From Dehalococcoidia bacterium (GTDB taxonomy: Bacteria > Chloroflexota > Dehalococcoidia > Dehalococcoidales > W111), in assembly GCA_011191985.1 (NCBI GenBank), contig DUEU01000002.1, forward strand, positions 11,574 to 75,573: a DNA stretch of 64,000 nt. Reading direction: 5' to 3'. Position numbers and translations under genes: made by a program. Shown here piece by piece: positions 1-64,000 of the stretch; positions within the stretch are counted from its first letter, which is position 1, and every line of letters begins with the position of its first letter. Under the pieces are notes generated by a model. That model did no database searches, was not told the origin of the DNA, and saw only the letters and a program-made list of their open reading frames with translations.

Positions 1-6
1 GCGGTA

Positions 7-873
7 GTGATGGCGCTTCTCCTGGTGGCCGCAATCCCCCTATCAGCCCTGGCCCAGGATAGCGACGATGTCACCGCGAACCCGGCATCGAGACTGCGGG
101 ATGGTCTGGCTATCGTGGCGCCGCTGGTGGCACCGGTGGATACTAGGATATCCATGACGGTCTTCAGGTGCTCGGACCAGGAGCCGGTTGAGGGTGCCGG
201 TGTCTGGCTGGTTTCCCGGGAAAAGATAGAAACGCTGAGGCAGGAAGTGGCTGCATTAAGGGATAATGATGCCCTCGATGCGGAGTCGGATGCCTACGAG
301 AGACTGCTGGATGTTCACGGTACTTTTCTGGGCCGGACCGATGAGAAAGGCAAGCTCTGGCACTCCTTTGATAGTGCCGGGCGGTTCGTTCTCGTTGCCG
401 TTAAGAGGGGATACCTGCCCGACTCCAGGCCAATCGCCGTCGGGATGCTGCCTAGGGTGCTGGCCATTCGTGCCCCGTGGCGGGCCGAGGTCGGTAAAGA
501 CATTACCGTAGCCGTCTACCGGCGGGGCACTGAAAACCCGGTCGGGGAGGCCGGTGTCTGGGCTTTTACCCGTGAAGATGTCGAGTCCCTGAAGGCGGCC
601 GTATCCGGTATCCGGGAGAGCGGTGACCAGGTGGCTATCGATGCAGCGGTTACCGAAGCCTGTGATGTCCATGGTATTTTCCTGGGTACAACCGATGATA
701 ATGGCAAATTGAGTTACGCCTTCGAAAACGCCGGCGGCTATCTCCTCTTGGCCAGGAAACCCGGGTTCTTCCCCGGCTGGAGGCCGATAGTAATCGTTGA
801 GCCACCCACCGCCGATATCTTGGAGAGGCCGGTCCCCTTGGAGGATAACTCCGCTATTGCACCAAATCGGTAA
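7..873 (+). CDS. Secreted protein with two tandem ~112-aa repeat modules, function unknown
   Basis: 288-aa ORF with a signal-like N-terminus, ALLLVAAIPLSALAQD. Residues ~34-145 and ~152-263 align to each other (LAI.AP, AGVW, DVHG.FLG.TD..GKL, RPI). The start is near the window edge, so the true start could lie upstream. Confidence 0.6.
   Translation: MMALLLVAAIPLSALAQDSDDVTANPASRLRDGLAIVAPLVAPVDTRISMTVFRCSDQEPVEGAGVWLVSREKIETLRQEVAALRDNDALDAESDAYERLLDVHGTFLGRTDEKGKLWHSFDSAGRFVLVAVKRGYLPDSRPIAVGMLPRVLAIRAPWRAEVGKDITVAVYRRGTENPVGEAGVWAFTREDVESLKAAVSGIRESGDQVAIDAAVTEACDVHGIFLGTTDDNGKLSYAFENAGGYLLLARKPGFFPGWRPIVIVEPPTADILERPVPLEDNSAIAPNR
106..795 (+). repeat. Internal tandem duplication (two ~336-nt coding repeats, 106-441 and 460-795) within the first CDS
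   Basis: Protein-level self-similarity read directly from the translation, with an offset of 118 aa. Confidence 0.6.
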
Positions 874-1034
874 TATTAACCTATATCCAGAGTTGAGGTG
901 TTGCCTGGAGTTAGACGAAGCCCGTGCCAGTCTGCCTCCAGGCATTACCATGGGCGAAAGTCCTTACTCTACCCGACATTTAATGGACAACGGTATGGGA
1001 AAAATTGAAAGCTCTGGTATAATGGATAAAGACC

Positions 1035-1718
1035 ATGCAGACTATTCTTATTGTTGATGACGAGCCTAATATCATAGAGCTGGCCAGGCTTTATCTGGAA
1101 CGTGACGGGTACCAGGTTGAAGCCGTTACCAGCGGCCAGGACGCCCTCTTAAAACGCGAGGCGCTTAGCCCCGACCTTATTGTTCTCGACCTGATGCTGC
1201 CTGACATCGACGGCCTTGATGTTTGCCGTCAGATACGGGCCAACAGCACCGTACCTATTCTTATGCTGACTGCTCGTCGGGAAGACGTGGACAAGATAGT
1301 CGGTCTTGAGCTGGGTGCCGACGATTACCTGACCAAGCCGTTCAACCCCAGGGAGCTGGTGGCCAGGGTCAGGGCTGTCCTGCGCCGGTATCATACCGGG
1401 GTCGCCCCCGATGAAATAGTGGAAATGGGTAACCTGCGCCTGGATCTTTTGCGCCATGAGGTGAAGGTAGCGGGGAAACCGGTGTTACTTAGAACCAAGG
1501 AGTTTGACCTGCTGGCCGCCTTTGCCCGGAACCTGGGCATAGTTTTAAGCCGGGAAAAGCTGCTGGAGGTGGTCTGGGGGTATGACTACTACGGGGAGAC
1601 CCGTACCGTGGACGTCCATGTTAACCACCTGCGAAATAAAATCGCCGGCTCCGGGGTTGACATAGAAACGCTCCGTGGCACCGGCTACAAAATGACGCTG
1701 GCCGGGGGTAGTGAGTGA
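1035..1718 (+). CDS. OmpR/PhoB-family response regulator
   Basis: Receiver motifs: ILIVDDE, DLMLPDIDG, KPF. C-terminal winged helix: RTVDVHVNHLRNKI, TLRGTGYK. The stop overlaps the start of the downstream kinase. Confidence 0.9.
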   Translation: MQTILIVDDEPNIIELARLYLERDGYQVEAVTSGQDALLKREALSPDLIVLDLMLPDIDGLDVCRQIRANSTVPILMLTARREDVDKIVGLELGADDYLTKPFNPRELVARVRAVLRRYHTGVAPDEIVEMGNLRLDLLRHEVKVAGKPVLLRTKEFDLLAAFARNLGIVLSREKLLEVVWGYDYYGETRTVDVHVNHLRNKIAGSGVDIETLRGTGYKMTLAGGSE

Positions 1719-3133
1719 GCTTCCGGACCCGTCTTTTTGCTACCTATGCCCTGATCGTGGTCATATGTCTGGGACTGGTGGCTCTGTTGGTAACCGTGCT
1801 GCTCCAGGGTTACCGCGATAGATTGACCATGGAGCGTCTGGATAACATGGCCCGTCCTATATATGTTCAGGTAAGGTCTCTGGTTCTGGGCAATGTGACG
1901 TCCCGGCAGCTCTGGGCTAACCTTGAGGAGCAGGCACAAAAAAATAAGGTCTATATTATCATGGCCAGCAGCGATGGCAATATCGTCCGGCAGATAACCC
2001 CCGGGCAGCCGCCGTATCGACAACCGATAGCAGTGCCGCCAGGCGGCCTGCCGCAGGATATCCTGGAGCCCACGCAGGGCCGGTTTGAAAATACTGAAGG
2101 CAGGACATATATCTTTGCCGCATATCCTCTGGGCACGCTGGCCACCTCGGAGAAAGTACCTATTGACACCCTCATCCTTACCGTACCGCAGACCGGTTCG
2201 GTGGCCATTCTGGCCAGTCTTTTTCGGCCCTTCCTGCTGGCCGGTATCGCCGCCCTGGTTATCTCGCTGATACTGGCCTTTCTGTTCGCCCGCTCCGTGT
2301 ACCGTCCCCTGAAGCAGGTTACTGGGGCCGCGCGGAGGATAGCCCGTGGTGAGTATGACCAGAAAATACCGGTCACTAGTCCCCGGGAGTTCGGTGAACT
2401 GGCGGCCAGCTTCAACGACATGGCGGAAAAGGTGGACCAATCGCAGCAACAGTTGCGTCACTTTGTTGCCGACGTTTCCCATGAGTTGAAGAGCCCGATT
2501 ACTGCCATCCAGGGCTTCGCCCAGGCACTGGTTGACGGCACCGCCGGCGATGAAAATACCAGGCTGAAGGCAGCCCGGATTATAAACGATGAGTCAAAAA
2601 GGATGAAGCGCCAGGTGGACGAGCTTCTGGAGCTGGCCCGCATGCAGTCAGGACAGCTCAAAGTAAACCACGAGCCGGTCAATCTGAGCGAGCTTCTGGA
2701 GCATTGCCATGAGCTGTTCAGTATTCAGGCGCAGGAAAAGGGTATCCGGCTGGAGACAGCCGCCGAATCCCCGGTGACCGTAGTGGGGGACATAGACCGC
2801 CTCGAACAGTTGTTCAGCAATCTGCTGGACAACGCCATCAAAAATAGCCCGGCCGGTAGTGAGGTGCGTCTTACCGCCAGCCGGTCCGCCGGTGGCTACA
2901 CTGAGGTAAGGGTAGCCGATAGCGGGCCGGGAATTCCGCCAGAACAGATCCCCTATGTTTTCGAGCGGTTCTACCAGGTTACCGGTGTCAGGACCGGGGT
3001 CGGTCTCGGTCTGGCCATCGCCCGGGAGATAGTCTGGGCTCACGGTGGGACGATAGAAGTGAGGAGTGAGCCTGGCGAAGGGGCCGAGTTCATGGTAAAA
3101 TTACCTGTTGCCGGCCCGGAAAATCGGCCTTGA
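1715..3133 (+). CDS. Membrane sensor histidine kinase (HAMP-HisKA-HATPase_c)
   Basis: Two TM segments. H-box SHELKSPITAIQG, N-box LLDNAIKNSP, G1 DSGPGIP, G2 GVGLGLAIA. GTGA start/stop overlap with the regulator. Confidence 0.9.
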   Translation: MSFRTRLFATYALIVVICLGLVALLVTVLLQGYRDRLTMERLDNMARPIYVQVRSLVLGNVTSRQLWANLEEQAQKNKVYIIMASSDGNIVRQITPGQPPYRQPIAVPPGGLPQDILEPTQGRFENTEGRTYIFAAYPLGTLATSEKVPIDTLILTVPQTGSVAILASLFRPFLLAGIAALVISLILAFLFARSVYRPLKQVTGAARRIARGEYDQKIPVTSPREFGELAASFNDMAEKVDQSQQQLRHFVADVSHELKSPITAIQGFAQALVDGTAGDENTRLKAARIINDESKRMKRQVDELLELARMQSGQLKVNHEPVNLSELLEHCHELFSIQAQEKGIRLETAAESPVTVVGDIDRLEQLFSNLLDNAIKNSPAGSEVRLTASRSAGGYTEVRVADSGPGIPPEQIPYVFERFYQVTGVRTGVGLGLAIAREIVWAHGGTIEVRSEPGEGAEFMVKLPVAGPENRP

Positions 3134-3256
3134 GGTCGGCGGGGGCCGGCCACTGGACTGGTATCGGGGCATGATAAACACGCGCGACGATAATTGGAAG
3201 CTCACCGGCGGTAACAGGGGTGGCAGCAATATTATGAATCAACGAGGTGGAGTAAA

Positions 3257-4858
3257 ATGCCAGCCAGGAATGTATTGAAAGAGCTGTCTCGTTATAAGAT
3301 TGGCACCTTCGCCGACATCATCTACCGGAATGCGCTGCTGTATCCTGACAATGAGGCCTTCGTGTACGGGAAGAAAAGGGTAACCTTCTCCCAGTTCAAC
3401 GTCAGGGTAAACAGATTGATACACGCCCTGCATGATATGGGAGTGAAAAAAGGGGGGGTAATCGGTATTCTGTCTTGGAATTGTCTGGAATACGCTGACA
3501 TTTACGGGGCGGCGATGAAGGGGGGCTTTATTGCCTCGCCTTTCAACCCGAGATTGAAGGCGAATGAGCTTGATTATATCATTAATTATTCGGAGGCCAA
3601 CACCCTTTTCGTTGGGGCTGGGCTGCTGGAAATGGTCAACTCCCTGAGGCCACGTTTACCCAGGGTTGAGAATTATATCTCTCTGGAAGGCGCGGCCTCA
3701 GGCCTGGTTGATTATGATGACCTGCTGGCGTCGCACCGCCGGCAGGAGCCGGTGGTTAACATAGATGAGGACGACCCCCTCTGTATCATTTATACTAGTG
3801 GCACCACCGGCATTCCCCGTGGTGCCCTGTATACTCAGCGGTGCTTTGTGGATGACTCCCGGACGCTGAGTATAGATATGTGTCTGCAGGCCGGTGACCG
3901 GCGGGTACAGATAACGCCTCTCTTCCATATTGCCGGCAATAGCCATTTCCGGTCCTCCCTGTACACGGCGGGGTGTAATATACTCCTGAAAACCTTTGAC
4001 CCGGCGGCCGCGTTAAAGATTATCCAGGAGGAAAGGGCTACCCATATAGACTTTGTGCCAACCCATCTGGCGGCGATACTTAACCTGCCTGACCTTGATA
4101 AGTATGATATCAGTTCGGTTAAGTTCCTGTGGTATGGCGGCTCGCCCATGCCCCTGGAGGTGATGAAGAAGGGGGTAAAAGTGTTCGGGCCGGTCCTGGC
4201 CCAGGGGTACGGGCAGAGTGAGAGCGGCCCGGCCATTTCCCACCTGTCGCGGGAGGACCATGATGTCCTGGATAGACCGGAAGCGGAACAGAAGAAGCTC
4301 ACCTCGGCGGGCCGGCCGGATATCGGCGTGCACGTCCGAATCGTGGATGATGAAGGCAAAGATGTTGCGCCCGGCGAAGTGGGCGAGATAATAGTGCGAA
4401 GCCAGCATATCATGGTTGAGTACTGGCGTAAGCCTGAAGACACGCAGACTACCGTGAGAGACGGCTGGCTCTATACCGGCGATATGGGGTATTGCGATGA
4501 GCAGGGCTATATCTATATTGCCGACCGGAAAAAGGATATGATAATCTCCGGTGGGGAAAATATCTATCCCCGGGAGGTGGAAGAGGTCATTCAGCGGCAT
4601 CCTGCTGTTCTGGAGGTGGCGGTTATCGGCGTTCCTGACCCGTACTGGGTGGAAAGAGTTCACGCCGTAGTGGTAGCGAAGAAAGAAGCCAGAGCCACCG
4701 CCGAGGAGATTATCGCCTTTTGTAAAGTGCACCTGGCCGGTTATAAGACACCAAAGTCGGTGGATTTTGTGGCCGCGCTCCCCAGAAATCCCACCGGGAA
4801 GATTCTAAAGAGGGAGTTGAGGGAGACGTACCGGGCAAAGGCGGTGGGAGGGACTTAG
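3257..4858 (+). CDS. AMP-forming acyl-CoA synthetase / fatty-acid-CoA ligase family
   Basis: Motifs: IIYTSGTTGIPRGA, YGQSE, GWLYTGDMG, PRNPTGKILKREL. Confidence 0.9.
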   Translation: MPARNVLKELSRYKIGTFADIIYRNALLYPDNEAFVYGKKRVTFSQFNVRVNRLIHALHDMGVKKGGVIGILSWNCLEYADIYGAAMKGGFIASPFNPRLKANELDYIINYSEANTLFVGAGLLEMVNSLRPRLPRVENYISLEGAASGLVDYDDLLASHRRQEPVVNIDEDDPLCIIYTSGTTGIPRGALYTQRCFVDDSRTLSIDMCLQAGDRRVQITPLFHIAGNSHFRSSLYTAGCNILLKTFDPAAALKIIQEERATHIDFVPTHLAAILNLPDLDKYDISSVKFLWYGGSPMPLEVMKKGVKVFGPVLAQGYGQSESGPAISHLSREDHDVLDRPEAEQKKLTSAGRPDIGVHVRIVDDEGKDVAPGEVGEIIVRSQHIMVEYWRKPEDTQTTVRDGWLYTGDMGYCDEQGYIYIADRKKDMIISGGENIYPREVEEVIQRHPAVLEVAVIGVPDPYWVERVHAVVVAKKEARATAEEIIAFCKVHLAGYKTPKSVDFVAALPRNPTGKILKRELRETYRAKAVGGT

Positions 4859-4890
4859 AGCCCTAACACTGCCAGCGCTTGGTCGGCTGG

Positions 4891-5097
4891 TTAATGGATG
4901 AGGAGACTTCCCAAATAAAATATATTTTGGCCGGCGTAACTGGGGAACCCTATTTGGTCTCGTCCTGCTGCCGGTGGAGTTGTTGGGGTGGGCGGTGCCT
5001 CACTTGGTCCACAACAGGCGCTGAGCAGCGGTATTGATACCAGTAGTGCCAGCAGGGCGAGACTGATGGCCATACGCGGCCATAATCTTGCTCGCAT
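4891..5097 (-). CDS. Possible small lipoprotein (hypothetical)
   Basis: 68-aa ORF with a hydrophobic signal, a LLSAC lipobox-like motif and a PT-rich linker. There is no homology evidence, and it could be a remnant. Confidence 0.3.
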   Translation of the reverse strand: MRARLWPRMAISLALLALLVSIPLLSACCGPSEAPPTPTTPPAAGRDQIGFPSYAGQNIFYLGSLLIH

Positions 5098-5251
5098 TAA
5101 TTAACCTTCTTGATTCTCCAGGTTTTGTACACCGTGTTACTATAATCTGGTTGTTGCTAAATTAGCAATTCAACGGTCTTCGGGCTAACCAAAGCAGTTT
5201 CCCATCGTTTATAATTACAGGAAATGTAGCAAAGAGCCGAAGGAGGTTGAT

Positions 5252-6529
5252 GTGAAAAAATTGCTAATGGTTATCATGGCTGTCGTCCTGGTGGGTGTGG
5301 TGGCCTGTGCCCAGCCCGTATCGGGGAATGTGCTGAAATCGGAGAAACCCCGCGATACTGCGCCGCAGGCCGGCCAGACTGACCTGACTGTTCTGGTTGA
5401 GGGCAACAGCGATTTCGCTTTCAACTTATATCAGGAATTGAGGGATAAAGAAGAAGGTAACCTGTTCTATTCTCCCCACAGCATTTCGCTGGCTCTGGCC
5501 ATGACCTACGCCGGCGCCAGGGGTGAGACAGAACAGCAGATGGCGGATACCCTCCACTTTCTGCTGGCGCAGGATGATCTGCACCGGGCCTTCAATGCCC
5601 TGGATATTGAGCTGGCCAGCCGTGGCGAAGGTGCCCAGGGCAAGGACGGTGAGGGGTTTCGCCTTAATATCGTCAATGCCATCTGGGGGCAGAAGGACTA
5701 CCAGTTTCTTACCGAGTTCCTGGATACGCTCGCCGAGAACTATGGGGCCGGTCTCCGGCTGCTTGATTTTATCAGTGACCCGGAAGAGTCCCGCATTACC
5801 ATTAATGAGTGGGTCAGTGACCAGACAGAAGAGAGGATCAATGACCTGATCCCGCAGGGTGCCATCAATTTCCTCACGCGGCTGGTGCTCACCAATGCCA
5901 TCTACTTCAATGCTGCCTGGCAGTACCCCTTTGAAGAGAGTAACACCCGGGATGGTACTTTCTACCTGCTCGATGGTGGCGAAGTTACTGTCCCCATGAT
6001 GCACCAGACGGAGGAGTTCGGCTATGCCGAGGGTGATGGTTATCAGGTTGTGGAATTGCCGTACGACGGCGGTGAGCTGGCTATGATAATCCTGCTGCCC
6101 CGGCTGGGCCGGTTTGAGGATTTCGAAAGCTCGTTAGATTCTCAGCAGGTAGCGGCCATGATACCAGATTTAGAGCACCGGCAGGTTATCCTGACCATGC
6201 CAAAATTTGAGTTCGAATCTGAGTTCAGCCTGAAAAAGACCCTGGCGACCATGGGTATGCCAGTGGCCTTCTCGGACGGCGCCGATTTCTCCGGCATGAC
6301 GGGCGGCCGTGAGCTCTTGATATCGGACGTAATCCATAAGGCATTTGTCTCGGTCGATGAAGCCGGCACCGAAGCGGCTGCGGCGACGGCGGTAATCATG
6401 AGGGCAACAGCGCTACCCGTTGGCGGACCGGTGGAGGTGAGCCTGGACCGGCCGTTCCTATTCTTTATCCGCGACATTAGTACCGGGTCAATACTCTTTG
6501 TCGGGCGCGTTGCCAATCCGGCGGAATAA
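5252..6529 (+). CDS. Serpin (serine protease inhibitor), predicted lipoprotein
   Basis: GTG start after an AGGAGG RBS. Signal with VVAC lipobox. Serpin motifs: NAIYFNAAWQYPF, hinge EAGTEAAAATAV, DRPFLFFIRD. Confidence 0.9.
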   Translation: MKKLLMVIMAVVLVGVVACAQPVSGNVLKSEKPRDTAPQAGQTDLTVLVEGNSDFAFNLYQELRDKEEGNLFYSPHSISLALAMTYAGARGETEQQMADTLHFLLAQDDLHRAFNALDIELASRGEGAQGKDGEGFRLNIVNAIWGQKDYQFLTEFLDTLAENYGAGLRLLDFISDPEESRITINEWVSDQTEERINDLIPQGAINFLTRLVLTNAIYFNAAWQYPFEESNTRDGTFYLLDGGEVTVPMMHQTEEFGYAEGDGYQVVELPYDGGELAMIILLPRLGRFEDFESSLDSQQVAAMIPDLEHRQVILTMPKFEFESEFSLKKTLATMGMPVAFSDGADFSGMTGGRELLISDVIHKAFVSVDEAGTEAAAATAVIMRATALPVGGPVEVSLDRPFLFFIRDISTGSILFVGRVANPAE

Positions 6530-6721
6530 GCCGGACGGCGAGCGTCGCCTGATATAGATGAAGGCGGTCAGCAAGTTCAAGATGATGCTGGTCATGATAA
6601 AAGGCAGCGAATAGTAGCGCTATCTACCGCATTTTCTCGAAAGTCGCTCTATAAGAAACATATTTTCTGATTGGCTCCTGCCCGTTAAAGGTGATAGTGT
6701 GACTTCAGGAGAGGTCTGTTG

Positions 6722-7855
6722 ATGTCTTCGAGCAGCGATAGTGAAAAACCGGCTGGTATGGGTTTCCGGGGCAATTGCCAGACTACGGCCATGGGGATTA
6801 TGCCCCATAGCGATATAGATAGAGCACTTGAGCTTTCTCTGGGCCTGGATATCTCGTTCTGGCCGCAGTTACCCCGCGTCAGCTACTATGAGGATATGTA
6901 TGTGCAGGCGTCGGAGCATTTCCCGGGAATAGTAATTGATGTGGCCAATCAGAGGATATCATTTGATTCCGCCCGGTTTGCCGAGGGACTGGCTGAATAC
7001 TCGGAGAAAATGGCGGATGCGGCCACTTTTACTTTAACCGATGAATACTCCGCGGTGTATCGCCGGTTTCTGGCTGAGGACCTGGGCCAATATCCGGCCA
7101 TCAGGGGGCAGGTCATCGGTCCGGTAAGCTTCGGCTTTAAGGTATTTGACGAAAACGACGTACCGATTATCTACAACGAGGCGGTCAGAACAGTACTGTT
7201 TGATTTTTTGAGCCGGAAGGTTAATGCCCAGTACGCCGAGTTGAAAGAAAAGAACCAACACGCTTTCGTCTGGATGGATGAGCCCGGCCTGGGCTGGGTA
7301 TTCAGCGGCCTTTCCGGGTATGACGACCTGGTAGCCAAACGGGAGTACCGCGAATTTCTGGGCAGTCTCGCCGGCCCGGGGGCCCTGCACCTTTGTGCCA
7401 ATGTTAACCTGCCGTACCTGCTGGGTATGGGCACTGCACTGCTCTCTTTTGACGCTTACCAGATGGAAATATTACCCAAGGGATACGCCGCCGCGGTAGC
7501 TGGCTTCCTGAAAAGCGGGGGCATAATATCCTGGGGGATTGTCCCTACCGATTCTGCGTCTTTAGCGGGTGAGACTCCGGAGGGCCTGTTAGCGCTTCTT
7601 CGTAATTACTGGGAGGTCGTTGCCGCCAATACTGATATTACCGTGAAGCGGGTAGCCGAACAGGCCCTTATTGCGCCGGCTCGCTGTTGTCTCAAGAATG
7701 TCGGGCAGGCTGGCGCCAGCAATGAGCCGGTGGCCACGGAGAGACAAGGCAGTTGTTTGTTACAACCCGAAGAGCAGCTAGTTGAAGCTGCGTTTGAGCA
7801 CCTGAAAACGGTTTCCCGGATCCTGAGGGAAGGATTTGGTTTATATGATTCCTAG
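6722..7855 (+). CDS. Hypothetical protein, possibly MetE C-terminal-like / uroporphyrinogen-decarboxylase-like TIM-barrel fold
   Basis: 377 aa, ATG after the RBS CAGGAGAGG. Only weak architectural resemblance from memory; no diagnostic motif identified. Confidence 0.5.
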   Translation: MSSSSDSEKPAGMGFRGNCQTTAMGIMPHSDIDRALELSLGLDISFWPQLPRVSYYEDMYVQASEHFPGIVIDVANQRISFDSARFAEGLAEYSEKMADAATFTLTDEYSAVYRRFLAEDLGQYPAIRGQVIGPVSFGFKVFDENDVPIIYNEAVRTVLFDFLSRKVNAQYAELKEKNQHAFVWMDEPGLGWVFSGLSGYDDLVAKREYREFLGSLAGPGALHLCANVNLPYLLGMGTALLSFDAYQMEILPKGYAAAVAGFLKSGGIISWGIVPTDSASLAGETPEGLLALLRNYWEVVAANTDITVKRVAEQALIAPARCCLKNVGQAGASNEPVATERQGSCLLQPEEQLVEAAFEHLKTVSRILREGFGLYDS

Positions 7856-7932
7856 CTCATCTTGGTAATAGCTATTTTTGACAATGCTTCTCGTCTTACC
7901 AGTCTCAATTCACTGCCAAATATTTTCAGTAA

Positions 7933-7961
7933 TTGACACTATCTTGCTGACCTCCTATTAT
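7933..7961 (+). promoter_or_regulatory. Candidate sigma70-type promoter for the dehydratase operon
   Basis: TTGACA (7933-7938), 17-nt spacer, TATTAT (7956-7961), in the AT-rich intergenic region upstream of 8093. Confidence 0.4.
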
Positions 7962-8092
7962 GACTATTGGCTTGTTAGGGGAGGCAGATCTTGATAGATT
8001 TTATATTAATGTTGCCTGAAGCTACCGACTTATAAAACGCAATCTTCTTTTGTTATTGATAGACCTAGATAAGTTTGTTATTATAAGCCAGA

Positions 8093-9277
8093 TTGATGTT
8101 GAGTAAGGAGGTGAACTCATTGAATACCATTGAAGAGTTGGCTAAAATTGCCCGCACCCGACCCGAGAAACTGAAGGAACAAAAAGGGAAGGGTGTTAAG
8201 CTGATTGGCTACATTGGCCGATTTGTTCCAGAAGAGTTAATCATCGCATCTGGTGCGTCACCGTATTTGCTGTGCCGGGGGGGACAACCCGAACCGCCGG
8301 ACGCGGTAATGCCTTATTTAATTCGTTTCTATAGCCCATACTCCAGATCGCAAATTGGTTATCATTTAATGGGTATAGACCCGATGGTGCCGATCCTTGA
8401 CCTCATAGCAATACAAGCCAGTGATTGTCATGAAGCAAGGCTGGCAGATGTATGCGAATACTGTAAATTGCCGCTCGCGAGGCTGGGTGTTCCTCCTGAT
8501 TGGGACAAGTCGCTCTCCCGGGATTATTACCAGAAACAGTTAATATCACTAAAGGAGAAATTAGAAGCTCTAACTGGCCATACGATAACGGACGAAAAGC
8601 TTAAGGGCTCAATCGAGAGTATTAACAAAATAAGAGACGCTTTAAAAAAGATCGATCTACTAAGAAGAGAACAGCCGCCACGCATCGGCGGTTACGACTT
8701 TATTCGGCTCAATCATTATTCCTTCTACGGCGACCCGGAGGTGCTAATAGTCCAGCTTAATAATCTGTACGAGCAACTACAAAAAGGTAAAAGTCCTTTC
8801 ACCGGCAAAGAGCCCAGAATACTCCTAGTTGGTCATGTAATAGCTGCAGGCGACTATGTCGTTCCCAAGCTAATTGAAGACTCCGGTGGCGTGATAGTCG
8901 CTGAGTTGCTGGACGAGGGAATGAGACAGTGTGCCTGGAATGTAAAGACTGAGGGTGACCTAATAGCAAACCTGGTTAAAACCTATTATTTGGAAAGAAC
9001 GCCGCCATCTATATTTCAACCAGCCTGGGAGAAAAGAGTGGAATTTATAAAAACCCTTGTAAAAGATTTTAACATCGATGGCGTAGTGTGGTATCAACTA
9101 ACTTTTGATGAGATATACAGTCTGGAGAGCAATATAGTTTCAGAGGCGATGGTGGAAATAAACACTCCCTTTTTGAAGCTCGAGTCCTCCTACGAATATT
9201 CAAGAGAGGCTATGGGGCCGCTAACAACACGAATTGAAAGCTTCATTGAATCGATTAAGCAGAAAAGGAGTCGATGA
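8093..9277 (+). CDS. 2-hydroxyacyl-CoA dehydratase / benzoyl-CoA reductase family subunit (HGD-D-type)
   Basis: N-terminal GYIGRFVPEELIIASGASPYLLCRGG is typical of the family. The gene is co-operonic with a second subunit and an activator ATPase. A likelier start is TTG at 8120, preceded by AAGGAGGTG. Confidence 0.8.
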   Translation: MMLSKEVNSLNTIEELAKIARTRPEKLKEQKGKGVKLIGYIGRFVPEELIIASGASPYLLCRGGQPEPPDAVMPYLIRFYSPYSRSQIGYHLMGIDPMVPILDLIAIQASDCHEARLADVCEYCKLPLARLGVPPDWDKSLSRDYYQKQLISLKEKLEALTGHTITDEKLKGSIESINKIRDALKKIDLLRREQPPRIGGYDFIRLNHYSFYGDPEVLIVQLNNLYEQLQKGKSPFTGKEPRILLVGHVIAAGDYVVPKLIEDSGGVIVAELLDEGMRQCAWNVKTEGDLIANLVKTYYLERTPPSIFQPAWEKRVEFIKTLVKDFNIDGVVWYQLTFDEIYSLESNIVSEAMVEINTPFLKLESSYEYSREAMGPLTTRIESFIESIKQKRSR

Positions 9278-9278
9278 A

Positions 9279-10688
9279 ATGGCCAAAGACATATATGAAG
9301 ATTTCTTAAGACTAGCCGGCTTTGAAGAAAGCGAAATGTCAGAATACCTACCTCTGTGGCGTAAAGCTTCAGCCAAGGTTGGTCTGACCGAAGGCGATAT
9401 TAAATACGCTACCGAGGAAAGGATTCCTACCTACTTTGACCTAAGGCTGAAAGGTGTCAGGTTGAGCATAGGCAGCTACATCAAGGAATTGATCGACCTG
9501 ACGAGGGGGGATGAATACCGAGAGAAAGGGGCGAAGATAGTATACGGCATCCTGCCGGCCCACCTGCACTATTACTACGCCCTTAAATTAACGGCACCGG
9601 ATAAGGTATTTGTTTCTTTCCCGGATGCCTGTATTGGTGGGGGGCTAAACCTCTTGTTCCACAAACTCAATCCATACCTGGAAAACGCGGAGAGAGGGGG
9701 CGCGTCATACGGGTGCCGCCACTGTGCCCTGAATAAAACAAGGTATGCTGCTCGTAATTTAGGGGTTATTCCCTCACCGGACATAAGCTGGATATGGGGT
9801 CTGATCTGTGACGAAGGCCCCAAGATGGATGAATACATTCAGCTCAAGTGTGACCCTAATTGGAAAACATATGTCACCCGTATACCTCACGACCAGCCTC
9901 TGGGTGCTGTAGAGGATGAGGATGTATCGCGGGTTGAGTATCTGGCCAGCCAGATGAGAGACGGCTTCGAATTCGTCCAGAAAGAGATAGGCATTAAGGT
10001 AACTGACGATAAAGTTCAAGAAGTAGTAAATATCTGGCAGAGGTACGCTGGTAAATTGTTTGAGTTATACGGACTTTTGGCTTGCGACCCGCAACCGGCC
10101 TCCGCCATTGACACAAACCTCTTTGGGACCCTCCTCTTTATGCCCTATAACACCGGCATTGAATCGATGGAAAAAGCGCTGGATATTTTAATTGAGGAAC
10201 TGAAGCAGAGAGTGGCCAATAAGGAAGGTATATTACCCGGGGCGCCAAAATTGATGATGTGGGGGATTCCGGCCAATAACCCTTGGGTAGTTAAAATATT
10301 TGAGGAAAATGGGGTGCGGTTGCCCTTCAGTTTAGGTTTTGTGCTTACCAAGAAGCAGGTGACACCACCCACGTTTAAAGACCCTTATATGGCCGCGGCC
10401 GAAACCTGGTTCAGGATGGGCCCCAACTGCAATATCGGCTATGAGGCTGAGCAGATACGGGAGAAAATTGAAACGTATGGTGCTGATGCCATGGTCTTCG
10501 GCTTCTTCGATTTTGACCGCTGGCTGGGTGGTAGCCACCGGTTGCTGGCCCGGATGGTCGAGGAAAAATGTGGACTGCCCACGTTCTACATCGAGGGAGA
10601 TTCTTGGGAGGACAGGGACTATAGCGAGGAAGCTTTAAGAACCAGAATTGAGAGCATATGCGAGATAATAAAAATGAGAAAGAGTTAA
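9279..10688 (+). CDS. 2-hydroxyacyl-CoA dehydratase family, second (larger) subunit
   Basis: ATG at 9279 follows the RBS AAAAGGAG and sits 1 nt after the upstream stop. About 470 aa with conserved Cys residues (YGCRHCALNK, ICDEG). The track ORF start at 9234 is an in-frame upstream extension. Confidence 0.75.
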   Translation: MAKDIYEDFLRLAGFEESEMSEYLPLWRKASAKVGLTEGDIKYATEERIPTYFDLRLKGVRLSIGSYIKELIDLTRGDEYREKGAKIVYGILPAHLHYYYALKLTAPDKVFVSFPDACIGGGLNLLFHKLNPYLENAERGGASYGCRHCALNKTRYAARNLGVIPSPDISWIWGLICDEGPKMDEYIQLKCDPNWKTYVTRIPHDQPLGAVEDEDVSRVEYLASQMRDGFEFVQKEIGIKVTDDKVQEVVNIWQRYAGKLFELYGLLACDPQPASAIDTNLFGTLLFMPYNTGIESMEKALDILIEELKQRVANKEGILPGAPKLMMWGIPANNPWVVKIFEENGVRLPFSLGFVLTKKQVTPPTFKDPYMAAAETWFRMGPNCNIGYEAEQIREKIETYGADAMVFGFFDFDRWLGGSHRLLARMVEEKCGLPTFYIEGDSWEDRDYSEEALRTRIESICEIIKMRKS

Positions 10689-11479
10689 ACCAACCCGTGT
10701 TTGTCGGTATTGATATCGGTTCGGTTACTACAAAGGCTGTAGTAACTAATGAAAAAGAGGAAATTTTAACATTTTCACTGATACTGACGAGCTATGACCG
10801 GCAGCAAAGTGGGGCCGATGTTCTTGAATTAGCTTTGCGGGAAGCCGGGCGGCCAAGGGATGATGTTGCCTACATTGTGGCAACAGGCTACGGTCGCCGC
10901 TCGATTTCGTTCGCTAACGAAGTGCTACCAGAAATAGTATGCCATGCCAAGGGAACTAGGCTATTGTTTCCTTCAGCCAGAACCATTATCGATATCGGTG
11001 GACAGGATAGCAAAGTAATCCAATTGGATAAGGATGGCGGAGTTACTAAATTCGAAATGAACGACAAGTGCGCGGCCGGAACTGGAAGATTCTTAGAAGT
11101 CTTAGCGGAAAGAATATTGAAAGTCCCTATAACCGAATTTGGCACTCTTTCACTAAAGTCCACGGAGCCCCTCACTCTTAGTAGTATCTGCACCGTATTC
11201 GCTGAGTCGGAGATAATTTCTCTTCTGTCGGAACACAAAACTAAAGAAAACATAGCCTACAGTATGTGTATATCCATTGCCAAGAGGGTGATTGCTATGG
11301 GTATTGGGGGCCAAATTAATTACGAAGAGCCCATAGTTTTTTCCGGAGGAGTGGCTAAGAATAACGGGGTGGTTAAGGCGATTGAAGAGAACCTTAGCAA
11401 GAAAGTAATAATTCCAGAGAAACAACAGATAACGGCGGCCTTGGGGGCAGCTATTTTTGCCAAGGAGCGCCATCAGTAA
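10658..11479 (+). CDS. Activator ATPase of 2-hydroxyacyl-CoA dehydratase (BcrAD/BadFG/HgdC family)
   Basis: ASKHA motifs GIDIGSVTTKAVV and DIGGQDSKVI. Cluster-bridging Cys motifs NDKCAAGTGRFLE and SICTVFAESE. The start is uncertain because it overlaps the upstream gene by 31 nt. Confidence 0.85.
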   Translation: MRDNKNEKELNQPVFVGIDIGSVTTKAVVTNEKEEILTFSLILTSYDRQQSGADVLELALREAGRPRDDVAYIVATGYGRRSISFANEVLPEIVCHAKGTRLLFPSARTIIDIGGQDSKVIQLDKDGGVTKFEMNDKCAAGTGRFLEVLAERILKVPITEFGTLSLKSTEPLTLSSICTVFAESEIISLLSEHKTKENIAYSMCISIAKRVIAMGIGGQINYEEPIVFSGGVAKNNGVVKAIEENLSKKVIIPEKQQITAALGAAIFAKERHQ

Positions 11480-11643
11480 AACTAAAAGTTGACCAAATAA
11501 ATACGGGCGGTCACTGTTTTTCTTGTTATTTCTCGCTTCTGGTTGCTGATAAAGAAGTTGGTCACCCTATAATAGGCTTCATAACGACTGTCGCTTTACC
11601 TGCTAGATGCTCAACTCCCTCTCCAGAATAAGGCTCCCAACGC

Positions 11644-11672
11644 TTGACAAAAGCAGTGAATAGGATTATCAT
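11644..11672 (+). promoter_or_regulatory. Candidate sigma70-type promoter for the ABC transporter genes
   Basis: TTGACA (11644-11649), 17-nt spacer, TATCAT (11667-11672), about 57 nt upstream of the SBP start. Confidence 0.45.
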
Positions 11673-11728
11673 CTGATATAAGATTTTTCAGGTAGCCTAT
11701 AGACGAGACAAATATTGAGGAGGAAAAA

Positions 11729-12925
11729 ATGAAAAAGGTCTCATTATTAGTTGTTGTTTCCTTCTTATTACTGGCAGTGGTATTGCTGCCACTGATGAGT
11801 GCCTGTACCCAAGAGCCAGCTGAATCAAAGACTTTAAAGATAGGTGCAATTACTTCGGTAACCGGTCCATTGGCGCCGGGGTTGAAGGCGGTGTTCGATG
11901 CCGCAAAACCTGCGGCAGATGTCTTTAACCAGAGGGGTGGAGTTACCGTCAATGGTCAGCAATACCTCATTGAAATTGTCGTGGAGGACGATAAGTCATC
12001 ACCACCAGACGCAGTAGCTGCCGCCCAAAAACTGATACAGGCCGGGATTAAATTCATAGTTATGCCGGTCATCCCGCCAAATGTCCATGCTTTGGCACCA
12101 GTCTGTGAGGAGGCAAAAGCCATACGTGTGAGCGCCATGCAGTGTGACCCAGGAATGTTTGGCCCGGAAAATCGCTACCATTTTGACGCTGTTATGACCG
12201 TCTATCATATTTCTACCTATTATGATTATTTACTAAAGAATTACCCACAGGTAAAGAAAGTTGCCATACTCATGCCTGATGACCCAGGCATGGATGTTCC
12301 CGGCGTCGTTACTCCCCAAGAGGCTCAAAAACGCGGATTAGAAGTAGTGTTTCAGGAGCGGTACCCGAATGACACACAAGATTTTTATCCAATAGTTACC
12401 AAGGCGTTGGCACAGAAGCCTGATGTCATTGACGGTATTGGTGGTCTAGCAGTATGGGCAGCACCTATAATAAACTCGGCGCGTGAGTTAGGCTTTACCG
12501 GTCCTATAATGGCACCATGTGGTCTCGGTGACACTAATTTAATAAATAGTATGTTAAAGCCAGAATACGCCTATGAATTCTATAATGGACTTCCTGACGT
12601 ATTAAGTGACAAGATGACACCTATAGTAAAAGAGCTTCGCCCGTTGGTAGAGCAGACCGAAACCCCATTTTTCTTCGACAGCACATTGGTCCTTACTGCC
12701 TCGTGGATTATGCTGCAAGGTATTGAGAAAGCACAGAGCTTTGATACTGACCAGGTAGTGGCTGCATTGGAGAGTATGGAAAGCGTCGATACACCATGGG
12801 GCAAGGGAACTTGGGGAGGCGAAGATCTTGGTGGTCTCAATCATATGCTGAAGCCGGATAATATCTCAATTTCCAAAATTATGAATGGCAAGGTTGAGTT
12901 TGAATTTGTAAAACGAGTAGATTAG
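11729..12925 (+). CDS. ABC transporter substrate-binding protein, Leu/Ile/Val-binding (LivJ/K-like) family
   Basis: Signal peptide ending MSAC. LKIGAITSVTGPLAPG is typical of Peripla_BP_6. Followed by LivHMGF-type genes. Confidence 0.9.
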   Translation: MKKVSLLVVVSFLLLAVVLLPLMSACTQEPAESKTLKIGAITSVTGPLAPGLKAVFDAAKPAADVFNQRGGVTVNGQQYLIEIVVEDDKSSPPDAVAAAQKLIQAGIKFIVMPVIPPNVHALAPVCEEAKAIRVSAMQCDPGMFGPENRYHFDAVMTVYHISTYYDYLLKNYPQVKKVAILMPDDPGMDVPGVVTPQEAQKRGLEVVFQERYPNDTQDFYPIVTKALAQKPDVIDGIGGLAVWAAPIINSARELGFTGPIMAPCGLGDTNLINSMLKPEYAYEFYNGLPDVLSDKMTPIVKELRPLVEQTETPFFFDSTLVLTASWIMLQGIEKAQSFDTDQVVAALESMESVDTPWGKGTWGGEDLGGLNHMLKPDNISISKIMNGKVEFEFVKRVD

Positions 12926-13025
12926 CCGGGCATTTCTATAACGGCGAATAGGTTATTACCAGAGAAGACCTGTTAATATTGGTCTGGTGACGTGTATAAT
13001 TAGTCACAGAAGGAAGCAAAAAGGG

Positions 13026-13070
13026 AGCCGGTTATTATCGTATGTTCGCATACTAACCGGCTTTATAATT
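13026..13070 (+). terminator. Hairpin plus T-rich tail between the SBP and permease genes (partial terminator/attenuator)
   Basis: agccggtta (13026-13034) pairs with taaccggct (13054-13062). An inner stem pairs gtatg with catac around a ttcg loop. The structure is followed by ttataatt. Confidence 0.5.
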
Positions 13071-13231
13071 GGTGGGCATTTATCGGGTTTAATGAATTAT
13101 ATGTGGATTATTAAAATATCATAGACAAGAGTATGCCTAGGCGGCACCTAGGTTTGATGAGAGCAGGCGGACTGTGCTTCTTAACTAGGAAAATGGCGGT
13201 AGGTCCTCAATTGTATTGATAGAGAAGTAAG

Positions 13232-14092
13232 TTGGATATAAGTACTCTGTTACAAAGCATACTAAACGGATTCTCATCAGCCGGGATTTATATTCTGGTA
13301 GCCTTAGGCCTGACATTGGTTCTGAGCATAATGAATATTGTGCAACTGGCTCACGGTGAAATCTATATGATTGGTGCCTATGGTGTCTATTATATCACTA
13401 CTAGCCTTGGTCTCAATTTCTTCCTGGCTCTGGTCATATCCACGCTGCTTATGGGTGGCCTTGGCATAGTTCTGGAGCGCCTCTGTTTTCGCCCATTACG
13501 CGGACAATTTGATCGTGCCGCGATAGCTTCTATTGGGCTAATATTAATACTACAGAATGTTGTCTTGTCTATCGCCGGTGGTGATCCCCGGTCATATATG
13601 AGTCCTTTTACAGGTGTACTAAAGATTCTAGGCGTTGCAATTTCCTGGGATAGGCTGAGTATTGTACTTTTTGGTTTCGGTCTGGTAGCAGCCCTATTTC
13701 TCTTTATTAGAATGACCAAAACCGGCCAGGCAATGCTCGCTATTTCTCAAGATAGGGATGGCGCTGCTCTGCAGGGGATAAATATCGACCGTATTTCGAT
13801 GGCGGCTATGTTTCTGGGTTGCGCTCTAGCCGCAATAGCTGGAGCTTTGGTCGGTGCTATATTCAGCGTTAGTCCGACCATGGGCGGCTTTGCCTTAATG
13901 AAAGGGATTGCCGTGATAATATTGGGTGGTTTGGGCAGCATTCCCGGTGCCGTTGTTGGCGGCCTGATTATCGGGCTTATTGATGGTATTATGCCAATCC
14001 TGACTACAACGCATATCGCCGGCTTGATTGGATTTGGCGCAATTATTATCATTCTGCTATTTCGCCCGCAGGGAATCTCGGGACATGAATAA
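13232..14092 (+). CDS. livH: Branched-chain amino acid ABC permease (LivH-type)
   Basis: 286 aa, multi-TM, BPD_transp_2-like, operon position. Confidence 0.85.
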   Translation: MDISTLLQSILNGFSSAGIYILVALGLTLVLSIMNIVQLAHGEIYMIGAYGVYYITTSLGLNFFLALVISTLLMGGLGIVLERLCFRPLRGQFDRAAIASIGLILILQNVVLSIAGGDPRSYMSPFTGVLKILGVAISWDRLSIVLFGFGLVAALFLFIRMTKTGQAMLAISQDRDGAALQGINIDRISMAAMFLGCALAAIAGALVGAIFSVSPTMGGFALMKGIAVIILGGLGSIPGAVVGGLIIGLIDGIMPILTTTHIAGLIGFGAIIIILLFRPQGISGHE

Positions 14093-15074
14093 GAGGATTC
14101 TAATCTGGATATTGAGCTACGGTATCCTGACAGTATTTCCGTTTCTTATCCCGCTTTTCATTACCGGGCCGTATGTCACTCACATTCTCATCTTGACGGT
14201 GATGAATATTATCTTAGCCAGCAGCCTGCGTCTAATAAATTTATCAGGACAACTGTCTCTGGCTCATGGCGGTATGATGACTATCGGCGCCTATACATCA
14301 ACCTTATTGGTTGTGAAGTTGGGCCTCTCATCTTGGGTGGCCCTGTTGCTGGCTGGACTTCTTGCCGCTGTTATTGCTGGCCTCGTTGGTTTCCCATTTG
14401 TTAGATTAAAAGGCATCTACTTTGCCATAGTTACTATCTTCTTAACTGCAATGGTAACGCTTATGGCACAGCAGTGGCGAAGTCTAACTAGCGGGAGCTA
14501 TGGGATTTATAATATCCCACGACCAGACCCAATTGTTATTCCCGGAATATTGAATATTACCTTTACCTCCAGCGTAAATTGCTATTACCTGGTACTGGTT
14601 ATCATGCTGGTTTCTCTCATTATGCTTTACGCCATTGAGCATTCCCGTATCGGTCTCACCTTCCGTGGCATTCAGCAGTCAGATTCCCTAGCGGAAAGTG
14701 TTGGTGTGAATACAGCTGGCTTAAAAGTACTCGCTTTTAGCATCGGTTGTTTCTTTGCCGGTATTACCGGCGGCTTCTACAGCCAGTATATTATGGCAAT
14801 TGCCCCCGATACATTTGGTTTTCTCTTTACAGTCTATATCCTGATATATATGACAGTGGGTGGATCGGGAAAGTTTATCGGGCCAATCCTCGGGGCATTC
14901 ATTTTAACCATACTACCCGAGGTTATGCGACCCCTGAAGCAGTTTCAGCCGTTTTTCTTTGCCGGGGTGTTGATGCTGGTAATCTTTCTTATGCCCGAAG
15001 GCATAGTCGGACTGCCAGGACGGTTGAAAACGATAGCGGGCAGGCTTTTTAAGGAGCAGCAAGAGCGTGCTTAA
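14085..15074 (+). CDS. livM: Branched-chain amino acid ABC permease (LivM-type)
   Basis: ATG at 14085 (MNKRILIW) overlaps the livH stop by 8 nt. Multi-TM. The track start at 14028 is an upstream extension. Confidence 0.85.
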   Translation: MNKRILIWILSYGILTVFPFLIPLFITGPYVTHILILTVMNIILASSLRLINLSGQLSLAHGGMMTIGAYTSTLLVVKLGLSSWVALLLAGLLAAVIAGLVGFPFVRLKGIYFAIVTIFLTAMVTLMAQQWRSLTSGSYGIYNIPRPDPIVIPGILNITFTSSVNCYYLVLVIMLVSLIMLYAIEHSRIGLTFRGIQQSDSLAESVGVNTAGLKVLAFSIGCFFAGITGGFYSQYIMAIAPDTFGFLFTVYILIYMTVGGSGKFIGPILGAFILTILPEVMRPLKQFQPFFFAGVLMLVIFLMPEGIVGLPGRLKTIAGRLFKEQQERA

Positions 15075-15831
15075 AATAGAGGGGCTAACAAAGCACTTTG
15101 GCGGCCTGGCAGCGGTCAGCGACCTGGATGTAAGCATCGGACCGGGTGAAACCGTCGGTCTGATTGGACCCAATGGCGCCGGGAAAACAACAGTTTTTAA
15201 CTTGGTAACCGGTTTTCTCCGCCCAACAAAGGGGCGGGTTGTATTTGAAGGTAAGGATATCACCACTAAAAAACCGCATTACTTAGCCGGAAAGGGTATC
15301 GTCCGAACTTTCCAGGCAACCAACATCTTCCCCGACTTTACCGTCCTCAAAAACATTGTATTTGCCCACTATCTAAGGCCTAGGATTAGTTTTTGGGAAA
15401 CAGTGTGTCACACCCAGAGCAGCAGGCGAAAAGAGGCCGAAATCCTGCAGCGTTCTCATAAAATCCTGGAACTGGTCGGTTTGGAACCTGTGGCAGGTAC
15501 CACTGCGGGAACCCTGGCTCACGGATATAAAAGACTGCTCGGCATTGCCATAGCCCTGGCCGCAGAGCCAAAACTACTTTTGCTTGATGAGCCATTTTCG
15601 GGAATGAACGCGGAGGAAGTCGGGACAACAATGCAGCTCATCGATAGATTGGAGCAAAGAGGCCTGACCATCCTACTAATTGAACACAATATGAGAGCCG
15701 CCATGAATCTGTGTCAGAGAATCGTCGTGCTGAATTTCGGCAAGAAGATTGCAGAAGGCTCGCCAGAGGATATTAGAGAGAACAAGGAGGTTATTCAAGC
15801 TTACCTTGGAGCCGGCGAAGTCATTGCTTAA
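15067..15831 (+). CDS. livG: ABC transporter ATP-binding protein (LivG-type)
   Basis: Walker A GPNGAGKTT. Signature-like region YKRLLGIAIALA. Walker B LLLLDEP. Confidence 0.9.
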   Translation: MLKIEGLTKHFGGLAAVSDLDVSIGPGETVGLIGPNGAGKTTVFNLVTGFLRPTKGRVVFEGKDITTKKPHYLAGKGIVRTFQATNIFPDFTVLKNIVFAHYLRPRISFWETVCHTQSSRRKEAEILQRSHKILELVGLEPVAGTTAGTLAHGYKRLLGIAIALAAEPKLLLLDEPFSGMNAEEVGTTMQLIDRLEQRGLTILLIEHNMRAAMNLCQRIVVLNFGKKIAEGSPEDIRENKEVIQAYLGAGEVIA

Positions 15832-16525
15832 ACTGAAAGATGTAACGGTACGCTACGAGACGGCCGAAGCGGTAAGGGGTGTCTCCATAGAGGTACCCGA
15901 AGGGTCTGTCATCAGCGTCATTGGCGCTAATGGGGCCGGCAAGAGCACCATTCTCAAAGCCATATCCGGGCTGGTGCCCTTGTATTCGGGTGAAATTGAG
16001 TTCTCCGGCCAGAAGATAAATCGAATGGCCGTTAACCAAATCGTTGACCTTGGCGTCGTCCAAGTCCCGGAAGGTAGAAGGCTGTTCCCTTACATGAGTG
16101 TAATGGCCAATATCAAGCTGGGTGCTTATTTACGAAGGGATAAGAGAGGCATGATGGCCGATATGGAAGAGGTCTTCCGGCTTTTCCCTCGCCTCAAGGA
16201 GAGAAGCAACCAGAAAGCCGGTAGTCTGAGTGGTGGTGAGCAACAGATGCTGGCCATCGGTCGCGGCTTAATGGCCAGGCCCAAATTGCTTATGATGGAT
16301 GAGCCTTCCCTGGGGCTGGCACCGGTAGTAATCGATCTCCTCGCTGATACCATCAGGACCATTAACCAGAGCGGGATTACTGTTCTGCTGGTAGAGCAAA
16401 ATGCCAGTTTGGTGACCAGGGTCTCTCAGAAGTGCTACGTAATAGAGGTAGGCAGGGTTGTTCTGGAGGGTAATGTCCAGGAGCTTATGGCTGATGATTC
16501 AGTGCGAAGAGCATTTTTAGGATGA
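15824..16525 (+). CDS. livF: ABC transporter ATP-binding protein (LivF-type)
   Basis: Probable TTG start at 15824 (LLKLKDV) overlaps the livG stop by 8 nt. Walker A GANGAGKST, signature LSGGEQQMLAIGRGL, Walker B LLMMDEPS. Confidence 0.9.
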   Translation: MLKLKDVTVRYETAEAVRGVSIEVPEGSVISVIGANGAGKSTILKAISGLVPLYSGEIEFSGQKINRMAVNQIVDLGVVQVPEGRRLFPYMSVMANIKLGAYLRRDKRGMMADMEEVFRLFPRLKERSNQKAGSLSGGEQQMLAIGRGLMARPKLLMMDEPSLGLAPVVIDLLADTIRTINQSGITVLLVEQNASLVTRVSQKCYVIEVGRVVLEGNVQELMADDSVRRAFLG

Positions 16526-16576
16526 GTGCCCCGCCCCGATAATTCGCTTCCACTTGTCAAGTTAGTATTTTCACGG

Positions 16577-17104
16577 CTAGTACTTTTGCCATCCCTTGCC
16601 TTGGCGCAGACCACGTACGTAAGCTGCCTGGCCAGCATGTACGACGGCGTCGTTCATGATACTGATTAGCCGTACCCCTACTGTAGGGAGAGGCTGGAAC
16701 CATGGCTCATTGAGCTCTCGGTCTAGATCGGTTTTTGATAAAGTGAGTATATATCGCTGGGTACGTTCTAGAACAGCACGGTGATAATCGAGTAAAGTAT
16801 CAGTATCTGGAGACTGGAATGCTGATACCTGTTCCGGAGTATGGCCAAATCCAACATCTCCAGGGTCAGCCGGCCGATTGAACTTGGCATACCATTTACC
16901 GCTGATCCATAATTGCTCCTCTCCGGCCAAAGACGCTATTTGGGCATCCTGCTGGCGGGTCAGATGCCAGGCCAGCCAAACTATGCTGTTACAGCCAGGG
17001 CGGGGTTGCCAGTGGAGGTCCTCTGGAGTGAGCCCGTCAAGCACACGTTCTAGAAATTCCAGTACGCGTCCATAACCGTCCGATAATAAATCATACCATT
17101 CCAT
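16577..17104 (-). CDS. DinB-family (DinB_2/YfiT-like) four-helix-bundle metalloprotein
   Basis: 175 aa. Motifs: IVWLAWHLTRQQD and DAVVHAGQAAY, giving the typical His pattern. Confidence 0.8.
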   Translation of the reverse strand: MEWYDLLSDGYGRVLEFLERVLDGLTPEDLHWQPRPGCNSIVWLAWHLTRQQDAQIASLAGEEQLWISGKWYAKFNRPADPGDVGFGHTPEQVSAFQSPDTDTLLDYHRAVLERTQRYILTLSKTDLDRELNEPWFQPLPTVGVRLISIMNDAVVHAGQAAYVRGLRQGKGWQKY

Positions 17105-17142
17105 TTTTGGCCTTCCTTAAAGATATATTCCGTGCTTTCAAT

Positions 17143-17164
17143 CTGTAATCTAGCTGTAATCTAG
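17143..17164. repeat. Perfect tandem direct repeat 2 x ctgtaatctag in the divergent promoter region
   Basis: 17143-17153 and 17154-17164 are identical. The repeat lies between the DinB start (17104, minus) and the MBL hydrolase start (17323, plus). Confidence 0.6.
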
Positions 17165-17245
17165 TCTTTATTGCTCCGGTTGTCAATCCAGCTACCGAGT
17201 GAGTTGAGAGGCATGACCTGCCCTGTTGTTGGGCCCAGCATAATG

Positions 17246-17273
17246 TTGTTTTTATCAATCAAGGGTGTACAAT
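17246..17273 (+). promoter_or_regulatory. Candidate promoter for the MBL hydrolase gene
   Basis: TTGTTT, 16-nt spacer, TACAAT (17268-17273). Confidence 0.3.
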
Positions 17274-17322
17274 GGAGGCTAGGGAAGGCAAAACTGTCCG
17301 GCTGATAGAAGGGAGATAAAGA

Positions 17323-17964
17323 ATGGTAGTTATGGTAAAAGATGGCAGTATTCAGATTGAGAAGCTTGAGCTGGGGCCGTTCGGTACCAATGCCTATATA
17401 GTAATTTGCCAGAAAACAAGGGATAGCGTACTAATCGATACCCCGGACGATGCCGGGGTAATTATGGATAGACTTAAGGAGACCAGTCCCAAATTCATAC
17501 TGCTGACCCACAACCACATGGACCACCTTGGTGCCTTTTCTGAGCTGCGGTCGGCTTTAAAGGTCCCGGTAGCGGCTCACCCCCTGGATGCTGCCCGGCT
17601 TCCCTCATGCCCCGAAGTGTTGTTGAATGACGGCGATGCCGTCCCCTTCGGTAATATTGAACTAAAGGTGCTGCACACCCCCGGGCACACTCCGGGTAGC
17701 CTGTGCTTCCTGACTGATAAATACTTGTTTTCCGGGGATACTGTTTTCCCGGGAGGGCCGGGAGCAACCAGGTCACCACATAGCCTGGATCAAATCATCA
17801 AGTCAATAACCGAGAAGATCTTTATATTGCCTGACGACACGCAGGTGTATCCTGGCCATGGTGATTCTACAATACTGAAGAAGGAGAAGGCAGAGTTTGC
17901 CATCTTTTCCTCGCGGCCGCACCCTCCCGGTCTTTGCGGGGATGTGCTCTGGCTTTCCTCGTAA
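17323..17964 (+). CDS. MBL-fold metallo-hydrolase (glyoxalase II / hydroxyacyl-thiol hydrolase-like)
   Basis: Metal motif LTHNHMDH, HTPGHTPGS, and a C-terminal GHG. Confidence 0.85.
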   Translation: MVVMVKDGSIQIEKLELGPFGTNAYIVICQKTRDSVLIDTPDDAGVIMDRLKETSPKFILLTHNHMDHLGAFSELRSALKVPVAAHPLDAARLPSCPEVLLNDGDAVPFGNIELKVLHTPGHTPGSLCFLTDKYLFSGDTVFPGGPGATRSPHSLDQIIKSITEKIFILPDDTQVYPGHGDSTILKKEKAEFAIFSSRPHPPGLCGDVLWLSS

Positions 17965-17976
17965 CGATGGCGCGGG

Positions 17977-18678
17977 TTACCGCCAGATTTGCTCCCGGTG
18001 AAAACCCTCAGCCAGAGCGAAATCCTCACCCTCGGCCATTTCCCAGGCCATCTCTCTCAGCCACTCTTCAAGGTTAGCGGCTAGCTCATTGCCGACCTGG
18101 CTCTGGTGACAGCGTAGGGCGGCTAACTTGGTCTCGAAGGTGTCGGTAATATCCACCCGATAATTCACCTCGGGAGACGCCCACAACAACACCTCTTTGA
18201 CCTTGTGCGGCTGCAGGCCTTCTTGAAGCAATTCGGGGTAGCTATGTACATCTCTGGCGTATGGGAAGACAGCGTCCAGCGTGACCTGGGCAGTGATACG
18301 ATGATCACGGTGCCAGATATAGCGTCGGTAGGGGTCAGCCGTTATCACTGTCTGGGGGCGGTAAATCCTTATCAGGCGCACTAGCTCTTTCCTGAATTCG
18401 GGTCTATCCTCCAGACTCTGGTCAGGGTGCCGTAGAAATATGACCTCTCTTACCCCTAGTAGTTTGGCTGCTTTCAACTGCTCTTCTTCGCGTATCTTGG
18501 CCAGCTCCTCTGGTTTCAGGTTAGGGTCGCTGGTACCCTTATCACCATTGGTGCAGACCACATATATAACAGACTTCCCTTCACGCACCCAGCGAGCAAC
18601 ACTGCCGGCGACACCAAATTCAGCATCGTCTGGATGGGGGGTAACTACCATCACCTGAGCAGGCTTTACGGCACTCAT
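17977..18678 (-). CDS. PIG-L/LmbE-family N-acetylglucosaminyl deacetylase (MshB/BshB-like)
   Basis: ATG at 18678 after the RBS GAGGGAG. Motifs: VVTPHPDDAEFG and HRDH. The track start at 18771 is an upstream extension. Confidence 0.85.
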   Translation of the reverse strand: MSAVKPAQVMVVTPHPDDAEFGVAGSVARWVREGKSVIYVVCTNGDKGTSDPNLKPEELAKIREEEQLKAAKLLGVREVIFLRHPDQSLEDRPEFRKELVRLIRIYRPQTVITADPYRRYIWHRDHRITAQVTLDAVFPYARDVHSYPELLQEGLQPHKVKEVLLWASPEVNYRVDITDTFETKLAALRCHQSQVGNELAANLEEWLREMAWEMAEGEDFALAEGFHREQIWR

Positions 18679-18776
18679 AGGCTCCCTCAATAAGATTACA
18701 TAAACTACCGTCCTGAATTGTATAACATCTGCTAGCTTGGTACAATGTTGTGTGCCTGAAGGTACTGGCACACGCG

Positions 18777-19700
18777 ATGGGTGACTACATTTTTCGAAAT
18801 TATCGTGCCTCAGATTTCAGCCGCTTTGCCCGATTAAAAGTCAAAGCGGCGAGGTCGTCCCCGGGAAGATATCGTCTCTCACCACAGGTAATCCACGAGA
18901 GTTTAGAGCCGCCAGACTATTCGCCTGAGCAAGACCTGTTTCTTGTTGAGTTTTCGGCAAAAGTTGTTGGCTATCTGGATGTCCGGCCGGAGATGAGCAT
19001 TGGACGGGTCATCCTTGATTGCTTCATAGTTCCAGAGCACCGCCGGCAGGGCTTAGCCACCAGGCTTTTTTCTTATGCTGCGCAGCGGGCCAATGCAATA
19101 GGGGCAAAAGCCGTCCATGTGCCGGTTCGCCAGGACAAAGTCGTTGCCAAGAGGTTGCTGGCCAGGCTGGGTTTCCATCCGGTTCGCCGTTTTCACGAAC
19201 TCAGACTTGACCTTGCCGAGTTCCACCCCACCATGTCGGCCTCCAGTTTTCCGATTCGCCATTTCCAGGATGGTGATGAGGGAAAACTGGTCGAAATCCA
19301 GAACCGCTCCTTTGCCGGTACCTGGGGATACAGTCCCAACACGGTGGAGGCAATAAAATATCGCTGCTCTATGAGCAACACCTCTCTGGAAGGGATACTC
19401 ATCGCCTATAAGGGAGAAAGCCCCGTTGGCTATTGCTGGACGAGGATAGAGCCGGCAGAAAAAACACGCGCCGACGAAAGCACGGGCCAAATCTTTATGC
19501 TTGGGGTAGAGCCGGGCTACCGAAATAAGGGCATCGGCAGGGCGTTGTTGCTGGCGGGCCTAGCCTATCTTAAGGGTAAGGGCCTGCGGTTCGCTCAACT
19601 GACGGTTGATAGTGAAAACACAGCCGCCATTGCTCTTTACCGCTCTCTTGGTTTTGAAGTATGGGATAGCAGCCTATGGTATGAAAAGAGGCTGGACTAG
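18777..19700 (+). CDS. Double-GNAT acetyltransferase, mycothiol synthase (MshD)-like architecture
   Basis: Two GNAT halves. The second half, MLGVEPGYRNKGIGRALLLAGL...LTVDSENTAAIALYRSLGFEVW, resembles the MshD C-terminal domain as I recall it. The probable ATG at 18777 is divergent from the deacetylase. Confidence 0.75.
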   Translation: MGDYIFRNYRASDFSRFARLKVKAARSSPGRYRLSPQVIHESLEPPDYSPEQDLFLVEFSAKVVGYLDVRPEMSIGRVILDCFIVPEHRRQGLATRLFSYAAQRANAIGAKAVHVPVRQDKVVAKRLLARLGFHPVRRFHELRLDLAEFHPTMSASSFPIRHFQDGDEGKLVEIQNRSFAGTWGYSPNTVEAIKYRCSMSNTSLEGILIAYKGESPVGYCWTRIEPAEKTRADESTGQIFMLGVEPGYRNKGIGRALLLAGLAYLKGKGLRFAQLTVDSENTAAIALYRSLGFEVWDSSLWYEKRLD

Positions 19701-20926
19701 TTGTTATGGGGCAGATAATCGGCCAATACCTTCTGGCATTCCTCAGCAATCATCCTGGTGATACTCGACCAGCCGAATCTAACCACTGACGCCCGCATTT
19801 CATTGACTCGCTTGTCTTTACTATTTGCCCGGGCAAGAATAAGGGATAACTTTTCGGCAAGGAGGTGGGGGTCGTTATTCTTCACCACATATCCTGTTTC
19901 CCCTTGGCGGATAATTTCTTCCATGCCGCCGACCCGGGTAGCGACCACCGGTGTCCCGCAGGCCAGGGATTCTAAGGCCACCAGACCAAAGCTTTCTGAA
20001 TAGGAGGGAATGACACAGACATCAGCGGCGCTATAGAAAGCGGGTAGCTCCGTCTGCTTCACTGAACCCGTGAAGGTGACCAGGTCCGATATCTTTAAGT
20101 CCCGAGACAGCTGCTGTAATCTCGCCACCTCATCCCGGCTGTGAATATCACCACCGACTATCAGAAGCCGGAGGCCTGGCTCGTCTTTCAAATAGGTCAG
20201 GGCTCTGAGTAATAAGTCCAGGCCCTTTATTGGCTCTATTCTGCCCACAAACAGGATGACCTTATGACTGGTAAGGCCAAGATGTCTTTTCGCATCGTCG
20301 CTGTTCACAGGTTGAAACAGGTCAAGGTTCACGCCGCAGGGGATGATGCTGATAGCTTCCGGCGGGGTATTGTAGTACGCAATGAGCTGTTCCTTTTCCT
20401 GCTCAGTGGCGGCGATGATGCCGTAACAGTAGTTGACCAGGTCTCTCTCTGCCTCGATGCGAAGCTCGGGCTCATCCTCGCCGATGCCAAGGGCGTTCTT
20501 AACAGCGCCCAGGGTATGAAACATTATGATGTGGGGGGCGTCCCACGAGAGTTGCAGAGACTTACCGGCCCAGCCGGAAAGCCAGTAGTGGCTGAATATC
20601 AGGTCGTATCGAAGACCGTTTTCCTTCTTGAAGTTCTCCAGATTAAAAACGAATTCTGGCAGATGGTTATATATTTCCAGTTTGGGGATGTCTGCACTCT
20701 CACCGGCTTTGAGATGGACCAGTCGGGCATTCTGGCCCAGCTCTATAATCTGAGGCTCACCGGCGTCGTGAATACGGGTGTAGACATCCACCAGGTGTCC
20801 CTCTTTCCCCAGCTGGCCGGCCAGCTCACGGACATAAACATTCATGCCGCCGGTATCTCTGCCGCCCAGGCTACCCATCGGACAGCTGTGGACACTGAGC
20901 AGGGCTAATTTGAGCTTTCTGGCCAC
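19697..20926 (-). CDS. GT4 glycosyltransferase, MshA-like (UDP-GlcNAc-dependent retaining GT)
   Basis: Motifs DTGGMNVYVRELA, FSHYWLSG, HTLGAVKN and ESFGLVALESLACGTPVVATRVGG parallel MshA motifs (GGMNVY, HSHYWLSG, HTLAAVKN). Confidence 0.8.
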   Translation of the reverse strand: MARKLKLALLSVHSCPMGSLGGRDTGGMNVYVRELAGQLGKEGHLVDVYTRIHDAGEPQIIELGQNARLVHLKAGESADIPKLEIYNHLPEFVFNLENFKKENGLRYDLIFSHYWLSGWAGKSLQLSWDAPHIIMFHTLGAVKNALGIGEDEPELRIEAERDLVNYCYGIIAATEQEKEQLIAYYNTPPEAISIIPCGVNLDLFQPVNSDDAKRHLGLTSHKVILFVGRIEPIKGLDLLLRALTYLKDEPGLRLLIVGGDIHSRDEVARLQQLSRDLKISDLVTFTGSVKQTELPAFYSAADVCVIPSYSESFGLVALESLACGTPVVATRVGGMEEIIRQGETGYVVKNNDPHLLAEKLSLILARANSKDKRVNEMRASVVRFGWSSITRMIAEECQKVLADYLPHNN

Positions 20927-20977
20927 CGTCGCCGCCCTTTCATCGGTAAATATTAAGAGAGTATAGCCCGGTTAATG

Positions 20978-21958
20978 TCACCCGAACGCTATCTGGCAGC
21001 TATATATCGGTACCTCTCTTCCCCCCAGGTGGTACTTATAATGTTCGCCGCCCTTTAGAAAATCGAACCTTTTCTTCCCCGTCTGGATGCTGTCTTTAAT
21101 GCAGAGGACTTTGGAGAGTATGCCCACGCTGAAAGGACTGTATTCAGGGTCATAGCCACTGTTATACAGGTATAAGGTATTATTGTAGTCGAAACCCATG
21201 ATCGCCGCCACCGGTATGTCATCAAGTTCCAGAACGGCTGACCTAAGCAGTCCGGCTTCAGCCATGGCTTCGGCCAGGGAGGTAAAGAAAGCCCTCATCG
21301 TCTCGGTCATAAATGTTGCTTTGTCCGACCGGCTCTCCGAAAACAATTTTATAAAAACAGCCATGAAATCCGGGACAGATTCACCCTTCTCAATAACACG
21401 ATAGTTTATCTTACCTCTCTCCTCTAACCGCCTTAGTTTTCGCCCGACCTCGTGCCGCTGCTTGCTTTTTAGCACCCCCAGATATTCGTCCCAGGTGGTC
21501 GGCAGGTCCAGTTCCAGCGTAATATCGTCTTGTTGCGAAGTAACCTGGCACCCCGATTTTTCGGCGGTTTCCACCAGATAGGAAACTGTCGCGGAGTCGG
21601 GTCTTAGCGACACCAGGTCTAGGTGACTGACCCCCTTCTGCTTCAAATCATTAAGTAACGTCTTAAAGAAATCGCGTTCTCTTCCCGGGGCAACAATGAA
21701 GTCCAGATAGTCACAGACATCGGCACTGCCGACTATGGAAGCTGACCTGTCTTTAATCATGAGGGGAGCAATGCCGATGACCTTTTCCCCCTGCCTGACC
21801 GCAGCCAGATGAAGCTCGGCTTCGGGGCCAAATGTCTGCCACCACACTTCCAGCCACGGCGGTAATACGAAAGGTATCGCCCACTTCAGGCCATTGTCTG
21901 GGTCTGCCCAGCATGAGGTGAGACTGGCAAAACTTTCCTTGGTAACGGTATAAGCCAT
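20978..21958 (-). CDS. Fem/CelD/BioF2-like GNAT-fold acyltransferase (Acetyltransf_6-like)
   Basis: About 326 aa from the ATG at 21958. C-terminal FDFLKGGEHYKYHLGG is typical of the CelD-like family. Function unknown. Confidence 0.6.
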   Translation of the reverse strand: MAYTVTKESFASLTSCWADPDNGLKWAIPFVLPPWLEVWWQTFGPEAELHLAAVRQGEKVIGIAPLMIKDRSASIVGSADVCDYLDFIVAPGRERDFFKTLLNDLKQKGVSHLDLVSLRPDSATVSYLVETAEKSGCQVTSQQDDITLELDLPTTWDEYLGVLKSKQRHEVGRKLRRLEERGKINYRVIEKGESVPDFMAVFIKLFSESRSDKATFMTETMRAFFTSLAEAMAEAGLLRSAVLELDDIPVAAIMGFDYNNTLYLYNSGYDPEYSPFSVGILSKVLCIKDSIQTGKKRFDFLKGGEHYKYHLGGREVPIYSCQIAFG

Positions 21959-22058
21959 AGGTACGGGAAGTAGTGTAGCATTTAAGCCCGGCCGAATCAA
22001 TTAAGAGGCAGTGGCGAGATAGCGAAGATGTTATAATAGTGTCTCAGAGAACAATAAC

Positions 22059-23264
22059 ATGAAGGCAGTAGTTCTAGCCGCGGGTGAGGGAAAACGGATG
22101 CGTCCCCTCACCGCCACCCGGCCCAAGGAGATGCTCCCTATCGCCAATAAGCCGATACTGGAGCATCTGCTTGCCGAATTCAAAAAGGCCGGCGTAGCTG
22201 AGTTTGTCTTCGTCGTCGGCTATCATGATGAGACTGTGCGCGACTACTTTGGCGACGGCCGGAAGTGGGCAGTCGGTATTGAATACGTCACTCAGCAGGA
22301 GCCGCACGGTACCGCCCATGCCGTGCAGATGGTCGGGGAGCGTATTGACGAAAATTTCCTGCTGGTAAACGGGGACATCATCGTGACGGCGCCTGACATT
22401 GATAAGCTCCTAAGTAAAAAACCACCTGCTTTGTGCCTTATTGAAGCTGAAGATGCTAAGGAGACCGGCGCGGTGCGGGTAAAGGGGAAAAGGGTAACGA
22501 TGATTATGGAGAAGGCCGAAACACCTCCTTCCCCCCTGGTCAACGCCGGGTTGTATTTCCTGGATAAACGCATCTTTGCGGCCATATCAAAGACAGGGGA
22601 ATCAGTGCGGGGTGAATATGAGCTTACCGATGCCCTCCAGCTCTTGATTGATGAAGGCACACCGGTCTCTTATGAACGGCTTGACCACTGGCTCCACGTG
22701 AGCTACCCCTGGGACCTGCTTACCGCTAACGAGACCCTGCTTAGCACCAGTGCTGGTGGCAACCTGGGAGAGGTCGAGGCAGGGGCCACCATAAAGGGGC
22801 CGGTGTCTATCGGGCGGGGCACCACCGTGAGGGCCGGCTCATACATTGTTGGCCCCGTAATCATCGGCGAGAATTGCGAAATAGGTCCCAACTGCTATAT
22901 CCGCCCCAGTACGGCCATAGGGTCTGGCTGTCATATCGGGGCTGCCGTCGAAGTGAAGAATTCCATCATCATGAGAGGCACGAAGTTGCCCCATCATAAC
23001 TATGTGGGCGACAGTATAGTGGGTGAAGACTGCAACTTTGGCGCCGGGGCCAAGATAGCCAACCTGAGGCTGGATAAGGAAGAGATTGCTGTCGCCGGGA
23101 TAGAGACCAAAAGACGGAAGCTGGGCGCCGTCATCGGTGATAAGGTGGAAATTGGCATTAATGTCTCCATCGACGTTGGTAGCCTGATTGGTGACCACTC
23201 GTTCATTGGGCCGGGCGAGGTGGTAAATGGTATAATATTACCGAATTCACGGATTTTTGGGTAG
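22059..23264 (+). CDS. Bifunctional sugar-1-phosphate nucleotidyltransferase / LbH acetyltransferase (archaeal-type GlmU-like)
   Basis: N-terminal VLAAGEGKRMRPLT (NTP_transferase). C-terminal hexapeptide-repeat region. 401 aa. Confidence 0.85.
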   Translation: MKAVVLAAGEGKRMRPLTATRPKEMLPIANKPILEHLLAEFKKAGVAEFVFVVGYHDETVRDYFGDGRKWAVGIEYVTQQEPHGTAHAVQMVGERIDENFLLVNGDIIVTAPDIDKLLSKKPPALCLIEAEDAKETGAVRVKGKRVTMIMEKAETPPSPLVNAGLYFLDKRIFAAISKTGESVRGEYELTDALQLLIDEGTPVSYERLDHWLHVSYPWDLLTANETLLSTSAGGNLGEVEAGATIKGPVSIGRGTTVRAGSYIVGPVIIGENCEIGPNCYIRPSTAIGSGCHIGAAVEVKNSIIMRGTKLPHHNYVGDSIVGEDCNFGAGAKIANLRLDKEEIAVAGIETKRRKLGAVIGDKVEIGINVSIDVGSLIGDHSFIGPGEVVNGIILPNSRIFG

Positions 23265-23269
23265 CGAAT

Positions 23270-25051
23270 TTGTGCGGCATTGTGGGTTACATCGGCGAAA
23301 GAGAAGCCCTGCCGGTACTCATCAGTTCCCTAAAGCGGTTAGAGTATCGGGGCTATGATTCCTGTGGGCTCGCCCTTCTAGAAGACGAGATAGCAGTTTT
23401 CAAGGGTAGGGGCAGGATAGAAAAGCTTCAGCAGAACCTGCCGCCATCGCCGGCCAGGATAGGCATTGGTCACACCCGCTGGGCAACGCACGGGAAACCA
23501 TCAAAGGAAAATGCCCATCCTCATCTTGCCTGCAATGGCCGCATTGCCGTGGTTCACAACGGTGTGATTACCAACTTCCAGAAACTCAAGGAAAGGCTGC
23601 TTGCTGAAGGGCATACTTTCACCTCCGAAACGGATACCGAGGTCATCGCTCATGTTATAGAGAGCTACTATCGGGGTGACCTGCTGGACGCCGTGGCCAG
23701 GGCGCTGAAAGAAATCAGCGGGTCCTATGCTATTGCCGTGATTAGCCCGGGATACGATGGGATAATAGTAGCCAGAAATGAAATCCCCTTGTTGATCGGC
23801 GTAGGGGAGGGGGAATTCATCGTGGCCTCCGATGTTGCCGGGATTCTGGAACAAACGCGGCGGGTGATATATCTTGAGGATGGTGATATTGGCTCTATAT
23901 CCAGGGGAGCGGTGAGGATTTTTAACAACGGGCTGCCAGCCGAGCGAAGGGAGCAGCAGGTCCCCTGGAATATAGAAGAGGCACAAAGGGGCGGCTATAA
24001 GCATTTCATGCTCAAGGAGATTCATGAGCAGCCAGAGATGATTGACGAAATGGTAAAGCGCTATATCAGTGCCACGGGAGTAAAGTTTGAGCCGGGATTA
24101 GCCGGGGGTACGGACTTCACCGATATCCTGCTCCTTGCCTGTGGCACATCCTACTATGCTGCTCTGGCTGGTGAGCATATCCTGAAAAAACTGGGCCAGA
24201 TTCCGGTGCACGCGGCGCTTTCCTCCGAGTTTAACTACTCTGACACTATTCTGCGCAAGACACTGGCTATAGCCATCACCCAGTCCGGTGAGACTGCGGA
24301 CACCATTAAGGCATTGAGAGAAGCCAAGAAAAGAGGCTGCCCCTCCCTGGCCATAACCAATGTTATCGGGAGCAGTATAACCAGAGTAGCTGATGCCACG
24401 TTTTATCTTATGGCCGGACCGGAAATCTCGGTGGCCGCTACCAAGAGTTTCACTGCCCAGCTCATTGCCCTCTATCTCCTGGCATTATCTCTGGGAAAGA
24501 TAGACCCTGCTTTCCAGAAAAAGCTGGCTGATGAGTTGAGAGGACTTCCCCAGAAGGTAGCTATGGTTTTAACTGAAGAAGAGAAAATCGCCAAAATTGG
24601 CCGATACCTCGCCGTGTGTGACAACGTTTTCTTCATCGGGCGGGGATTAAATCTGGCTATTGCTCTTGAGGGGGCGCTCAAGTTTAAAGAAATCTGTTAT
24701 ATTCATGCCGAAGGTTATCCGGCGGGGGAACTTTTACATGGCCCGTTGGCCCTTCTCAATCCCATGATGCCGGTGATAGCCATCGTAGCTCCGGATGGCA
24801 CTCACGATATGACCCTCACCAACATAAAAGAGATAAAGGCGCGTGGCGCACCGGTGATTGCCCTCGCTCCAGAGGACGACAGTGAAATCGAGAAATATAC
24901 CGACCGTGTTATTAGAACACCTCAGGTCAACTCTCTTTTCTCACCGGTAACTAATACTATAGTGCTCCAGCTCCTGGCCTACTACACGGCACAGGAGAGG
25001 GGGTCCCCGATAGATATGCCGAGACACTTGGCTAAGACCGTGACTGTATAG
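23270..25051 (+). CDS. glmS: Glutamine--fructose-6-phosphate aminotransferase
   Basis: TTG start followed by CGIVGYIG (N-terminal nucleophile Cys). Two SIS domains (LLLACGTSYYA). C-terminal PRHLAKTVTV. Confidence 0.95.
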   Translation: MCGIVGYIGEREALPVLISSLKRLEYRGYDSCGLALLEDEIAVFKGRGRIEKLQQNLPPSPARIGIGHTRWATHGKPSKENAHPHLACNGRIAVVHNGVITNFQKLKERLLAEGHTFTSETDTEVIAHVIESYYRGDLLDAVARALKEISGSYAIAVISPGYDGIIVARNEIPLLIGVGEGEFIVASDVAGILEQTRRVIYLEDGDIGSISRGAVRIFNNGLPAERREQQVPWNIEEAQRGGYKHFMLKEIHEQPEMIDEMVKRYISATGVKFEPGLAGGTDFTDILLLACGTSYYAALAGEHILKKLGQIPVHAALSSEFNYSDTILRKTLAIAITQSGETADTIKALREAKKRGCPSLAITNVIGSSITRVADATFYLMAGPEISVAATKSFTAQLIALYLLALSLGKIDPAFQKKLADELRGLPQKVAMVLTEEEKIAKIGRYLAVCDNVFFIGRGLNLAIALEGALKFKEICYIHAEGYPAGELLHGPLALLNPMMPVIAIVAPDGTHDMTLTNIKEIKARGAPVIALAPEDDSEIEKYTDRVIRTPQVNSLFSPVTNTIVLQLLAYYTAQERGSPIDMPRHLAKTVTV

Positions 25052-25206
25052 TAGCACAGTAGGTTAAGTGGGCTGATTCCCAGCCCCCGCCTCTGGTGAC
25101 AAATTTGGCCGGTGGTGGGCTTATATGGGACCCTCTTCTTTCTGGCTTTAATGGTTGCCACCAACCTGCTTTTCCCCGGATGTCCTTTTAATGGGCATCG
25201 GTGAGT

Positions 25207-25258
25207 TTGACAAACAATATATCTATATGTTAATATTGAAATATACTAATATACTGTG
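25207..25258 (+). promoter_or_regulatory. AT-rich promoter/operator candidate upstream of the ArsR gene
   Basis: Contains TTGACA (25207-25212), an imperfect inverted repeat CAATAT-N12-ATATTG, and a direct repeat ATATACT-A-ATATACT. Confidence 0.3.
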
Positions 25259-25280
25259 TCTCAAGGAGGATTTCTCAAAC

Positions 25281-25616
25281 ATGGTGGATCACAGTAGAAA
25301 TGAAGTATTACGCTTACAAGCCGAGCTATGTAAATCACTGTCTGACCCGAAACGCCTCCAGATAATCCAGGAGCTACGCGGCGGTGAAAAGTCCGTCAGC
25401 GAACTGGCTGGTATACTGGAGCTCAAGCAATCAAACACTTCGCAGCACCTCGCCGTACTGCGGCGGATAGGTGTTATTACCCCGCGTAAAGAGGGCAACT
25501 CCGTTTATTACTGTTTGGCTGATGCCAGGATAGCTGACGCCTGTGATCTGGTGCATGAGGTTATCGCTGACCAGCTGCGCCAGAGCCGGAAGCTCTCCAG
25601 ACTGATACAAGTATAG
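25281..25616 (+). CDS. ArsR/SmtB-family transcriptional regulator
   Basis: ATG at 25281 after AAGGAGGA. HTH region: LSDPKRLQIIQELRGGEKSVSELAGILELKQSNTSQHLAVLRRIGVI. Confidence 0.85.
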   Translation: MVDHSRNEVLRLQAELCKSLSDPKRLQIIQELRGGEKSVSELAGILELKQSNTSQHLAVLRRIGVITPRKEGNSVYYCLADARIADACDLVHEVIADQLRQSRKLSRLIQV

Positions 25617-25643
25617 GACAAACTGTACCGGGGAGGGAAGAAA

Positions 25644-28600
25644 ATGGGTATAAGCAGTAAAAAACTGCGTAATGACCTCCAGAAAATGTTCGAAAACTGC
25701 GTCTCCTTCAGTAGACTGGAAAGAAAGCTTTACGGGCACGACATCGCCGCCATGCCCGGACTGGTTAAACCCTTCGTTGGGAATACCGTTCCGGGCGCCG
25801 TGGTGCAGCCTCAGACAGAGGATGAGCTAGTCGAACTGGTGAAATGGGCGGGCCAAAACGGGGTAGCCCTCACCCCGCGCGGTAGCGCTTCGGCGGGCTA
25901 CGGCGGGGTGCTACCGGTCCGGGGTGGCGTCGTCGTTGATTTCTACCGTCTGCGTGCCATTAAGAGCGTAGATAAAGAAAAACAGATGGTAACCGTGGAA
26001 CCAGGCATCGTCTGGGAGAAGCTGGACAAGGAATTAATGAAGCAAGGTCTAACACTGCGGCTCTACCCCTCCAGCTATCCGTCGGCCACCGTTGGCGGCT
26101 GGCTGGCGCAGGGAGGTGCTGGCATTGGCTCGTTCGAGGCGGGCTGGTTCCGTGAAAATGTCCTGAGTGCCAGGGTAGTCATGCCCGACGGCTCGGTGAG
26201 GGAGTTTCGCGGCGACGACCTCGACCTTGTATCGTCCGCTGAGGGTATCACCGGGCTCATCAGCGAGGTGACCCTGCGCATCAAGCCGCTGGAAGACCTG
26301 GAGGTTGTCGCCATCGGCTGCCCAGATGCCTATGACCTGCAGAAGATGGCCCAGGAAATAATCGAGAAAAAACTGCCCATCTGGTCGCTGGTTTTCATCA
26401 ACCCGCGCATGGCCGAACTCAAGAACAAGGCACCGCTACTGGAGCACTTCGAGTTCCCGGTCGAGGAGAGGGTGCTCCTGCCGGCCTCCTACATCATGAC
26501 GCTGGCCTTCCGCAAGAAAGATAGTAAGGCGGTCGTGGATGGGCTTACCGAGGTCATGAAGCCATGCCAGGCGGAGCTACTCAGCGAGCGTATCGCCGAA
26601 CATGAATGGAAGAACCGCTTCAAGATAATGATTGTCAAGCGCCTGGGACCGAGCCTGGTGCCGGCCGAGGTGGTTATACCACTCTCCAGCCTGGGTGATG
26701 TCATGGCCGAGATTGAGGAGAAGATTGACCAGCCGGTAGTCAAAGAGGGTGTCGTCATCAGGGAGGGCGCTAGCGGTGAGCCGGAGGTGGTCATCCTCGG
26801 CTTTATCCCCAGCGACCAGCGCCGCTTCTCCTATAATTTCGTTTTTGCGCTGTCTCTGACCGTTATGAAAATCGCCGAGAAGCACGGTGGCCGGGCCTAT
26901 GCTACGGGGCTCTATTTTGCCGGTAAGGCTAAAAAGATAATGGGCGGGGACATTCTTAGCCGCCTCAAGGATTTTAAGAAAAGAGTTGACCCGAAGGGCA
27001 TCCTGAACCCTGGCAAGGTTGTTAACGGCGGCGCCGTCGGCGGCTTCATGAGTATCGCCCAGGCCTTTGAGCCCCTCATCCGCCCCCTAGGCAACCGCGT
27101 CGCTACCCGGATCGGGGAGAGGCCGACCAGACCGGTGCGGGGCATACCTGCCGATGTCGCCTGGTACGCCTACGGCTGCTCCCAGTGCGGATACTGTGTC
27201 CATGAGTGTGACCAGTTCTATGGACGCGGCTGGGAAAGCCAGAGCCCGCGCGGCAAGTGGTACTGGCTGCGCGAGTATATGGAGGGACGCGAGGAATGGG
27301 ACCAGTTTATGGTGGATACCATCCTCGTCTGCACTACCTGTGAGCTGTGCAACCTGCGCTGCTCGGCGTCGCTACCCATTGAGCCTTCCTGGATGAAGCT
27401 GCGTGGCCAGCTTATCGATGAGGAAAAGAAGATGACCTTCCCGCCCTTCGAGATGATGGCTGCCTCGCTCAACAAGGAGGGCGATATCTGGGCTGCCTAT
27501 CGCCGGAACCGCACCGACTGGTTCCCCAAGGAGCTCTGGGAGAAGCACGGCCCGTCCCACAAGGCGAAGGTGGCCTACTTCGCCGGCTGCACGGCCAGCC
27601 ATGTTGAGACGGATATCCCCATCGCCGCAGTGCGGCTCCTCGACGCCGCCGGGGTTGATTTTACCTACGCTGGCAATAAAGAGAACTGCTGCGGCACACC
27701 CATGCTCGTCGCCGGCAAGTGGGATGTCTTCGTCGAGACGATGAAGAAAAACATTGCCGCTATTAAAGAGGTCGGCGCCGATACCGTGGTTACCTCCTGC
27801 CCCGCCTGCGACATGATGTGGCGCCAGATATACCCCCGCTGGGCGGAGAAGCTGGGTATCGACTACGGTATCGAAGGCAAGCATTACTCTGAGCTAATTA
27901 CCGATAAGGTTAAAAGCGGTGAGTTCGCCTTCCCGGACAGCGGCAAGAAGCAGGCCGTAACCTTTCATGACTCGTGCCACATCAGCCGGGTGTCTAGTGT
28001 TTACGATGCGCCCAGGGACATGATAAAGGCGATTCCAGGGGTGACCCTTAAGGAGATGGAGCATAACCGGGAGTGGGCCCATTGCTGCGGCAGCGTGCTT
28101 ACCCTGATTAAAGAACCACCAGTGGCGGCCGAAATCGGCAAATCCCGAATGGATGAGGCGGTGGCCACAGGTGCGGAGAAGCTGCTGGCCCTGTGCCCGT
28201 GCTGCGAGTTCCAGTTCCGCGTTACCGCCGAGAAGAAAAATATCCCCATTGAGACCATCGACCTGGCACGCTTCGCCGCCGAAACGATGGGGTATGAACT
28301 GCCCGACCCCAAGCCGGAGGTGCAGAAGCAATGGGCTGTCTTTGAGGAGATGATTGCCCTGATGACGCCGGCAGGTTTCGCACAGCTTATGGGCACCATG
28401 TGGCCGGAGCTCATTGATGCTATGCCGCTGGGTATGGGTAAAATGATGCGTTTCATGGGCAAGATCCCGGGAAGTCTGGAGTTAATGAAGCCGTTGTTCC
28501 CCGTTCTGTTCCCCAGGCTGCTCCCAATGATGATGCCCAAGGTCATGCCGGTGATGCTGGAAAGAGTTGGTGAACGTATACCTATGCCCGACTACATGCG

Positions 28601-28733
28601 GGAGCAGATGCCGGACCTGATGCCCAAGGTAATGGACAACCTCATGCCGCATATGATTGGCGATGTGGTCCCGCTGGTGATTCAGCCAATGATAGATTAC
28701 TTGCGAGGAAGCCCCCGAGCTGACAATGGGTAA
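25644..28733 (+). CDS. Fusion oxidoreductase: FAD-linked oxidase (GlcD/D-lactate DH-like), 2x[4Fe-4S] ferredoxin, two CCG domains (GlcF/HdrD-like) and a Met-rich C-terminal tail
   Basis: FAD_binding_4-like ALTPRGSASAGYGG. Cys clusters CSQCGYCVHEC and CTTCELCNLRC. CCG motifs NCCGTP and HCCGS. In the last ~129 aa I count 23 Met. Confidence 0.85.
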   Translation: MGISSKKLRNDLQKMFENCVSFSRLERKLYGHDIAAMPGLVKPFVGNTVPGAVVQPQTEDELVELVKWAGQNGVALTPRGSASAGYGGVLPVRGGVVVDFYRLRAIKSVDKEKQMVTVEPGIVWEKLDKELMKQGLTLRLYPSSYPSATVGGWLAQGGAGIGSFEAGWFRENVLSARVVMPDGSVREFRGDDLDLVSSAEGITGLISEVTLRIKPLEDLEVVAIGCPDAYDLQKMAQEIIEKKLPIWSLVFINPRMAELKNKAPLLEHFEFPVEERVLLPASYIMTLAFRKKDSKAVVDGLTEVMKPCQAELLSERIAEHEWKNRFKIMIVKRLGPSLVPAEVVIPLSSLGDVMAEIEEKIDQPVVKEGVVIREGASGEPEVVILGFIPSDQRRFSYNFVFALSLTVMKIAEKHGGRAYATGLYFAGKAKKIMGGDILSRLKDFKKRVDPKGILNPGKVVNGGAVGGFMSIAQAFEPLIRPLGNRVATRIGERPTRPVRGIPADVAWYAYGCSQCGYCVHECDQFYGRGWESQSPRGKWYWLREYMEGREEWDQFMVDTILVCTTCELCNLRCSASLPIEPSWMKLRGQLIDEEKKMTFPPFEMMAASLNKEGDIWAAYRRNRTDWFPKELWEKHGPSHKAKVAYFAGCTASHVETDIPIAAVRLLDAAGVDFTYAGNKENCCGTPMLVAGKWDVFVETMKKNIAAIKEVGADTVVTSCPACDMMWRQIYPRWAEKLGIDYGIEGKHYSELITDKVKSGEFAFPDSGKKQAVTFHDSCHISRVSSVYDAPRDMIKAIPGVTLKEMEHNREWAHCCGSVLTLIKEPPVAAEIGKSRMDEAVATGAEKLLALCPCCEFQFRVTAEKKNIPIETIDLARFAAETMGYELPDPKPEVQKQWAVFEEMIALMTPAGFAQLMGTMWPELIDAMPLGMGKMMRFMGKIPGSLELMKPLFPVLFPRLLPMMMPKVMPVMLERVGERIPMPDYMREQMPDLMPKVMDNLMPHMIGDVVPLVIQPMIDYLRGSPRADNG

Positions 28734-28798
28734 ACTTATTATCGGCAACGGGAATGCAGAGTATTTTTGGTTCATACTTAATGGGAAGGGAGTGAAAG

Positions 28799-28993
28799 AT
28801 GCCAATTTACGAATACAAGTGTCGAAACTGTAATGAGAAATTTGAAGTTCGTCGCAATCTCCAAGATGAAGAAAAAGAGGTAAAGTGCCCCCGATGTGAG
28901 AGCCGCGACACGCAAAGGGTGTTTTCTCTCTTCAGTAGCGGTTCCTCAGGCAATTTATGCCCGCCAGCACCGTCACGTTTTGGCTTCGGCTGA
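28799..28993 (+). CDS. FmdB-family zinc-ribbon protein
   Basis: MPIYEYKCRNCNEKFEV...CPRCES, i.e. two CxxC pairs and the typical YEY.C start. Confidence 0.7.
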   Translation: MPIYEYKCRNCNEKFEVRRNLQDEEKEVKCPRCESRDTQRVFSLFSSGSSGNLCPPAPSRFGFG

Positions 28994-29398
28994 GGTTGAT
29001 CTGCAGGGAGTGGTTCACTTCAAATAACCCTTCTATTTTTAAATTTGGCAGCAGACAGGTTACCGCTACCTCGGTCCTCTTTTCGTCTCGAAGGCGAGTA
29101 GGTACAACCACAGGCAGTAAAGAACTCACGGGCATTAATACCGAGCACTCGCGTATCATAACTACGATAGTAATCGCTATCAACGCTTTCGGGCAGGGGA
29201 ATATTAACAATATAGTCTTTTCCCGCGAGTGAGATGTTATACTGTCTTGTCGATAAGCAGTCCTGGCTTTATGCCTTTATGGGGGCAGATTAACTTACCG
29301 AATGCTATAATAGGTGTTATAAGTTAATAAATAGTGGTAATAGCTTTTGCGTATGTTAGCATGTTAGTATAAGGACACCCGAATTAATGGGGTGACGT

Positions 29399-31612
29399 AT
29401 GCCAGAAGTAATCAAGAAATCGCACTGTCACTGGTGCCATAACGGGTGTTCTGTTCAGGTTGTAGTCAGGGATGGCCGCCTGATTAAAATTGAAGAGAAC
29501 AAGGATCATCCTGGAGCTGAGATGATCCGTCGTACCGTAGCGTCCTGTTCTAAGGCGCGTAATGCTGCCGAGTTCTACCATCACCCTGGCCGGCTAAACT
29601 ATCCACTCAAGAGGGTTGGCGAACGTGGCGAGGGTAAATGGCAGGAGATCGCCTGGGAGCAGGCGCTCGATGAGATAGCTGGCAGACTTAAGGAGATAAA
29701 GGAGAAATATGGGGCTGAGGCAGTGGGCACCAGCTCTGGCACTGGAAGGACCTTCGATGAATACCGAATACGCTTTTTTAATCTGTTTGGTAGCCCAAAC
29801 AATTGGGGTCAGGGACATATTTGCTATGGCCCGTCCAATATGACAGCCCTGGCAACTACAGGCTATTCTGGTATGGGGTCGTCACCAACTCCAGACACCA
29901 AGTGCTGCCTAATGATTGGTAATAACCCCGAGCAGTCCTGGAGAAGAACCTGGTTTCACATACTGGATTTTAAGAAAAGGGGGGGCAAGCTTGTTGTTGT
30001 TGACCCCAGACGCACCAGGCCAGCAGAGTTTGCTGATATATGGTTACAGCTTAGACCGGGAACAGATGCTGCCCTTCTGCTGGGTATGATAAATACCATA
30101 ATTAGTGAGGGACTCTATGATAAGGAATTCGTCGAAAAATATTGTTACGGCTTCGACAAGCTGGCTGAGCGGGCTCGGGAATATCCGCTGGATAAAGTGG
30201 CCGGGATAACCCGGCTACCCGAGGAGGACATCAGACAGGCAGCGATAATGTACGCAGCGAATAAACCGGCGGTAATCTTGGCCATGGAAGGGCTGGAACA
30301 CAGCCCCAACTGTATAGAGGCCATTCATTGCCGGTACATCCTGCCCGCTATCACGGGCAATTTTAATATCAAGGGTGGTGAGAAGCTTCGTGCCGTCAAG
30401 AGCAAATTGAGGACGGAATATGAGATTTCGCTCCATGACATGGTGCCTTCTGAGCAAAAGGCCAAGCAGATTGGCTCTGACCGCTTCAAGCTCGAAGCCT
30501 TCCCCGGATATGACCTTTGTATGAATTACAGTAAGGCAAAGGTAGCTCGGGACCACGTTTGTTTTGCTCATGCTGGCATGTGCTACGAGGCGATGATTAC
30601 TGGCCAGCCCTACCCTATAAAGGCAGTGATAACCCTTTCCAGTAATCCCTTGGTAACCCAGGCCAATACCAAAAAAGTATATAAGGCATTAAAGAACCTT
30701 GACCTATACGTGGTTATGGATTACTGGATGACGCCATGTGCTGAAATCGCCGACTATGTTCTGCCTGGCGCCAATTGGCTGGAGAGGGAAGACCTGTTCA
30801 ACGTTTGGGATGCCTTTCCTAACATTGACGTTGGTGAAGTAGCCATGCCTCCCAGAGTAGCCGGTAAACATGACCGTAGGACTGACTATGATTTGTGGCG
30901 CGGTCTTGGTTTGAGACTGGGACAGGAGGAATACTGGCCGTGGCAGAACCTGGGGGAAGCTCTAAACTGGCGACTGGAACCCTTAGGCCCTACTATTTCC
31001 GATATTATCACCAAATATGGTAGTTATATTAAACCGTCTCAGGAGGAGTACGGCGGGTTGGAGTTTGGGACCCCTACAGGAAAATGTGAGCTATATTCCA
31101 CAGTATTTGAAAAGCTCGGTTATGATCCACTACCACGCTTTTACGAGGCGGCGGAGAGTCCGGTGAGTAATCCTGAACTGGCCAAGGAATACCCTTTTAT
31201 CCTGATTACGGGGGGTAGACATCTTCCCTTCTTTCACTCAGAGCATCGTCAAGTAGACTCCCTACGCCTAGAACATCCTGACCCCGTAGTCCAGGTTAAT
31301 CCAGGGACAGCCGCCGAGCTGGGTATTGAAAATGATGACTGGATTTGGATAGAGAGCCCTCGAGGACGAGTCCGGCAAAAATGCCGCTATTTTGATGGTA
31401 TCGCGCCAGATGTCGTTCACGCCCAACACGGCTGGTGGTTCCCTGAGTTGCCCGGCGAGGAACCATGGCTACATGGTGTCTGGGAATCGAACATCAATGT
31501 CCTCACTTGCGATGATGCGGACTACTGCAATCCTATCAATGGCGGATGGCCGCTCAGGACCCTGATGTGCAAGATTTATAAGTGCCATGTCTACGAGGAA
31601 TCTAAAAAGTAG
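29399..31612 (+). CDS. Cytoplasmic molybdopterin/tungstopterin (bis-MGD, DMSO-reductase superfamily) enzyme, acetylene-hydratase-like subgroup suspected
   Basis: N-terminal FeS motif CHWCHNGC...C. No Tat signal. Candidate metal-ligand Cys in GHICYGP. LVVVDPRRT and LRPGTDAALLLGMIN are typical of the family. Confidence 0.85.
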   Translation: MPEVIKKSHCHWCHNGCSVQVVVRDGRLIKIEENKDHPGAEMIRRTVASCSKARNAAEFYHHPGRLNYPLKRVGERGEGKWQEIAWEQALDEIAGRLKEIKEKYGAEAVGTSSGTGRTFDEYRIRFFNLFGSPNNWGQGHICYGPSNMTALATTGYSGMGSSPTPDTKCCLMIGNNPEQSWRRTWFHILDFKKRGGKLVVVDPRRTRPAEFADIWLQLRPGTDAALLLGMINTIISEGLYDKEFVEKYCYGFDKLAERAREYPLDKVAGITRLPEEDIRQAAIMYAANKPAVILAMEGLEHSPNCIEAIHCRYILPAITGNFNIKGGEKLRAVKSKLRTEYEISLHDMVPSEQKAKQIGSDRFKLEAFPGYDLCMNYSKAKVARDHVCFAHAGMCYEAMITGQPYPIKAVITLSSNPLVTQANTKKVYKALKNLDLYVVMDYWMTPCAEIADYVLPGANWLEREDLFNVWDAFPNIDVGEVAMPPRVAGKHDRRTDYDLWRGLGLRLGQEEYWPWQNLGEALNWRLEPLGPTISDIITKYGSYIKPSQEEYGGLEFGTPTGKCELYSTVFEKLGYDPLPRFYEAAESPVSNPELAKEYPFILITGGRHLPFFHSEHRQVDSLRLEHPDPVVQVNPGTAAELGIENDDWIWIESPRGRVRQKCRYFDGIAPDVVHAQHGWWFPELPGEEPWLHGVWESNINVLTCDDADYCNPINGGWPLRTLMCKIYKCHVYEESKK

Positions 31613-31633
31613 CCGGAAAGGTAAGGTGATACC

Positions 31634-33895
31634 GTGTCTAAAGAGTATCGACATATAGGAAAAGCAACACCGCGGAAGGACGCCCGGGAAATTGTCACGG
31701 GAAAGGCACAGTATATTGATGATATAACGGTACCCAATATGCTCTATGGCAAGATTCTGGGTAGTCCTTATCCCCATGCCAGAATCAAGCATATCGATAC
31801 CGGCAGAGCCGAGGCTTATCCCGGCGTTAAAGCCGTGCTCACCTACCAGGATGCCCCCGACTGGAGGATAGGCACGCCCCGCCACAGACGTTGTCTTGAC
31901 AGCACGTTACATTTCGTGGGCGACGCGGTCGCTTTAGTAGCTGCCGAAACCGCGGAGATCGCCGAGGACGCTCTGGGACTGATAGAAGTGGAATACGAAC
32001 AGCTGCCGGCCGTCTATGACGTCGAGGAAGCCCTGAAACCTGATTCGCCTCAAGTATGTGCTGAATTCCCGGGTAACCTTATCCCACCCGGCGCCTACGG
32101 ACTCGGCCCTAAAGCCCTGCAACAAGTTGTTATGGGTGATGTAGAGCAGGGATTCAAAGAGGCTGACTTTATCGTGGAAGGAACGTGTCTTTATGATAAC
32201 ATCCCCAACCCCCTGCCTCCGGAACCTCCCGGAGTAATAGCTTTCTGGGAAGGGCCCGAAAAAATAACCATCTGGATGGCATCACAGTCCGTACCTATAG
32301 GCAAGACCTTCCTACTGCCGGCACTAGGGCTTATCGATATACGAATTATCGGCACTCATTGCGGTGGTAGCTACGGAACCAAGAACGCCAATCAAATTCT
32401 TGTTCTCTACGCTGCGGCACTGGCAAAGGCAACGGGTAGGCCGGTCAAAGTATATTACACAAAGGAAGAGCACTTTAATACCTTCACGCTACGATTAGGG
32501 TCCCGTATCCGAGGTAAGGTAGGGATGAAAAAAGACGGAACGGTGACAGCACTGGAAGGTGAGTGGTTCGTTGATACCGGCGCCGCTTCAGAATCATCAC
32601 CCCAGCAGGTTGCCGTCGGTTGTGGTGAAGTACAGATCGTGGTCAGGTGTCCGAACTGGAACCTGAAACCCAGCCTTGTATGTACCAACCGGAACCCTTC
32701 AGGGTGCGTTAGGGGTTTTGGTGGACAGGAGCTCAAGAGTGCCTTCCTGCCGGTCTTGGGAATGGCTATGGAAAAGGCTGATATCGATCCGTTAGAGTTT
32801 TTCAAGAAAAACTATGTTAAGGCTGGTGATGGGTTCTATTGGCGGAACGGTGTCTGGGCAGAATTCAGAGGACCGGACTATTCAAAAGCAATGGAGAAAG
32901 GTGCTGAGGTCTTTGGGTGGAAAGATAAGTGGCAGGGGTGGGGCAAACCGACGGCCGTTAATGGCACAAAGAAGGTAGGGGTCGGGGTTGGGGTACATGG
33001 TAACGCCGATGTCGGTGAAGATGAGTCTGAGGCATATGTACGATTAACCCCCGACGGCAGGGCCGTGATACATGCCTGCGTATCCGAGTCTGGGCCGGGG
33101 CAGAGGAGCAGTGTCTGCAAAATGGCCGCCGAAGTTTTGAATTTGCCCCTGGAAAGTGTCAACATAACACCCCCGGATACATCGTTAAACCCGTTTGATT
33201 TCGGGCTTGTTGGCTCGCGGGGAACTTACATTTTAGGGGCAGCGGTCATAGCCGCCGCCGAGGACGCCAAGCACAAGCTGTTTGAGCTTGCTGCCCCTGT
33301 ACTTGGGGCAAAGCCTGAAGCTTTGGAGACTAAAGATGGGCAGATATACGTAGCGAACAACCCGAGTAAAAAGATACCGTGGCGGCGAGCAACAGGCCAC
33401 CAGCGCACGTGTACCGGTCAGGGGCGCTGTGTGGAGGACTTTACTTTACCTAATATGATGATGATATTTACCGAAGTTGAAGTAGATACCGAGACAGGGA
33501 AAACGGAATTACTACGCATCGTTGCCACTACCGACTGCGGTCAAATTATAGACCCACTTGTTCTTCAGGGTCAGCTTCACGGCGCTCTAGGGGCGGCGGG
33601 AACAGATACCGCTGTTTTTGAGATATCAGTTTTGGACAAGAACATAGGACGTTTACTGAACGGCAACATGATAGACTACAAATGGCGCACATTTGCTGAC
33701 CTGCCCGAATTTAGGACCGTAATTCTGGAGACACCTTTTCCGAGCCACCGCTTTCATGCCATAGGAGTTGGCGAGGTAGCCACCGCACCGGGACCATCCG
33801 CCGTACTCATGGCAGTATACAATGCAATCGGTACCAGAATAATGTCTTATCCCGTGACTCCGGATAAAATCCTTAAGGCTTTGGGTAGAATATAA
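31634..33895 (+). CDS. Xanthine dehydrogenase / aldehyde oxidase / CoxL-family molybdopterin-binding large subunit
   Basis: GTG start 21 nt after the upstream stop. Hammerhead region GKAQYIDDI..LYGKILGSPYPHARI. Also GGSYGTK and the C-terminal AIGVGEVATAP. Confidence 0.85.
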   Translation: MSKEYRHIGKATPRKDAREIVTGKAQYIDDITVPNMLYGKILGSPYPHARIKHIDTGRAEAYPGVKAVLTYQDAPDWRIGTPRHRRCLDSTLHFVGDAVALVAAETAEIAEDALGLIEVEYEQLPAVYDVEEALKPDSPQVCAEFPGNLIPPGAYGLGPKALQQVVMGDVEQGFKEADFIVEGTCLYDNIPNPLPPEPPGVIAFWEGPEKITIWMASQSVPIGKTFLLPALGLIDIRIIGTHCGGSYGTKNANQILVLYAAALAKATGRPVKVYYTKEEHFNTFTLRLGSRIRGKVGMKKDGTVTALEGEWFVDTGAASESSPQQVAVGCGEVQIVVRCPNWNLKPSLVCTNRNPSGCVRGFGGQELKSAFLPVLGMAMEKADIDPLEFFKKNYVKAGDGFYWRNGVWAEFRGPDYSKAMEKGAEVFGWKDKWQGWGKPTAVNGTKKVGVGVGVHGNADVGEDESEAYVRLTPDGRAVIHACVSESGPGQRSSVCKMAAEVLNLPLESVNITPPDTSLNPFDFGLVGSRGTYILGAAVIAAAEDAKHKLFELAAPVLGAKPEALETKDGQIYVANNPSKKIPWRRATGHQRTCTGQGRCVEDFTLPNMMMIFTEVEVDTETGKTELLRIVATTDCGQIIDPLVLQGQLHGALGAAGTDTAVFEISVLDKNIGRLLNGNMIDYKWRTFADLPEFRTVILETPFPSHRFHAIGVGEVATAPGPSAVLMAVYNAIGTRIMSYPVTPDKILKALGRI

Positions 33896-34122
33896 ATAGA
33901 GAGTGTGAATAATTGATTAAGGAAAATTGCGAATTTGTTAGAGGGGTGTTATCAGAAGAGCAGGGGGTGGTACTGAGATACAGGAATACCCGAGGCGGAA
34001 ACTTTAGCAGACCTTAGTCTGGATCACATGTAGTTTGTCTTCCGGCACCGGTAATTACGCCGATGGGACTAACTTAGAAAGTGGTATGGCTAACGGTAGA
34101 AGGTGAGCCCTTAGAATGCGTT

Positions 34123-35409
34123 CTAAGGGTTTATTGGTTTATCAGCTATCCGTATAGCTCGGCTGGCGGGAGGGGCAGTTATAAAGCTAACCATACCAGC
34201 AAAGGCCACACCGGCTGTGGCAAACCAGGCACCCTGATAGCTGCCATAGACATCATATATCCAGCCAGATAGAGGCGGTCCTATCAGGCTGCCGACATAG
34301 GCTACGCCCGTAGCCAGACCAAGGATAGTACCCAACCTGACCCGGCCAAAATATTCCCTTATCAAGGCCACTGACATAGGGACCTGGGACCCGTAACCGA
34401 TGCCGAAGAGAGCGACAAAGACCATGAGCAGCCATATCCCGGCAACATCAACATAGTTATAGATGATTATACCCATGGTAAGCAGGGCCATACCTGTAGC
34501 CGTGACCTGCCTCTTATCAAATATATCTCCGAACCAGCCGGCGCTGAGGCGGCCAACGATAGTCATTAGCGGCAGTGCGCCAGCCACCCAGCCAGAGACT
34601 GTTCGCGGAACACCGATGCTGCTGAGATAGGGCATTACATGGGTCAATACGGCAAGTGCCACTATAAAACTACACACCATGCCGAAGGCGATATGCCAGA
34701 AAACGCGGCTTTTCAAGGCCTGCTTGGCGCTGACATCTACGTCCTCGTATTGCGCCGCTGTCTGGACTTCATCAATGTCTATGGTTTTGCTTACCTCGCC
34801 ATCAGGTAAATAGCCATGCTGCTCCGGCCGGTGCCGCACTATAAGCGCCAGCGGAAAGATAACGGCCCACGCCCCCAGGCCAAAAATTACCATGGCTATC
34901 CGCCAATCATAAGCATCGATAGCCCAAGTTATCAGCGGGACCAGAATTCCCCCGGCAGCGACACCACTCACCACAATACCGGTGGCCAGAGATACCCTTT
35001 TGCGAAACCAGTTCCCCGCCACCGTCATCGGGACAACACCGACACTAACGCTTATGGCAGTGCTTACCAGTATGAAAGAACCGTAGAACATGGCCAGGGA
35101 GCTGGTACGGCTCAGCAGTAATAAGCCGATACCCATGATGGTAGCCCCGGCGAAAATTAGCTTCCTTGGCCCCCAGCGGTCAAGAAGAAAGCCCACCACG
35201 GGGGCCATCAGGCCCGATTCCAGGCCGCGTATTGAAGCCGCAAAGGAGACCAGGGCATAGCTCCAGTGGAACTCCTCTACTATCGGCTCAATAAGCGCCG
35301 TGAAACCGAGATTCACGACTCCGGAACAATAAACCGAAATCAAGAAACAGGCGCCGACAATATACCACCCGTAGAATAACCTTAAGTGAGGTCGCTTTGA
35401 ATCGGTCAT
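34123..35409 (-). CDS. MFS transporter (oxalate/formate antiporter-like)
   Basis: 428 aa, about 12 TM, with MFS loop motifs. Confidence 0.8.
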   Translation of the reverse strand: MTDSKRPHLRLFYGWYIVGACFLISVYCSGVVNLGFTALIEPIVEEFHWSYALVSFAASIRGLESGLMAPVVGFLLDRWGPRKLIFAGATIMGIGLLLLSRTSSLAMFYGSFILVSTAISVSVGVVPMTVAGNWFRKRVSLATGIVVSGVAAGGILVPLITWAIDAYDWRIAMVIFGLGAWAVIFPLALIVRHRPEQHGYLPDGEVSKTIDIDEVQTAAQYEDVDVSAKQALKSRVFWHIAFGMVCSFIVALAVLTHVMPYLSSIGVPRTVSGWVAGALPLMTIVGRLSAGWFGDIFDKRQVTATGMALLTMGIIIYNYVDVAGIWLLMVFVALFGIGYGSQVPMSVALIREYFGRVRLGTILGLATGVAYVGSLIGPPLSGWIYDVYGSYQGAWFATAGVAFAGMVSFITAPPASRAIRIADKPINP

Positions 35410-35497
35410 GTGATATTCTCTGCTTCAAACAGCCCAGACTATAAGAGTATTCAACCCATAAATCCGAGGCTGGCTCAAAATAATTGGCAAACAAGTG

Positions 35498-36598
35498 TCA
35501 GATAGGTATCGGAGTGGTAAGCGGAAACTCGTCTCTTTCGATCATTTCTATGAGAAGGTTTTCAATAGCTTCATCCGACGAACATTTATAGAAAGGCGGT
35601 GAATCCATAAAGCCAGCCGGGCCTCTTAGCGTCTTAAACTGGTCTTCGTACTTGCTCAGCTTCTTTACTGTGACATCACCCTCTTTAATTGCTTCGACAG
35701 CGACCTCAGCGGCATAACGTCCGGAGACAATGGCCGGCAATATTCCTATCAAAAGGGCGGCACTTCCGGCAAGGATCAGGCCGTCCTCCACGACCTTGTT
35801 TAGTCCTATTCCCAGGTCCGAGGGATGACTCCAGCCTGCCATTCGGACTGGAACGGCGTCTCTTAGTTTTCTAGAAATCACATAGTTACCAGATTTAACC
35901 TGCTCAAACTCGGCCAGCGACATAAAATCTATTGTGCAGGATACATCATCACGAGGGCAAATACCGGTCCAACCTCTTTTGATGAAAGCTCCAGTATGCC
36001 ATTCAAGGACATCAGGCTCGATATCTCTCACCCTGGCTAGCTCAAGTGTAATGCCACCTATAAATGTTTGCTCAGCCCTTATTAGCCCCTGCCACCTGGG
36101 GGTACCTTTCTGCGCGGCATGGATACCGTCGGCACCTATCACTATTTTCCCGTACAAAGTTGGCGTGGTGTTTGAGTTAGTGGTAACGCCGATAACCCTC
36201 CCATTTTGCTTTAGCAAACCAGTAACCCGTGTATTAAGCCTGAGGTCAGCACCGGCGTTGACTGCCTGCCGGGCCAATTCCCGGTCAAACTCGTCTCTTC
36301 GGACCAGATAGTCAGCCGTTCCTGCTACCGATAGTTCTTGTACTACTTTTCCACTCGGAGCGAAGACGCGCTCCAAACGATATTCTGTTAATACCACGCT
36401 TTGATGCATTTCTCTGATAATATCTTCGTAAAGTTCTGGTCTTGTCGTCCTATGAAGTAGTCCCCAGCAATGCTCAGGGACCCCAACTATGGTATGCTCT
36501 TCTAAAAGGATAGCTTTGAGCCCTCGTTCGGCCACTACCTTGGCCGCTGCCGACCCGGCCGGCCCCGCGCCGACAACGATTACGTCATATTCGTTCAT
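35498..36598 (-). CDS. FAD-dependent oxidoreductase, geranylgeranyl-reductase/FixC-like family
   Basis: N-terminal YDVIVVGAGPAGSAAA dinucleotide motif. 366 aa. Confidence 0.8.
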   Translation of the reverse strand: MNEYDVIVVGAGPAGSAAAKVVAERGLKAILLEEHTIVGVPEHCWGLLHRTTRPELYEDIIREMHQSVVLTEYRLERVFAPSGKVVQELSVAGTADYLVRRDEFDRELARQAVNAGADLRLNTRVTGLLKQNGRVIGVTTNSNTTPTLYGKIVIGADGIHAAQKGTPRWQGLIRAEQTFIGGITLELARVRDIEPDVLEWHTGAFIKRGWTGICPRDDVSCTIDFMSLAEFEQVKSGNYVISRKLRDAVPVRMAGWSHPSDLGIGLNKVVEDGLILAGSAALLIGILPAIVSGRYAAEVAVEAIKEGDVTVKKLSKYEDQFKTLRGPAGFMDSPPFYKCSSDEAIENLLIEMIERDEFPLTTPIPI

Positions 36599-36831
36599 TT
36601 TAATTCTCCCCCGATGGTTAGCTACCCAACAACCGTCTCTGTTTTAATAATAAATGGTATTTCATGTTTGGAAGTTTGTCAATTCGCCGGTTCAGAACGT
36701 CTGTCCTTAGGCGAAGATATTGAATGAGCAATAGCGGCCGGAGTACAATCATATTCAACCGTATACCCCTGTTATTTTTCATTTGGAGCACAAGTCTTCA
36801 TTAGTAAAATTGAAAGAGGAGGAATGAGCAA

Positions 36832-37401
36832 ATGGCCCAGGGCAAATACGCGAAATATGTTTTCGAGGGACTAAAATCAATATCGCGTTTCACAACTCCC
36901 CAGCGGGAAGGTAAATCGCTCTTTTCCTTCCACTGGAGTGAAGAGACAGGTGTTTGGTACCCAGGCAGTAAGATCTGGGTCGAGGTTAACTTGCATTACG
37001 CACCGGGAGGTGTTTTCTGCGGGGGCCAGGAAAGGATAGAAACAAAAGGGGAGAAAGCCGGACAAGTGATAGGTATCTCCGTGCCACACCGTCACGCTGT
37101 AGACGAGGCCTTCTTTTTCTTTGGGACTAACCCTAAAGCCCCCTCTTCTTTGGGTGGTGAAATAGAGTTCTGGCTGGGCCTGGGCGAGGAAGCTGAAAAA
37201 TTTACCTTTACCACAAATACCTGCGTCTATGTGCCAGCCGGCTTAGGACATCTCCCGACACGGGCCACGAAGGTGGATAACCCGGCGCAACCTATCGTCA
37301 TGTTAGTTGTTCACACGGCGACTGACTGGACTCTTGAAGAAGCCTACGATGATAAAGGTGAACCAATATATCCCCCGGGCTGGATAGTAGAGAAAAGATA
37401 A
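36832..37401 (+). CDS. Hypothetical protein, possibly cupin-fold
   Basis: 189 aa, good RBS (GAGGAGGAA). The His-containing strands VPHRHAVDEAFFFFG and VYVPAGLGHLP suggest a cupin, but this is unverified. Confidence 0.4.
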   Translation: MAQGKYAKYVFEGLKSISRFTTPQREGKSLFSFHWSEETGVWYPGSKIWVEVNLHYAPGGVFCGGQERIETKGEKAGQVIGISVPHRHAVDEAFFFFGTNPKAPSSLGGEIEFWLGLGEEAEKFTFTTNTCVYVPAGLGHLPTRATKVDNPAQPIVMLVVHTATDWTLEEAYDDKGEPIYPPGWIVEKR

Positions 37402-37497
37402 AAAGTTCAATACAGGTTAAGCCTATTTTGTAGTAGCATTACTATCGAAATTCATTTGTATCGAGTCTCTATTAAGTAAGAACTTATTCATTGTGTT

Positions 37498-38400
37498 ATG
37501 AGAAAAATCCCATATCTGAAGCATATAAAGGTGGCCACCATAGGCGTGGCAATAACCTTAGCAGTGTATATTGGTCTATCAATATTTGGCGCCGTCAGGG
37601 TAATGGAAATACCACGCCTTCCTTTAACTGGTTCACCTGCTTCCGTCGGCCTTGACTACGAGGATATCACTTTTATAAGCCGTGACGATGAAGTCAGATT
37701 AGGTGGCTGGTATATACCTGGTGAGGGGAAAGCCATTATCGTCATTGTCCATGGCGGTTTTCAGAATCGTATTGACCAAAACGTTGATACACTGGGATTA
37801 GCCCGTGACCTGGTAGCAAAGGGGTATGATATATTGTTGTTTGACCTGCGGGGTCGAGGTGAGTCAGCAGGAAAGGGGCTTTCCCTATCGAATATAGAGC
37901 GTGATATTGGCGGTGCTGTTGATTACCTGATAAATAAGGGATATGAGGCAAAAAATATTGTCCTGTTAGGATTCTGTTCTGGGGCTGCTTCGTCATGCAT
38001 TTTCACCAGCCAGGAAAGCATCGGTGCCTTAATACTGGACGGGTGTTTCCCCACGGTACGTAATATAGTTACCAGGGAGGTAGCTAAAAGAGGTATTCCT
38101 GAACTCCTTTTGGATTTATTTTCACCCGGAATACTCTTTATGGCCAGAGTCATCTATGGCTACGAAGTTGTAGACCCATTAAACGTTATATCTCGTATTT
38201 CGTGTCCTATATTTTTCATACACGAAGATAATGATTACTTTATTACGTCAGAGGAGATATACGGTCTTTATCAGGCCTCAAACAATCCAGCTAATGAGAT
38301 ATGGGAGGTCAGTACTACCGAGCATAGCCAAGCTTACAAAACGCACCCTTATGAGTATGTAGAAAAAATAGACAACTTCTTATCTGTTAAATTAAAGTAA
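37498..38400 (+). CDS. Membrane-anchored alpha/beta hydrolase with a possible Cys nucleophile (dienelactone-hydrolase-like)
   Basis: N-terminal TM helix, then VHGG. The nucleophile elbow reads GFCSG, so Cys occupies the Ser position. Confidence 0.75.
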   Translation: MRKIPYLKHIKVATIGVAITLAVYIGLSIFGAVRVMEIPRLPLTGSPASVGLDYEDITFISRDDEVRLGGWYIPGEGKAIIVIVHGGFQNRIDQNVDTLGLARDLVAKGYDILLFDLRGRGESAGKGLSLSNIERDIGGAVDYLINKGYEAKNIVLLGFCSGAASSCIFTSQESIGALILDGCFPTVRNIVTREVAKRGIPELLLDLFSPGILFMARVIYGYEVVDPLNVISRISCPIFFIHEDNDYFITSEEIYGLYQASNNPANEIWEVSTTEHSQAYKTHPYEYVEKIDNFLSVKLK

Positions 38401-38514
38401 CAACATCTTGTTAGGATTAAATAACACAAACTGACGAAGAGCCCAATTTATCTGACTCCCGTTCTTGGTTGTCTCCGATTTGAGACTTGTGCTAACTTAC
38501 CTAGAGACGAAGAA

Positions 38515-39321
38515 ATGTTGAAGCGACTTGCCCTCGGAATAGTTGTCTTAATTTTGTTTGTTGGCTTGGTCTTTATCGGTCTTAATATCCTAGATATTAA
38601 TGAGGATTACAGAATATATTTACCAATTGCGGTACTTAACACCGTATTCATATCGGCCATAGCTATACTCGTCGCATCCATCGCGGCAGCTAATTATATC
38701 GCTAACGGCAAATTTGAGTTATTGGGCCTGGGCTGTGGTGTATTAGCCTTCGGAGTCAGCAGCTTGCTAAAAGGATGGCTGATAGATAGAGATATGTACT
38801 TGCTTATCACGGTACATGACTATTCAGCTTTAATTGCTGCCGCTATGCATTTAGTTGGTGCCGCTTTGTGTATGGTAAGTACACGTCTAGTTGCCTTCAG
38901 GCTTGGACAGAAACAAAGGACTCTTCTTTTATTCTTATGTTATCTCGGAGCACTGGCCAGTATAGCTTTGATTATCCTGCTGGCAGTTCAAGATGTCATT
39001 CCATTACTGGGTGTCTCTCCTGGAATGGCTATACTCAGAGACGTTATTCGGGGAATTACCACAGTACTTTTTATTGCATGCTCCCTTATCTATATTAGGA
39101 TTAATTCCCAGTCACACGTGGATTTCTATTACTGGTACTCATTAGGTCTGATGCTTTTCGCCTTTGGCGTAATCTTTATATCACAGGGTGCCGTCGAAAG
39201 TCTGATTGCGTGGTGGGGGAGAGCAGCTCAATATATTGGTGGCCTCTTTTTCGTTTATGCCACTGTTGGTGCTGGCAGGCTGGTTCACGCTAATAGGAAA
39301 GAATTGCCACTAAAACCATAG
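38515..39321 (+). CDS. Polytopic membrane protein, function unknown
   Basis: 268 aa with about 7-8 hydrophobic helices. Confidence 0.5.
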   Translation: MLKRLALGIVVLILFVGLVFIGLNILDINEDYRIYLPIAVLNTVFISAIAILVASIAAANYIANGKFELLGLGCGVLAFGVSSLLKGWLIDRDMYLLITVHDYSALIAAAMHLVGAALCMVSTRLVAFRLGQKQRTLLLFLCYLGALASIALIILLAVQDVIPLLGVSPGMAILRDVIRGITTVLFIACSLIYIRINSQSHVDFYYWYSLGLMLFAFGVIFISQGAVESLIAWWGRAAQYIGGLFFVYATVGAGRLVHANRKELPLKP

Positions 39322-39438
39322 CCGAGGCAAGGCATTGAGAGGGACTGAGGAGGATTGTAACATTCTGGTAACGCCGCTTTGTCCGAAAACGACTGAAACC
39401 AATACGTGTTATGATAAATAGATTTAAAGGAGAGAGAA

Positions 39439-41022
39439 ATGGCAAAAAACGAAAAAAGTGAACATATTACGAAATCCGCAGCTACGATGGCACCGGCAAC
39501 CACCAGACCAACCTTCGTTCCGCCGAAAGCCGCGACAACACCTCCACAGCATGGCGGCGTTTTAAAGTTAAGAATTCCAGACCCGGTAGTAGATGTTCCT
39601 ATTGGGGAGCCATTGAACTCTGGAGGGGCTGATGAAAGATACTGGGTTTGCTTAGAAGGTCTCCTTGGGCCGGGGGACAGGCTCGGCACGTATAAATATG
39701 TCCTGGCCACAGGCTATAAACTGGCACCGGATAAGTCATACTATGATGTTACCCTGAGGCAGGGTGTCCAGTTCCATGACGGCACGCCTTTTAATGCCCA
39801 GGCGGTGAAATGGAACTTGGACCGGGTGCTGGCTGCCCGTGTAGCCCTCCCCGGCGTGGAGTCGGTCGACATCGTCGACGACTACACCGTCCGGCTCAAT
39901 CTTTCCCGATGGACAAACCTGGTACTGGCTGACCTAGCACTGCGCTCTAATACTCTCATGATATCGCCGACCGCCTATAAAAAGAACGGCCAGGACTGGG
40001 TATTGTTTCACCCTATTGGCACTGGCGCTTTTATCTTCAAGGAAATTAAAGACGATAAAATCATCGTAACGAAGAAAAATCCCAATTACTGGGGAAAAGA
40101 TACCCGGGGCAATCGGCTGCCTTATCTCGATGGAGTTGAAATGCACTATATACCTGACCTGAAGGTCGCCCAGGCGGCTCTTGAGCAGGGTGAGACTGAT
40201 ATGAGTCATATGGCGGACGGCAAGGTTGCGATTACACTTGAGGGGAGTCCGGATTATTACATAATTCCTACGTGGGGGGGGTCAACCCTGGCGATCTACG
40301 CAAATTCTGAAGACCCCAAATCCATGTGGTATGACTCAAGGATGCGGCAGGCATTAGAGTACACCCTCGACAAGGAAAAAGTAGCCGCAACTGTAAGTAC
40401 CCCTTACCGGCCGGCGTCCTATCATGTTATCGGTGGTCTTGAGTTTACCCCCCAGGATGTAGTCCCCGTGGCGCGCAAATATAACCCGGCTAAGGCGAAG
40501 GAACTGAAGGCAGCCGCCGGCTATCCTGGTGATGTAACGTTCGATTGGTACGTTGGGGCGCTCTTTATGCCTGAGCTCGGGGATGTGATACGAAGCTATC
40601 AGCAGCAAATGGTCGAGGCAGGCTTTAAAGCGAATCTTCAAGTCCTGTCCCTGGCCAAATGGAACGAACTCCAGAGGGACCCCGTGCCGGGCAACGCCAT
40701 CAACCTGGGAGTTGAGCACCAAGACAGAATTCAACCGCTGGTGCCGGTAGCGGTCTGTTTCTCAGAAGCATCCCTTATGTTTAAAGGTGTTCGAAAGCCG
40801 TCGGCGTTCAAAAGGCTTTTTAACCAGCTGCTGCAGACTGAAGACGTAACCGAACAGGTAGCTCTGCTTAAAGAGATGGACAGGATAGCTACTGACGAAG
40901 CCATAATAATACCCATAGACTCAGGCTTCAGCCTCAGCATCGTCAGCCAACGTGTTCACGACGTCAGAGTTGATATGTCAGAGGGATTTTGGCAGGTGAG
41001 AAGCACCTGGTTGAGCAAGTAA
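39439..41022 (+). CDS. Family-5 (DppA/OppA/NikA-like) solute-binding-protein homolog lacking a signal peptide
   Basis: Good RBS (AAAGGAGAG). SBP_bac_5-like body. The N-terminus, MAKNEKSEHITKSAATMAPATTRPTF, has no hydrophobic segment or lipobox. Confidence 0.75.
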   Translation: MAKNEKSEHITKSAATMAPATTRPTFVPPKAATTPPQHGGVLKLRIPDPVVDVPIGEPLNSGGADERYWVCLEGLLGPGDRLGTYKYVLATGYKLAPDKSYYDVTLRQGVQFHDGTPFNAQAVKWNLDRVLAARVALPGVESVDIVDDYTVRLNLSRWTNLVLADLALRSNTLMISPTAYKKNGQDWVLFHPIGTGAFIFKEIKDDKIIVTKKNPNYWGKDTRGNRLPYLDGVEMHYIPDLKVAQAALEQGETDMSHMADGKVAITLEGSPDYYIIPTWGGSTLAIYANSEDPKSMWYDSRMRQALEYTLDKEKVAATVSTPYRPASYHVIGGLEFTPQDVVPVARKYNPAKAKELKAAAGYPGDVTFDWYVGALFMPELGDVIRSYQQQMVEAGFKANLQVLSLAKWNELQRDPVPGNAINLGVEHQDRIQPLVPVAVCFSEASLMFKGVRKPSAFKRLFNQLLQTEDVTEQVALLKEMDRIATDEAIIIPIDSGFSLSIVSQRVHDVRVDMSEGFWQVRSTWLSK

Positions 41023-41063
41023 TAACTGGCTCACGAGTGAATTATAGAATGGGAGGAGCTTAA

Positions 41064-42830
41064 GTGTCTGGAGTTGATCCAATTACCTTTGCTGTCGTTC
41101 GAAATAAGTTAATCTCAATTGCTAATGGTATGCTAGAGACCGCGTTCGGCTGTGGAGTGACTACTTTTATGTATGAAATCAGGGACTGTTCCTTTGGGAT
41201 TCTTGATGCCGAATGTGGTATTGTCGCGCAATCTGATGGAATTCCTCTTTTTGCCGGTAGCCTAGGTCCGGCTACCAAGAATTGTGTTGACGTTATTGGC
41301 AAGGAAAACCTGGAACCCGGCGACATAGTAATATCGACGGCGCCCGATGTTACCGGCAACCACACTTCTGATGCCATACTGTTTGCCCCTATTTTCTATC
41401 AAGGCCGGCTGTTTGGCTACGCCGCCACCAAGGCACACTGGATAGACCTCGGTGCCAAGAGCACCTACCCGGCCGATGCCACCAATATCTATGAAGAGGG
41501 CCTGCGCATCCCCCCGGTCAAGTACTACCGGAAAGGTAAGCTGCAATCAGCCATCTGGGAGATTATTAAGTGGAATTCAAGGGCCCCTGACCAGGTATGG
41601 GGAGACCAGCAGGCCCAGATTGCCGGCTGTCATTTTGCCGAAAGGCAGGTAACAGAGCTGCTGGACAAATACGGGGTCGAAACCATAGAGGCCTGTATCG
41701 GGGAGATATACGACCACAGTGAGCGCATCACCCGGCTGGCCATTGAAGCCATGCCTGATGGCACGTGGTCGGCCGAAGACTATATAGATGACAACGGCAT
41801 TGATCTAGATAAACTGGTGCCAATTAAAGTAACAGTAACGATTGAAGGAAGCGATATCACCATAGACCTCTCCGGCTCAGCCCCGGAGCAACGGGGGCCA
41901 ATGAACGGTTTATGGGTCACCACCCTATCCGCCGCCAGAATGGCGGTTAAGGCATTGACCACTCCGGAGCTACCGGCAAACGAAGGCTCCAATAGACCGG
42001 TTAAAGTAATAGCGCCCAAAGGCAGTGTGTATAATGCTGGCCCCACAGTACCATCTTTCCTGTGTGCTGACGTAGCCTCGGCGATGCTGGAACTGATCAA
42101 CAAAGCATTAAGTCGCGTGCTGCCAGAAAAAGTTCCCGCGTGTTCCGGAGGTCATCCAGGGGGGAGTGGCTGTTTCGGGGTAGATCCCAAAACAGGGAGG
42201 TACTGGGGAACTATCATACCGGCTATAATTGGACAGGGAGCTGACTTTTTTGCCGACGGTGAAAATTACCTCATGTATCATGCTTGTGGCGGCGGCCAGA
42301 ATATCCCTACCGAGATATTAGAATCAACATTTCCTCTATTTGTCGAAAAGAACGAACTGGTTCAGGATAGCGGCGGGGCTGGAAAGCATAGAGGAGGTCT
42401 GGCTTCCAGGATTCAAATTAGGCTTCTCGCCCCCGCCACCTATTATGGCTATATAGAAAAGGCGAAAACTCCGCATTGGGGTATTGATGGTGGCAAAGAA
42501 GGCCTTAGAAATTACGCATTAATTAAGTCAAAAGACAGAGGAGAATTCAAGGTGCTGAAGACTTCGGGCGTGCCACTGGCCGAAGGTGATAGAGTGATTA
42601 TCACGGCTGGTTGTGGAGGAGGATACGGGGACCCGTTGGAAAGAGACCCTGAAGCGGTGCACTGGGATGTTATCAACGGCTATGTATCGGTTGAGCATGC
42701 CAGGCAGGATTACGGGGTGGTCATTGACCCACAGACACTTGAGGTTGATTTGAAAGCTACGAAAAGATTAAGGGGCGTTTACAATGGTACCTCAGTAATT
42801 ACGCGTGTACCCCTGCCCGGTTCTGATTGA
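41064..42830 (+). CDS. Hydantoinase B / oxoprolinase / acetone-carboxylase-alpha family protein
   Basis: GTG start. DPITFAVVRNKLISIANGM is typical of the Hydantoinase_B N-terminus. 588 aa. No HyuA-type partner in the window. Confidence 0.85.
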   Translation: MSGVDPITFAVVRNKLISIANGMLETAFGCGVTTFMYEIRDCSFGILDAECGIVAQSDGIPLFAGSLGPATKNCVDVIGKENLEPGDIVISTAPDVTGNHTSDAILFAPIFYQGRLFGYAATKAHWIDLGAKSTYPADATNIYEEGLRIPPVKYYRKGKLQSAIWEIIKWNSRAPDQVWGDQQAQIAGCHFAERQVTELLDKYGVETIEACIGEIYDHSERITRLAIEAMPDGTWSAEDYIDDNGIDLDKLVPIKVTVTIEGSDITIDLSGSAPEQRGPMNGLWVTTLSAARMAVKALTTPELPANEGSNRPVKVIAPKGSVYNAGPTVPSFLCADVASAMLELINKALSRVLPEKVPACSGGHPGGSGCFGVDPKTGRYWGTIIPAIIGQGADFFADGENYLMYHACGGGQNIPTEILESTFPLFVEKNELVQDSGGAGKHRGGLASRIQIRLLAPATYYGYIEKAKTPHWGIDGGKEGLRNYALIKSKDRGEFKVLKTSGVPLAEGDRVIITAGCGGGYGDPLERDPEAVHWDVINGYVSVEHARQDYGVVIDPQTLEVDLKATKRLRGVYNGTSVITRVPLPGSD

Positions 42831-44236
42831 ATGTCTATATAACCATTAACTAAGTGAGCTCGCTCATACATCCCGATAATACCCAGCTTACCAGTGCCAG
42901 CCAGGTCTCCTGTCCGATTTGGTAACTCAAAGCCTTTGCCGTTATCGCTTATAGTCATTCTGACCTTGCCGCTCTCGAATTCGAGTTTGACGGTAGCTAT
43001 AGACGCCCCGGAATGTCTTCTAATATTACTCAATGCCTCCTGCCCGATTCGGAAGAGTAGCAGTTGCGTCTCCATGGGCAAGGTGTGCTTGGTACCCGTG
43101 ACATCAACATGGGTAGCAATGCCCTGATTTTTTACCATGTCCTCTGCCATCCACTCAAGGGCAGCTTCCAGGCCAAGGTCATCCAAGATACGGGGGCTTA
43201 GGTCTTGAGCACAGCGTCTCAGGCCTTCTAATGCTACCACGGCCTGGCTACGCAGGTCCTCGAGGCCCTCCTTGAGGGCACGGCTTAATTTTGGCCTGGT
43301 GATTAGTGCCAGCGCGTCCAGGCGTTGGATGAGCAGGAGCAGAGATGGAGATACATCGTCGTGCAACTCGCGAGCAATGCGCTTTCTTTCCTCCTCTTGT
43401 GCCCTGGTGATAAGTTGGACGTAAAAGTGCATATTATCCTGCAGTTGTTTCTCTTCGGTTATGTCCTGTAAGGTTTCTATGGCCGCTATTAGCTCGCCTC
43501 GTTCGCTCTCGATAGGACTTGCCGTAAAACGAAGCCATTTCCCATCCTTACCGAGAGATGCGAAGAAATCTTTGGCTTCATAGGCGCCATCTATCAGGCG
43601 GGATTTCTGGTATTTACCCTGGTAATGCTCCTCAATCTTGTCTGCGGATGCCCCTTCCACAATTAAATCGGCCATGGTTGGTCTTTTCTCTTTATAAAAT
43701 GCCTGCCAATGCCTATCTGTACCGAGTACTTCCTGACTACCTACGCCAGAAAGGGATTCGATGGCGGTATTCCAGTGGGTGACCCTGTGTTGTCTGTCGA
43801 TTACAAATGTGGCAATAGGTGAACCATCGATAATATTTGAGAGCATCTCCTCCGCACGCTTTTCTTCAGTTACATCTCTAGCGACATGTTGAAATCCCGT
43901 TAGCTCTCCATTGATGATGACGGGGCTGGTGGCCATCTTCACAATCCGAGCCGTTCCATCCTTTAGAATGAATTGCTGCTCGTAGGGCTGCTCGACCTCT
44001 TCTCCGTTTAGCAATTTTTGGCGAACTTCCCTAGCCTGGGCCAGAGATTCATCACTAAGGAACTCGGTAATACTCTTGCCGATCCATTCCTCCAGCGTAT
44101 ATCCGCTGAGCTTTTCAAATGCCTTGTTTCCGTCGAGGAAAGTACCCCTTCTGTCGTGAACCCACATGGCGTCACTGGCATTCTCAAAAAGGTATCGATA
44201 GTCTTGCTCAGTCAGCTCAATCCCTTTTTCCATCAA
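42779..44236 (-). CDS. Cytoplasmic PAS-domain sensor histidine kinase (HisKA_3/NarX-type)
   Basis: No TM segment. Multiple PAS-like repeats. H-box RIARELHDDVSPSL and HATPase C-terminus GTRVITEVPL. The stop overlaps the convergent HyuB-like gene by 52 nt. Confidence 0.9.
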   Translation of the reverse strand: MMEKGIELTEQDYRYLFENASDAMWVHDRRGTFLDGNKAFEKLSGYTLEEWIGKSITEFLSDESLAQAREVRQKLLNGEEVEQPYEQQFILKDGTARIVKMATSPVIINGELTGFQHVARDVTEEKRAEEMLSNIIDGSPIATFVIDRQHRVTHWNTAIESLSGVGSQEVLGTDRHWQAFYKEKRPTMADLIVEGASADKIEEHYQGKYQKSRLIDGAYEAKDFFASLGKDGKWLRFTASPIESERGELIAAIETLQDITEEKQLQDNMHFYVQLITRAQEEERKRIARELHDDVSPSLLLLIQRLDALALITRPKLSRALKEGLEDLRSQAVVALEGLRRCAQDLSPRILDDLGLEAALEWMAEDMVKNQGIATHVDVTGTKHTLPMETQLLLFRIGQEALSNIRRHSGASIATVKLEFESGKVRMTISDNGKGFELPNRTGDLAGTGKLGIIGMYERAHLVNGYIDIQSEPGRGTRVITEVPL

Positions 44237-44916
44237 CGCCCTTCCATCTCGCCGCTAGGTATGTCATCAAGGGCGATGTAGCCTTCCCTCAGCCCTTTGA
44301 CTATCGCATCGGTGCGGCCGCTACAACCCATTTTGTTAAAAATGTTGGTCAGGTGGGCTTTCACTGTGCGCAGACTGAGAAATAGGACATTGGCGATATC
44401 CCTGTTGCTCATTCCGTTGGCGGCTAACCTGAGAATCTCAATTTCCCGGGCGGTTAGTAGGTCACTGGCTTTGCCTTCAGCAGTTACCCCCTCAGCGCTT
44501 ACTACGCGTTCTAAAAGCTTACGGGTTACCGTCGGGTCAAGCACGGACTCGCCGGAACGCGCCGCGCGGATGGCTCCTATAATCTCGCTACCACGGGTGC
44601 TTTTCAGTAAATAGCCGCAGGCTCCAGCCTCCAGAAGTCCAAGAATGTAGCGGATGTCGCTATAGGCAGTCAATACAAATATAGAGGTAGTCGGGCTTGA
44701 TTGCTTGATCAACTTGGCCGCCTCAACCCCGCTAAGTTTGGGCATGACGATGTCCAATATAACTACATCTGGGCTCAGCTCACGCGCCAATCTAACCGCC
44801 TCTTCACCATCACCCGCCTCACCAACCACTTCAAAATCCTTTTCCCCCTCAAGCAGACTGCGCATGCCTTCCCGTAATACCGCATGGTCATCGGCAATTA
44901 GAATCCTTGTTTTCAC
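44233..44916 (-). CDS. NarL/LuxR-family response regulator
   Basis: Receiver motifs ILIADDH and LDIVMPKLSG. LuxR HTH: LTAREIEILRLAANGMSNRDIANVLFLSLRTVKAHLTNIF. Confidence 0.9.
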   Translation of the reverse strand: MKTRILIADDHAVLREGMRSLLEGEKDFEVVGEAGDGEEAVRLARELSPDVVILDIVMPKLSGVEAAKLIKQSSPTTSIFVLTAYSDIRYILGLLEAGACGYLLKSTRGSEIIGAIRAARSGESVLDPTVTRKLLERVVSAEGVTAEGKASDLLTAREIEILRLAANGMSNRDIANVLFLSLRTVKAHLTNIFNKMGCSGRTDAIVKGLREGYIALDDIPSGEMEGR

Positions 44917-45140
44917 TGTTGAGTCTTACTTCCTTATTATCGGACGTAGCGCTACTTACTTAATTCTAGACTATTGAGAGAATAAACTCAATGGCTCCTT
45001 GGGACGGACCTAAAGATATAGGACTTTAGGGCATATCAAGGTTTGCCCTTTAGGCACCTGAAAACGAGAAATCAGGTCGATGTGTAATCTCCTCATAAGG
45101 AGTATTCTATAAATGGAATGATGAACAGGAGGTGGTAACG

Positions 45141-45428
45141 ATGTTGAAAGTAGCCGTCGTGGAGAGAGAGCCCATCACTTATGGGGAAAGACTGAAAGGG
45201 AAAGAGGCCATCTTGGCAGTACTGGCCAGGGCCGCTGACGACAGCCAGTTCTTAGCTCAACTAGCTGATAACCCCACTGAGGCACTCAGCGGATATTATA
45301 CGTTGAGTCAGGAGGAGTTGGCGGCGCTGGTAAGTGGCGATATAAAGAAAATAGAAGAGTGGGTTGGTAAGCTAGATAAGCGGCATGCAACCTGGCTGTG
45401 GTGCCGGTTGAGCCAGGAGAAGTGGTGA
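45141..45428 (+). CDS. Small helical protein, paralogous to the C-terminal module of the downstream channel (LigA-subunit/NHLP-like motif)
   Basis: ATG at 45141, 8 nt after AGGAGG. 95 aa ending RLSQEKW. Aligns with residues ~375-461 of the next CDS. Confidence 0.6.
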   Translation: MLKVAVVEREPITYGERLKGKEAILAVLARAADDSQFLAQLADNPTEALSGYYTLSQEELAALVSGDIKKIEEWVGKLDKRHATWLWCRLSQEKW

Positions 45429-45464
45429 ACATAACCCCCAAATCAATATAAGTGGAGATGGATT

Positions 45465-46850
45465 ATGGAAACCAGGTCTGAGACGACAGGGAAGGATCCG
45501 GAAACTCCTATTGTCAATGACGAGCATCGCGGCCGGGGGCTTGATTTTTTAGCCCAGGTGTTGAGAGTTCGCGAGGAGGCAATCGAGACTACCGCTCGGC
45601 TTGAGACTGCCATTGACAGAATAGGGAAGCTGGCCATCGCTGATGCCCATCCTCCGGCTGCCGTGGCGGAGAGGACCGAAGCGGTAGGGGTAACCAAGGG
45701 CAAACTTAATATCCTGAACACAATACTCCTGGGGATTTTAGCTGGTGTTTTCATTGGGCTGGGGGCAATGTTTTGCACTGTGGTTACTACCGATGCTGGG
45801 CTTGGCTTCGGCCTCACTAAGCTGTTGGGTGGTCTGGTGTTCTGTCTCGGCCTTATTCTTGTGGTTCTGGCTGGGGCTGAGCTTTTTACCGGTAATTGCC
45901 TGATAGTTATGAGCTGGCTGAGTGGTCGGACTCCCTTCACTCATTTGCTCCGCAACTGGGGTTTAGTCTATGTCGCTAACCTCGCCGGGGCTTTGAGTTT
46001 GGTGGGGTTGATGTTCTACGCTAACCAGTGGGCATTTAATGGCTACGGAGTAGGTGCCAATGCTCTGCTCATCGCCAATGCCAAGGTGAACCTCTCCTTC
46101 GGGGCAGCCCTGGCTCGAGGCATCCTGTGTAACGCCCTGGTATGTTTGGCTATCTGGTTATGTTTCAGCGCGCGTACTGTTACGGATAAGATACTCGCTA
46201 TCCTGTTCCCCATTACCGCCTTTGTTGCTGCTGGGTTTGAGCACAGCATCGCCAATATGTACTTCATTCCTATGGGAATGCTGCTGGCAGACCAGCCGGC
46301 TGTCCTCAGCGCCGCCGGCATTACGGTTGAAGGTGTGGCAAATCTTTCCTGGTCGGGCTTTGTGGGCAATCTGGTTCCCGTGACGCTGGGCAATATTATT
46401 GGCGGTGGCATCTTGATAGGTGCTGTCTATTGGCTGACTTACCTGCGCAAGGAACGAGCCACAGAACTGGTTGCCGCTAGACCCTGGGTGAAAACAGTTA
46501 TCCCACCTTTACGTCGTATCAAGCTTGAGGAGCCAGCTCCAGTTCCGCTAACGGAACCTATTCGCCTCCAGATAGAGGAGCTTATCCGTGCCAAGGTAGA
46601 GGAACCAGCTATGCTTGACAGGGGTGGTAAGGCACTGTTAGCGGTGCTGGCCAAGGCCAGAGATGATAGCGGTTTCCTGGCAAAACTGGCTGAAAACCCT
46701 GCTGAAGTACTTAAAGACTACGACTTGACCACCGAGGAGAGGGCAGCTCTGTCAAGTGGGGATATTCGGTGGGTGGAGTCCAAGCTCGGGACCGTGGATG
46801 AACCACTCCGAACCTGGCTGACGGCCAGATTATCTCAGGAAAAATGGTAG
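45465..46850 (+). CDS. Formate/nitrite transporter (FNT) family channel with N- and C-terminal cytoplasmic extensions
   Basis: FNT motifs: GAELFTGN, GFEHSIANMYFIP. There is a ~75-aa N-terminal extension and a ~120-aa C-terminal extension ending RLSQEKW. Confidence 0.85.
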   Translation: METRSETTGKDPETPIVNDEHRGRGLDFLAQVLRVREEAIETTARLETAIDRIGKLAIADAHPPAAVAERTEAVGVTKGKLNILNTILLGILAGVFIGLGAMFCTVVTTDAGLGFGLTKLLGGLVFCLGLILVVLAGAELFTGNCLIVMSWLSGRTPFTHLLRNWGLVYVANLAGALSLVGLMFYANQWAFNGYGVGANALLIANAKVNLSFGAALARGILCNALVCLAIWLCFSARTVTDKILAILFPITAFVAAGFEHSIANMYFIPMGMLLADQPAVLSAAGITVEGVANLSWSGFVGNLVPVTLGNIIGGGILIGAVYWLTYLRKERATELVAARPWVKTVIPPLRRIKLEEPAPVPLTEPIRLQIEELIRAKVEEPAMLDRGGKALLAVLAKARDDSGFLAKLAENPAEVLKDYDLTTEERAALSSGDIRWVESKLGTVDEPLRTWLTARLSQEKW

Positions 46851-47355
46851 GTATGCAGAGTTAAGGAGCAAGAAGTATTTAGCAATATGTATCTCTGTAA
46901 AAGATGTTGCCTTTGCCGGGATTCTTGAAAGGCGCGGCATAATAGACAAGGTCTACAACAGTGTTGAAGAGGTCTTGGCCGACATTGGTGTAGCGGAGGC
47001 GATATATGTGACCGGGGCTGTGTTTATGCCGGAACGCTGCTTTAGGCGGGTAAACTACGAGCCAAGTCCCTTTATAGTAAAATGCCTTCCTTCCTCAGTT
47101 ATCCAGAGAACATCACAACTTGCTCGTTTCTTCCTTATTTAATTGCCTCAGATATACTGGAATCCACCTGTCTCGGATGACACTCGGCAGTAACACGCAC
47201 TCTGTTATCGCCATTACCTTGATCTGGGATTGCTGAGCAAGGCTGATAAAATCCGCAGGTGTATCTGCGAAAAAGACTATTTAGCCGATAATCAAGCTTG
47301 GGATTGCTGCCCTTTTCGATAACTTCTGGTTGCGGAAGGTCTAGGGATAAATCAT

Positions 47356-48036
47356 CTAAAATATCGTTACTCTTTTCAATCTATCGCTAGCACTCAGCGA
47401 CAAACGTAGAAGCCTAATTGCCATTATCTCTACCCAGATTACCGTGTTTGCCACAAGGACTCTTTCATACAAGCCGAGCCAGCTTAGCTGCTTCACGAAT
47501 AATAGGTGCCCTATAACGAAAGTAGAAGTGATGATAGTGGTCGCTATTGTGTGAGGGAAAAGCTTTTGCCAATACGGATCTTTCCTCAAGCTGAATGATA
47601 TTAATAGACTCGCGATTGGGAATAATGAGAATACTATTATAGTTGTTACCGTGTGGATTGTGCCTTGAATCGTGTGTGGGCTTCCAGCGGGATCCTCTCG
47701 GAAGGCACCAATTATCAACAGGCCAAAACCGAAACAAGCAAGAAGTCCTATGCCGAGACTGAAGCCGCGCGCTGCGTGAATGCTGAGAAGCAGACCCGCG
47801 GTAAAGACCTCAACCAGTAAGCCAATAGTTAAAAAACCAATTGATTGGAGCCAGCCCATAGGAGTCCAAGCCAGGCTACTAATTGAATCACGTATAAGGC
47901 TGTAGTCCGATACGGAAAAAGCTGCGATCAAATTGGTAGTAATCAATACAGCTGGACCAACGATACCAGCTAAAGCCAATAGGCTGTAAACATTTAGGGG
48001 CCCAATAATAGCCCGAGGTTTATCTTTCCCAGACAT
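47356..48036 (-). CDS. Polytopic membrane protein (DUF998-like)
   Basis: 226 aa, about 6 TM helices. Family assignment is from memory only. Confidence 0.55.
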   Translation of the reverse strand: MSGKDKPRAIIGPLNVYSLLALAGIVGPAVLITTNLIAAFSVSDYSLIRDSISSLAWTPMGWLQSIGFLTIGLLVEVFTAGLLLSIHAARGFSLGIGLLACFGFGLLIIGAFREDPAGSPHTIQGTIHTVTTIIVFSLFPIASLLISFSLRKDPYWQKLFPHTIATTIITSTFVIGHLLFVKQLSWLGLYERVLVANTVIWVEIMAIRLLRLSLSASDRLKRVTIF

Positions 48037-48293
48037 ATTGGCGAGCTCCTGAAATGAAACCTAACAACTAACCTCATTGTAACAGTAGCGGTTGTGGCGC
48101 TCAAGGGGGTTGTGCAGAACATTGGAAGGCTATTTACCATTCAGATGTCAGAAAGAGAAATGTGACTGCATTACAATGTTCTGTGGTCATTACGTCTATG
48201 GGAAAGACTTAAAAAGTAGTATAGTTTACGGTGTCAGGCTAGTTATTTATTGGGTGACCATAAGTTCTGGCAGGGATAAGGAGATTTAGCTAT

Positions 48294-49460
48294 ATGACGA
48301 TAGATTTCGGATTAAGTAAAGAACAGCTTGATATTCAGAAGGCGGTCAGGGAGTTTGCCAATGCTGAGTTTACTAAAGACTACATACTGGAACTTGAACT
48401 AGGGCATAAATTCCCCTTTGAGCTGTGGAAGAAGGCTTGTGACTTAGGATTTATCGCCATCGATTACCCAGAAGAATATGGTGGGCAAGGGTACAATCTG
48501 CTGGAAAGAGTGCTGGTGACCGAGGAGTTCTGTCGGCAAGGGGGCGGGGTAGGAAATTCCTTAATGTTGAGCAATTTCGGCTGTAAATTGATATTAAAAC
48601 ATGGAAGCGAGGAGCAAAAACGTAAATACCTTATACCTGCCTGCCAGGGTGAGGCGATTTCATGGGCGGCGTTTACTGAACCAGATAGAGGGAGTGACCT
48701 GGTGACTTTCCCTCTTTCGACTACATCTGTGAGGACCAATAATGGCAGTTATCTAATAAATGGAACTAAGACATTCATTACTAACGCTACCATTGCCAGT
48801 TTTGGAACGGTACTTTGCCAAACAGATTTCCAAGCGAAACCGCCCTATCGAGGGCAAAGCATTATGATAGTAGAACGGGACTTAGACGGCGTTGAAGTCA
48901 CTGAGTGGGCCAAAATGGGCATGAACTATTCACCGACGACGGACCTATCTTTAAAAAACGTTAGAGTCAGCCAAGAGAATCTTCTGGGTGAAGAGAACAG
49001 GGGATTCTATTATGCCATGGAATTCTTGAACGAGGTCAGAATAGAGATAGGAGCCATGGGAGTGGGTATTGCTCAAGGTGCCTTTGATAGGGCTCTTAAT
49101 TACAGTAGAGCTAGAACGGCATTCGGCCGCAAGATAGGTGAATTCCAGGCGATTTCACATAAGTTGGCCGAGATGGCGACCAAGATAGAAACCGCTCGTC
49201 TTCTGGCCTACAAAGCCGCTTTTGAATTCGACAACGGAACAGCTGGCAGTAAGGTATGCTCAATGGCCAAATGGTATTCTGCAAGAGTTGCCGTAGAGGT
49301 AGCCGACGAAGCCATTGAGATTCTGGGAGGGCATGGTTACATGTTGGAGAATGAGGTGGAACGCTTCTACCGCGATGCTAAATCATTGGAACTTGTTGAG
49401 GGAACCAGAGAAATACATAAAAATATTATCGCCCGCAATTTACTGGGAAGGTTAAGTTAA
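48294..49460 (+). CDS. Acyl-CoA dehydrogenase
   Basis: 388 aa. AFTEPDRGSD, and the catalytic-base region LVEGTREIHKNIIAR near the C-terminus. Confidence 0.9.
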   Translation: MTIDFGLSKEQLDIQKAVREFANAEFTKDYILELELGHKFPFELWKKACDLGFIAIDYPEEYGGQGYNLLERVLVTEEFCRQGGGVGNSLMLSNFGCKLILKHGSEEQKRKYLIPACQGEAISWAAFTEPDRGSDLVTFPLSTTSVRTNNGSYLINGTKTFITNATIASFGTVLCQTDFQAKPPYRGQSIMIVERDLDGVEVTEWAKMGMNYSPTTDLSLKNVRVSQENLLGEENRGFYYAMEFLNEVRIEIGAMGVGIAQGAFDRALNYSRARTAFGRKIGEFQAISHKLAEMATKIETARLLAYKAAFEFDNGTAGSKVCSMAKWYSARVAVEVADEAIEILGGHGYMLENEVERFYRDAKSLELVEGTREIHKNIIARNLLGRLS

Positions 49461-49525
49461 GACCAAAAATCAACCCCAAATACAGCCCCCAATTCTCGTG
49501 TTATAATTCACGCGGAGGAAAGGGT

Positions 49526-50647
49526 ATGACGGAATTGACGGAAAGCGAAGGAAGAACATTGCTTGATACAGCAAAGAAAATTCGCACCTACAAGATTATG
49601 CAGGCAAAGGGTTATGAGAGGCTGATAAAAAAGACTTTGGATGAAAGGACCAAGCAACTCTTAGAGGAAATCAGCACCAATGAACTCAGTGACGCCGAAT
49701 TCTGGTCACAAAAAATCGAGCAGCTAGCAGGCAGTGACGGGAAATCCAGTAGAGTCTATTTTTTAAATCAAAAGGTTGGCCTATTGATGGGTGTGCTGGG
49801 TATCAGGGGGTTCTTTGAATGGACGATCATTGCTGAGGACGAGAGTGTTGAAGACCTTGCCATCCAAGCGGCGAATATCAGCAGCCTAACCACCTCAGAG
49901 GAATGGACTAGAGTGGCATCTGATGAGCGGTTGCACATAGAGAGGATTAAAAAAGAGGTCTTAGGTATGGAAGGTTGGGAGATGGGAGGTGGCGGCGGGG
50001 TAAGAGATGTCATTTTTGGGGCTAATGATGGCTTGGTGTCAATACTGGCACTTGTCGCTGGAGTTTATGGAGCAATTACAGAAAGTCACCCTATTCTGAT
50101 AGCCGGGATCGCCGGTGCAGTGGCCGGGGCCATATCTATGGGCGCTGGGGCTTACTTGTCATCTAAGTCAGAAAAAGAGGTGACTGAGAAAGAAAGCGAC
50201 CGAAAAGGGATCAAAAGAAAAGGGACTACTGAAGAAGATAGGGAGAAACTGGTCAAGCTCTACCAAGCAAGAGGATTCAAGAGACGTGATGCAGAGGTGG
50301 TTGCCGACAAAGTAACTTCACAAATGGAGTCAGCAGAGCCATACACTATCGGTGAGGAGATAGGGTTGACTTCGGAACAATCTTGGCCCCCCATTAAAGC
50401 GGCCGCCTTTACTGGGCTATCATTTGCTGTTGTATCTCTCATTCCCATTCTGCCCTTCGCCTTTATGAAGGTAAATCCAGCAGTAATAACTGCGGTAGTA
50501 GCTAGCATAGCCTGTCTCTTTCTAGTTGGAGCTAGTAAAGCCGTCTTTACGAGGCAAAGCTGGGTTCGCAGTGGTTTGGAGATGATGGCTATCGGTGCCC
50601 TAGCTTCATTGGTGACGTATGCCATAGGACTGGCCATTCCAGTATAG
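49526..50647 (+). CDS. VIT1/CCC1-family Fe/Mn transporter with an N-terminal ferritin-like domain
   Basis: VRDVIFGANDGLVSILALVAG starts the VIT membrane domain. A helical N-terminal domain of ~150 aa precedes it. Confidence 0.8.
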   Translation: MTELTESEGRTLLDTAKKIRTYKIMQAKGYERLIKKTLDERTKQLLEEISTNELSDAEFWSQKIEQLAGSDGKSSRVYFLNQKVGLLMGVLGIRGFFEWTIIAEDESVEDLAIQAANISSLTTSEEWTRVASDERLHIERIKKEVLGMEGWEMGGGGGVRDVIFGANDGLVSILALVAGVYGAITESHPILIAGIAGAVAGAISMGAGAYLSSKSEKEVTEKESDRKGIKRKGTTEEDREKLVKLYQARGFKRRDAEVVADKVTSQMESAEPYTIGEEIGLTSEQSWPPIKAAAFTGLSFAVVSLIPILPFAFMKVNPAVITAVVASIACLFLVGASKAVFTRQSWVRSGLEMMAIGALASLVTYAIGLAIPV

Positions 50648-50661
50648 TTCTGGCTAACAGC

Positions 50662-52458
50662 TTATATGATTTCCCACTCGCAGTAAGGGTCATCAGCAAC
50701 GATGCACTTAACTTCCCTGACGTGCTGGTTCTTGACCGCTGAGAATAGTCCGTTAAGGAAACCTGTGGTGAAGTAGCATGATGGCTCCTTTATATGGGTG
50801 AACATCTTGGTTCTTATGCTTTCACAGTTTTCCTTTATCCTTATCGTCTCACCCAAGGTGATTTTCCCCACCTTACAGTACTCCATGCAATTTATTACTC
50901 GCTGGATTGCCTCATCATTACTTAATCCGGCTTCTAGTAGGCGCTCGCCGATTTCCTTTCCTGTCCTAGCGCCCCCCATTCTCTGGGCCATTATATACCT
51001 CTTACCAGCCAGATGAGGGAATCCCATACCGTGCATGACCACATGGAGATGGACATCGCTCCCCAGCTTTGGCCTCTCCACGAGAGGTTTCCCATCAAGC
51101 AGAAATGCCATCAGGCGTTCCATCAACCGCTCGTGTATCCTGGCGATAGTGGCGCTGTCCTTTTCCAGAGAGGCCTTCAGCTCGCCGATTTCTCCCGGCA
51201 CGAATTTAAACTCGCAGTAGGGGTCTCCCAGCCCGAGGCACTTTGTCTCGATAGCGTTCCATTCTCGTCTGTCCTTCTCCATTCCCATACAGGTACCGAC
51301 GAGCATAGGCGGGAGATGCGAAGCTGTGGTGGTGCCGATGTTTTCAAATCCGCAGCAGTCAGAGTTCTCGTATACTCGAAAGTAGTGTTCTTCAGTCTTA
51401 GAAGCGTCCGCGAGGTATTCCAGGATGCCGCTGCGCTCTCTGGCTACATTATCGAAAGGACCTATTTTAATCGCTTTTTTCATGTCTTCAACTTTGTTGA
51501 AGTTTTTGGGCATGAATAAGCCAAGCGCTTGAAGAAAAACCAGCATACTGTATCCCAGTCTCATACTCAAAGGGGCGATCGGCATTAGTTCTTTCACTAA
51601 TGAACCTTCCTCTTTGTTTAAGTCATACATCATTGTGGGGAATCCTTTGGGGTCCCAGAGCATGCCGCTCCAGTGGGCAAGATTTGGCCAGAACAGGTTC
51701 ACGAAATTACCGGTCTCCTTTCTCAGGAGCACTTTGTTTTCCCGGAAAGACTGGAAAAACTGCTTTAACGCCACCGGATCCCAGTCTATCGTCGGTTTGA
51801 TTGTCGGTCGGGCTAGTTCCATGGGGACTTCGATACTAGTTGGTCTTACCTTGGGATGCTTCACCACGTTGACAATCCTTGAGTTCTCTTTTGTCTCCAT
51901 TCTGAGGATGCCATCGGCCACGCTCATCATGGCTCCCAGGTCTTCATCCTTACCACAGCCCTCGTCCATTAAAGCTAATACTGAGTTGCCCTCAGAAGCA
52001 AACTTAGATAGGCAGAGCCTTATGAATCGGAACACTTCCTTCTCGTTAAAGAGGTATGGTGATGTCAGAGAATCAAAGGCAAGAAAAACATTGCGCCGGC
52101 CAACTCTTTCTTGCAACTTCGTGATAGCCATACTTATGCTATTCAGGTCTTCACAATTAGCGCCTACGATGTCCGGTCGCTCCATGGTAGCTGCCCCTAC
52201 TGTTTCACCGAAGGCGTCAACGAAACTGAGCGCACCAGGGGGAGGCTCGCCCACGCCTCTTTCTTTTAAAAGGTCGGTGACCTCAGACGGGCCGTGCTCG
52301 GTGGTAACATATATGACTGGCCTGTCCATGGCTAGGCCATTGAGCACCGTTTGATGGCAGAAGGTCGATTTTCCTGCTCCCGGAGGCCCAGCCAGTAAAA
52401 TCAGGTTGCTGCTCGGCACCTCCTGTACTTCTGTCAATGACAATACTCTCTCTCCCAT
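50662..52458 (-). CDS. RecA/KaiC-superfamily ATPase fused to two V4R-like (4-vinyl-reductase/Bet3-like) modules, paralog A
   Basis: ATG at 52458, 8 nt after GGAGGTG. Walker A GPPGAGKSTF and Walker B-like FLAFDSLT. V4R-like C-terminal motifs ETKCLGLGDPYCEFKF and CYFTTGFLNGLFSAVKNQHVREVKCIVADDPYCEWEII. Confidence 0.75.
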   Translation of the reverse strand: MGERVLSLTEVQEVPSSNLILLAGPPGAGKSTFCHQTVLNGLAMDRPVIYVTTEHGPSEVTDLLKERGVGEPPPGALSFVDAFGETVGAATMERPDIVGANCEDLNSISMAITKLQERVGRRNVFLAFDSLTSPYLFNEKEVFRFIRLCLSKFASEGNSVLALMDEGCGKDEDLGAMMSVADGILRMETKENSRIVNVVKHPKVRPTSIEVPMELARPTIKPTIDWDPVALKQFFQSFRENKVLLRKETGNFVNLFWPNLAHWSGMLWDPKGFPTMMYDLNKEEGSLVKELMPIAPLSMRLGYSMLVFLQALGLFMPKNFNKVEDMKKAIKIGPFDNVARERSGILEYLADASKTEEHYFRVYENSDCCGFENIGTTTASHLPPMLVGTCMGMEKDRREWNAIETKCLGLGDPYCEFKFVPGEIGELKASLEKDSATIARIHERLMERLMAFLLDGKPLVERPKLGSDVHLHVVMHGMGFPHLAGKRYIMAQRMGGARTGKEIGERLLEAGLSNDEAIQRVINCMEYCKVGKITLGETIRIKENCESIRTKMFTHIKEPSCYFTTGFLNGLFSAVKNQHVREVKCIVADDPYCEWEII

Positions 52459-52485
52459 CTCATTTTCACCTCCCATAGCAGCAAA

Positions 52486-54252
52486 CTAGATGATCTCCCA
52501 CTCACAGTGCGGGTCTCCAGCTGCAATGCACTTTATTTCCCTGACGCGCTGGCCCTTGACTGTTGAGAATAGCCCGTTTAAAAAGCCGGTGGTGAAGAAG
52601 CATGATGGCTCGAGGGTTCCTATTGTGAAGAGCCTGACCCAGCTGCTTTCGCAGTTATCATTTATCCTTATAGTTTCACCCATTGTAATCTTGCCCACCT
52701 TACAGTGCTCCAGAAAATTGATCACCCGCCTGATTGTCTCATCCTCAATTAATCCGGCTTCGAGCAGGCGTTTACCGATTTCCTTCCCCGATCTGGCACC
52801 TCCCATCCGCAATGCCATTTTGTACCTCTCGCCGCCGGGAGGATGAACACCCATGGCGTGCCAGACTGCGTGTAGTTGGATGTCACTCCCCAAAGTGGGT
52901 CTGACTACAAGGGGTTCGCCATGGAGCAGAAATCCCGTAAGGCGCTCCATCAACCGTTCATGTATCTTTTCGATAACGGAGTTGTCTTTTTCCAGAGAAG
53001 GCTTCAGTTCACTGATTTCTCCTGCCACTAATTTGAACTCGCAGTAGGGGTCTCCCAGCCCGATGCATTTCGTCTCAATGGCATTCCATTCTCTTTCCTT
53101 CTTCTCGAACCCCTTGCAGAAGCCGGCGAAGAGAGGGGGGAGGTGTGAAGCTACGGCGGCGCCTACGTTTTCCAGTCCCCAGCAGTCGGAGCTCTCATAT
53201 ATTCTGAAGTAGTGTTCACTGGGGCTGGAGATATCATCAAGGTATTCTATGATGCCGCTTCGTTCCCAGCGTGCCGTACGGATGTAGGGGGCGCCCCGCT
53301 TTGCTGCCTTTTTCATGACTTTTACGCTTTGGTAATTCCTGGGTAGATAAAGCTTCATGAAGATTCTGGCATACCATGGCCAGATTGACCAGTTTTCCCT
53401 CGACATGGAGCGCGGGTCTTCCTTGTTCAGTTCATAAGTCGTGATCGGGAATCTTTTTGGGTCCCAGAGCATGCCGCTCCAGTGGGCAAGATTCGCCCAG
53501 AACAGATTCACATAATCACCCAGCCCGCTTCTCAGCCCTGCATCACCCCGATTTAACATCGCCCGCCCCCATTTGCCGAGCGTATCCTTGTTGAAGGTCA
53601 TCTCTTGTTGAGAGACCCCGGCATGCTCTGGGACAATGGGGACTTCGAATTTTACCGGCCTCACACTCGGGTGCTTTACCACATTCAAAGTTCTTGAGTT
53701 CTCTACTAGCTCCATCCTGATGATGCCATCAGCCATGCTCATCATAGCTCCCAGGTCTTCCTCTTTTCCGCAGCCCTCGTCAACCAAGGCCAATACCGAA
53801 TTTCCCTCGGAAGCGAACTTCGATAGAAACAGTCTCATGAACTTCACTACCTCCACGCCATTTAAGAGGTAAGGGGAGGTAAGTGAATCGAATACCAGTA
53901 CGGCGCGTTTTGACCCTGTTCTCTCCTTTAGCTTGGTGATAGCGATACTGAGGGTATTCAGGTCGGCGCAGTTGGCATCCTCGGTGTCAGCGCGCTGCAT
54001 GCCGGGGAGCCCTACAGTCTGGGTGAAAGCGTCAACGAAGTTCAAATCGGCGGCCTCTCCCATACCCCTTTCGCTTAGTAGCTCTCTGACTTCAGCAGGG
54101 TTTCGCTCGCTGGTTACGAAGATAACTGGCAAGTCAGCAGCGATACTCTTCAGGACTGTTTGATAGCAGAATGTAGATTTTCCCGCTCCTGGAATCCCAG
54201 TTAACAAAATTAGGCCCTTATCTGTTGGTTCTTGTAACTTGGCCAGTGACAT
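52486..54252 (-). CDS. RecA/KaiC-superfamily ATPase fused to two V4R-like modules, paralog B
   Basis: Walker A GIPGAGKSTF and Walker B-like VLVFDSLT. V4R-like motifs ETKCIGLGDPYCEFKL and CFFTTGFLNGLFSTVKGQRVREIKCIAAGDPHCEWEII. Collinear with paralog A along its whole length. Confidence 0.75.
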   Translation of the reverse strand: MSLAKLQEPTDKGLILLTGIPGAGKSTFCYQTVLKSIAADLPVIFVTSERNPAEVRELLSERGMGEAADLNFVDAFTQTVGLPGMQRADTEDANCADLNTLSIAITKLKERTGSKRAVLVFDSLTSPYLLNGVEVVKFMRLFLSKFASEGNSVLALVDEGCGKEEDLGAMMSMADGIIRMELVENSRTLNVVKHPSVRPVKFEVPIVPEHAGVSQQEMTFNKDTLGKWGRAMLNRGDAGLRSGLGDYVNLFWANLAHWSGMLWDPKRFPITTYELNKEDPRSMSRENWSIWPWYARIFMKLYLPRNYQSVKVMKKAAKRGAPYIRTARWERSGIIEYLDDISSPSEHYFRIYESSDCWGLENVGAAVASHLPPLFAGFCKGFEKKEREWNAIETKCIGLGDPYCEFKLVAGEISELKPSLEKDNSVIEKIHERLMERLTGFLLHGEPLVVRPTLGSDIQLHAVWHAMGVHPPGGERYKMALRMGGARSGKEIGKRLLEAGLIEDETIRRVINFLEHCKVGKITMGETIRINDNCESSWVRLFTIGTLEPSCFFTTGFLNGLFSTVKGQRVREIKCIAAGDPHCEWEII

Positions 54253-54263
54253 CTCAGTCCTCG

Positions 54264-55010
54264 CTACTTGAAGACAGTCAGGGTAGGATACACCTCTATG
54301 CCGCTATTGGTAATATTATACGGGCGTGGCTGATTGTCTACCTCCAGACCCCGCATTTTCTCTACCTGGAACATTCGGATTAACCTATCGTCTTTCATGA
54401 CGGTTCGCAGCAGGATAACCCCTTGAGCCAAATACTCCTCAAATTGATGCTCTCGTTCCAGCCCCGTACCTCTTAGCTCAGAAATTAACAAGTTGGTGCA
54501 GCCAATCTTTCTGAAATCAGCTATCAGGTCTCTCATGGCATATATGCGCTCAACTTCGTCAGGATATTGGAGGGTAAATATTGTTATGGGATCAATGACC
54601 ACTCTCTTGGCTTGAACGTTGTCTATACCTTCCCTAATTGCCTCCAAAAGTTTAATTAGTTTGAACTCCTTCATTCCTAGCTGAATGAGGCCAGCCTTTT
54701 CTGAAGATGTTACCCGAACCGGAGATACGTTGATGAAGGCGAGTTTTTTATCTTGTTCAAGCTTACCAAGGTCCCACCCAAATTTCGACAAGTTCCTCTT
54801 CACGTCCTCAGGGTCTTCGTCTAATGATATATAGATTCCCGGCTCGCTATGTTCCGTAACTCCTTTATATAGAAACTGGATGGCGAAGGTGGTCTTCCCG
54901 CTGCCAGGTCCTCCGGCAACTAAGATACTGTGGCCCCTCGGTATGCCTTTCTCCCCCAGAATCTTGTCGGCGCCAGGGATACCAGTTGGGACATTATCAA
55001 GATCAAGCAT
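54264..55010 (-). CDS. Single-domain KaiC/RadA-like ATPase
   Basis: Probable ATG at 55010 after AAGAGG. Motifs: GIPGADKILGEKGIPRGHSILVAGGPGSGKTTFAIQFLYKG, Walker B RVVIDPIT, MFQVEKMRG. The stop lies 11 nt before the paralog B start. Confidence 0.8.
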   Translation of the reverse strand: MLDLDNVPTGIPGADKILGEKGIPRGHSILVAGGPGSGKTTFAIQFLYKGVTEHSEPGIYISLDEDPEDVKRNLSKFGWDLGKLEQDKKLAFINVSPVRVTSSEKAGLIQLGMKEFKLIKLLEAIREGIDNVQAKRVVIDPITIFTLQYPDEVERIYAMRDLIADFRKIGCTNLLISELRGTGLEREHQFEEYLAQGVILLRTVMKDDRLIRMFQVEKMRGLEVDNQPRPYNITNSGIEVYPTLTVFK

Positions 55011-55432
55011 CACATCAACCTCTTTAGTTATTTCTACGCTCACATGAGTTTGGTTAATTATAAATCTATTGAGATGAGATAACAATAAGTTAAACCAGAG
55101 AAGCGGGAGGAATAGTAGCGATATTACAATAATAGGGTACAAAACGCTGATACACCATTCACTATACTAGAGTAATTGGAAGACCAACGTAGAACCATAT
55201 CGCCCCTAATTTTACCGGCAGGAAAACAGGGTATATAGCGGCTGGTAAATAAATAATCTTGGAGAGGCAACTAACAGCGTAGTCTTAGACTTACATGGAA
55301 CGTGCGCTGAACCACTAGGTGCACCTTTTTCGTCATAAAGAGAATACAGAGAAGAGTTACCAATAGAAAGGGAACCATGAAAATCTATGCATTCCATATG
55401 CCTGTTTTAAAGGCCGGTATAGGCGACAATAC

Positions 55433-55819
55433 TCACCTCTTAACCAGTAGCACTATGCTTCCAATCGTACCAACTAGGAAAGCTATCGGGCAGACGACAA
55501 CTGCCAATATAAAGAAAACAGGCTCATCTGACATACCGATTCTATCCCAGGAGTGTTCTCCAAAAAGGTGTATGAATAGACCATAAACAAGATTGTGTAA
55601 AACAACACCAACGGGTATTCCTACCGCAGAAGCTCCTGTTAGAAGTAAGAACTTCTTTAACAGTCCTCTCATTTCTCCCTTTAATGTGAAATACATTAGT
55701 AGAGCACCTAGAAGAAGAAAAGCAATACCTGCGCCAAGAAAGAAAGCCGCCTCTAGAACTAATTCCCTAGCTACTGGAATGAGGAAGACGATTATTACTA
55801 TGACAAAAGCGCCCACCAA
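55433..55819 (-). CDS. Small membrane protein (4 TM), unknown function
   Basis: 128 aa, strongly hydrophobic. Confidence 0.45.
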   Translation of the reverse strand: MVGAFVIVIIVFLIPVARELVLEAAFFLGAGIAFLLLGALLMYFTLKGEMRGLLKKFLLLTGASAVGIPVGVVLHNLVYGLFIHLFGEHSWDRIGMSDEPVFFILAVVVCPIAFLVGTIGSIVLLVKR

Positions 55820-55894
55820 CGCCTATAATGTCACCTTATTCCGCTTATCCATCAACTTCTATATCTATCTAGGCAATTTGAAAAATAGTTTGTT

Positions 55895-56059
55895 TTAACC
55901 TCCTGAATCGGGAAGATTAATTACTTCTGGAGTCTTCAACTCTATTTTTTCCATATCTTGACCACAGCATACTAGCGTTCCACCACCTACTTCAGTCACC
56001 ACAACCTCGTTACCACAAACATTGCATCTGTATTTTTCACCTACTTTTTCAACTGCCAT
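55895..56059 (-). CDS. Desulforedoxin-like small iron-binding protein (54 aa), absent from the supplied ORF track
   Basis: Hand translation: MAVEKVGEKYRCNVCGNEVVVTEVGGGTLVCCGQDMEKIELKTPEVINLPDSGG. AGGAGG lies 7 nt upstream. It matches the desulforedoxin pattern YxCxxCG...GGGxLVCCGxxM. Confidence 0.75.
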   Translation of the reverse strand: MAVEKVGEKYRCNVCGNEVVVTEVGGGTLVCCGQDMEKIELKTPEVINLPDSGG

Positions 56060-56124
56060 TTCGACCTCCTGTATGTTGATATATTTGTGAGATTATCCAA
56101 GTCCTACACGCAGCTGTGTATAAC

Positions 56125-56541
56125 CTACTCAACCGTTACCGTCATGGTATATGTCCATACCTCTTTCTCGCCACCTTCCCACGGCTGGCTATATGCCATA
56201 CGCACTTCAGTAGTGCCCTTATTAACCGCTTCAAAAGTCCAAACCTCTATGCCAGCTGCTCCTACAACATCACCTTTGGGTTCTTCGAAGTCATAATCTT
56301 CTTCATTAAGCACATTTTCATTACTCATTTCATATTCCCATTTGAAGCCTGTTGTTGGATTTGAGCACAGCTTAGCTCTGATTTTATCACCAATCTCAAC
56401 TTGGAATTCATTCCTCATATGGTGGTTCTCGTTGAGTTGGTTACAGGTAATCTCAACATTTATATCTCGTGACGTTATACATGATAATGGCAAGAGGGAG
56501 ACAGCAAGTATAACAAATGTAAGAATAATTCTGAGTTTCAT
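56125..56541 (-). CDS. Chagasin-family (I42) cysteine-peptidase inhibitor, secreted or anchored
   Basis: N-terminal signal/anchor. Hallmark NPTTGFKWEY and a second loop, QPWEGG. Confidence 0.85.
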   Translation of the reverse strand: MKLRIILTFVILAVSLLPLSCITSRDINVEITCNQLNENHHMRNEFQVEIGDKIRAKLCSNPTTGFKWEYEMSNENVLNEEDYDFEEPKGDVVGAAGIEVWTFEAVNKGTTEVRMAYSQPWEGGEKEVWTYTMTVTVE

Positions 56542-56847
56542 TCTAGTTTCTCCTTCTCAATAACTATCCTACCCGCAATCTTATCTCATCTGGAGTAACA
56601 TTCTCTACTTGAATATTGACTCCGTCTATTCGTATTCTAATCTGCTCTCTAGGATAAAGAAGATTCCAAGCATATCCCCAGGCTGCGTACGGCACAAAAT
56701 TCCGTTTTCTTTGCACATATAGAATATACTTTTTCGGATGGCATACCAGCAAGTGATTAAGGGATACCTTTCTTCACGGTCATCGCTTCAGTATTTTTCA
56801 TTTGTCTCCTGGCGCGTCAATTGACGCAATACGCTTGTATCTTTTAA

Positions 56848-58068
56848 TCAGGGTGTCGCAGGTTCGAGACGTGAATTATCCGCACCTCTTAGGCACCGTG
56901 ATGGTAAAACTACCGTAGCCATGGCCTTTGGAATTGATAAAGTACCATAGTGGTCGGCTACTGAAACATTTAGATCAACGAGATGCTCTTTTCCATCAGT
57001 ATATTTATTTGCTACCACTCCTTCACAAAGGGCCAATGATTCTCGGTACAGGGGCTTTCGTACCTGGCAGATCAGCCTCTTCAGGAATCCAGCGTCCCCC
57101 ATCCAATTTGATATCATATGGCCAAGCCACGCTTGCATCTGTACCGCGAGACAATTGGCACGAGGTGAACCATAACGTCGAGCGGTTTCATCTTTTAAGT
57201 GTGGCCCGCCGAAGTCAGGAAGGCCACTTTCAGGGTTAATCATTTTTCTCCATGAGTCACTACCAAATCGGGTCATTTCAAAACGCCAGCTCTTTATCCT
57301 TCCACAAACAGCCTCAAACGCCGCGCTTTCAACTAGGGAGAAGATATGGTGTGTGGATGGCAGCTGGTCACCAACATTGACATCTTCCCAGAAGCGCGGA
57401 TTATTTCCCCGTATCTCTTCTTTCTGTAGAAGCCGGAACCATTCGGCAACTTCATCTTCGGAGAAATACTTTAGCCTTGGTTCTGCTAGTTGGCTCTTAA
57501 TATTCGGGTCAACAATCATCTTCATAACTTTTGTTTTTACAACAGCTACAATCTCATCTCTTTGATTTGTGTACACTTTATCGGCACAGACTAGAAATTG
57601 AAGTGCGGTATCTTCTCTGGTAAGGTCGATAACTTCGGTAGCAATTTCATGCACTCTAAACTTGTCATTAACCCGTATCACCTTAAACCATTCTACTTCA
57701 GCCCCGGCATCAAAACCGGCTATCTTATAACCGTACTCCGACATATCCCACACTCCTTTCCAGTCAAACTGGGAGACGGTGCACAAAAAAAAGGGCGGGG
57801 CTATTATGCTACCATGAATACTGTTCTGTGCGTAGTCCTGATTTAGATACAGCGGATTAACATCTCCAACGGCATCACAGAATCTCCTAATGGCATCGGC
57901 AGTAGCTACGCGGTTCTCAATTCTATACCAGAACTCTTGTTCGTTGTTAGAATAAAAACGTGGTTTACCAATTTCAACCTTTTCCTCTATATCAGCCCGC
58001 ACTTTATCTCGTAACTGCTTGTCGACTTTGGCTTCCTTTATTTCCTTTTCCCCCCATAGCTTTACCAT
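56848..58068 (-). CDS. Double hot-dog fold MaoC/FAS1-like dehydratase family protein
   Basis: 406 aa. ADAIRRFCDAVGDVNPLYLNQDYAQNSIHGSIIAPPFF is typical of the MaoC-dehydratase N-terminal-type domain. The second half is also hot-dog sized. Confidence 0.65.
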   Translation of the reverse strand: MVKLWGEKEIKEAKVDKQLRDKVRADIEEKVEIGKPRFYSNNEQEFWYRIENRVATADAIRRFCDAVGDVNPLYLNQDYAQNSIHGSIIAPPFFLCTVSQFDWKGVWDMSEYGYKIAGFDAGAEVEWFKVIRVNDKFRVHEIATEVIDLTREDTALQFLVCADKVYTNQRDEIVAVVKTKVMKMIVDPNIKSQLAEPRLKYFSEDEVAEWFRLLQKEEIRGNNPRFWEDVNVGDQLPSTHHIFSLVESAAFEAVCGRIKSWRFEMTRFGSDSWRKMINPESGLPDFGGPHLKDETARRYGSPRANCLAVQMQAWLGHMISNWMGDAGFLKRLICQVRKPLYRESLALCEGVVANKYTDGKEHLVDLNVSVADHYGTLSIPKAMATVVLPSRCLRGADNSRLEPATP

Positions 58069-58597
58069 AGTTTCTTTGCCTCTCTTCTTTAAGCGCTATT
58101 TACATTTATCATTACCAAATCTTTTTTCTCAGGCACATTATACATTTATGATGTATCGTGGACAAGGAATTACTCCTTTTAGCCCTCATATCTAAAAATT
58201 AATAAAGTGCTGTACTAAATTGATTTTTGATAATCGTCATCAATCTGAACATGCGTAGATTTGAAATCTAAGTCCGTACCTTCTGAAAGTTTTTAAAAAG
58301 TTGATCGATCAATCCAGGCGTCATCCATTTGACCTGTCCAAATAATTTGATACGCCTTTGAAGTAAGCATATTCTCTATTTTGCATATGAAGCAAGACAT
58401 CAAGCATTTGGCTCGCCTATTTAGAAACTAGTAAAATATATCAAATTTGATAGGCCCCCTAATCCACAGTCAGGTGGGCAACAAGCTGTCCTTGTGTCAG
58501 ACGTGTTATTATACCTTTAGGAAGATCACCCCATCCTAGGGTATTTCGTTGTCCTCTTATAAATATCGTCAATTATTCTAGAAGGTTATAAAGCAGA

Positions 58598-59218
58598 TTG
58601 GCAATTTTCCTAATTTTGGGAATTACTTATGGCTTCGCTGCAGCTGTACAGCCTGGGCCTTTACAGACATTTATTATTTCCCGAACCTTGAGTAATGGCT
58701 GGCGTTATACTCTGCCCTCTGCCTGTGCTCCACTAGTAAGTGATGTACCGATAGTCATTCTGGTACTCTTGATATTGAATAGTGTTCCTATATGGGTGGA
58801 AAATATTTTACATTTTGCCGGTGGTTTCTTCGTTCTCTTTCTAGCCTGGGGGGCACTCAAATCCTTCAAGAATTACACCTTAAACCAAACGGATTTGTTG
58901 CAGGCTTCGCGCCGGAATTTCTTTAAAGCGGTTACTATTAATCTGCTTAATCCTAACCCTTATCTTTCCTGGAGTCTGGTTATGGGCCCCCTTCTATTGA
59001 AAGGTTGGAGAGAGGATGCGGGAAATGGAATTGGACTGGTCGCCGGTTTTTATTTCACCATGATTTTCACTACTATAGGGATAATTCTGCTGTTTTCGGC
59101 TCTCAGAAGATTTGGGCCGAAAGTAAGCCGGATATTAATAGGGATTTCGGCCATTGTTCTGGCTTGTTTCGGGTTCTATCAGCTGTGGTTAGGAACTACG
59201 GCTTTATTGTTCAAGTGA
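58598..59218 (+). CDS. LysE/RhtB-family amino-acid exporter
   Basis: 206 aa, TTG start, N-terminal GFAAAVQPGPLQTF, about 6 TM. Confidence 0.75.
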   Translation: MAIFLILGITYGFAAAVQPGPLQTFIISRTLSNGWRYTLPSACAPLVSDVPIVILVLLILNSVPIWVENILHFAGGFFVLFLAWGALKSFKNYTLNQTDLLQASRRNFFKAVTINLLNPNPYLSWSLVMGPLLLKGWREDAGNGIGLVAGFYFTMIFTTIGIILLFSALRRFGPKVSRILIGISAIVLACFGFYQLWLGTTALLFK

Positions 59219-59308
59219 GAAATCGCAAAACGTCATCTTGTTTATTGACTTACCTAGATAGCAGCTATATTATGATGCCACTGAATCAATTCGAGAGGCG
59301 GTAACAGT

Positions 59309-60679
59309 ATGGATGCAGCATTCATTTTGGCCAGAAATGCAGTCAATGTTACCTATAATGACTTGCCGCCGGTAGCGGTAGATATGACCAAGAAAGATAT
59401 ACTGGATGTGCTGGGCACAGCCGTAGCCGGCAGCGCTGCACCGGCAGCCGAAGAGATTGCCGGGTTAATCAAGGAATGGGGGGGCAAACAGGAAAGCACT
59501 GTCATTGGTTTCGGTTGCATGGTGCCATCACCCAGCGCCGCTTTTATAAATGCCACGATGGGACATGCCCTGGATTATGACGATACTCACGATAGGGCTG
59601 GACTTCACGCCGCGGTTACGGTAGTCCCAGCGGCGTTTGCCATTGCCCAGCGCCGGGGCGGGGTAAGCGGTAAGGAATTCATCACCGCTGTTGCCCTGGG
59701 AATCGACATCGTGTGCCGTATGGGTCTAGCCAGCAAGCTGACGCTAAAGGAAAGTGGCTGGGTCTATACTCCCATCTACGGATTTTTCGGAGCGACCGCT
59801 GCTGCCGGCAGGATACTGGGGCTTGATGAAGCCAAAATGGTAAACGCTTTCGGTATTGCCTATAGCCAGACAGCCGGCAATTTCCAGGCTATCGATGACG
59901 CTGTCTTAACCAAGAGAATACAGCCTGGATTTGCCTCCCGGGCGGGGGTTATCTCGGCACTCCTCGCCGAGAGGGGGATTACCGGAGCCCAGAACAGCAT
60001 AGAGGGCGATTACGGAATATACAACGTCTATCACCGCGGTCATTACGACCCCCAGGCCCTGACATCTGAACTGGGCAAGGTGTTTGAAGTAGCCAATATA
60101 AGCTTCAAGCCGTATCCTACCTGCCGTGGTGACCATGCTTCTATTGACGCTGCACTGGCGCTGGTACGGGAGAATGACATCAAGCCGGAAGACGTCGAAG
60201 AAGTCACTGTCTCTTCAGGAGAAATGACACAGCTTCAGTCCCACCCACTAGAGAGAAAGCGGCGGCCCCAGAGAATCCCCGACGCCCAATACAATATCCC
60301 TTATACGGTGGCCACGGCTGTGGTTAAAAGGAAGGTTAGCATAAGCGATTTTACCTTGGAGGCCATTAAGGATCCCGAGGTTCTTAAAATGGCGGATAAG
60401 GTGAGCCCGCGGCTAGTACCTGAACTCAGCCGGCATGCTATGGAGCCAGCCATAGTCGAGATAAAGACTAGATGCGGCGCCTATTCAAAAAGAGTGGATT
60501 ACCCCAGGGGCAGCCCGCAAAACCCGATGGCCATGGATGAGTTGGCCGACAAGTTCCGGGACTGCGCCGCGCATGGTAAAAAGCGTATGCCCGGGCAACA
60601 GGTGGATAGGGTAATTCAACTGGTCAGCATGCTGGATGAGGTCGACGACGTAGAGCAGATTATCCAGTTGCTTGGCTGA
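59309..60679 (+). CDS. MmgE/PrpD-family protein (2-methylcitrate dehydratase superfamily)
   Basis: 456 aa. Motifs: GHALDYDDTH, FKPYPTCR. Confidence 0.9.
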   Translation: MDAAFILARNAVNVTYNDLPPVAVDMTKKDILDVLGTAVAGSAAPAAEEIAGLIKEWGGKQESTVIGFGCMVPSPSAAFINATMGHALDYDDTHDRAGLHAAVTVVPAAFAIAQRRGGVSGKEFITAVALGIDIVCRMGLASKLTLKESGWVYTPIYGFFGATAAAGRILGLDEAKMVNAFGIAYSQTAGNFQAIDDAVLTKRIQPGFASRAGVISALLAERGITGAQNSIEGDYGIYNVYHRGHYDPQALTSELGKVFEVANISFKPYPTCRGDHASIDAALALVRENDIKPEDVEEVTVSSGEMTQLQSHPLERKRRPQRIPDAQYNIPYTVATAVVKRKVSISDFTLEAIKDPEVLKMADKVSPRLVPELSRHAMEPAIVEIKTRCGAYSKRVDYPRGSPQNPMAMDELADKFRDCAAHGKKRMPGQQVDRVIQLVSMLDEVDDVEQIIQLLG

Positions 60680-60715
60680 TGTGACCTAAATTCTTAAAGA
60701 CTTGGGCACAATCAT

Positions 60716-60743
60716 CCGAATTGAATTCCCATTCAGTATTCGG
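60716..60743 (+). terminator. Hairpin downstream of the PrpD-family gene
   Basis: ccgaattgaat-tccc-attca(gt)attcgg forms an 11-bp stem with a 2-nt bulge. There is no clear T-tract. Confidence 0.3.
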
Positions 60744-60997
60744 GTATGACCAACATTTATCGAAAGTGCTAAAGAGCTGGTTGTGTGTTCAACTGTAAGT
60801 ATGCAAAAGGACTATTTTAGGGAAGACAGGTTACTTCTTCAAAGGTCACAACATACTTCTTTTTTGTTACCTGAGCTAACAATCTGCGATTTCGTTAAAT
60901 TAGTGATAATTATTTGATGATGCTCATGAAAACACGTAGTAGGCGCTTAACTCGTGAGGCCTACCTAGTGCTTATAGGTAATGGACAAGGCACTATG

Positions 60998-61204
60998 CTA
61001 CTTGTCAACCATAACTTCGGTAGCCTTAATTACAGCAGCCGCTTCGTCCCCATCTTTGAGATTCATTCTTTCTGCTGATCCTCTGCTTATTAGCGACACA
61101 AACTCAAGACCGGCAACTTCAATCACCACCTCTGCCATTATCTGTCCCAACTTGACGGACTTAATAGTACCTTTGAACTGATTGCGAGCACTTAGCATCT
61201 CCAC
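60998..61204 (-). CDS. Mop/TOBE-type molybdate/tungstate-binding protein
   Basis: MLSARNQFKGTIKSVKLGQIMAEVVIEV...VIKATEVMV is the classic Mop pattern. The start could be the second Met at 61198. Confidence 0.85.
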   Translation of the reverse strand: MEMLSARNQFKGTIKSVKLGQIMAEVVIEVAGLEFVSLISRGSAERMNLKDGDEAAAVIKATEVMVDK

Positions 61205-61251
61205 CCTCCTTGTTTGCGCCTAAGATAAGGATAGAACTATGCCAAATCGAC

Positions 61252-61295
61252 GTCAACTGAGCCGGGTGGCGAATTAGTTGCCCGGCTCAGTTGAC
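61252..61295. promoter_or_regulatory. Perfect 15-bp inverted repeat with a 14-nt spacer, between the wtpA stop and the mop start
   Basis: gtcaactgagccggg (61252-61266) is the exact reverse complement of cccggctcagttgac (61281-61295). Confidence 0.6.
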
Positions 61296-61358
61296 AACAG
61301 CGGGTTTGATCTAGCTGACTTCCCCTAATTGATTATCTAGTCGATTTACTTCGATTAT

Positions 61359-62342
61359 TTACTTCACGTATTTCCTGAGAGGCTCCGGCAGCTTGCTTTC
61401 ATCATTAGTTATTGCCGGTATGACTGCTGGTTGCCCGTTAGCTTCCATAATACTCACTCCATCAGGCCCCAGCAAAAAGTCCACCCACGCAAGAGCAAGT
61501 TCCATACGCTCGAAATTACTGGGTATGGTGACCCCGTAGACGATAGGCTTGCCCTTTACAATTATCTTCTCCCCAGGTTCCTTGCCCGCTATTTCTACCT
61601 CTGCCTGACCATAAAAGTCTTTGAAGTTCTCATCGGAAAGGTTGATTTCAGTCGGTAGCTTTACACTTTTTAGATTATGCTGGGCCGCTAGAGAGGTGTA
61701 CTCAAATGCATAGTCAAGGTCTCCGGATTCAAGAAGCGCCAGGAGGTCCGTCTCTTTGGGTCTCATAAGGTCGCCAGGCCCGTTATAGAGGCTATCATAT
61801 AGGCCGGGAACACTGTAGTGTTTTTCAGCCAGTTGCCAGACCAACAGCGTCCGATAGCCGCAAGGGTCTTGGTCCGGATCACTGCGGCCATAAGTTATCC
61901 CGTCTCTCTGCAGGATTTCATACCAGTTATCGCTATTTATCTCGTCAGCGAATTGCGATTTTTCGGTATAGACAATACACATCTGGTTAGAAGCGAAGAT
62001 TAAGTACCAGTCAGCATAATCTGGAAACATCAGTTCGGGGATAAGGGTATAGTCAGCTGAGCCAATAACACCGCATTCTTTATGCAGCTCAGTTACTTTT
62101 CGGATAGTGGTGGCACTGCCGGCACCTTCAGCCAGTATCTCCACATCGGGATGAAGTTCGTTAAATGCGTCACTGACCTGGGCGAACGGCATGGTCAAAC
62201 TGCCGGCGTGAAATATCTGAAGCTTTCCGGACAGTCCAGTTCTTGTTCCAGGTTGTCCGCAGGCAGCAACCAGGGAGACTAAGAGTAACAAGCCAAGGAA
62301 TAGGGAAGTAATTTTAAGCATTGCTGAAGTTTTCTTTTTCAT
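61359..62342 (-). CDS. wtpA: WtpA-type tungstate/molybdate ABC substrate-binding lipoprotein
   Basis: ATG at 62342 after AGGAGGAGG. Lipobox LVAAC. IFHAGSL, GSATTIRKVTEL, DPCGYR and GKPIVYGVTIP resemble archaeal WtpA. The ~327-aa length fits WtpA better than ModA. Confidence 0.8.
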   Translation of the reverse strand: MKKKTSAMLKITSLFLGLLLLVSLVAACGQPGTRTGLSGKLQIFHAGSLTMPFAQVSDAFNELHPDVEILAEGAGSATTIRKVTELHKECGVIGSADYTLIPELMFPDYADWYLIFASNQMCIVYTEKSQFADEINSDNWYEILQRDGITYGRSDPDQDPCGYRTLLVWQLAEKHYSVPGLYDSLYNGPGDLMRPKETDLLALLESGDLDYAFEYTSLAAQHNLKSVKLPTEINLSDENFKDFYGQAEVEIAGKEPGEKIIVKGKPIVYGVTIPSNFERMELALAWVDFLLGPDGVSIMEANGQPAVIPAITNDESKLPEPLRKYVK

Positions 62343-62371
62343 TGCATACAACCTCCTCCTATCTTGTTCAA

Positions 62372-63421
62372 TCAATCAAAAAGGTGAATAGATGACGCCT
62401 TAAAGGTCAGGAACACTTTCTTGCCCTCGTGAAGTTCCATTTCTTCAAAAGAATGTCGTGTAACTAGGCAGGAGAGCTCGGGTGGTATGTTCACTGTGAT
62501 ATATAGCGTTGAGCCCTTATCTGTGACAGTCGTGATTGTTCCGGGAAAGCAGTTCCGGGCACTGGAATGTATAGGTTCACTGGAGATAAGTATGTCCTCA
62601 GGGCGTATAGAGGCGTGGTGTAGACCATCCGTATCGGCGGCGATAATGAAGTCGGTGCCATCAACTTTAAACATGGTATCACCGCTTGGATTCCTTTCTG
62701 CTTTCCCGAGGAAGATATTTCTGGTCATGGCAAAGCGGGCGACAAATTCTGAATTCGGGTGGCGGAATATCTCTTCAGGGGTTCCTACTTGCATCAGGCG
62801 ACCTTCACCGATGACAGCTATTCGGTTGCCCAGTGCTATAGCCTCCTCGAAATCGTGAGTAACATGGAGTATGGTAATTCCTAGCGCTCTATGAAGCTGG
62901 CGAAGCTCCTGCTGTACGCTCTCGCGTGTTTCGGGGTCCAGGGCGCTAAGCGGCTCGTCCACAAGAAGCAACTCTGGCAGAGTAATGATGGCTCTCCCCA
63001 GGGCTACTTTCTGTCTTTCTCCACCGCTCAGTGTATCCGGTTGCCGGTGGAGAAGATGTGATATCCCCAGTAGTTCTGCCATCCAGTTCAGTCTATTTTT
63101 TTGTTCGTCCATGGTGGCTCTATTCATTCTCAAGCCGAAAACAATGTTGTCTTTTACCGAAAGGTGGGGAAATAGAACATGGTCCTGATACACTATGCTT
63201 ATCTTTCGTTTCTCTGGCTCAACGCTGGTCACCTCCTTTCCCCTGAGCCATATTTTGCCGCTCTTGACGGGATAGAGGCCAGCGATGGACTCAAGTAACA
63301 CGGTCTTTCCCGCCCCGGTGGGGCCGAGAATGACGAAATACTCGCCCTCTTCGATGTTAAGAGTGATATCCTCGAGTACGAACTCGCCAAGGTCTACACA
63401 CAGGTCCTTAACCTCAATCAT
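62372..63421 (-). CDS. wtpC: ABC transporter ATP-binding protein with a C-terminal TOBE domain (WtpC/ModC-like)
   Basis: Walker A GPTGAGKT, signature [14 protein letters not shown], Walker [13 protein letters not shown]. The C-terminal ~110 aa are TOBE-like. Confidence 0.9.
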
Positions 63422-64000
63422 GACTTATCCCCTCTATAGGCGAGTGTCCTCAACACGATAAAGACCAGCACGCTCACCAGAATGAGCAACACGGCTATGG
63501 GACGAGCATAATCAAGACCGTATGTTTCGAACCGCTCATAGACGAGAACCGGAGCTATCATCGGGTGGTAGGCCAGTATGATAACGGCCCCGAATTCACT
63601 TATGCCGCGCGCCCACATCATGATGTTCCCGGCCAGAATGCTGCGCCACGCCAGTGGAAATGAGATCCTGAAGAACGTTTGCCAGGGGGAGGCTCCCAGG
63701 GTACGGGCCACCTTCTCCAGTCTGACATCTACCTTTTTGAAACCTTCTTTGGCTGAGTCTATCAGGAACGGAATGCTGACAAACAGCATGGCGATAACGA
63801 TGCCAGCCATAGAATCAACGAATGTGATGCCGATCGTTTCAAAGGCATTCCCCAGAAGAAAACGCCGCCCAAAGACAAAGAGAAGGGCAATCCCGGCTGC
63901 CGTATGTGGTACCACGATGGGGACATCTATTAATCCCTCAACAAGCTTTTTCCCGGGAAAGTTATGTCTGGCTAGCAGGTAGGCCAATGGCACACCCAGG
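63418..64000 (-). CDS. wtpB: ABC transporter permease (WtpB/ModB-like), N-terminus beyond the window end
   Basis: EAA-loop region [35 protein letters not shown]. The stop overlaps the ATPase start by 4 nt. The ORF probably continues past 64000. Confidence 0.85.

Follow-up and report, generated by a model that had tools for sequence, protein, structure and literature searches.

In the window, the whole 64-kb stretch of DNA analysed here, two intact genes for pterin-cofactor enzymes lie 21 nt apart. Gene 1 encodes a protein related to acetylene hydratase (AH), and gene 2 encodes L, the large subunit of an XO/XDH-family enzyme, the partner genes of which are absent from the window. The junction between the two genes is genuine, and both of them are under purifying selection. 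We suggest, with a probability of about 0.5, that a lineage-specific relocation has placed L behind the AH-like gene, that its partner subunits come from elsewhere and that both enzymes are intact. A preliminary description of this DNA had proposed a pathway of a hydratase followed by an aldehyde oxidoreductase. Its AH-type fold, Cys ligand, Asp-to-His exchange and partnerless L stand, and the pathway is improbable; we prefer the rearrangement over a new two-step pathway because gene 1 is not AH and the relatives of L do have partners.

Organization of the locus

Table 1. Positions of the genes, intergenic regions and key codons in the window.
Feature	Position	Strand	Basis
GlcD-HdrD-like fusion, 1029 aa: FAD_binding_4/FAD-oxidase_C, 4Fe-4S dicluster and two CCG domains	25644-28733	+	
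FmdB-type zinc-ribbon gene, 64 aa	28799-28993	+	Zn_ribbon_8 57.9 bits, TIGR02605 64.7 bits, both above cutoff
AT-rich intergenic region, 405 nt, 5' of the AH-like gene	28994-29398	+	Sequence
Gene 1, AH-like bis-MGD/[4Fe-4S] protein, 737 aa	29399-31612	+	Pfam, PDB phmmer, AF2 and Foldseek
Cluster motif C10-x2-C13-H14-x2-C17, codons	29426-29449	+	Alignment to AH
His14, codon	29438-29440	+	Stands where AH has Asp13
Fourth cluster Cys50, codon	29546-29548	+	Alignment to AH
Cys142, predicted Mo/W ligand, codon	29822-29824	+	Equivalent to AH Cys141
Intergenic spacer, 21 nt, with Shine-Dalgarno-like AGGTGAT	31613-31633	+	Sequence
Gene 2, XO/XDH-family Mo-MCD large (catalytic) subunit L, 753 aa, GTG start	31634-33895	+	Pfam, NCBIfam
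Glu714 of the GVGE motif, catalytic-Glu equivalent, codon	33773-33775	+	Aligns to Glu of 'GIGE' in CoxL 8uem
MFS transporter, monocarboxylate/oxalate-formate-like, convergent with the pair	34123-35409	-	Pfam, NCBIfam
Tungstate ABC transporter: WtpA, WtpC (TOBE domain), partial WtpB	61359-63993	-	NCBIfam, Pfam

The two Mo/W-cofactor genes are found, intact and with the spacing first described, at the positions given in Table 1. The spacer, CCGGAAAGGTAAGGTGATACC, places a purine-rich Shine-Dalgarno-like stretch directly 5' of the GTG start of L. The terminator scan stays at background level, with no terminator-like site inside the spacer. Since the genes share a strand at 21-nt spacing and the spacer is free of terminators, the pair is probably a co-transcribed unit. 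The AT-rich region 5' of gene 1 is the probable promoter region of this unit; its role we infer only, since promoter calls there are no higher than background, and no Rfam family matches it.

The same junction occurs in an independent JGI assembly (L092; 94.9% nucleotide identity over 2.4 kb). Reproduced in this 95%-identical strain, the junction is not an assembly chimera. Between the two strains dN/dS is 0.090 for L (over 1020 nt) and 0.076 for the AH-like gene, so that purifying selection acts on both. A check of pair conservation across genomes, as proposed in the preliminary description, finds the strict pair elsewhere only in this one strain and in 0 of 83 AH-like loci.

The FmdB gene starts 66 nt past the end of the upstream FAD/FeS fusion gene, has a homolog in none of the 83 AH-like loci and probably lies outside the pair. 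Considered as a CoxM-type partner of L, the 1029-aa fusion protein is rejected on its Pfam and NCBIfam domain content. The Wtp locus, 27 kb distant from the pair, scores 376 bits for WtpA (cutoff 355), 427 for WtpC (cutoff 440) and 276 for the partial WtpB; it is evidence only that tungstate can be imported. Both features, the FmdB gene and the Wtp locus, are present as described, and a specific link of either to the pair is not borne out, FmdB being absent from the AH-like loci.

Gene 1 is related to acetylene hydratase and has a different active site

Gene 1 has the Pfam domains Molybdop_Fe4S4, Molybdopterin and Molydop_binding. Its top phmmer match in the PDB is AH (2e7z; 503 bits, E 9e-150, full length, ~41% identity), the next-best sequence match being PsrA with 229 bits. 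The AF2 model (pLDDT 84) also has 2e7z as its best fold match (Foldseek TM 0.90), and gene 1 falls under the cutoff for every NCBIfam equivalog. With AH best in the PDB both by sequence and by fold, gene 1 lies outside the formate- and thiosulfate-reductase clades, a placement that had been named as an alternative. The AH-like stretches pointed out in the preliminary description (LYDKEFVE..C.GF and DPRRT..AE.ADIWL.LR.GTDAAL) do align to AH. The N-terminus, MPEVIKKSHCHWCHNGC, is devoid of a twin-arginine signal, as had been stated, and the protein is predicted to be cytoplasmic.

Residues C10, C13, C17 and C50 align to the AH [4Fe-4S] ligands Cys9, Cys12, Cys16 and Cys46. The Cys expected at the metal-ligand position is Cys142, which aligns with the tungsten ligand Cys141 of AH and does not vary among the 210 aligned family members. 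AH Lys48 is conserved in gene 1 as well.

The pocket is different. Seiffert et al. are said to have described, in 2007, a hydrophobic substrate ring in AH, formed by Ile14, Ile113, Ile142, Trp179, Trp293 and Trp472. In gene 1, I14, I113 and I142 become N15, G116 and Y143, W293 becomes A295, W472 is kept as W470, and W179 corresponds to R182 (MAFFT) or W181 (phmmer); at most two of the six residues are thus kept. The ring positions are hypervariable throughout the AH-related clade, and Trp179 and Trp472 of AH are also named in PMC12096430. Arg117 in the pocket of gene 1 is invariant in the clade and is an addition relative to AH. His14 takes the place of AH Asp13, as the preliminary description had noticed from the residue after the second cluster Cys; in the 210-sequence alignment Asp stands there in AH alone and His in 151 sequences. 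AH is inactive as D13A and active as D13E (PMC12096430).

The exchange of Asp13 for His14, together with the mostly lost ring, rules out gene 1 as AH sensu stricto. The designation 'hydratase-type' is not established either, with Asp13 absent, so few ring residues kept and the AH signature rare in the clade. As the active-site shell differs (His14, Arg117 and a polar/aromatic pocket), gene 1 would act on a non-acetylene substrate, the likeliest candidates being organic acids, (hydroxy)aromatic or other, and their CoA esters. We propose that the protein works alone, with a single [4Fe-4S] cluster and a Mo/W-bis-MGD site ligated by Cys. Its homologs in the subclade closest to the window have no conserved partner gene nearby, and a 4x[4Fe-4S] partner gene is confined to an AH-like subclade that shares 42-47% identity with the window protein.

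By sequence, gene 1 belongs to a large, pocket-variable and uncharacterised His-type clade related to AH, members of which were named 'AH-like' earlier (PMC3971608, PMC10100899). It fits the traits of this clade (a CxWCHNxC-type motif, invariant Cys142 and Arg117, a length of ~735-745 aa, no Tat signal) and is 55-75% identical to many of its metagenomic members. A HMMER search for relatives at E<=1e-30 gives 2194 representative clusters. The AH signature CxxCDI occurs in 2 of 150 cluster representatives, both of them AH's own best matches; true AH-signature sequences form a small separate subclade.

Gene 2 is a large subunit without its usual neighbours

The Pfam domains of gene 2 (Ald_Xan_dh_C, MoCoBD_1 and MoCoBD_2) confirm the earlier assignment as a Mo-binding subunit of XDH/CoxL type. 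Its PDB matches include CoxL (236 bits) and the alpha subunit of 4-hydroxybenzoyl-CoA reductase (4-HBCR; 1rm6_A, 222 bits). The best family scores, XdhA with 362 bits and 4-HBCR alpha (TIGR03194) with 347 bits, are both far below cutoff, which for TIGR03194 is 995, and gene 2 is rejected as a 4-HBCR equivalog. With PaoC at 255 bits and the pterin aldehyde oxidoreductase at 248 bits, the suggestion that it is specifically of the aldehyde-oxidoreductase type does not hold.

Glu714 is invariant in 118 of 118 family members, and each position of the GVGE, CGGSYG and RGFGGQE motifs is conserved in at least 97 of them. In place of the Cu loop VAYRCSFR that is specific to CoxL, gene 2 has the XDH-type RGFGG. 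Gene 2 keeps all 195 family columns conserved at >=97%, and its deviations at the 90, 80 and 70% conservation thresholds are at the family median level. It is 66-78% identical to the L subunits of operons with all three subunits: S, the small [2Fe-2S] subunit, L, and F, the FAD/[4Fe-4S] subunit with an NfnB/GltD-like NAD(P)H module. From these similarities gene 2 is assigned as L of an uncharacterised, 4-HBCR/PaoABC-like S-L-F family, which occurs in Dehalococcoidia, Desulfobacterota and Bathyarchaeia.

In the entire window, as first described, L has no [2Fe-2S] or FAD partner genes. Searching the whole 64 kb by tblastn with the [2Fe-2S] and FAD subunits of three homologous operons gives nothing (best E 0.097), and the Pfam scan of all large ORFs finds no Fer2, Fer2_2, FAD_binding_5 or CO_deh_flav_C domain. 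However, L is not of a partnerless type, as a check of its relatives makes clear. S lies directly upstream of L in 62 of 63 testable family loci, the sole exception being the 95%-identical strain of the window's own lineage (L092). F, present in 35 of 35 loci, is usually a protein of ~790 aa that contains an NfnB-like insert, and its Cys loop is of the 4-HBCR/PaoB type. In the window and in L092, S is not upstream of L and F is not adjacent. Missing synteny of the pair and partner genes beside the relatives of L are two outcomes that the preliminary description had itself named as counting against its reading. We note two observations that weigh against relocation: the S and F of the window's lineage are not among the genes of the available 64 kb, and an S-less L is unique among the 63 loci.

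Subunit sharing has precedent, since in three loci (L117, L120 and L143) one F accompanies two S-L pairs, in the order F-S-L-S-L or S-L-S-L-F. For an S taken from a paralog there is no direct precedent here, because these F-sharing operons keep an own S for each L. A possible donor of S and F is the S-L-F operon of locus L090, the L of which is 73% identical to the window's L. This locus may belong to the same genome by its composition and by one near-identical gene: its tetranucleotide correlation to the window (r 0.917) is the highest of all loci (0.78-0.94 within the window), and it shares with the window a 1.24-kb stretch at 97.7% identity.

Proposed origin of the gene pair and its alternatives

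We suggest the following course of events. The L gene would have been relocated directly behind the AH-like gene, so that the AH-like gene now stands where S usually does. L would then assemble with the S and F made from a paralogous S-L-F operon elsewhere in the genome, and the two genes would share a role in anaerobic aromatic-acid catabolism. Gene neighbourhoods point to such a role. At L084/L085, L096, L122 and L126/L127 no more than 5 kb separate an AH-like gene from an S-L-F operon, and L091 has an AH-like fragment close to its operon. Genes that recur in the surroundings encode UbiD hydroxyarylic-acid or phenylphosphate-type (de)carboxylases, PaaK-like CoA ligases, AOR-family enzymes, MaoC-like hydratases and CoA transferases. 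Both enzymes probably serve anaerobic (hydroxy)aromatic-acid catabolism. Co-localisation of AH-like and XDH-type genes, seen in ~5 independent lineages among ~60 XDH-anchored loci, is modest, which weighs against a shared role.

It is also conceivable, with clearly lower probability, that the juxtaposition is coincidental: both genes would be functional in unrelated pathways, and L, using S and F in trans, would have landed there by rearrangement. An XDH-family L occurs within 10 kb in just 1 of 83 AH-anchored loci, and there it is of a different XDH family (31% identity). The closest AH-like homologs, P0001 (75% identity) and P0002 (66%), have no XDH neighbour, and the neighbourhoods in the subclade of gene 1 are highly variable. 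Chance adjacency keeps a share of the probability because MAGs of Dehalococcoidia and Desulfobacterota contain multiple copies of both families. Against coincidence, the close same-strand spacing without a terminator implies co-transcription, the arrangement is kept under purifying selection in two strains, and AH-like genes of the same subclade (57% identity) adjoin S-L-F operons of the window's L family in L084 and L096.

The pathway of the preliminary description, in which gene 1 as a W-hydratase would turn an unsaturated substrate into a carbonyl and gene 2 as an aldehyde-oxidoreductase-type enzyme would oxidise the product, we consider improbable. AH is the closest characterised relative of gene 1, which stands alone without an electron-transfer partner as does the non-redox AH; an AOR-family aldehyde:ferredoxin oxidoreductase gene follows 17 nt past the AH-like gene in L096, AOR genes recur close to AH-like genes, and the Wtp transporter lies inside the window. 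However, gene 1 is missing both Asp13, essential in AH (PMC12096430), and the acetylene ring, and L scores lower with the aldehyde oxidoreductases than with XdhA and 4-HBCR alpha. The NfnB-fused 4-HBCR/PaoB-type F is as suggestive of NAD(P)H-linked reduction as of oxidation, and L by itself cannot hand electrons on without FeS partners.

Still less credit is due to L as a stranded relic, severed from its partners and no longer part of an active enzyme. The lone S-less arrangement and the missing partner genes would fit it. The dN/dS of 0.09, taken against the strain that shares the rearrangement, speaks for constraint, as do the absence of any deviation at the 195 conserved columns, with family-median deviation elsewhere, and the intact reading frame behind the Shine-Dalgarno-like sequence.

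The least probable reading, and a very unlikely one, is a new two-pterin heterodimer, in which the AH-like protein would physically bind L in place of the [2Fe-2S] subunit. The AH-like [4Fe-4S] cluster would, just as improbably, wire bis-MGD to Mo-MCD in a net redox-neutral enzyme without FAD or NAD(P)H module; a speculative example of its chemistry, held equally unlikely, is hydroxylation at one pterin site coupled to dehydroxylation at the other. If true, this would be a new molybdoenzyme architecture: to our knowledge, no bis-MGD plus Mo-MCD heterodimer has been described, and we know of no XO-family enzyme without [2Fe-2S] clusters, which counts against it. The AH-like gene does occupy the exact slot of S in 62 of 63 related operons with subunit-like spacing, both genes are constrained, and catechol dehydroxylases are the sister group of AH, with DMSOR-type and XO-type enzymes both dehydroxylating phenols (PMC7028382, PMC12771579). 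However, a replaced S interface would predict a changed constraint on L, which is unaltered at all conservation levels; the arrangement is limited to one species-level lineage, and the nearest AH-like relatives function without L.

Implications

If the relocation of L is the true explanation, the value of the locus lies mainly in caution and in cataloguing. Genes called 'acetylene hydratase-like', counted in surveys as widespread acetylenotrophy, mostly lack the residues that AH needs; their clade comprises more than 2000 clusters at 50% identity, with substrates that are probably aromatic or organic acids. The widespread and uncharacterised S-L-F family is a candidate NAD(P)H-linked, even electron-bifurcating, 4-HBCR-type reductase. 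Selection here maintains an L that has no FeS subunit of its own, which suggests that shared electron-transfer scaffolds can accept exchanged catalytic modules.

Comparison with known systems

AH (EC 4.2.1.112, Pelobacter/Syntrophotalea acetylenicus, 2e7z) resembles gene 1 in the fold, the CX2CX3C...C motif, Cys141 and Lys48, and likewise in being Tat-less, of similar size and without an adjacent electron-transfer subunit. Unlike AH, gene 1 has His for Asp13, N15, G116, Y143, A295 and the extra Arg117, and its clade is found in a context of aromatic and CoA-ester catabolism, whereas that of AH is acetylene fermentation.

Pyrogallol-phloroglucinol transhydroxylase of Pelobacter acidigallici is a non-redox, cytoplasmic enzyme of the DMSO-reductase family that acts on hydroxylated aromatics, which makes it a conceptual parallel to a redox-neutral role. 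Its absence from the best 60 of 63 significant PDB sequence matches and from the top 50 fold matches of gene 1 shows that it is no close relative.

The catechol dehydroxylases of gut Coriobacteriia (Dadh, Hcdh, Cadh) form a DMSO-reductase-family clade sister to AH; those of the Gordonibacter Dodh/Cldh type are Tat-less, smaller and soluble and are encoded beside MFS transporters, and homologs are reported in anaerobic aromatic degraders (PMC7028382). Compared by description, gene 1 is like them a bis-MGD protein of a clade related to AH, shares the missing Tat signal with the Gordonibacter type, and has a convergent MFS gene nearby in the window. Among the PDB matches listed for gene 1, by sequence or by fold, there is no structure of a catechol dehydroxylase. 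Unlike in Gordonibacter, where a small 4Fe-4S protein is co-localised, none adjoins gene 1 or the members of its closest subclade, and gene 1 is very close to AH (41% identity).

4-Hydroxybenzoyl-CoA reductase (HcrABC) of Thauera aromatica (1rm6/1sb3) is homologous to L over the full length and shares the context of anaerobic aromatic catabolism. The F of the S-L-F family can be aligned with HcrB across the [4Fe-4S]-loop region, with the Cys pattern kept; however, HcrB is without the ~470-aa NfnB/GltD-like insert, and the window, unlike HcrABC, has neither S nor F. Gene 2 is also an equivalog of none of PaoABC (E. coli), Ucdh (Enterocloster urolithin C dehydroxylase, PMC12771579), CoxLMS and XdhABC, and its partners are not adjacent. 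It has in common with them the three-domain L, the catalytic Glu (Glu714) and the GGSYG and RGFGGQE motifs, and the standard S+L+F logic is found in all relatives of L.

Gene layout of the pair

Three open reading frames at 28.8-33.9 kb, all on the forward strand, were found as the preliminary description had given them. They encode an FmdB zinc-ribbon protein, a bis-MGD/[4Fe-4S] protein related to the acetylene hydratase (AH) of Pelobacter, here called AH-like, and a molybdenum large subunit of the xanthine oxidase/xanthine dehydrogenase (XO/XDH) family, here called L. The AH-like and L genes are separated by 21 nt, CCGGAAAGGTAAGGTGATACC, with a Shine-Dalgarno-like AGGTGAT inside this spacer. 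A 405-nt AT-rich gap lies 5' of the AH-like gene, and the FmdB gene is located 66 nt 3' of an upstream gene for a 1029-aa GlcD/HdrD-like FAD/FeS/CCG protein. The pair thus resembles a separate two-gene unit. Terminator matches in the region occur at background frequency, none of them within the spacer, promoter calls are at background level only, and Rfam gives no riboswitches or other RNA families across the whole window.

The two upstream genes were considered as conserved partners and rejected. FmdB has no homologs among 83 AH-like loci, made up of 80 loci drawn at one genome per GTDB species together with the contigs encoding the two nearest homologs. For the 1029-aa protein, tblastn matches are restricted to CCG/HdrD-like domains with 25-29% identity in 5 distant loci.

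Coordinates of the features discussed, in the window and on contigs (L numbers) carrying relatives of the AH-like protein or L. S, [2Fe-2S] subunit; F, FAD subunit; percentages for AH-like genes are identities to that of the window.
Contig	Coordinates	Strand	Feature	Remarks
Window	5252-6529	+	Full-length serpin	Pfam 399 bits; 70%-identical serpin on L087/L088
Window	8093-11479		Two HGD-D family genes beside BcrAD/BadFG-type activase ATPase	Best NCBIfam "double-cubane-cluster-containing anaerobic reductase", under cutoff
Window	11729-16525		Liv-type ABC transporter	After HGD-D/activase genes
Window	22059-25051		Region with archaeal-type bifunctional GlmU	TIGR03992, 524 bits
Window	28799-28993	+	FmdB zinc-ribbon gene	64 aa
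Window	29399-31612	+	AH-like gene	737 aa
Window	31634-33895	+	L gene	753 aa, GTG start
Window	35498-36598		Geranylgeranyl-reductase-family gene
Window	41064-42830	+	Hydantoinase_B/oxoprolinase-type gene	Caprolactamase beta-like, 315 bits, under cutoff; SBP_bac_5 binding protein before
Window	50662-55142	-	Three consecutive KaiC-family genes	Two (604, 588 aa) with C-terminal V4R small-molecule-binding domain and DUF7504 region
Window	56125-56541	-	Chagasin-type (I42) cysteine-protease inhibitor	Apparent Chloroflexota genome
Window	56846-58084		MaoC/FAS1_DH-like hydratase gene	406 aa
L090	14699-15937		Same MaoC/FAS1_DH-like gene	Directly 3' of S-L-F operon
Window	61359-63993		WtpA, WtpC with TOBE domain, partial WtpB
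L084	12278-14659		F gene, ~790 aa
L090	12278-14656		F gene, ~790 aa
L087	12279-14648		F gene, ~790 aa	About 45 more loci, L086-L172
L117	2107-10199		Tandem S-L-S-L with single F	Order in the three loci F-S-L-S-L or S-L-S-L-F
L120	1410-9429		Tandem S-L-S-L with single F
L143	4483-11573		Tandem S-L-S-L with single F
L084/L085			S-L-F convergent with HbpS-like, AH-like (57%), DUF2284, MaoC and CoA-transferase genes
L096	4-8569		AH-like (57%), AOR, S, L, F, co-directional	AH-like/AOR gap 17 nt
L122; L126/L127			AH-like genes (40-42%) near S-L-F operons
L091	6546-6821		~100 codons, 43% to AH-like N-terminus	Just downstream of S-L-F; no full-length gene
L001	7709-12205		Tandem or clustered AH-like paralogs, 38-50% identity	Also L006, L008, L011, L028, L050

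Identity and active site of the AH-like protein

The AH-like protein contains the Pfam domains Molybdop_Fe4S4, Molybdopterin and Molydop_binding, and all NCBIfam equivalogs score well under cutoff. The best match in the PDB sequence search is AH itself (2e7z; 503 bits, E 9e-150, end-to-end), followed by polysulfide reductase with 229 bits. The AlphaFold model (pLDDT 84, pTM 0.89) superimposes on 2e7z with a TM of 0.90, against 0.70-0.81 for other DMSO-reductase-family structures. The motifs quoted in the preliminary description do align to AH, Cys142 aligns with the tungsten ligand Cys141 of AH, all four cluster cysteines are in place and the twin-arginine signal is absent. It was also right that a histidine, His14, stands where AH has Asp13. 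This aspartate is specific to the AH subfamily; its replacement in D13A inactivates the enzyme, and D13E is tolerated (2025 review, PMC12096430).

We aligned 210 sequences: AH (rebuilt from a printed alignment), the window protein, 88 genomic and 120 metagenomic relatives. The position of Asp13 is Asp in AH alone and His in 151 sequences, and the Cys141 position is invariant (210/210). The nearest homolog, P0001 (about 76% identity), has Met here; hence, the position is not fixed even within the closest subclade. The equivalents of the AH hydrophobic ring are N15, G116, Y143, R182 (W181 by phmmer), A295 and W470. These ring positions are hypervariable across the AH-related clade, and Arg117 is invariant within the AH-like family. 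When 1.84 billion cluster representatives were searched exhaustively by HMMER, 2194 clusters scored E<=1e-30. Of the top 150, 29 have His, 12 Tyr, 8 Gly, 4 Asp and 2 Glu right after the second cluster Cys, and the AH signature CxxCDI[MN]C occurs in 2 representatives only, both being the best matches of AH itself.

By these comparisons the AH-like protein belongs to a large AH-related clade whose pocket has diversified. The AH fold is present, but the active-site features that define AH, Asp13 and most of the hydrophobic ring, are not, so that the protein is predicted not to be an acetylene hydratase, and the earlier reading of the first enzyme as hydratase-type needs revision.

Among the 83 AH-like loci, an XDH-family large subunit lies within 10 kb in one, where it is 31% identical and on the opposite strand. 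No conserved partner gene is seen in the subclade nearest the window protein, where the neighbours vary; a 4x[4Fe-4S] protein gene is directly downstream only in a subclade further removed (42-47% identity to the window protein). Genes that recur nearby encode UbiD decarboxylases (hydroxyarylic-acid or phenylphosphate-carboxylase type), aryl-CoA ligases resembling PaaK, and CoA transferases, as well as TRAP or Liv-type transporters, MaoC-like hydratases and AOR-family tungsten enzymes. L001, L028, L067, L083, L087 and L122 have AOR-family genes in the vicinity of AH-like or S-L-F genes. AH-like genes are often found in clusters or tandem arrays of paralogs (see the table).

The large subunit and its S-L-F family

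L has all three Pfam domains of XO/XDH/CoxL large subunits and keeps the catalytic glutamate (Glu714, in GVGE) and the GGSYG and RGFGGQE motifs. Its NCBIfam scores are 362 bits for XdhA, 347 for 4-HBCR alpha and 255 for PaoC, all well under cutoff, and by these scores L is predicted to be the equivalog of no named enzyme.

The closest relatives of L (66-78% identical) were examined on their own contigs, together with 80 loci from a metagenome scan. In 62 of the 63 loci with an upstream flank available, a Fer2_2 small subunit ends at most 400 nt from the start of L, and the FAD subunit was found in all 35 loci having both flanks. The sole exception to the upstream S is L092, a contig from the window's own lineage. 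F is mostly ~790 aa long, of the CoxM/HcrB type, and retains the 4-HBCR/PaoB-type Cys loop. Inserted into it is an NfnB/GltD-like module of ~470 aa, whose features are two [4Fe-4S] clusters and binding sites for FAD and NAD(P)H; the best matches are PRK12771 (439 bits) and, in the PDB, NfnA (9n5u, 322 bits). This domain layout is common among Dehalococcoidia, Desulfobacterota and archaeal MAGs, and no characterisation of it was found in the literature searched. The gene orders of the tandem loci imply that a single F serves two S-L pairs, and thus paralogous S-L pairs of this family appear to share one flavin/NfnB subunit.

A large subunit without adjacent partners

When the S and F subunits of three operons served as tblastn queries, the 64 kb gave no S or F genes and the flanking intergenic regions no pseudogene remnants of them (E<=10). 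The arrangement does not stem from chimeric assembly, since the 2.4-kb contig L092, from a different JGI sample and 94.9% identical to window positions 30284-32691, spans the same AH-like/L junction. Between the window and L092 (gapped alignment), the AH-like gene has a dN/dS of 0.076 and the L gene one of 0.090. Where 117 relatives show conservation of 97% or more, L deviates at 0 of 195 columns, and for thresholds of 90, 80 and 70% its deviations fall in the 33rd-50th percentile of the family. Neither measure shows a sign of decay of L, and the 117 relatives give no sign of the altered constraint that is expected if the S-binding surface were lost or repurposed. A direct AH-like:L complex, with the AH-like protein in place of the [2Fe-2S] subunit, is in our view very improbable.

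A lead to the partners may come from L090, which has an S-L-F operon with an L 73% identical to that of the window. The two contigs share a MaoC/FAS1_DH-like gene with 97.7% nucleotide identity over 1239 bp. This match covers exactly one gene with sharp boundaries and unrelated flanks, and other shared genes are 56-73% identical. It could result from recent transfer, from intragenomic duplication, or from the origin of both contigs in one population. The tetranucleotide correlation of L090 with the window (r 0.917) is the highest among loci of at least 8 kb, the window-internal range being 0.78-0.94. We infer that L090 may derive from the same genome as the window or a sister one. Its S-L-F operon is flanked by four HGD-D genes, and it has a KaiC/V4R paralog (66% identical).

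The strict AH-like/L pair is lineage-specific, and looser co-localisation of the two families recurs (see the table). The N-terminal stretch in L091 may be a decayed AH-like gene. The recurrence is suggestive of a possible link between the families, although both are multi-copy in these organisms. L096 holds three pterin-enzyme families inside one apparent operon.

Other features of the window

The HGD-D/activase module is a predicted ATP-dependent reductase or dehydratase. The Hydantoinase_B gene has no adjacent Hydantoinase_A and is a second partnerless catalytic subunit in the window; in L084 B and A are adjacent. The GlmU, geranylgeranyl-reductase-family and KaiC/V4R genes are of archaeal type, and the OmpR- and LuxR-type two-component systems in the same window are bacterial. 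The named best matches of GlmS are all from Dehalococcoidia or Chloroflexota. These matches and the regulators speak against an archaeal origin of the window, and the GlmS identity of only ~60% suggests a poorly sampled, deep Chloroflexota lineage. P0241, a 99%-identical GlmS from ENA, belongs to the same population as the window, and this population also occurs in JGI samples 3300056904 and 3300056889.

The WtpABC locus noticed earlier is real. It lies 27 kb off on the opposite strand and thus indicates tungstate uptake capacity only, with no specific link to the pair.

Proposed interpretation

The preliminary description was correct in what it observed, a large subunit without FeS/FAD partners behind an AH-related gene, and its interpretation needs revision for both enzymes. 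The scheme of a hydratase followed by an aldehyde oxidase finds little support, its only echo being the AOR genes beside some AH-like genes. We suggest instead that in a single lineage the L gene was moved to its place after the AH-like gene, and that the relocated L most likely works with S and F made elsewhere.

Regarding known systems, the catechol dehydroxylases of gut Actinobacteria are the sister group of AH and have homologs in anaerobic aromatic degraders (PMC7028382). This kinship and the neighbour genes point to (hydroxy)aromatic or organic acids as candidate substrates of the AH-like clade. By sequence, L belongs with the catalytic subunits of a three-subunit family resembling 4-HBCR and PaoABC, in which the enzyme with the NfnB-inserted F may be a reductase of the 4-HBCR type, either linked to NAD(P)H or electron-bifurcating.

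Follow-up and report, generated by a model that had tools for sequence, protein, structure and literature searches.

Why should a channel of the formate/nitrite family (FNT) end in a helical module that is also encoded by a separate small gene just upstream, and what might the two copies do? The pair lies in the window, the whole stretch of 64,000 nucleotides analysed here, from contig DUEU01000002.1 of a Dehalococcoidia bacterium. The reading preferred below, with a probability of roughly 0.5, takes the module to be a cytoplasmic unit of protein-protein docking or regulation in the handling of formate (a small carboxylate), whose free copy pairs with the tethered one. The features concerned are the following.

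42779..44236, minus strand: cytoplasmic sensor histidine kinase with two PAS domains, HisKA_3 and HATPase_c (Pfam)
44233..44916, minus strand: NarL/GerE-type response regulator, divergent from the module-FNT pair (Pfam Response_reg and GerE)
44917..45140, no strand: divergent intergenic region with CCTA/TAGG palindromic elements at ~45007-45056 and the ribosome-binding site AGGAGG
45141..45428, plus strand: free-standing module protein, 95 aa, with an Os1348-family NHLP/LigA-clan domain at residues ~20-95 and a Cys-type C-terminus, ...TWLWCRLSQEKW-stop
45465-46850, plus strand: FNT channel gene, 461 aa
45465..45662, plus strand: N-terminal cytoplasmic extension of the FNT, aa 1-66 (from predicted structure, at low pLDDT, and conservation)
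45663..46445, plus strand: FNT channel core, aa 67-327, a FocA-like pore with Thr142 (ELFTGN) and His260 (FEHSIAN); PF01226
46446..46619, plus strand: linker, aa 328-385, Pro/Glu-rich, with one predicted helix at 364-379; conservation 0.68
46620..46850, plus strand: tethered module, aa 386-461 plus stop (from similarity to the free copy, NF038399 and conservation), with an Ala-type C-terminus, ...TWLTARLSQEKW-stop

Both open reading frames are present as the first-pass annotation described them, and the RLSQEKW-stop ending that it saw in the small protein and the channel is common to the two. The small gene starts at an ATG 7 nt downstream of AGGAGG and is separated from the FNT gene by 36 nt, in which no terminator was predicted. 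An Rfam search of the entire window returned no RNA family. BLASTP aligned residues 22-98 of the small protein (counted from an upstream GTG) with residues 386-461 of the FNT, giving 44/77 identities (57%), one gap and E = 7e-24. The similarity first noticed in the sequence therefore holds under formal alignment statistics, although the shared module comprises the last 76 residues of the channel (nt 46620-46847) rather than ~87.

The guess that this segment is a LigA-like or NHLP-like helical domain was also borne out. The NCBIfam model NF038399 ('Os1348 family NHLP clan', cutoff 40 bits) gave 42.8 bits for the free copy and 54.6 for a paralogue from another locus (L007); the tethered copy alone scored 30.4 bits, under the cutoff, yet it is homologous to the free copy by the alignment above. 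The Pfam family Frankia_peptide (PF14407) matched the free copy with 24.3 bits (E = 3.9e-5) and missed its gathering threshold of 48 bits, a relationship that by these scores is at clan level only; Frankia_peptide, NHase_alpha, Nif11 and LigA have been placed in one ECOD group (PMC12353581). A search of the PDB with the family profile retrieved Os1348 (6lk7, E = 3.7e-4) and the LigA-domain precursor SonA (E ~5e-3), with weak matches to LigA-domain proteins and to NHase alpha. The AF2 model of the free module has six helices (pLDDT 83.9), and Foldseek placed it near SonA (TM 0.64/0.73), the LigA part of DesB (TM 0.67) and Os1348 (6lk7, TM 0.50), each match being non-significant (E > 1) and the superposition on 6lk7 loose. 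Taken by profile and model, the shared segment is a predicted six-helix domain of ~76 residues in the Os1348/NHLP/LigA-like clan.

The family is small, with 334 representatives among 1.84 billion proteins, and tandem modules are present inside single proteins. The exact Trp ending occurs in 101 of the best 150 matches, and the last 11 residues hold W66, Q73 and W76, which make up three of the family's five invariant columns. Polar conserved residues gather in the C-terminal helix and tail, and this conserved tail has low pLDDT in the AF2 model.

As regards the channel itself, PF01226 covers residues 67-324 (model positions 2-240 of 240; 251.1 bits against a gathering threshold of 34.6; E = 1.3e-74), and the motifs ELFT142GN and FEH260SIAN are both present and invariant among 45 homologues. 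Thr142 and His260 are presumably, from knowledge of these motifs, the equivalents of FocA T91 and H209. The best NCBIfam matches are FocA models, all under cutoff, and the equivalog cutoffs of TIGR04060 and NF008069 are missed (248.6 against 290.1 and 237.2 against 440, respectively); on these scores the channel is FocA-like, but not assignable as FocA. Residues 60-330 align with positions 8-282 of NF008069, and the N-terminal extension, put at ~75 aa in the first-pass annotation, is instead about 50 aa relative to E. coli-type FocA. Structure prediction (low pLDDT) gives a disordered stretch at residues 1-23 and a long helix at 24-56, while the tethered module is modelled as helices spanning 386-457 with pLDDT 75-85. 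Conservation is lowest in the extension (0.46-0.70) and reaches 0.89 in the core and 0.86 in the module, so that the module, as conserved as the core and joined to it by the looser linker, is under strong purifying selection.

The fusion is neither confined to one genome nor an artefact. At least 120 clusters of FNT fusions, of 433-490 aa (~460 aa), were found in Chloroflexota/Dehalococcoidia among four sources (NCBI, JGI, ENA and Logan assemblies), with 69-100% identity and 93-100% coverage. The survey of FNT homologues that the first-pass annotation had proposed as a check bears it out: the C-terminal fusion is conserved and the small gene accompanies it, lying directly upstream of the FNT in 5/5 other loci examined (L001-L005).

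A wider context is provided by the free copies. Of 51 such copies, 43 adjoin genes for formate dehydrogenase (FDH, 31) or for FNT channels (12). In the NAD-type FDH operons the order is module-NuoE-NuoF-FdhA, the FdhA reaching the equivalog cutoff of TIGR01591. The loci L012-L071 were retrieved with the pattern CRLQQE[KRI]W, so that the set is biased towards Cys-type copies; five of five loci chosen without the Cys pattern show a matching formate context. The window holds no FDH operon, and a coupling between channel and enzyme therefore cannot be argued from the local context.

Dehalococcoidia FdhA proteins also carry a C-terminal module, repeating the free-plus-tethered design of the FNT. 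The parallel suggests a common mechanism for channel and enzyme, and because the pairing recurs in FDH operons, bacterial formate metabolism apparently has in this "peptide-precursor-like" domain an accessory component that has not been described before; a literature search returned no paper linking the family to formate dehydrogenase or FNT channels. The first-pass annotation, which in part stands, had missed how generally the module occurs in formate-metabolism operons, with an identical free-plus-tethered arrangement on FdhA. For 25 of the 28 tethered copies, a free copy lies upstream in the same operon; the other three have their upstream sequence missing (L071), a truncated free copy (L067) or a Cys-type fusion (L024). 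The division between Cys in free and Ala in tethered copies is strict in Dehalococcoidia operons and partly circular, the loci having been retrieved by a Cys-bearing pattern. Cys is found in 54/100 unbiased representatives, and the idea that it is universal in free copies was dropped in view of the 46 that are without it. Regarding the origin of the copies, a recent duplication in situ was rejected, as the FNT-tethered copy grouped with its own free neighbour in 0/200 neighbour-joining bootstraps; likewise, a single 'tethered' clade of FNT and FdhA modules was unsupported (1.5%).

Outside Dehalococcoidia, the module is also present in Anaerolineae, Planctomycetota, Clostridia and Aerophobetes, wired in other ways. 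An unfused FNT lies beside a free copy in Anaerolineae, Clostridia and Aerophobetes, and at three loci (L017, L025 and L027) a free copy accompanies an FDH that carries no module. The fusion partners of the module include REC, a MerR-type HTH with two modules, a Fer4_22 Fe-S protein with two modules, and NuoE (as module-NuoE). A REC-module protein adjoins a REC-FNT at L029, and a free module adjoins an FNT fused to a Rex-like CoA_binding domain at L055 and L060. The two-module Fer4_22 and HTH proteins, the REC-module and the Molydop_binding-module proteins come from contigs of 0.9-2.2 kb, too short for gene context. The fusion partners point to interaction or signalling.

The free form is the product of the first gene of FNT-channel and NAD-type FDH operons, and these usually stand under a HisKA_3 kinase/NarL-type regulator pair that is transcribed divergently. 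In Dehalococcoidia the last protein of the operon, be it the FNT channel, as in the window, or FdhA, bears a second copy at its C-terminus. With these elements, a mechanism can be proposed. Since both FNT termini are cytoplasmic, each protomer of the pentamer would display one tethered module on a flexible linker of ~58 residues. As Os1348, the prototype, forms a stable homodimer (PMC7726476), a heterodimer of free and tethered copy is probable and would be modelled on it; NHLP folds are known to serve as protein-protein engagement surfaces (PMC12455567). The complex at the channel mouth would then control the passage of formate or couple the channel to partner or signalling proteins, by analogy with the action of PflB on the cytoplasmic N-terminal helix of FocA, a channel that requires a cytoplasmic partner (PMC11841067). 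What is observed directly is the homology of the copies, their architecture and conservation, the co-occurrence in operons and the fusion partners; from these we infer both the free-tethered dimerisation and any gating effect. The initial proposal of a gating or partner-docking domain, with the soluble copy as competitor or adaptor, is plausible, and it is strengthened by the REC and HTH fusions, the REC-FNT and FNT-Rex fusions and the homodimeric prototype.

The genes on the other side of the intergenic region bear on the first alternative. They encode, as had been recognised, a divergent pair of a cytoplasmic PAS kinase and a NarL-type regulator: the Pfam domains and strands agree, and a hydropathy profile (maximum KD19 = 1.47) shows no transmembrane segment in the kinase. 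Homologous kinases are found at the equivalent position in L001, L004/5 and in FDH-type loci. More generally, free module genes are usually divergent from a HisKA_3 kinase/NarL-type regulator pair, a divergent response regulator lying within 1.5 kb of 35/52 of them. The palindromic elements of the window at ~45007-45056 read GACCTA-N6-TAGGAC, TAGGGC and TAGGCA, and similar GCCTA-N8/9-TAGGCC elements are present in the FDH-type loci L007, L009 and L033, which is suggestive of a candidate operator for the regulator.

Free and tethered copies may bind the same third protein (for instance an FDH subunit, the regulator or the cytoplasmic PAS/GAF HisKA_3 kinase) and not each other; in competition with the free copy, the tethered one would bring this partner to the channel or enzyme, linking flux to transcription with the logic of a co-sensor. 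The near-constant HisKA_3/NarL pair favours this idea, as do the REC-module and HTH-module fusions, which put the domain within signalling proteins, and the module-NuoE and FdhA-module fusions, which suggest contact with the FDH complex. Furthermore, most lineages and phyla have free copies but no tethered ones, and the tethered copy cannot therefore be the primary partner of the free copy, a point that also counts against the preferred pairing. On the other hand, contact with kinase or regulator has no direct evidence, the module-FNT pairs of L002 and L003 have no adjacent two-component system, and self-association is the only documented contact of Os1348. A shared third partner is a tentative alternative, worth keeping in view although well short of probable.

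A purely structural role, in which the module stabilises oligomers or aids FDH maturation, cofactor insertion and assembly of the FNT pentamer with no part in regulation, is unlikely. It would fit the fusions to catalytic or electron-transfer subunits (the C-terminus of FdhA, the N-terminus of NuoE and the Fer4_22 protein) and the constant co-transcription with them, of which the short terminator-free gap before the FNT gene is an instance; NAD-type FDHs also have known small accessory subunits, such as FdsD. However, it is hard to picture a single assembly factor for a soluble Mo/Fe-S enzyme as well as for a membrane channel that has no cofactor, the REC, HTH, REC-FNT and FNT-Rex contexts indicate signalling, and a Pfam scan at E <= 0.1, in which an FdsD family match was sought, returned Frankia_peptide and no FDH accessory family.

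Still less probable is a small-molecule or redox sensor, in which the conserved Cys and the polar SGD...E...R..QE.W residues would bind formate or respond to redox state and the domain would relay the signal to the attached protein. The concentration of conserved polar residues in the C-terminal helix and tail, the conserved Cys of free copies in FDH and FNT operons, and the proximity to NADH-sensing Rex-like domains would agree with it; against it, the Cys is missing from nearly all tethered copies as well as from close to half of the unbiased representatives noted above, the 76-residue helical bundle has no obvious pocket, and ligand binding is known for no member of the clan.

The family name, the weak PF14407 match and the GNAT, HEXXH and SagB-like neighbours of Os1348 might suggest an NHLP-type, leader-bearing RiPP precursor, whose modification and cleavage would release a natural-product peptide, a role put forward for Os1348 in Pseudomonas, with the channel domain as a decoy or immunity element. 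This reading is contradicted and very improbable: the protein stops at the domain end with no GG cleavage site and no core peptide, its conservation extends along the entire sequence and leaves no hypervariable core, enzymes, channels and regulators all occur as fusion partners of the domain, and maturation enzymes (YcaO, radical SAM, LanM, peptidase/exporter) are absent from the window and not conserved across ~75 loci. Chance similarity, or an assembly or frameshift artefact, has nothing in its favour and is refuted by the BLASTP E value, the number of independent fusion clusters, of constant length and from four data sources, and the strong purifying selection.

The docking or regulatory unit preferred here can be extended to a bolder and rather doubtful proposal. 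The modules may form a new small signal-transduction or adaptor family for formate, comparable in function to PII/GlnK for ammonium, whose free copy docks reversibly on the FNT and on the FdhA/NuoE complex, via the tethered copies or directly, by its invariant and flexible QExW-COOH tail, and communicates with the adjacent HisKA_3 kinase/NarL regulator. If this were true, one protein would coordinate the transport and oxidation of formate with gene transcription, and the REC-module, REC-FNT and FNT-Rex fusions would be other wirings of one control circuit.

How cytoplasmic partners gate FNT channels or set their direction is an open question that has been studied almost entirely in E. coli FocA-PflB. 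The module-FNT pair occurs naturally and widely; its cytoplasmic domain is folded, can be separated genetically and has a soluble paralogue, which makes partner-dependent control of an FNT directly testable. Moreover, a family annotated automatically as RiPP/NHLP-like is mostly tied to formate dehydrogenase and formate channels; its genes give false RiPP calls in genome mining, and metabolic models of subsurface Chloroflexota, for which formate is a key substrate, are affected.

Among known proteins, Os1348 of Pseudomonas sp. Os17 (PDB 6lk7) is, like the free copy, a small six-helix protein of the NF038399 family; its last six residues are disordered in the crystal, as the conserved tail has low pLDDT here. 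Os1348 affects antibiotic activity (PMC7726476), and its gene adjoins genes for a GNAT, a HEXXH peptidase and a SagB-like protein, whereas the present modules belong to formate dehydrogenase/FNT operons, share a conserved RLxQExW-stop ending and have channels, enzymes and regulators among their fusion partners. The NHLP/Nif11/LigA-like domains (proteusin leaders, the SonA borosin precursor, the LigA subunit of LigAB and the OphMA clasp) belong to the same helical clan (PMC12353581) and work as protein-protein engagement or regulatory subunits (PMC12455567). The module differs from them in having no core peptide, cleavage motif or modifying enzymes, and its partners are a membrane channel and a molybdoenzyme instead of RiPP maturases or a dioxygenase.

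The REC-FNT and FNT::Rex-like proteins resemble the channel of the window as FNTs with an extra cytoplasmic domain and an adjacent module gene, and differ in the appended domain and the terminus that carries it; a literature search found nothing on either fusion. GlnK is a small soluble regulator whose gene lies beside that of AmtB; it binds the cytoplasmic face of this channel and talks to a two-component system. The likeness to GlnK-AmtB would lie in the operon logic of a small soluble protein with a channel and in the kinase/regulator link, a functional analogy only; the fold of GlnK is unrelated to that of the module, which shows no sign of ligand sensing or covalent modification. No pflB gene occurs near the module-FNT pair, which nevertheless shares with E. 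coli FocA-PflB the FocA-type pore and a channel-attached cytoplasmic element as the likely control point for a soluble protein (PMC11841067). In E. coli the enzyme PflB acts as partner of a short helix at the N-terminus of FocA, whereas the element here is a folded C-terminal domain that has a free paralogue.

The gene pair in the window encodes a free and a tethered copy of one helical module, the latter carried by a formate/nitrite transporter (FNT) channel:

45141-45428: free module protein, a 95-aa ORF with AGGAGG ahead of its ATG
45465-46850: FNT channel with C-terminal module, a 461-aa ORF
42779-44916, minus strand: PAS-PAS-HisKA_3 kinase and NarL-type response regulator, divergent upstream of the pair

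Both proteins end in RLSQEKW-stop, and residues 386-461 of the channel match the small protein at 44 of 77 positions with one gap (BLASTP, E = 7e-24), so that the homology proposed in the first-pass annotation holds, over 76 residues rather than about 87. The N-terminal extension of the channel, put there at about 75 residues, shrinks to about 50 relative to FocA when the curated models are compared. The two genes are 36 nt apart, with no terminator predicted in this gap. In line with the description of the divergent system as cytoplasmic, its kinase has no membrane segment. Among curated models, the kinase and regulator come closest to MadR and MctS/MctR, a monocarboxylate-transport two-component system; because all these scores are far under their cutoffs, a response to small carboxylates is only a hint. 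The intergenic region contains GACCTA-N6-TAGGAC followed by TAGGGC and TAGGCA (45007-45056), elements that are degenerate in the close relatives L001 and L004, and akin palindromes, GCCTA-N8/9-TAGGCC, lie upstream of module genes of the formate dehydrogenase (FDH) type at loci L007, L009, and L033. These CCTA/TAGG palindromes are a possible candidate for a shared operator of the NarL-type regulators. Elsewhere in the window (50662-54252, minus strand) are two tandem paralogues of about 600 aa with an N-terminal KaiC-like ATPase and a C-terminal V4R domain.

The FNT domain of the channel (PF01226) spans residues 67-324 (Pfam, E = 1.3e-74); FocA models score best among the curated ones, though under their cutoffs, and the protein has Thr142 (ELFTGN) and His260 (FEHSIAN) as pore residues of the FocA type. 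A model of the whole protein reaches only moderate confidence (pLDDT 70): residues 1-23 are disordered and 24-56 form a low-confidence helix, after which come the FNT core, a linker rich in Pro and Glu, loosely structured and with a single helix at 364-379, and the six helices of the module at 386-457 (pLDDT 75-85). As the termini of FNT proteins are cytoplasmic, the pentamer would carry five modules on its cytoplasmic side. Among 45 fusion homologues, module and channel core are equally well conserved (mean top-residue frequency 0.86 versus 0.89), with looser conservation in the linker (0.68) and in the N-terminal extension (0.46-0.70).

The fusion is neither a one-off nor an assembly or frameshift artefact. 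At least 120 clusters from NCBI, JGI, ENA, and Logan were listed in the channel search (433-490 aa, 69-100% identity, 93-100% coverage), the named ones being Chloroflexota, and the small gene lies directly upstream of the fusion gene on five other contigs whose flanking genes vary. Relatives of the small protein number more than 1,150; among the 120 best, nearly all are 94-101 aa long. Its exact sequence stems from a Dehalococcoidia MAG.

The free protein passes the NCBIfam model NF038399, "Os1348 family NHLP clan protein" (42.8 bits, cutoff 40), to which the tethered copy scores 30.4 bits; the only Pfam match of the module is a sub-threshold Frankia_peptide. A profile built from 49 diverse members found Os1348 (E = 3.7e-4) as its top PDB match, followed by the LigA-domain borosin precursor SonA (E about 5e-3) and, more weakly, by nitrile hydratase alpha (E about 0.09) and the OphMA clasp (E 0.4-0.8). 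The AlphaFold2 model of the module is a six-helix bundle (pLDDT 84) whose best Foldseek neighbours, each individually non-significant, are Os1348, SonA, and the LigA part of DesB. Because the ECOD "LigA-like" group recently merged LigA, NHase_alpha, Frankia_peptide, and Nif11 (PMC12353581), the LigA-like or NHLP-like fold guessed at first is correct. Os1348 itself, 85 aa long, belongs to a putative bacteriocin cluster; its crystal contains a stable homodimer with helices 1, 4, 5, and 6 at the interface and the last six residues disordered (PMC7726476). The module was rejected as a RiPP precursor: the small protein has no GG site or core peptide, stops at the exact domain end, and is conserved over its full length, and maturase genes are found neither in the 64-kb window nor recurrently across related loci. 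These results show a module of the Os1348/NHLP/LigA clan that is conserved, under selection, and not of the RiPP kind.

An exhaustive profile search recovered 334 family members among 1.84 billion representatives, most of them 75-150 aa long with a module at the very C-terminal end. The typical ending is W-x-x-x-R-L-x-Q-E-x-W-stop, and Trp is the last residue in 101 of the 150 best matches. Three of the five invariant columns of a diverse alignment (W66, Q73, and W76) fall within the last 11 residues, where R70 and E74 are close to invariant, and AlphaFold2 confidence drops at this tail; a conserved, possibly flexible contact motif is plausible. Multi-domain members combine the module with FNT, with Molydop_binding (the C-terminal domain of molybdopterin oxidoreductases), with a NuoE-type [2Fe-2S] subunit (module N-terminal), with REC (four representatives, one with two REC domains), or, as two modules in tandem, with Fer4_22 or a MerR-type HTH. 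In the HTH and Fer4_22 fusions the tandem modules follow the partner domain (NuoE, HTH, and Fer4_22 fusions: family-search matches P0346, P0349, P0241, and P0253); where a module is internal, its terminal Trp motif is often degraded.

In all five context look-ups, for which small paralogues were selected by profile, a HisKA_3 kinase and a NarL-type regulator diverge from the module gene, and downstream lie either an FNT gene or a recurrent operon:

L007 7001-12971 (also L009, L028-L064, L075, L077): NAD-type FDH operon of free module, NuoE-like, NuoF-like, and FDH alpha subunit (FdhA)

The FdhA of L007 passes the formate dehydrogenase alpha equivalog (870 bits, cutoff 666). Scanning genomes brought in 60 further loci, from Anaerolineae, Dehalococcoidia, Chloroflexia, Caldilineaceae, Thermoleophilia, Planctomycetota, Deltaproteobacteria (including Syntrophorhabdus and Desulfonema), Clostridia, Aerophobetes, Thermotogae, and Bipolaricaulota. 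Of the 51 free copies whose downstream sequence was long enough, 43 directly adjoin FDH (31) or FNT (12) genes, and a divergent regulator lies less than 1.5 kb from 35 of 52 free module genes. The module is therefore specifically associated with FDH genes, FNT genes, and two-component signalling. Furthermore, the Dehalococcoidia operon runs free module, NuoE, NuoF, and FdhA with its own C-terminal module (23 cases), mirroring the free-plus-tethered layout of the FNT pair. A free copy precedes 25 of 28 tethered copies in their own operon, the exceptions being L071 (upstream sequence missing), L067 (free copy truncated), and L024, where a Cys-type module is fused to FNT without a free copy.

At L020 (1069-6621), L065, L066, and L068 the module adjoins HdrA/MvhD-type (FlpD) electron-bifurcation-like genes, following a 691-aa FdhA-like gene in L020; two CRP-family regulator genes stand beside it in L065 and apparently in Bipolaricaulota L066 and L068, which have a similar arrangement. 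The redox cluster of the window (25644-33895, plus strand) is unlinked to the module: it opens with a 1029-aa FAD_binding_4/FAD-oxidase_C/Fe-S/CCG fusion protein and continues, after an unannotated gap of about 660 bp, with a molybdopterin oxidoreductase of 737 aa, which lacks the module and shares 27% identity with FdhA, and a xanthine-dehydrogenase-type MoCo protein.

In the free-plus-tethered operons, the residue before R-L-x-Q-E-x-W is Cys in 61 of 62 free copies, a figure partly circular because the pattern used to retrieve the loci itself contained Cys, and Ala in 26 of 28 tethered ones. Since only 54 of 100 unbiased representatives ending in Trp have Cys there, the split is a feature of the lineage rather than a rule of the family. 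Bootstrap support for a clade of the FNT-tethered modules is 98.5%, and these modules group with their own free neighbour in 0 of 200 bootstraps, so that the pair is an old paralogous one and not a recent duplication; a single clade of all tethered copies, FNT and FdhA, is unsupported by bootstrap.

Other signalling and redox domains recur nearby. In Planctomycetota (L029, 4395-7903), a sigma-54 NtrC-type activator is followed by a 219-aa REC-module protein and by an FNT channel with an N-terminal REC (REC aa 39-149, FNT aa 193-452), a fusion of which we know no described example. In Aerophobetes and Clostridia (L055, 6866-9850; L060, 407-3302; apparently also L062, by tblastn only), the free module precedes an FNT channel with a C-terminal Rex-type CoA_binding domain (398 and 415 aa) and then a Rex repressor. 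This domain is NAD(H)-sensing, and the fusion suggests redox-coupled control of the formate channel. A divergent module variant (...RWLIKESW) lies ahead of an 801-aa acetyl-CoA synthetase with N-terminal REC (L041, 11454-14202), and an ordinary acetyl-CoA synthetase gene directly follows FNT::module in L004 (9397-11382), so acetate metabolism may also involve the module. From these contexts, it travels with formate- or acetate-handling proteins that carry or adjoin phospho-relay or redox-sensing domains.

We infer that the module is a docking or regulatory domain, because its prototype dimerises, tandem copies exist within single proteins, clan members act as protein-engagement or regulatory subunits (PMC12455567), and FocA is known to depend on a cytoplasmic partner at its N-terminal helix (PMC11841067). 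Most economically, free and tethered copies would pair at the mouth of the channel, and likewise on FdhA, either modulating activity or connecting the channel or enzyme to partners. The main weakness of this pairing is that in most lineages free copies function without tethered ones, and the real target may instead be a third partner, such as the kinase, the regulator, or FDH subunits, which is the leading alternative. A purely structural role, or one as ligand or redox sensor, is less likely than docking or regulation.

In the literature searched there was no description of the link of the family to formate metabolism, of the FNT::module and FdhA::module fusions, of the recurring free-plus-tethered design, or of REC-FNT and FNT-Rex fusions, all of which appear to be undescribed. 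Neither the FNT channels nor the NHLP/LigA clan is new, the NCBI pipeline already names these proteins, and Os1348 (6lk7) shares its curated family with the free module.
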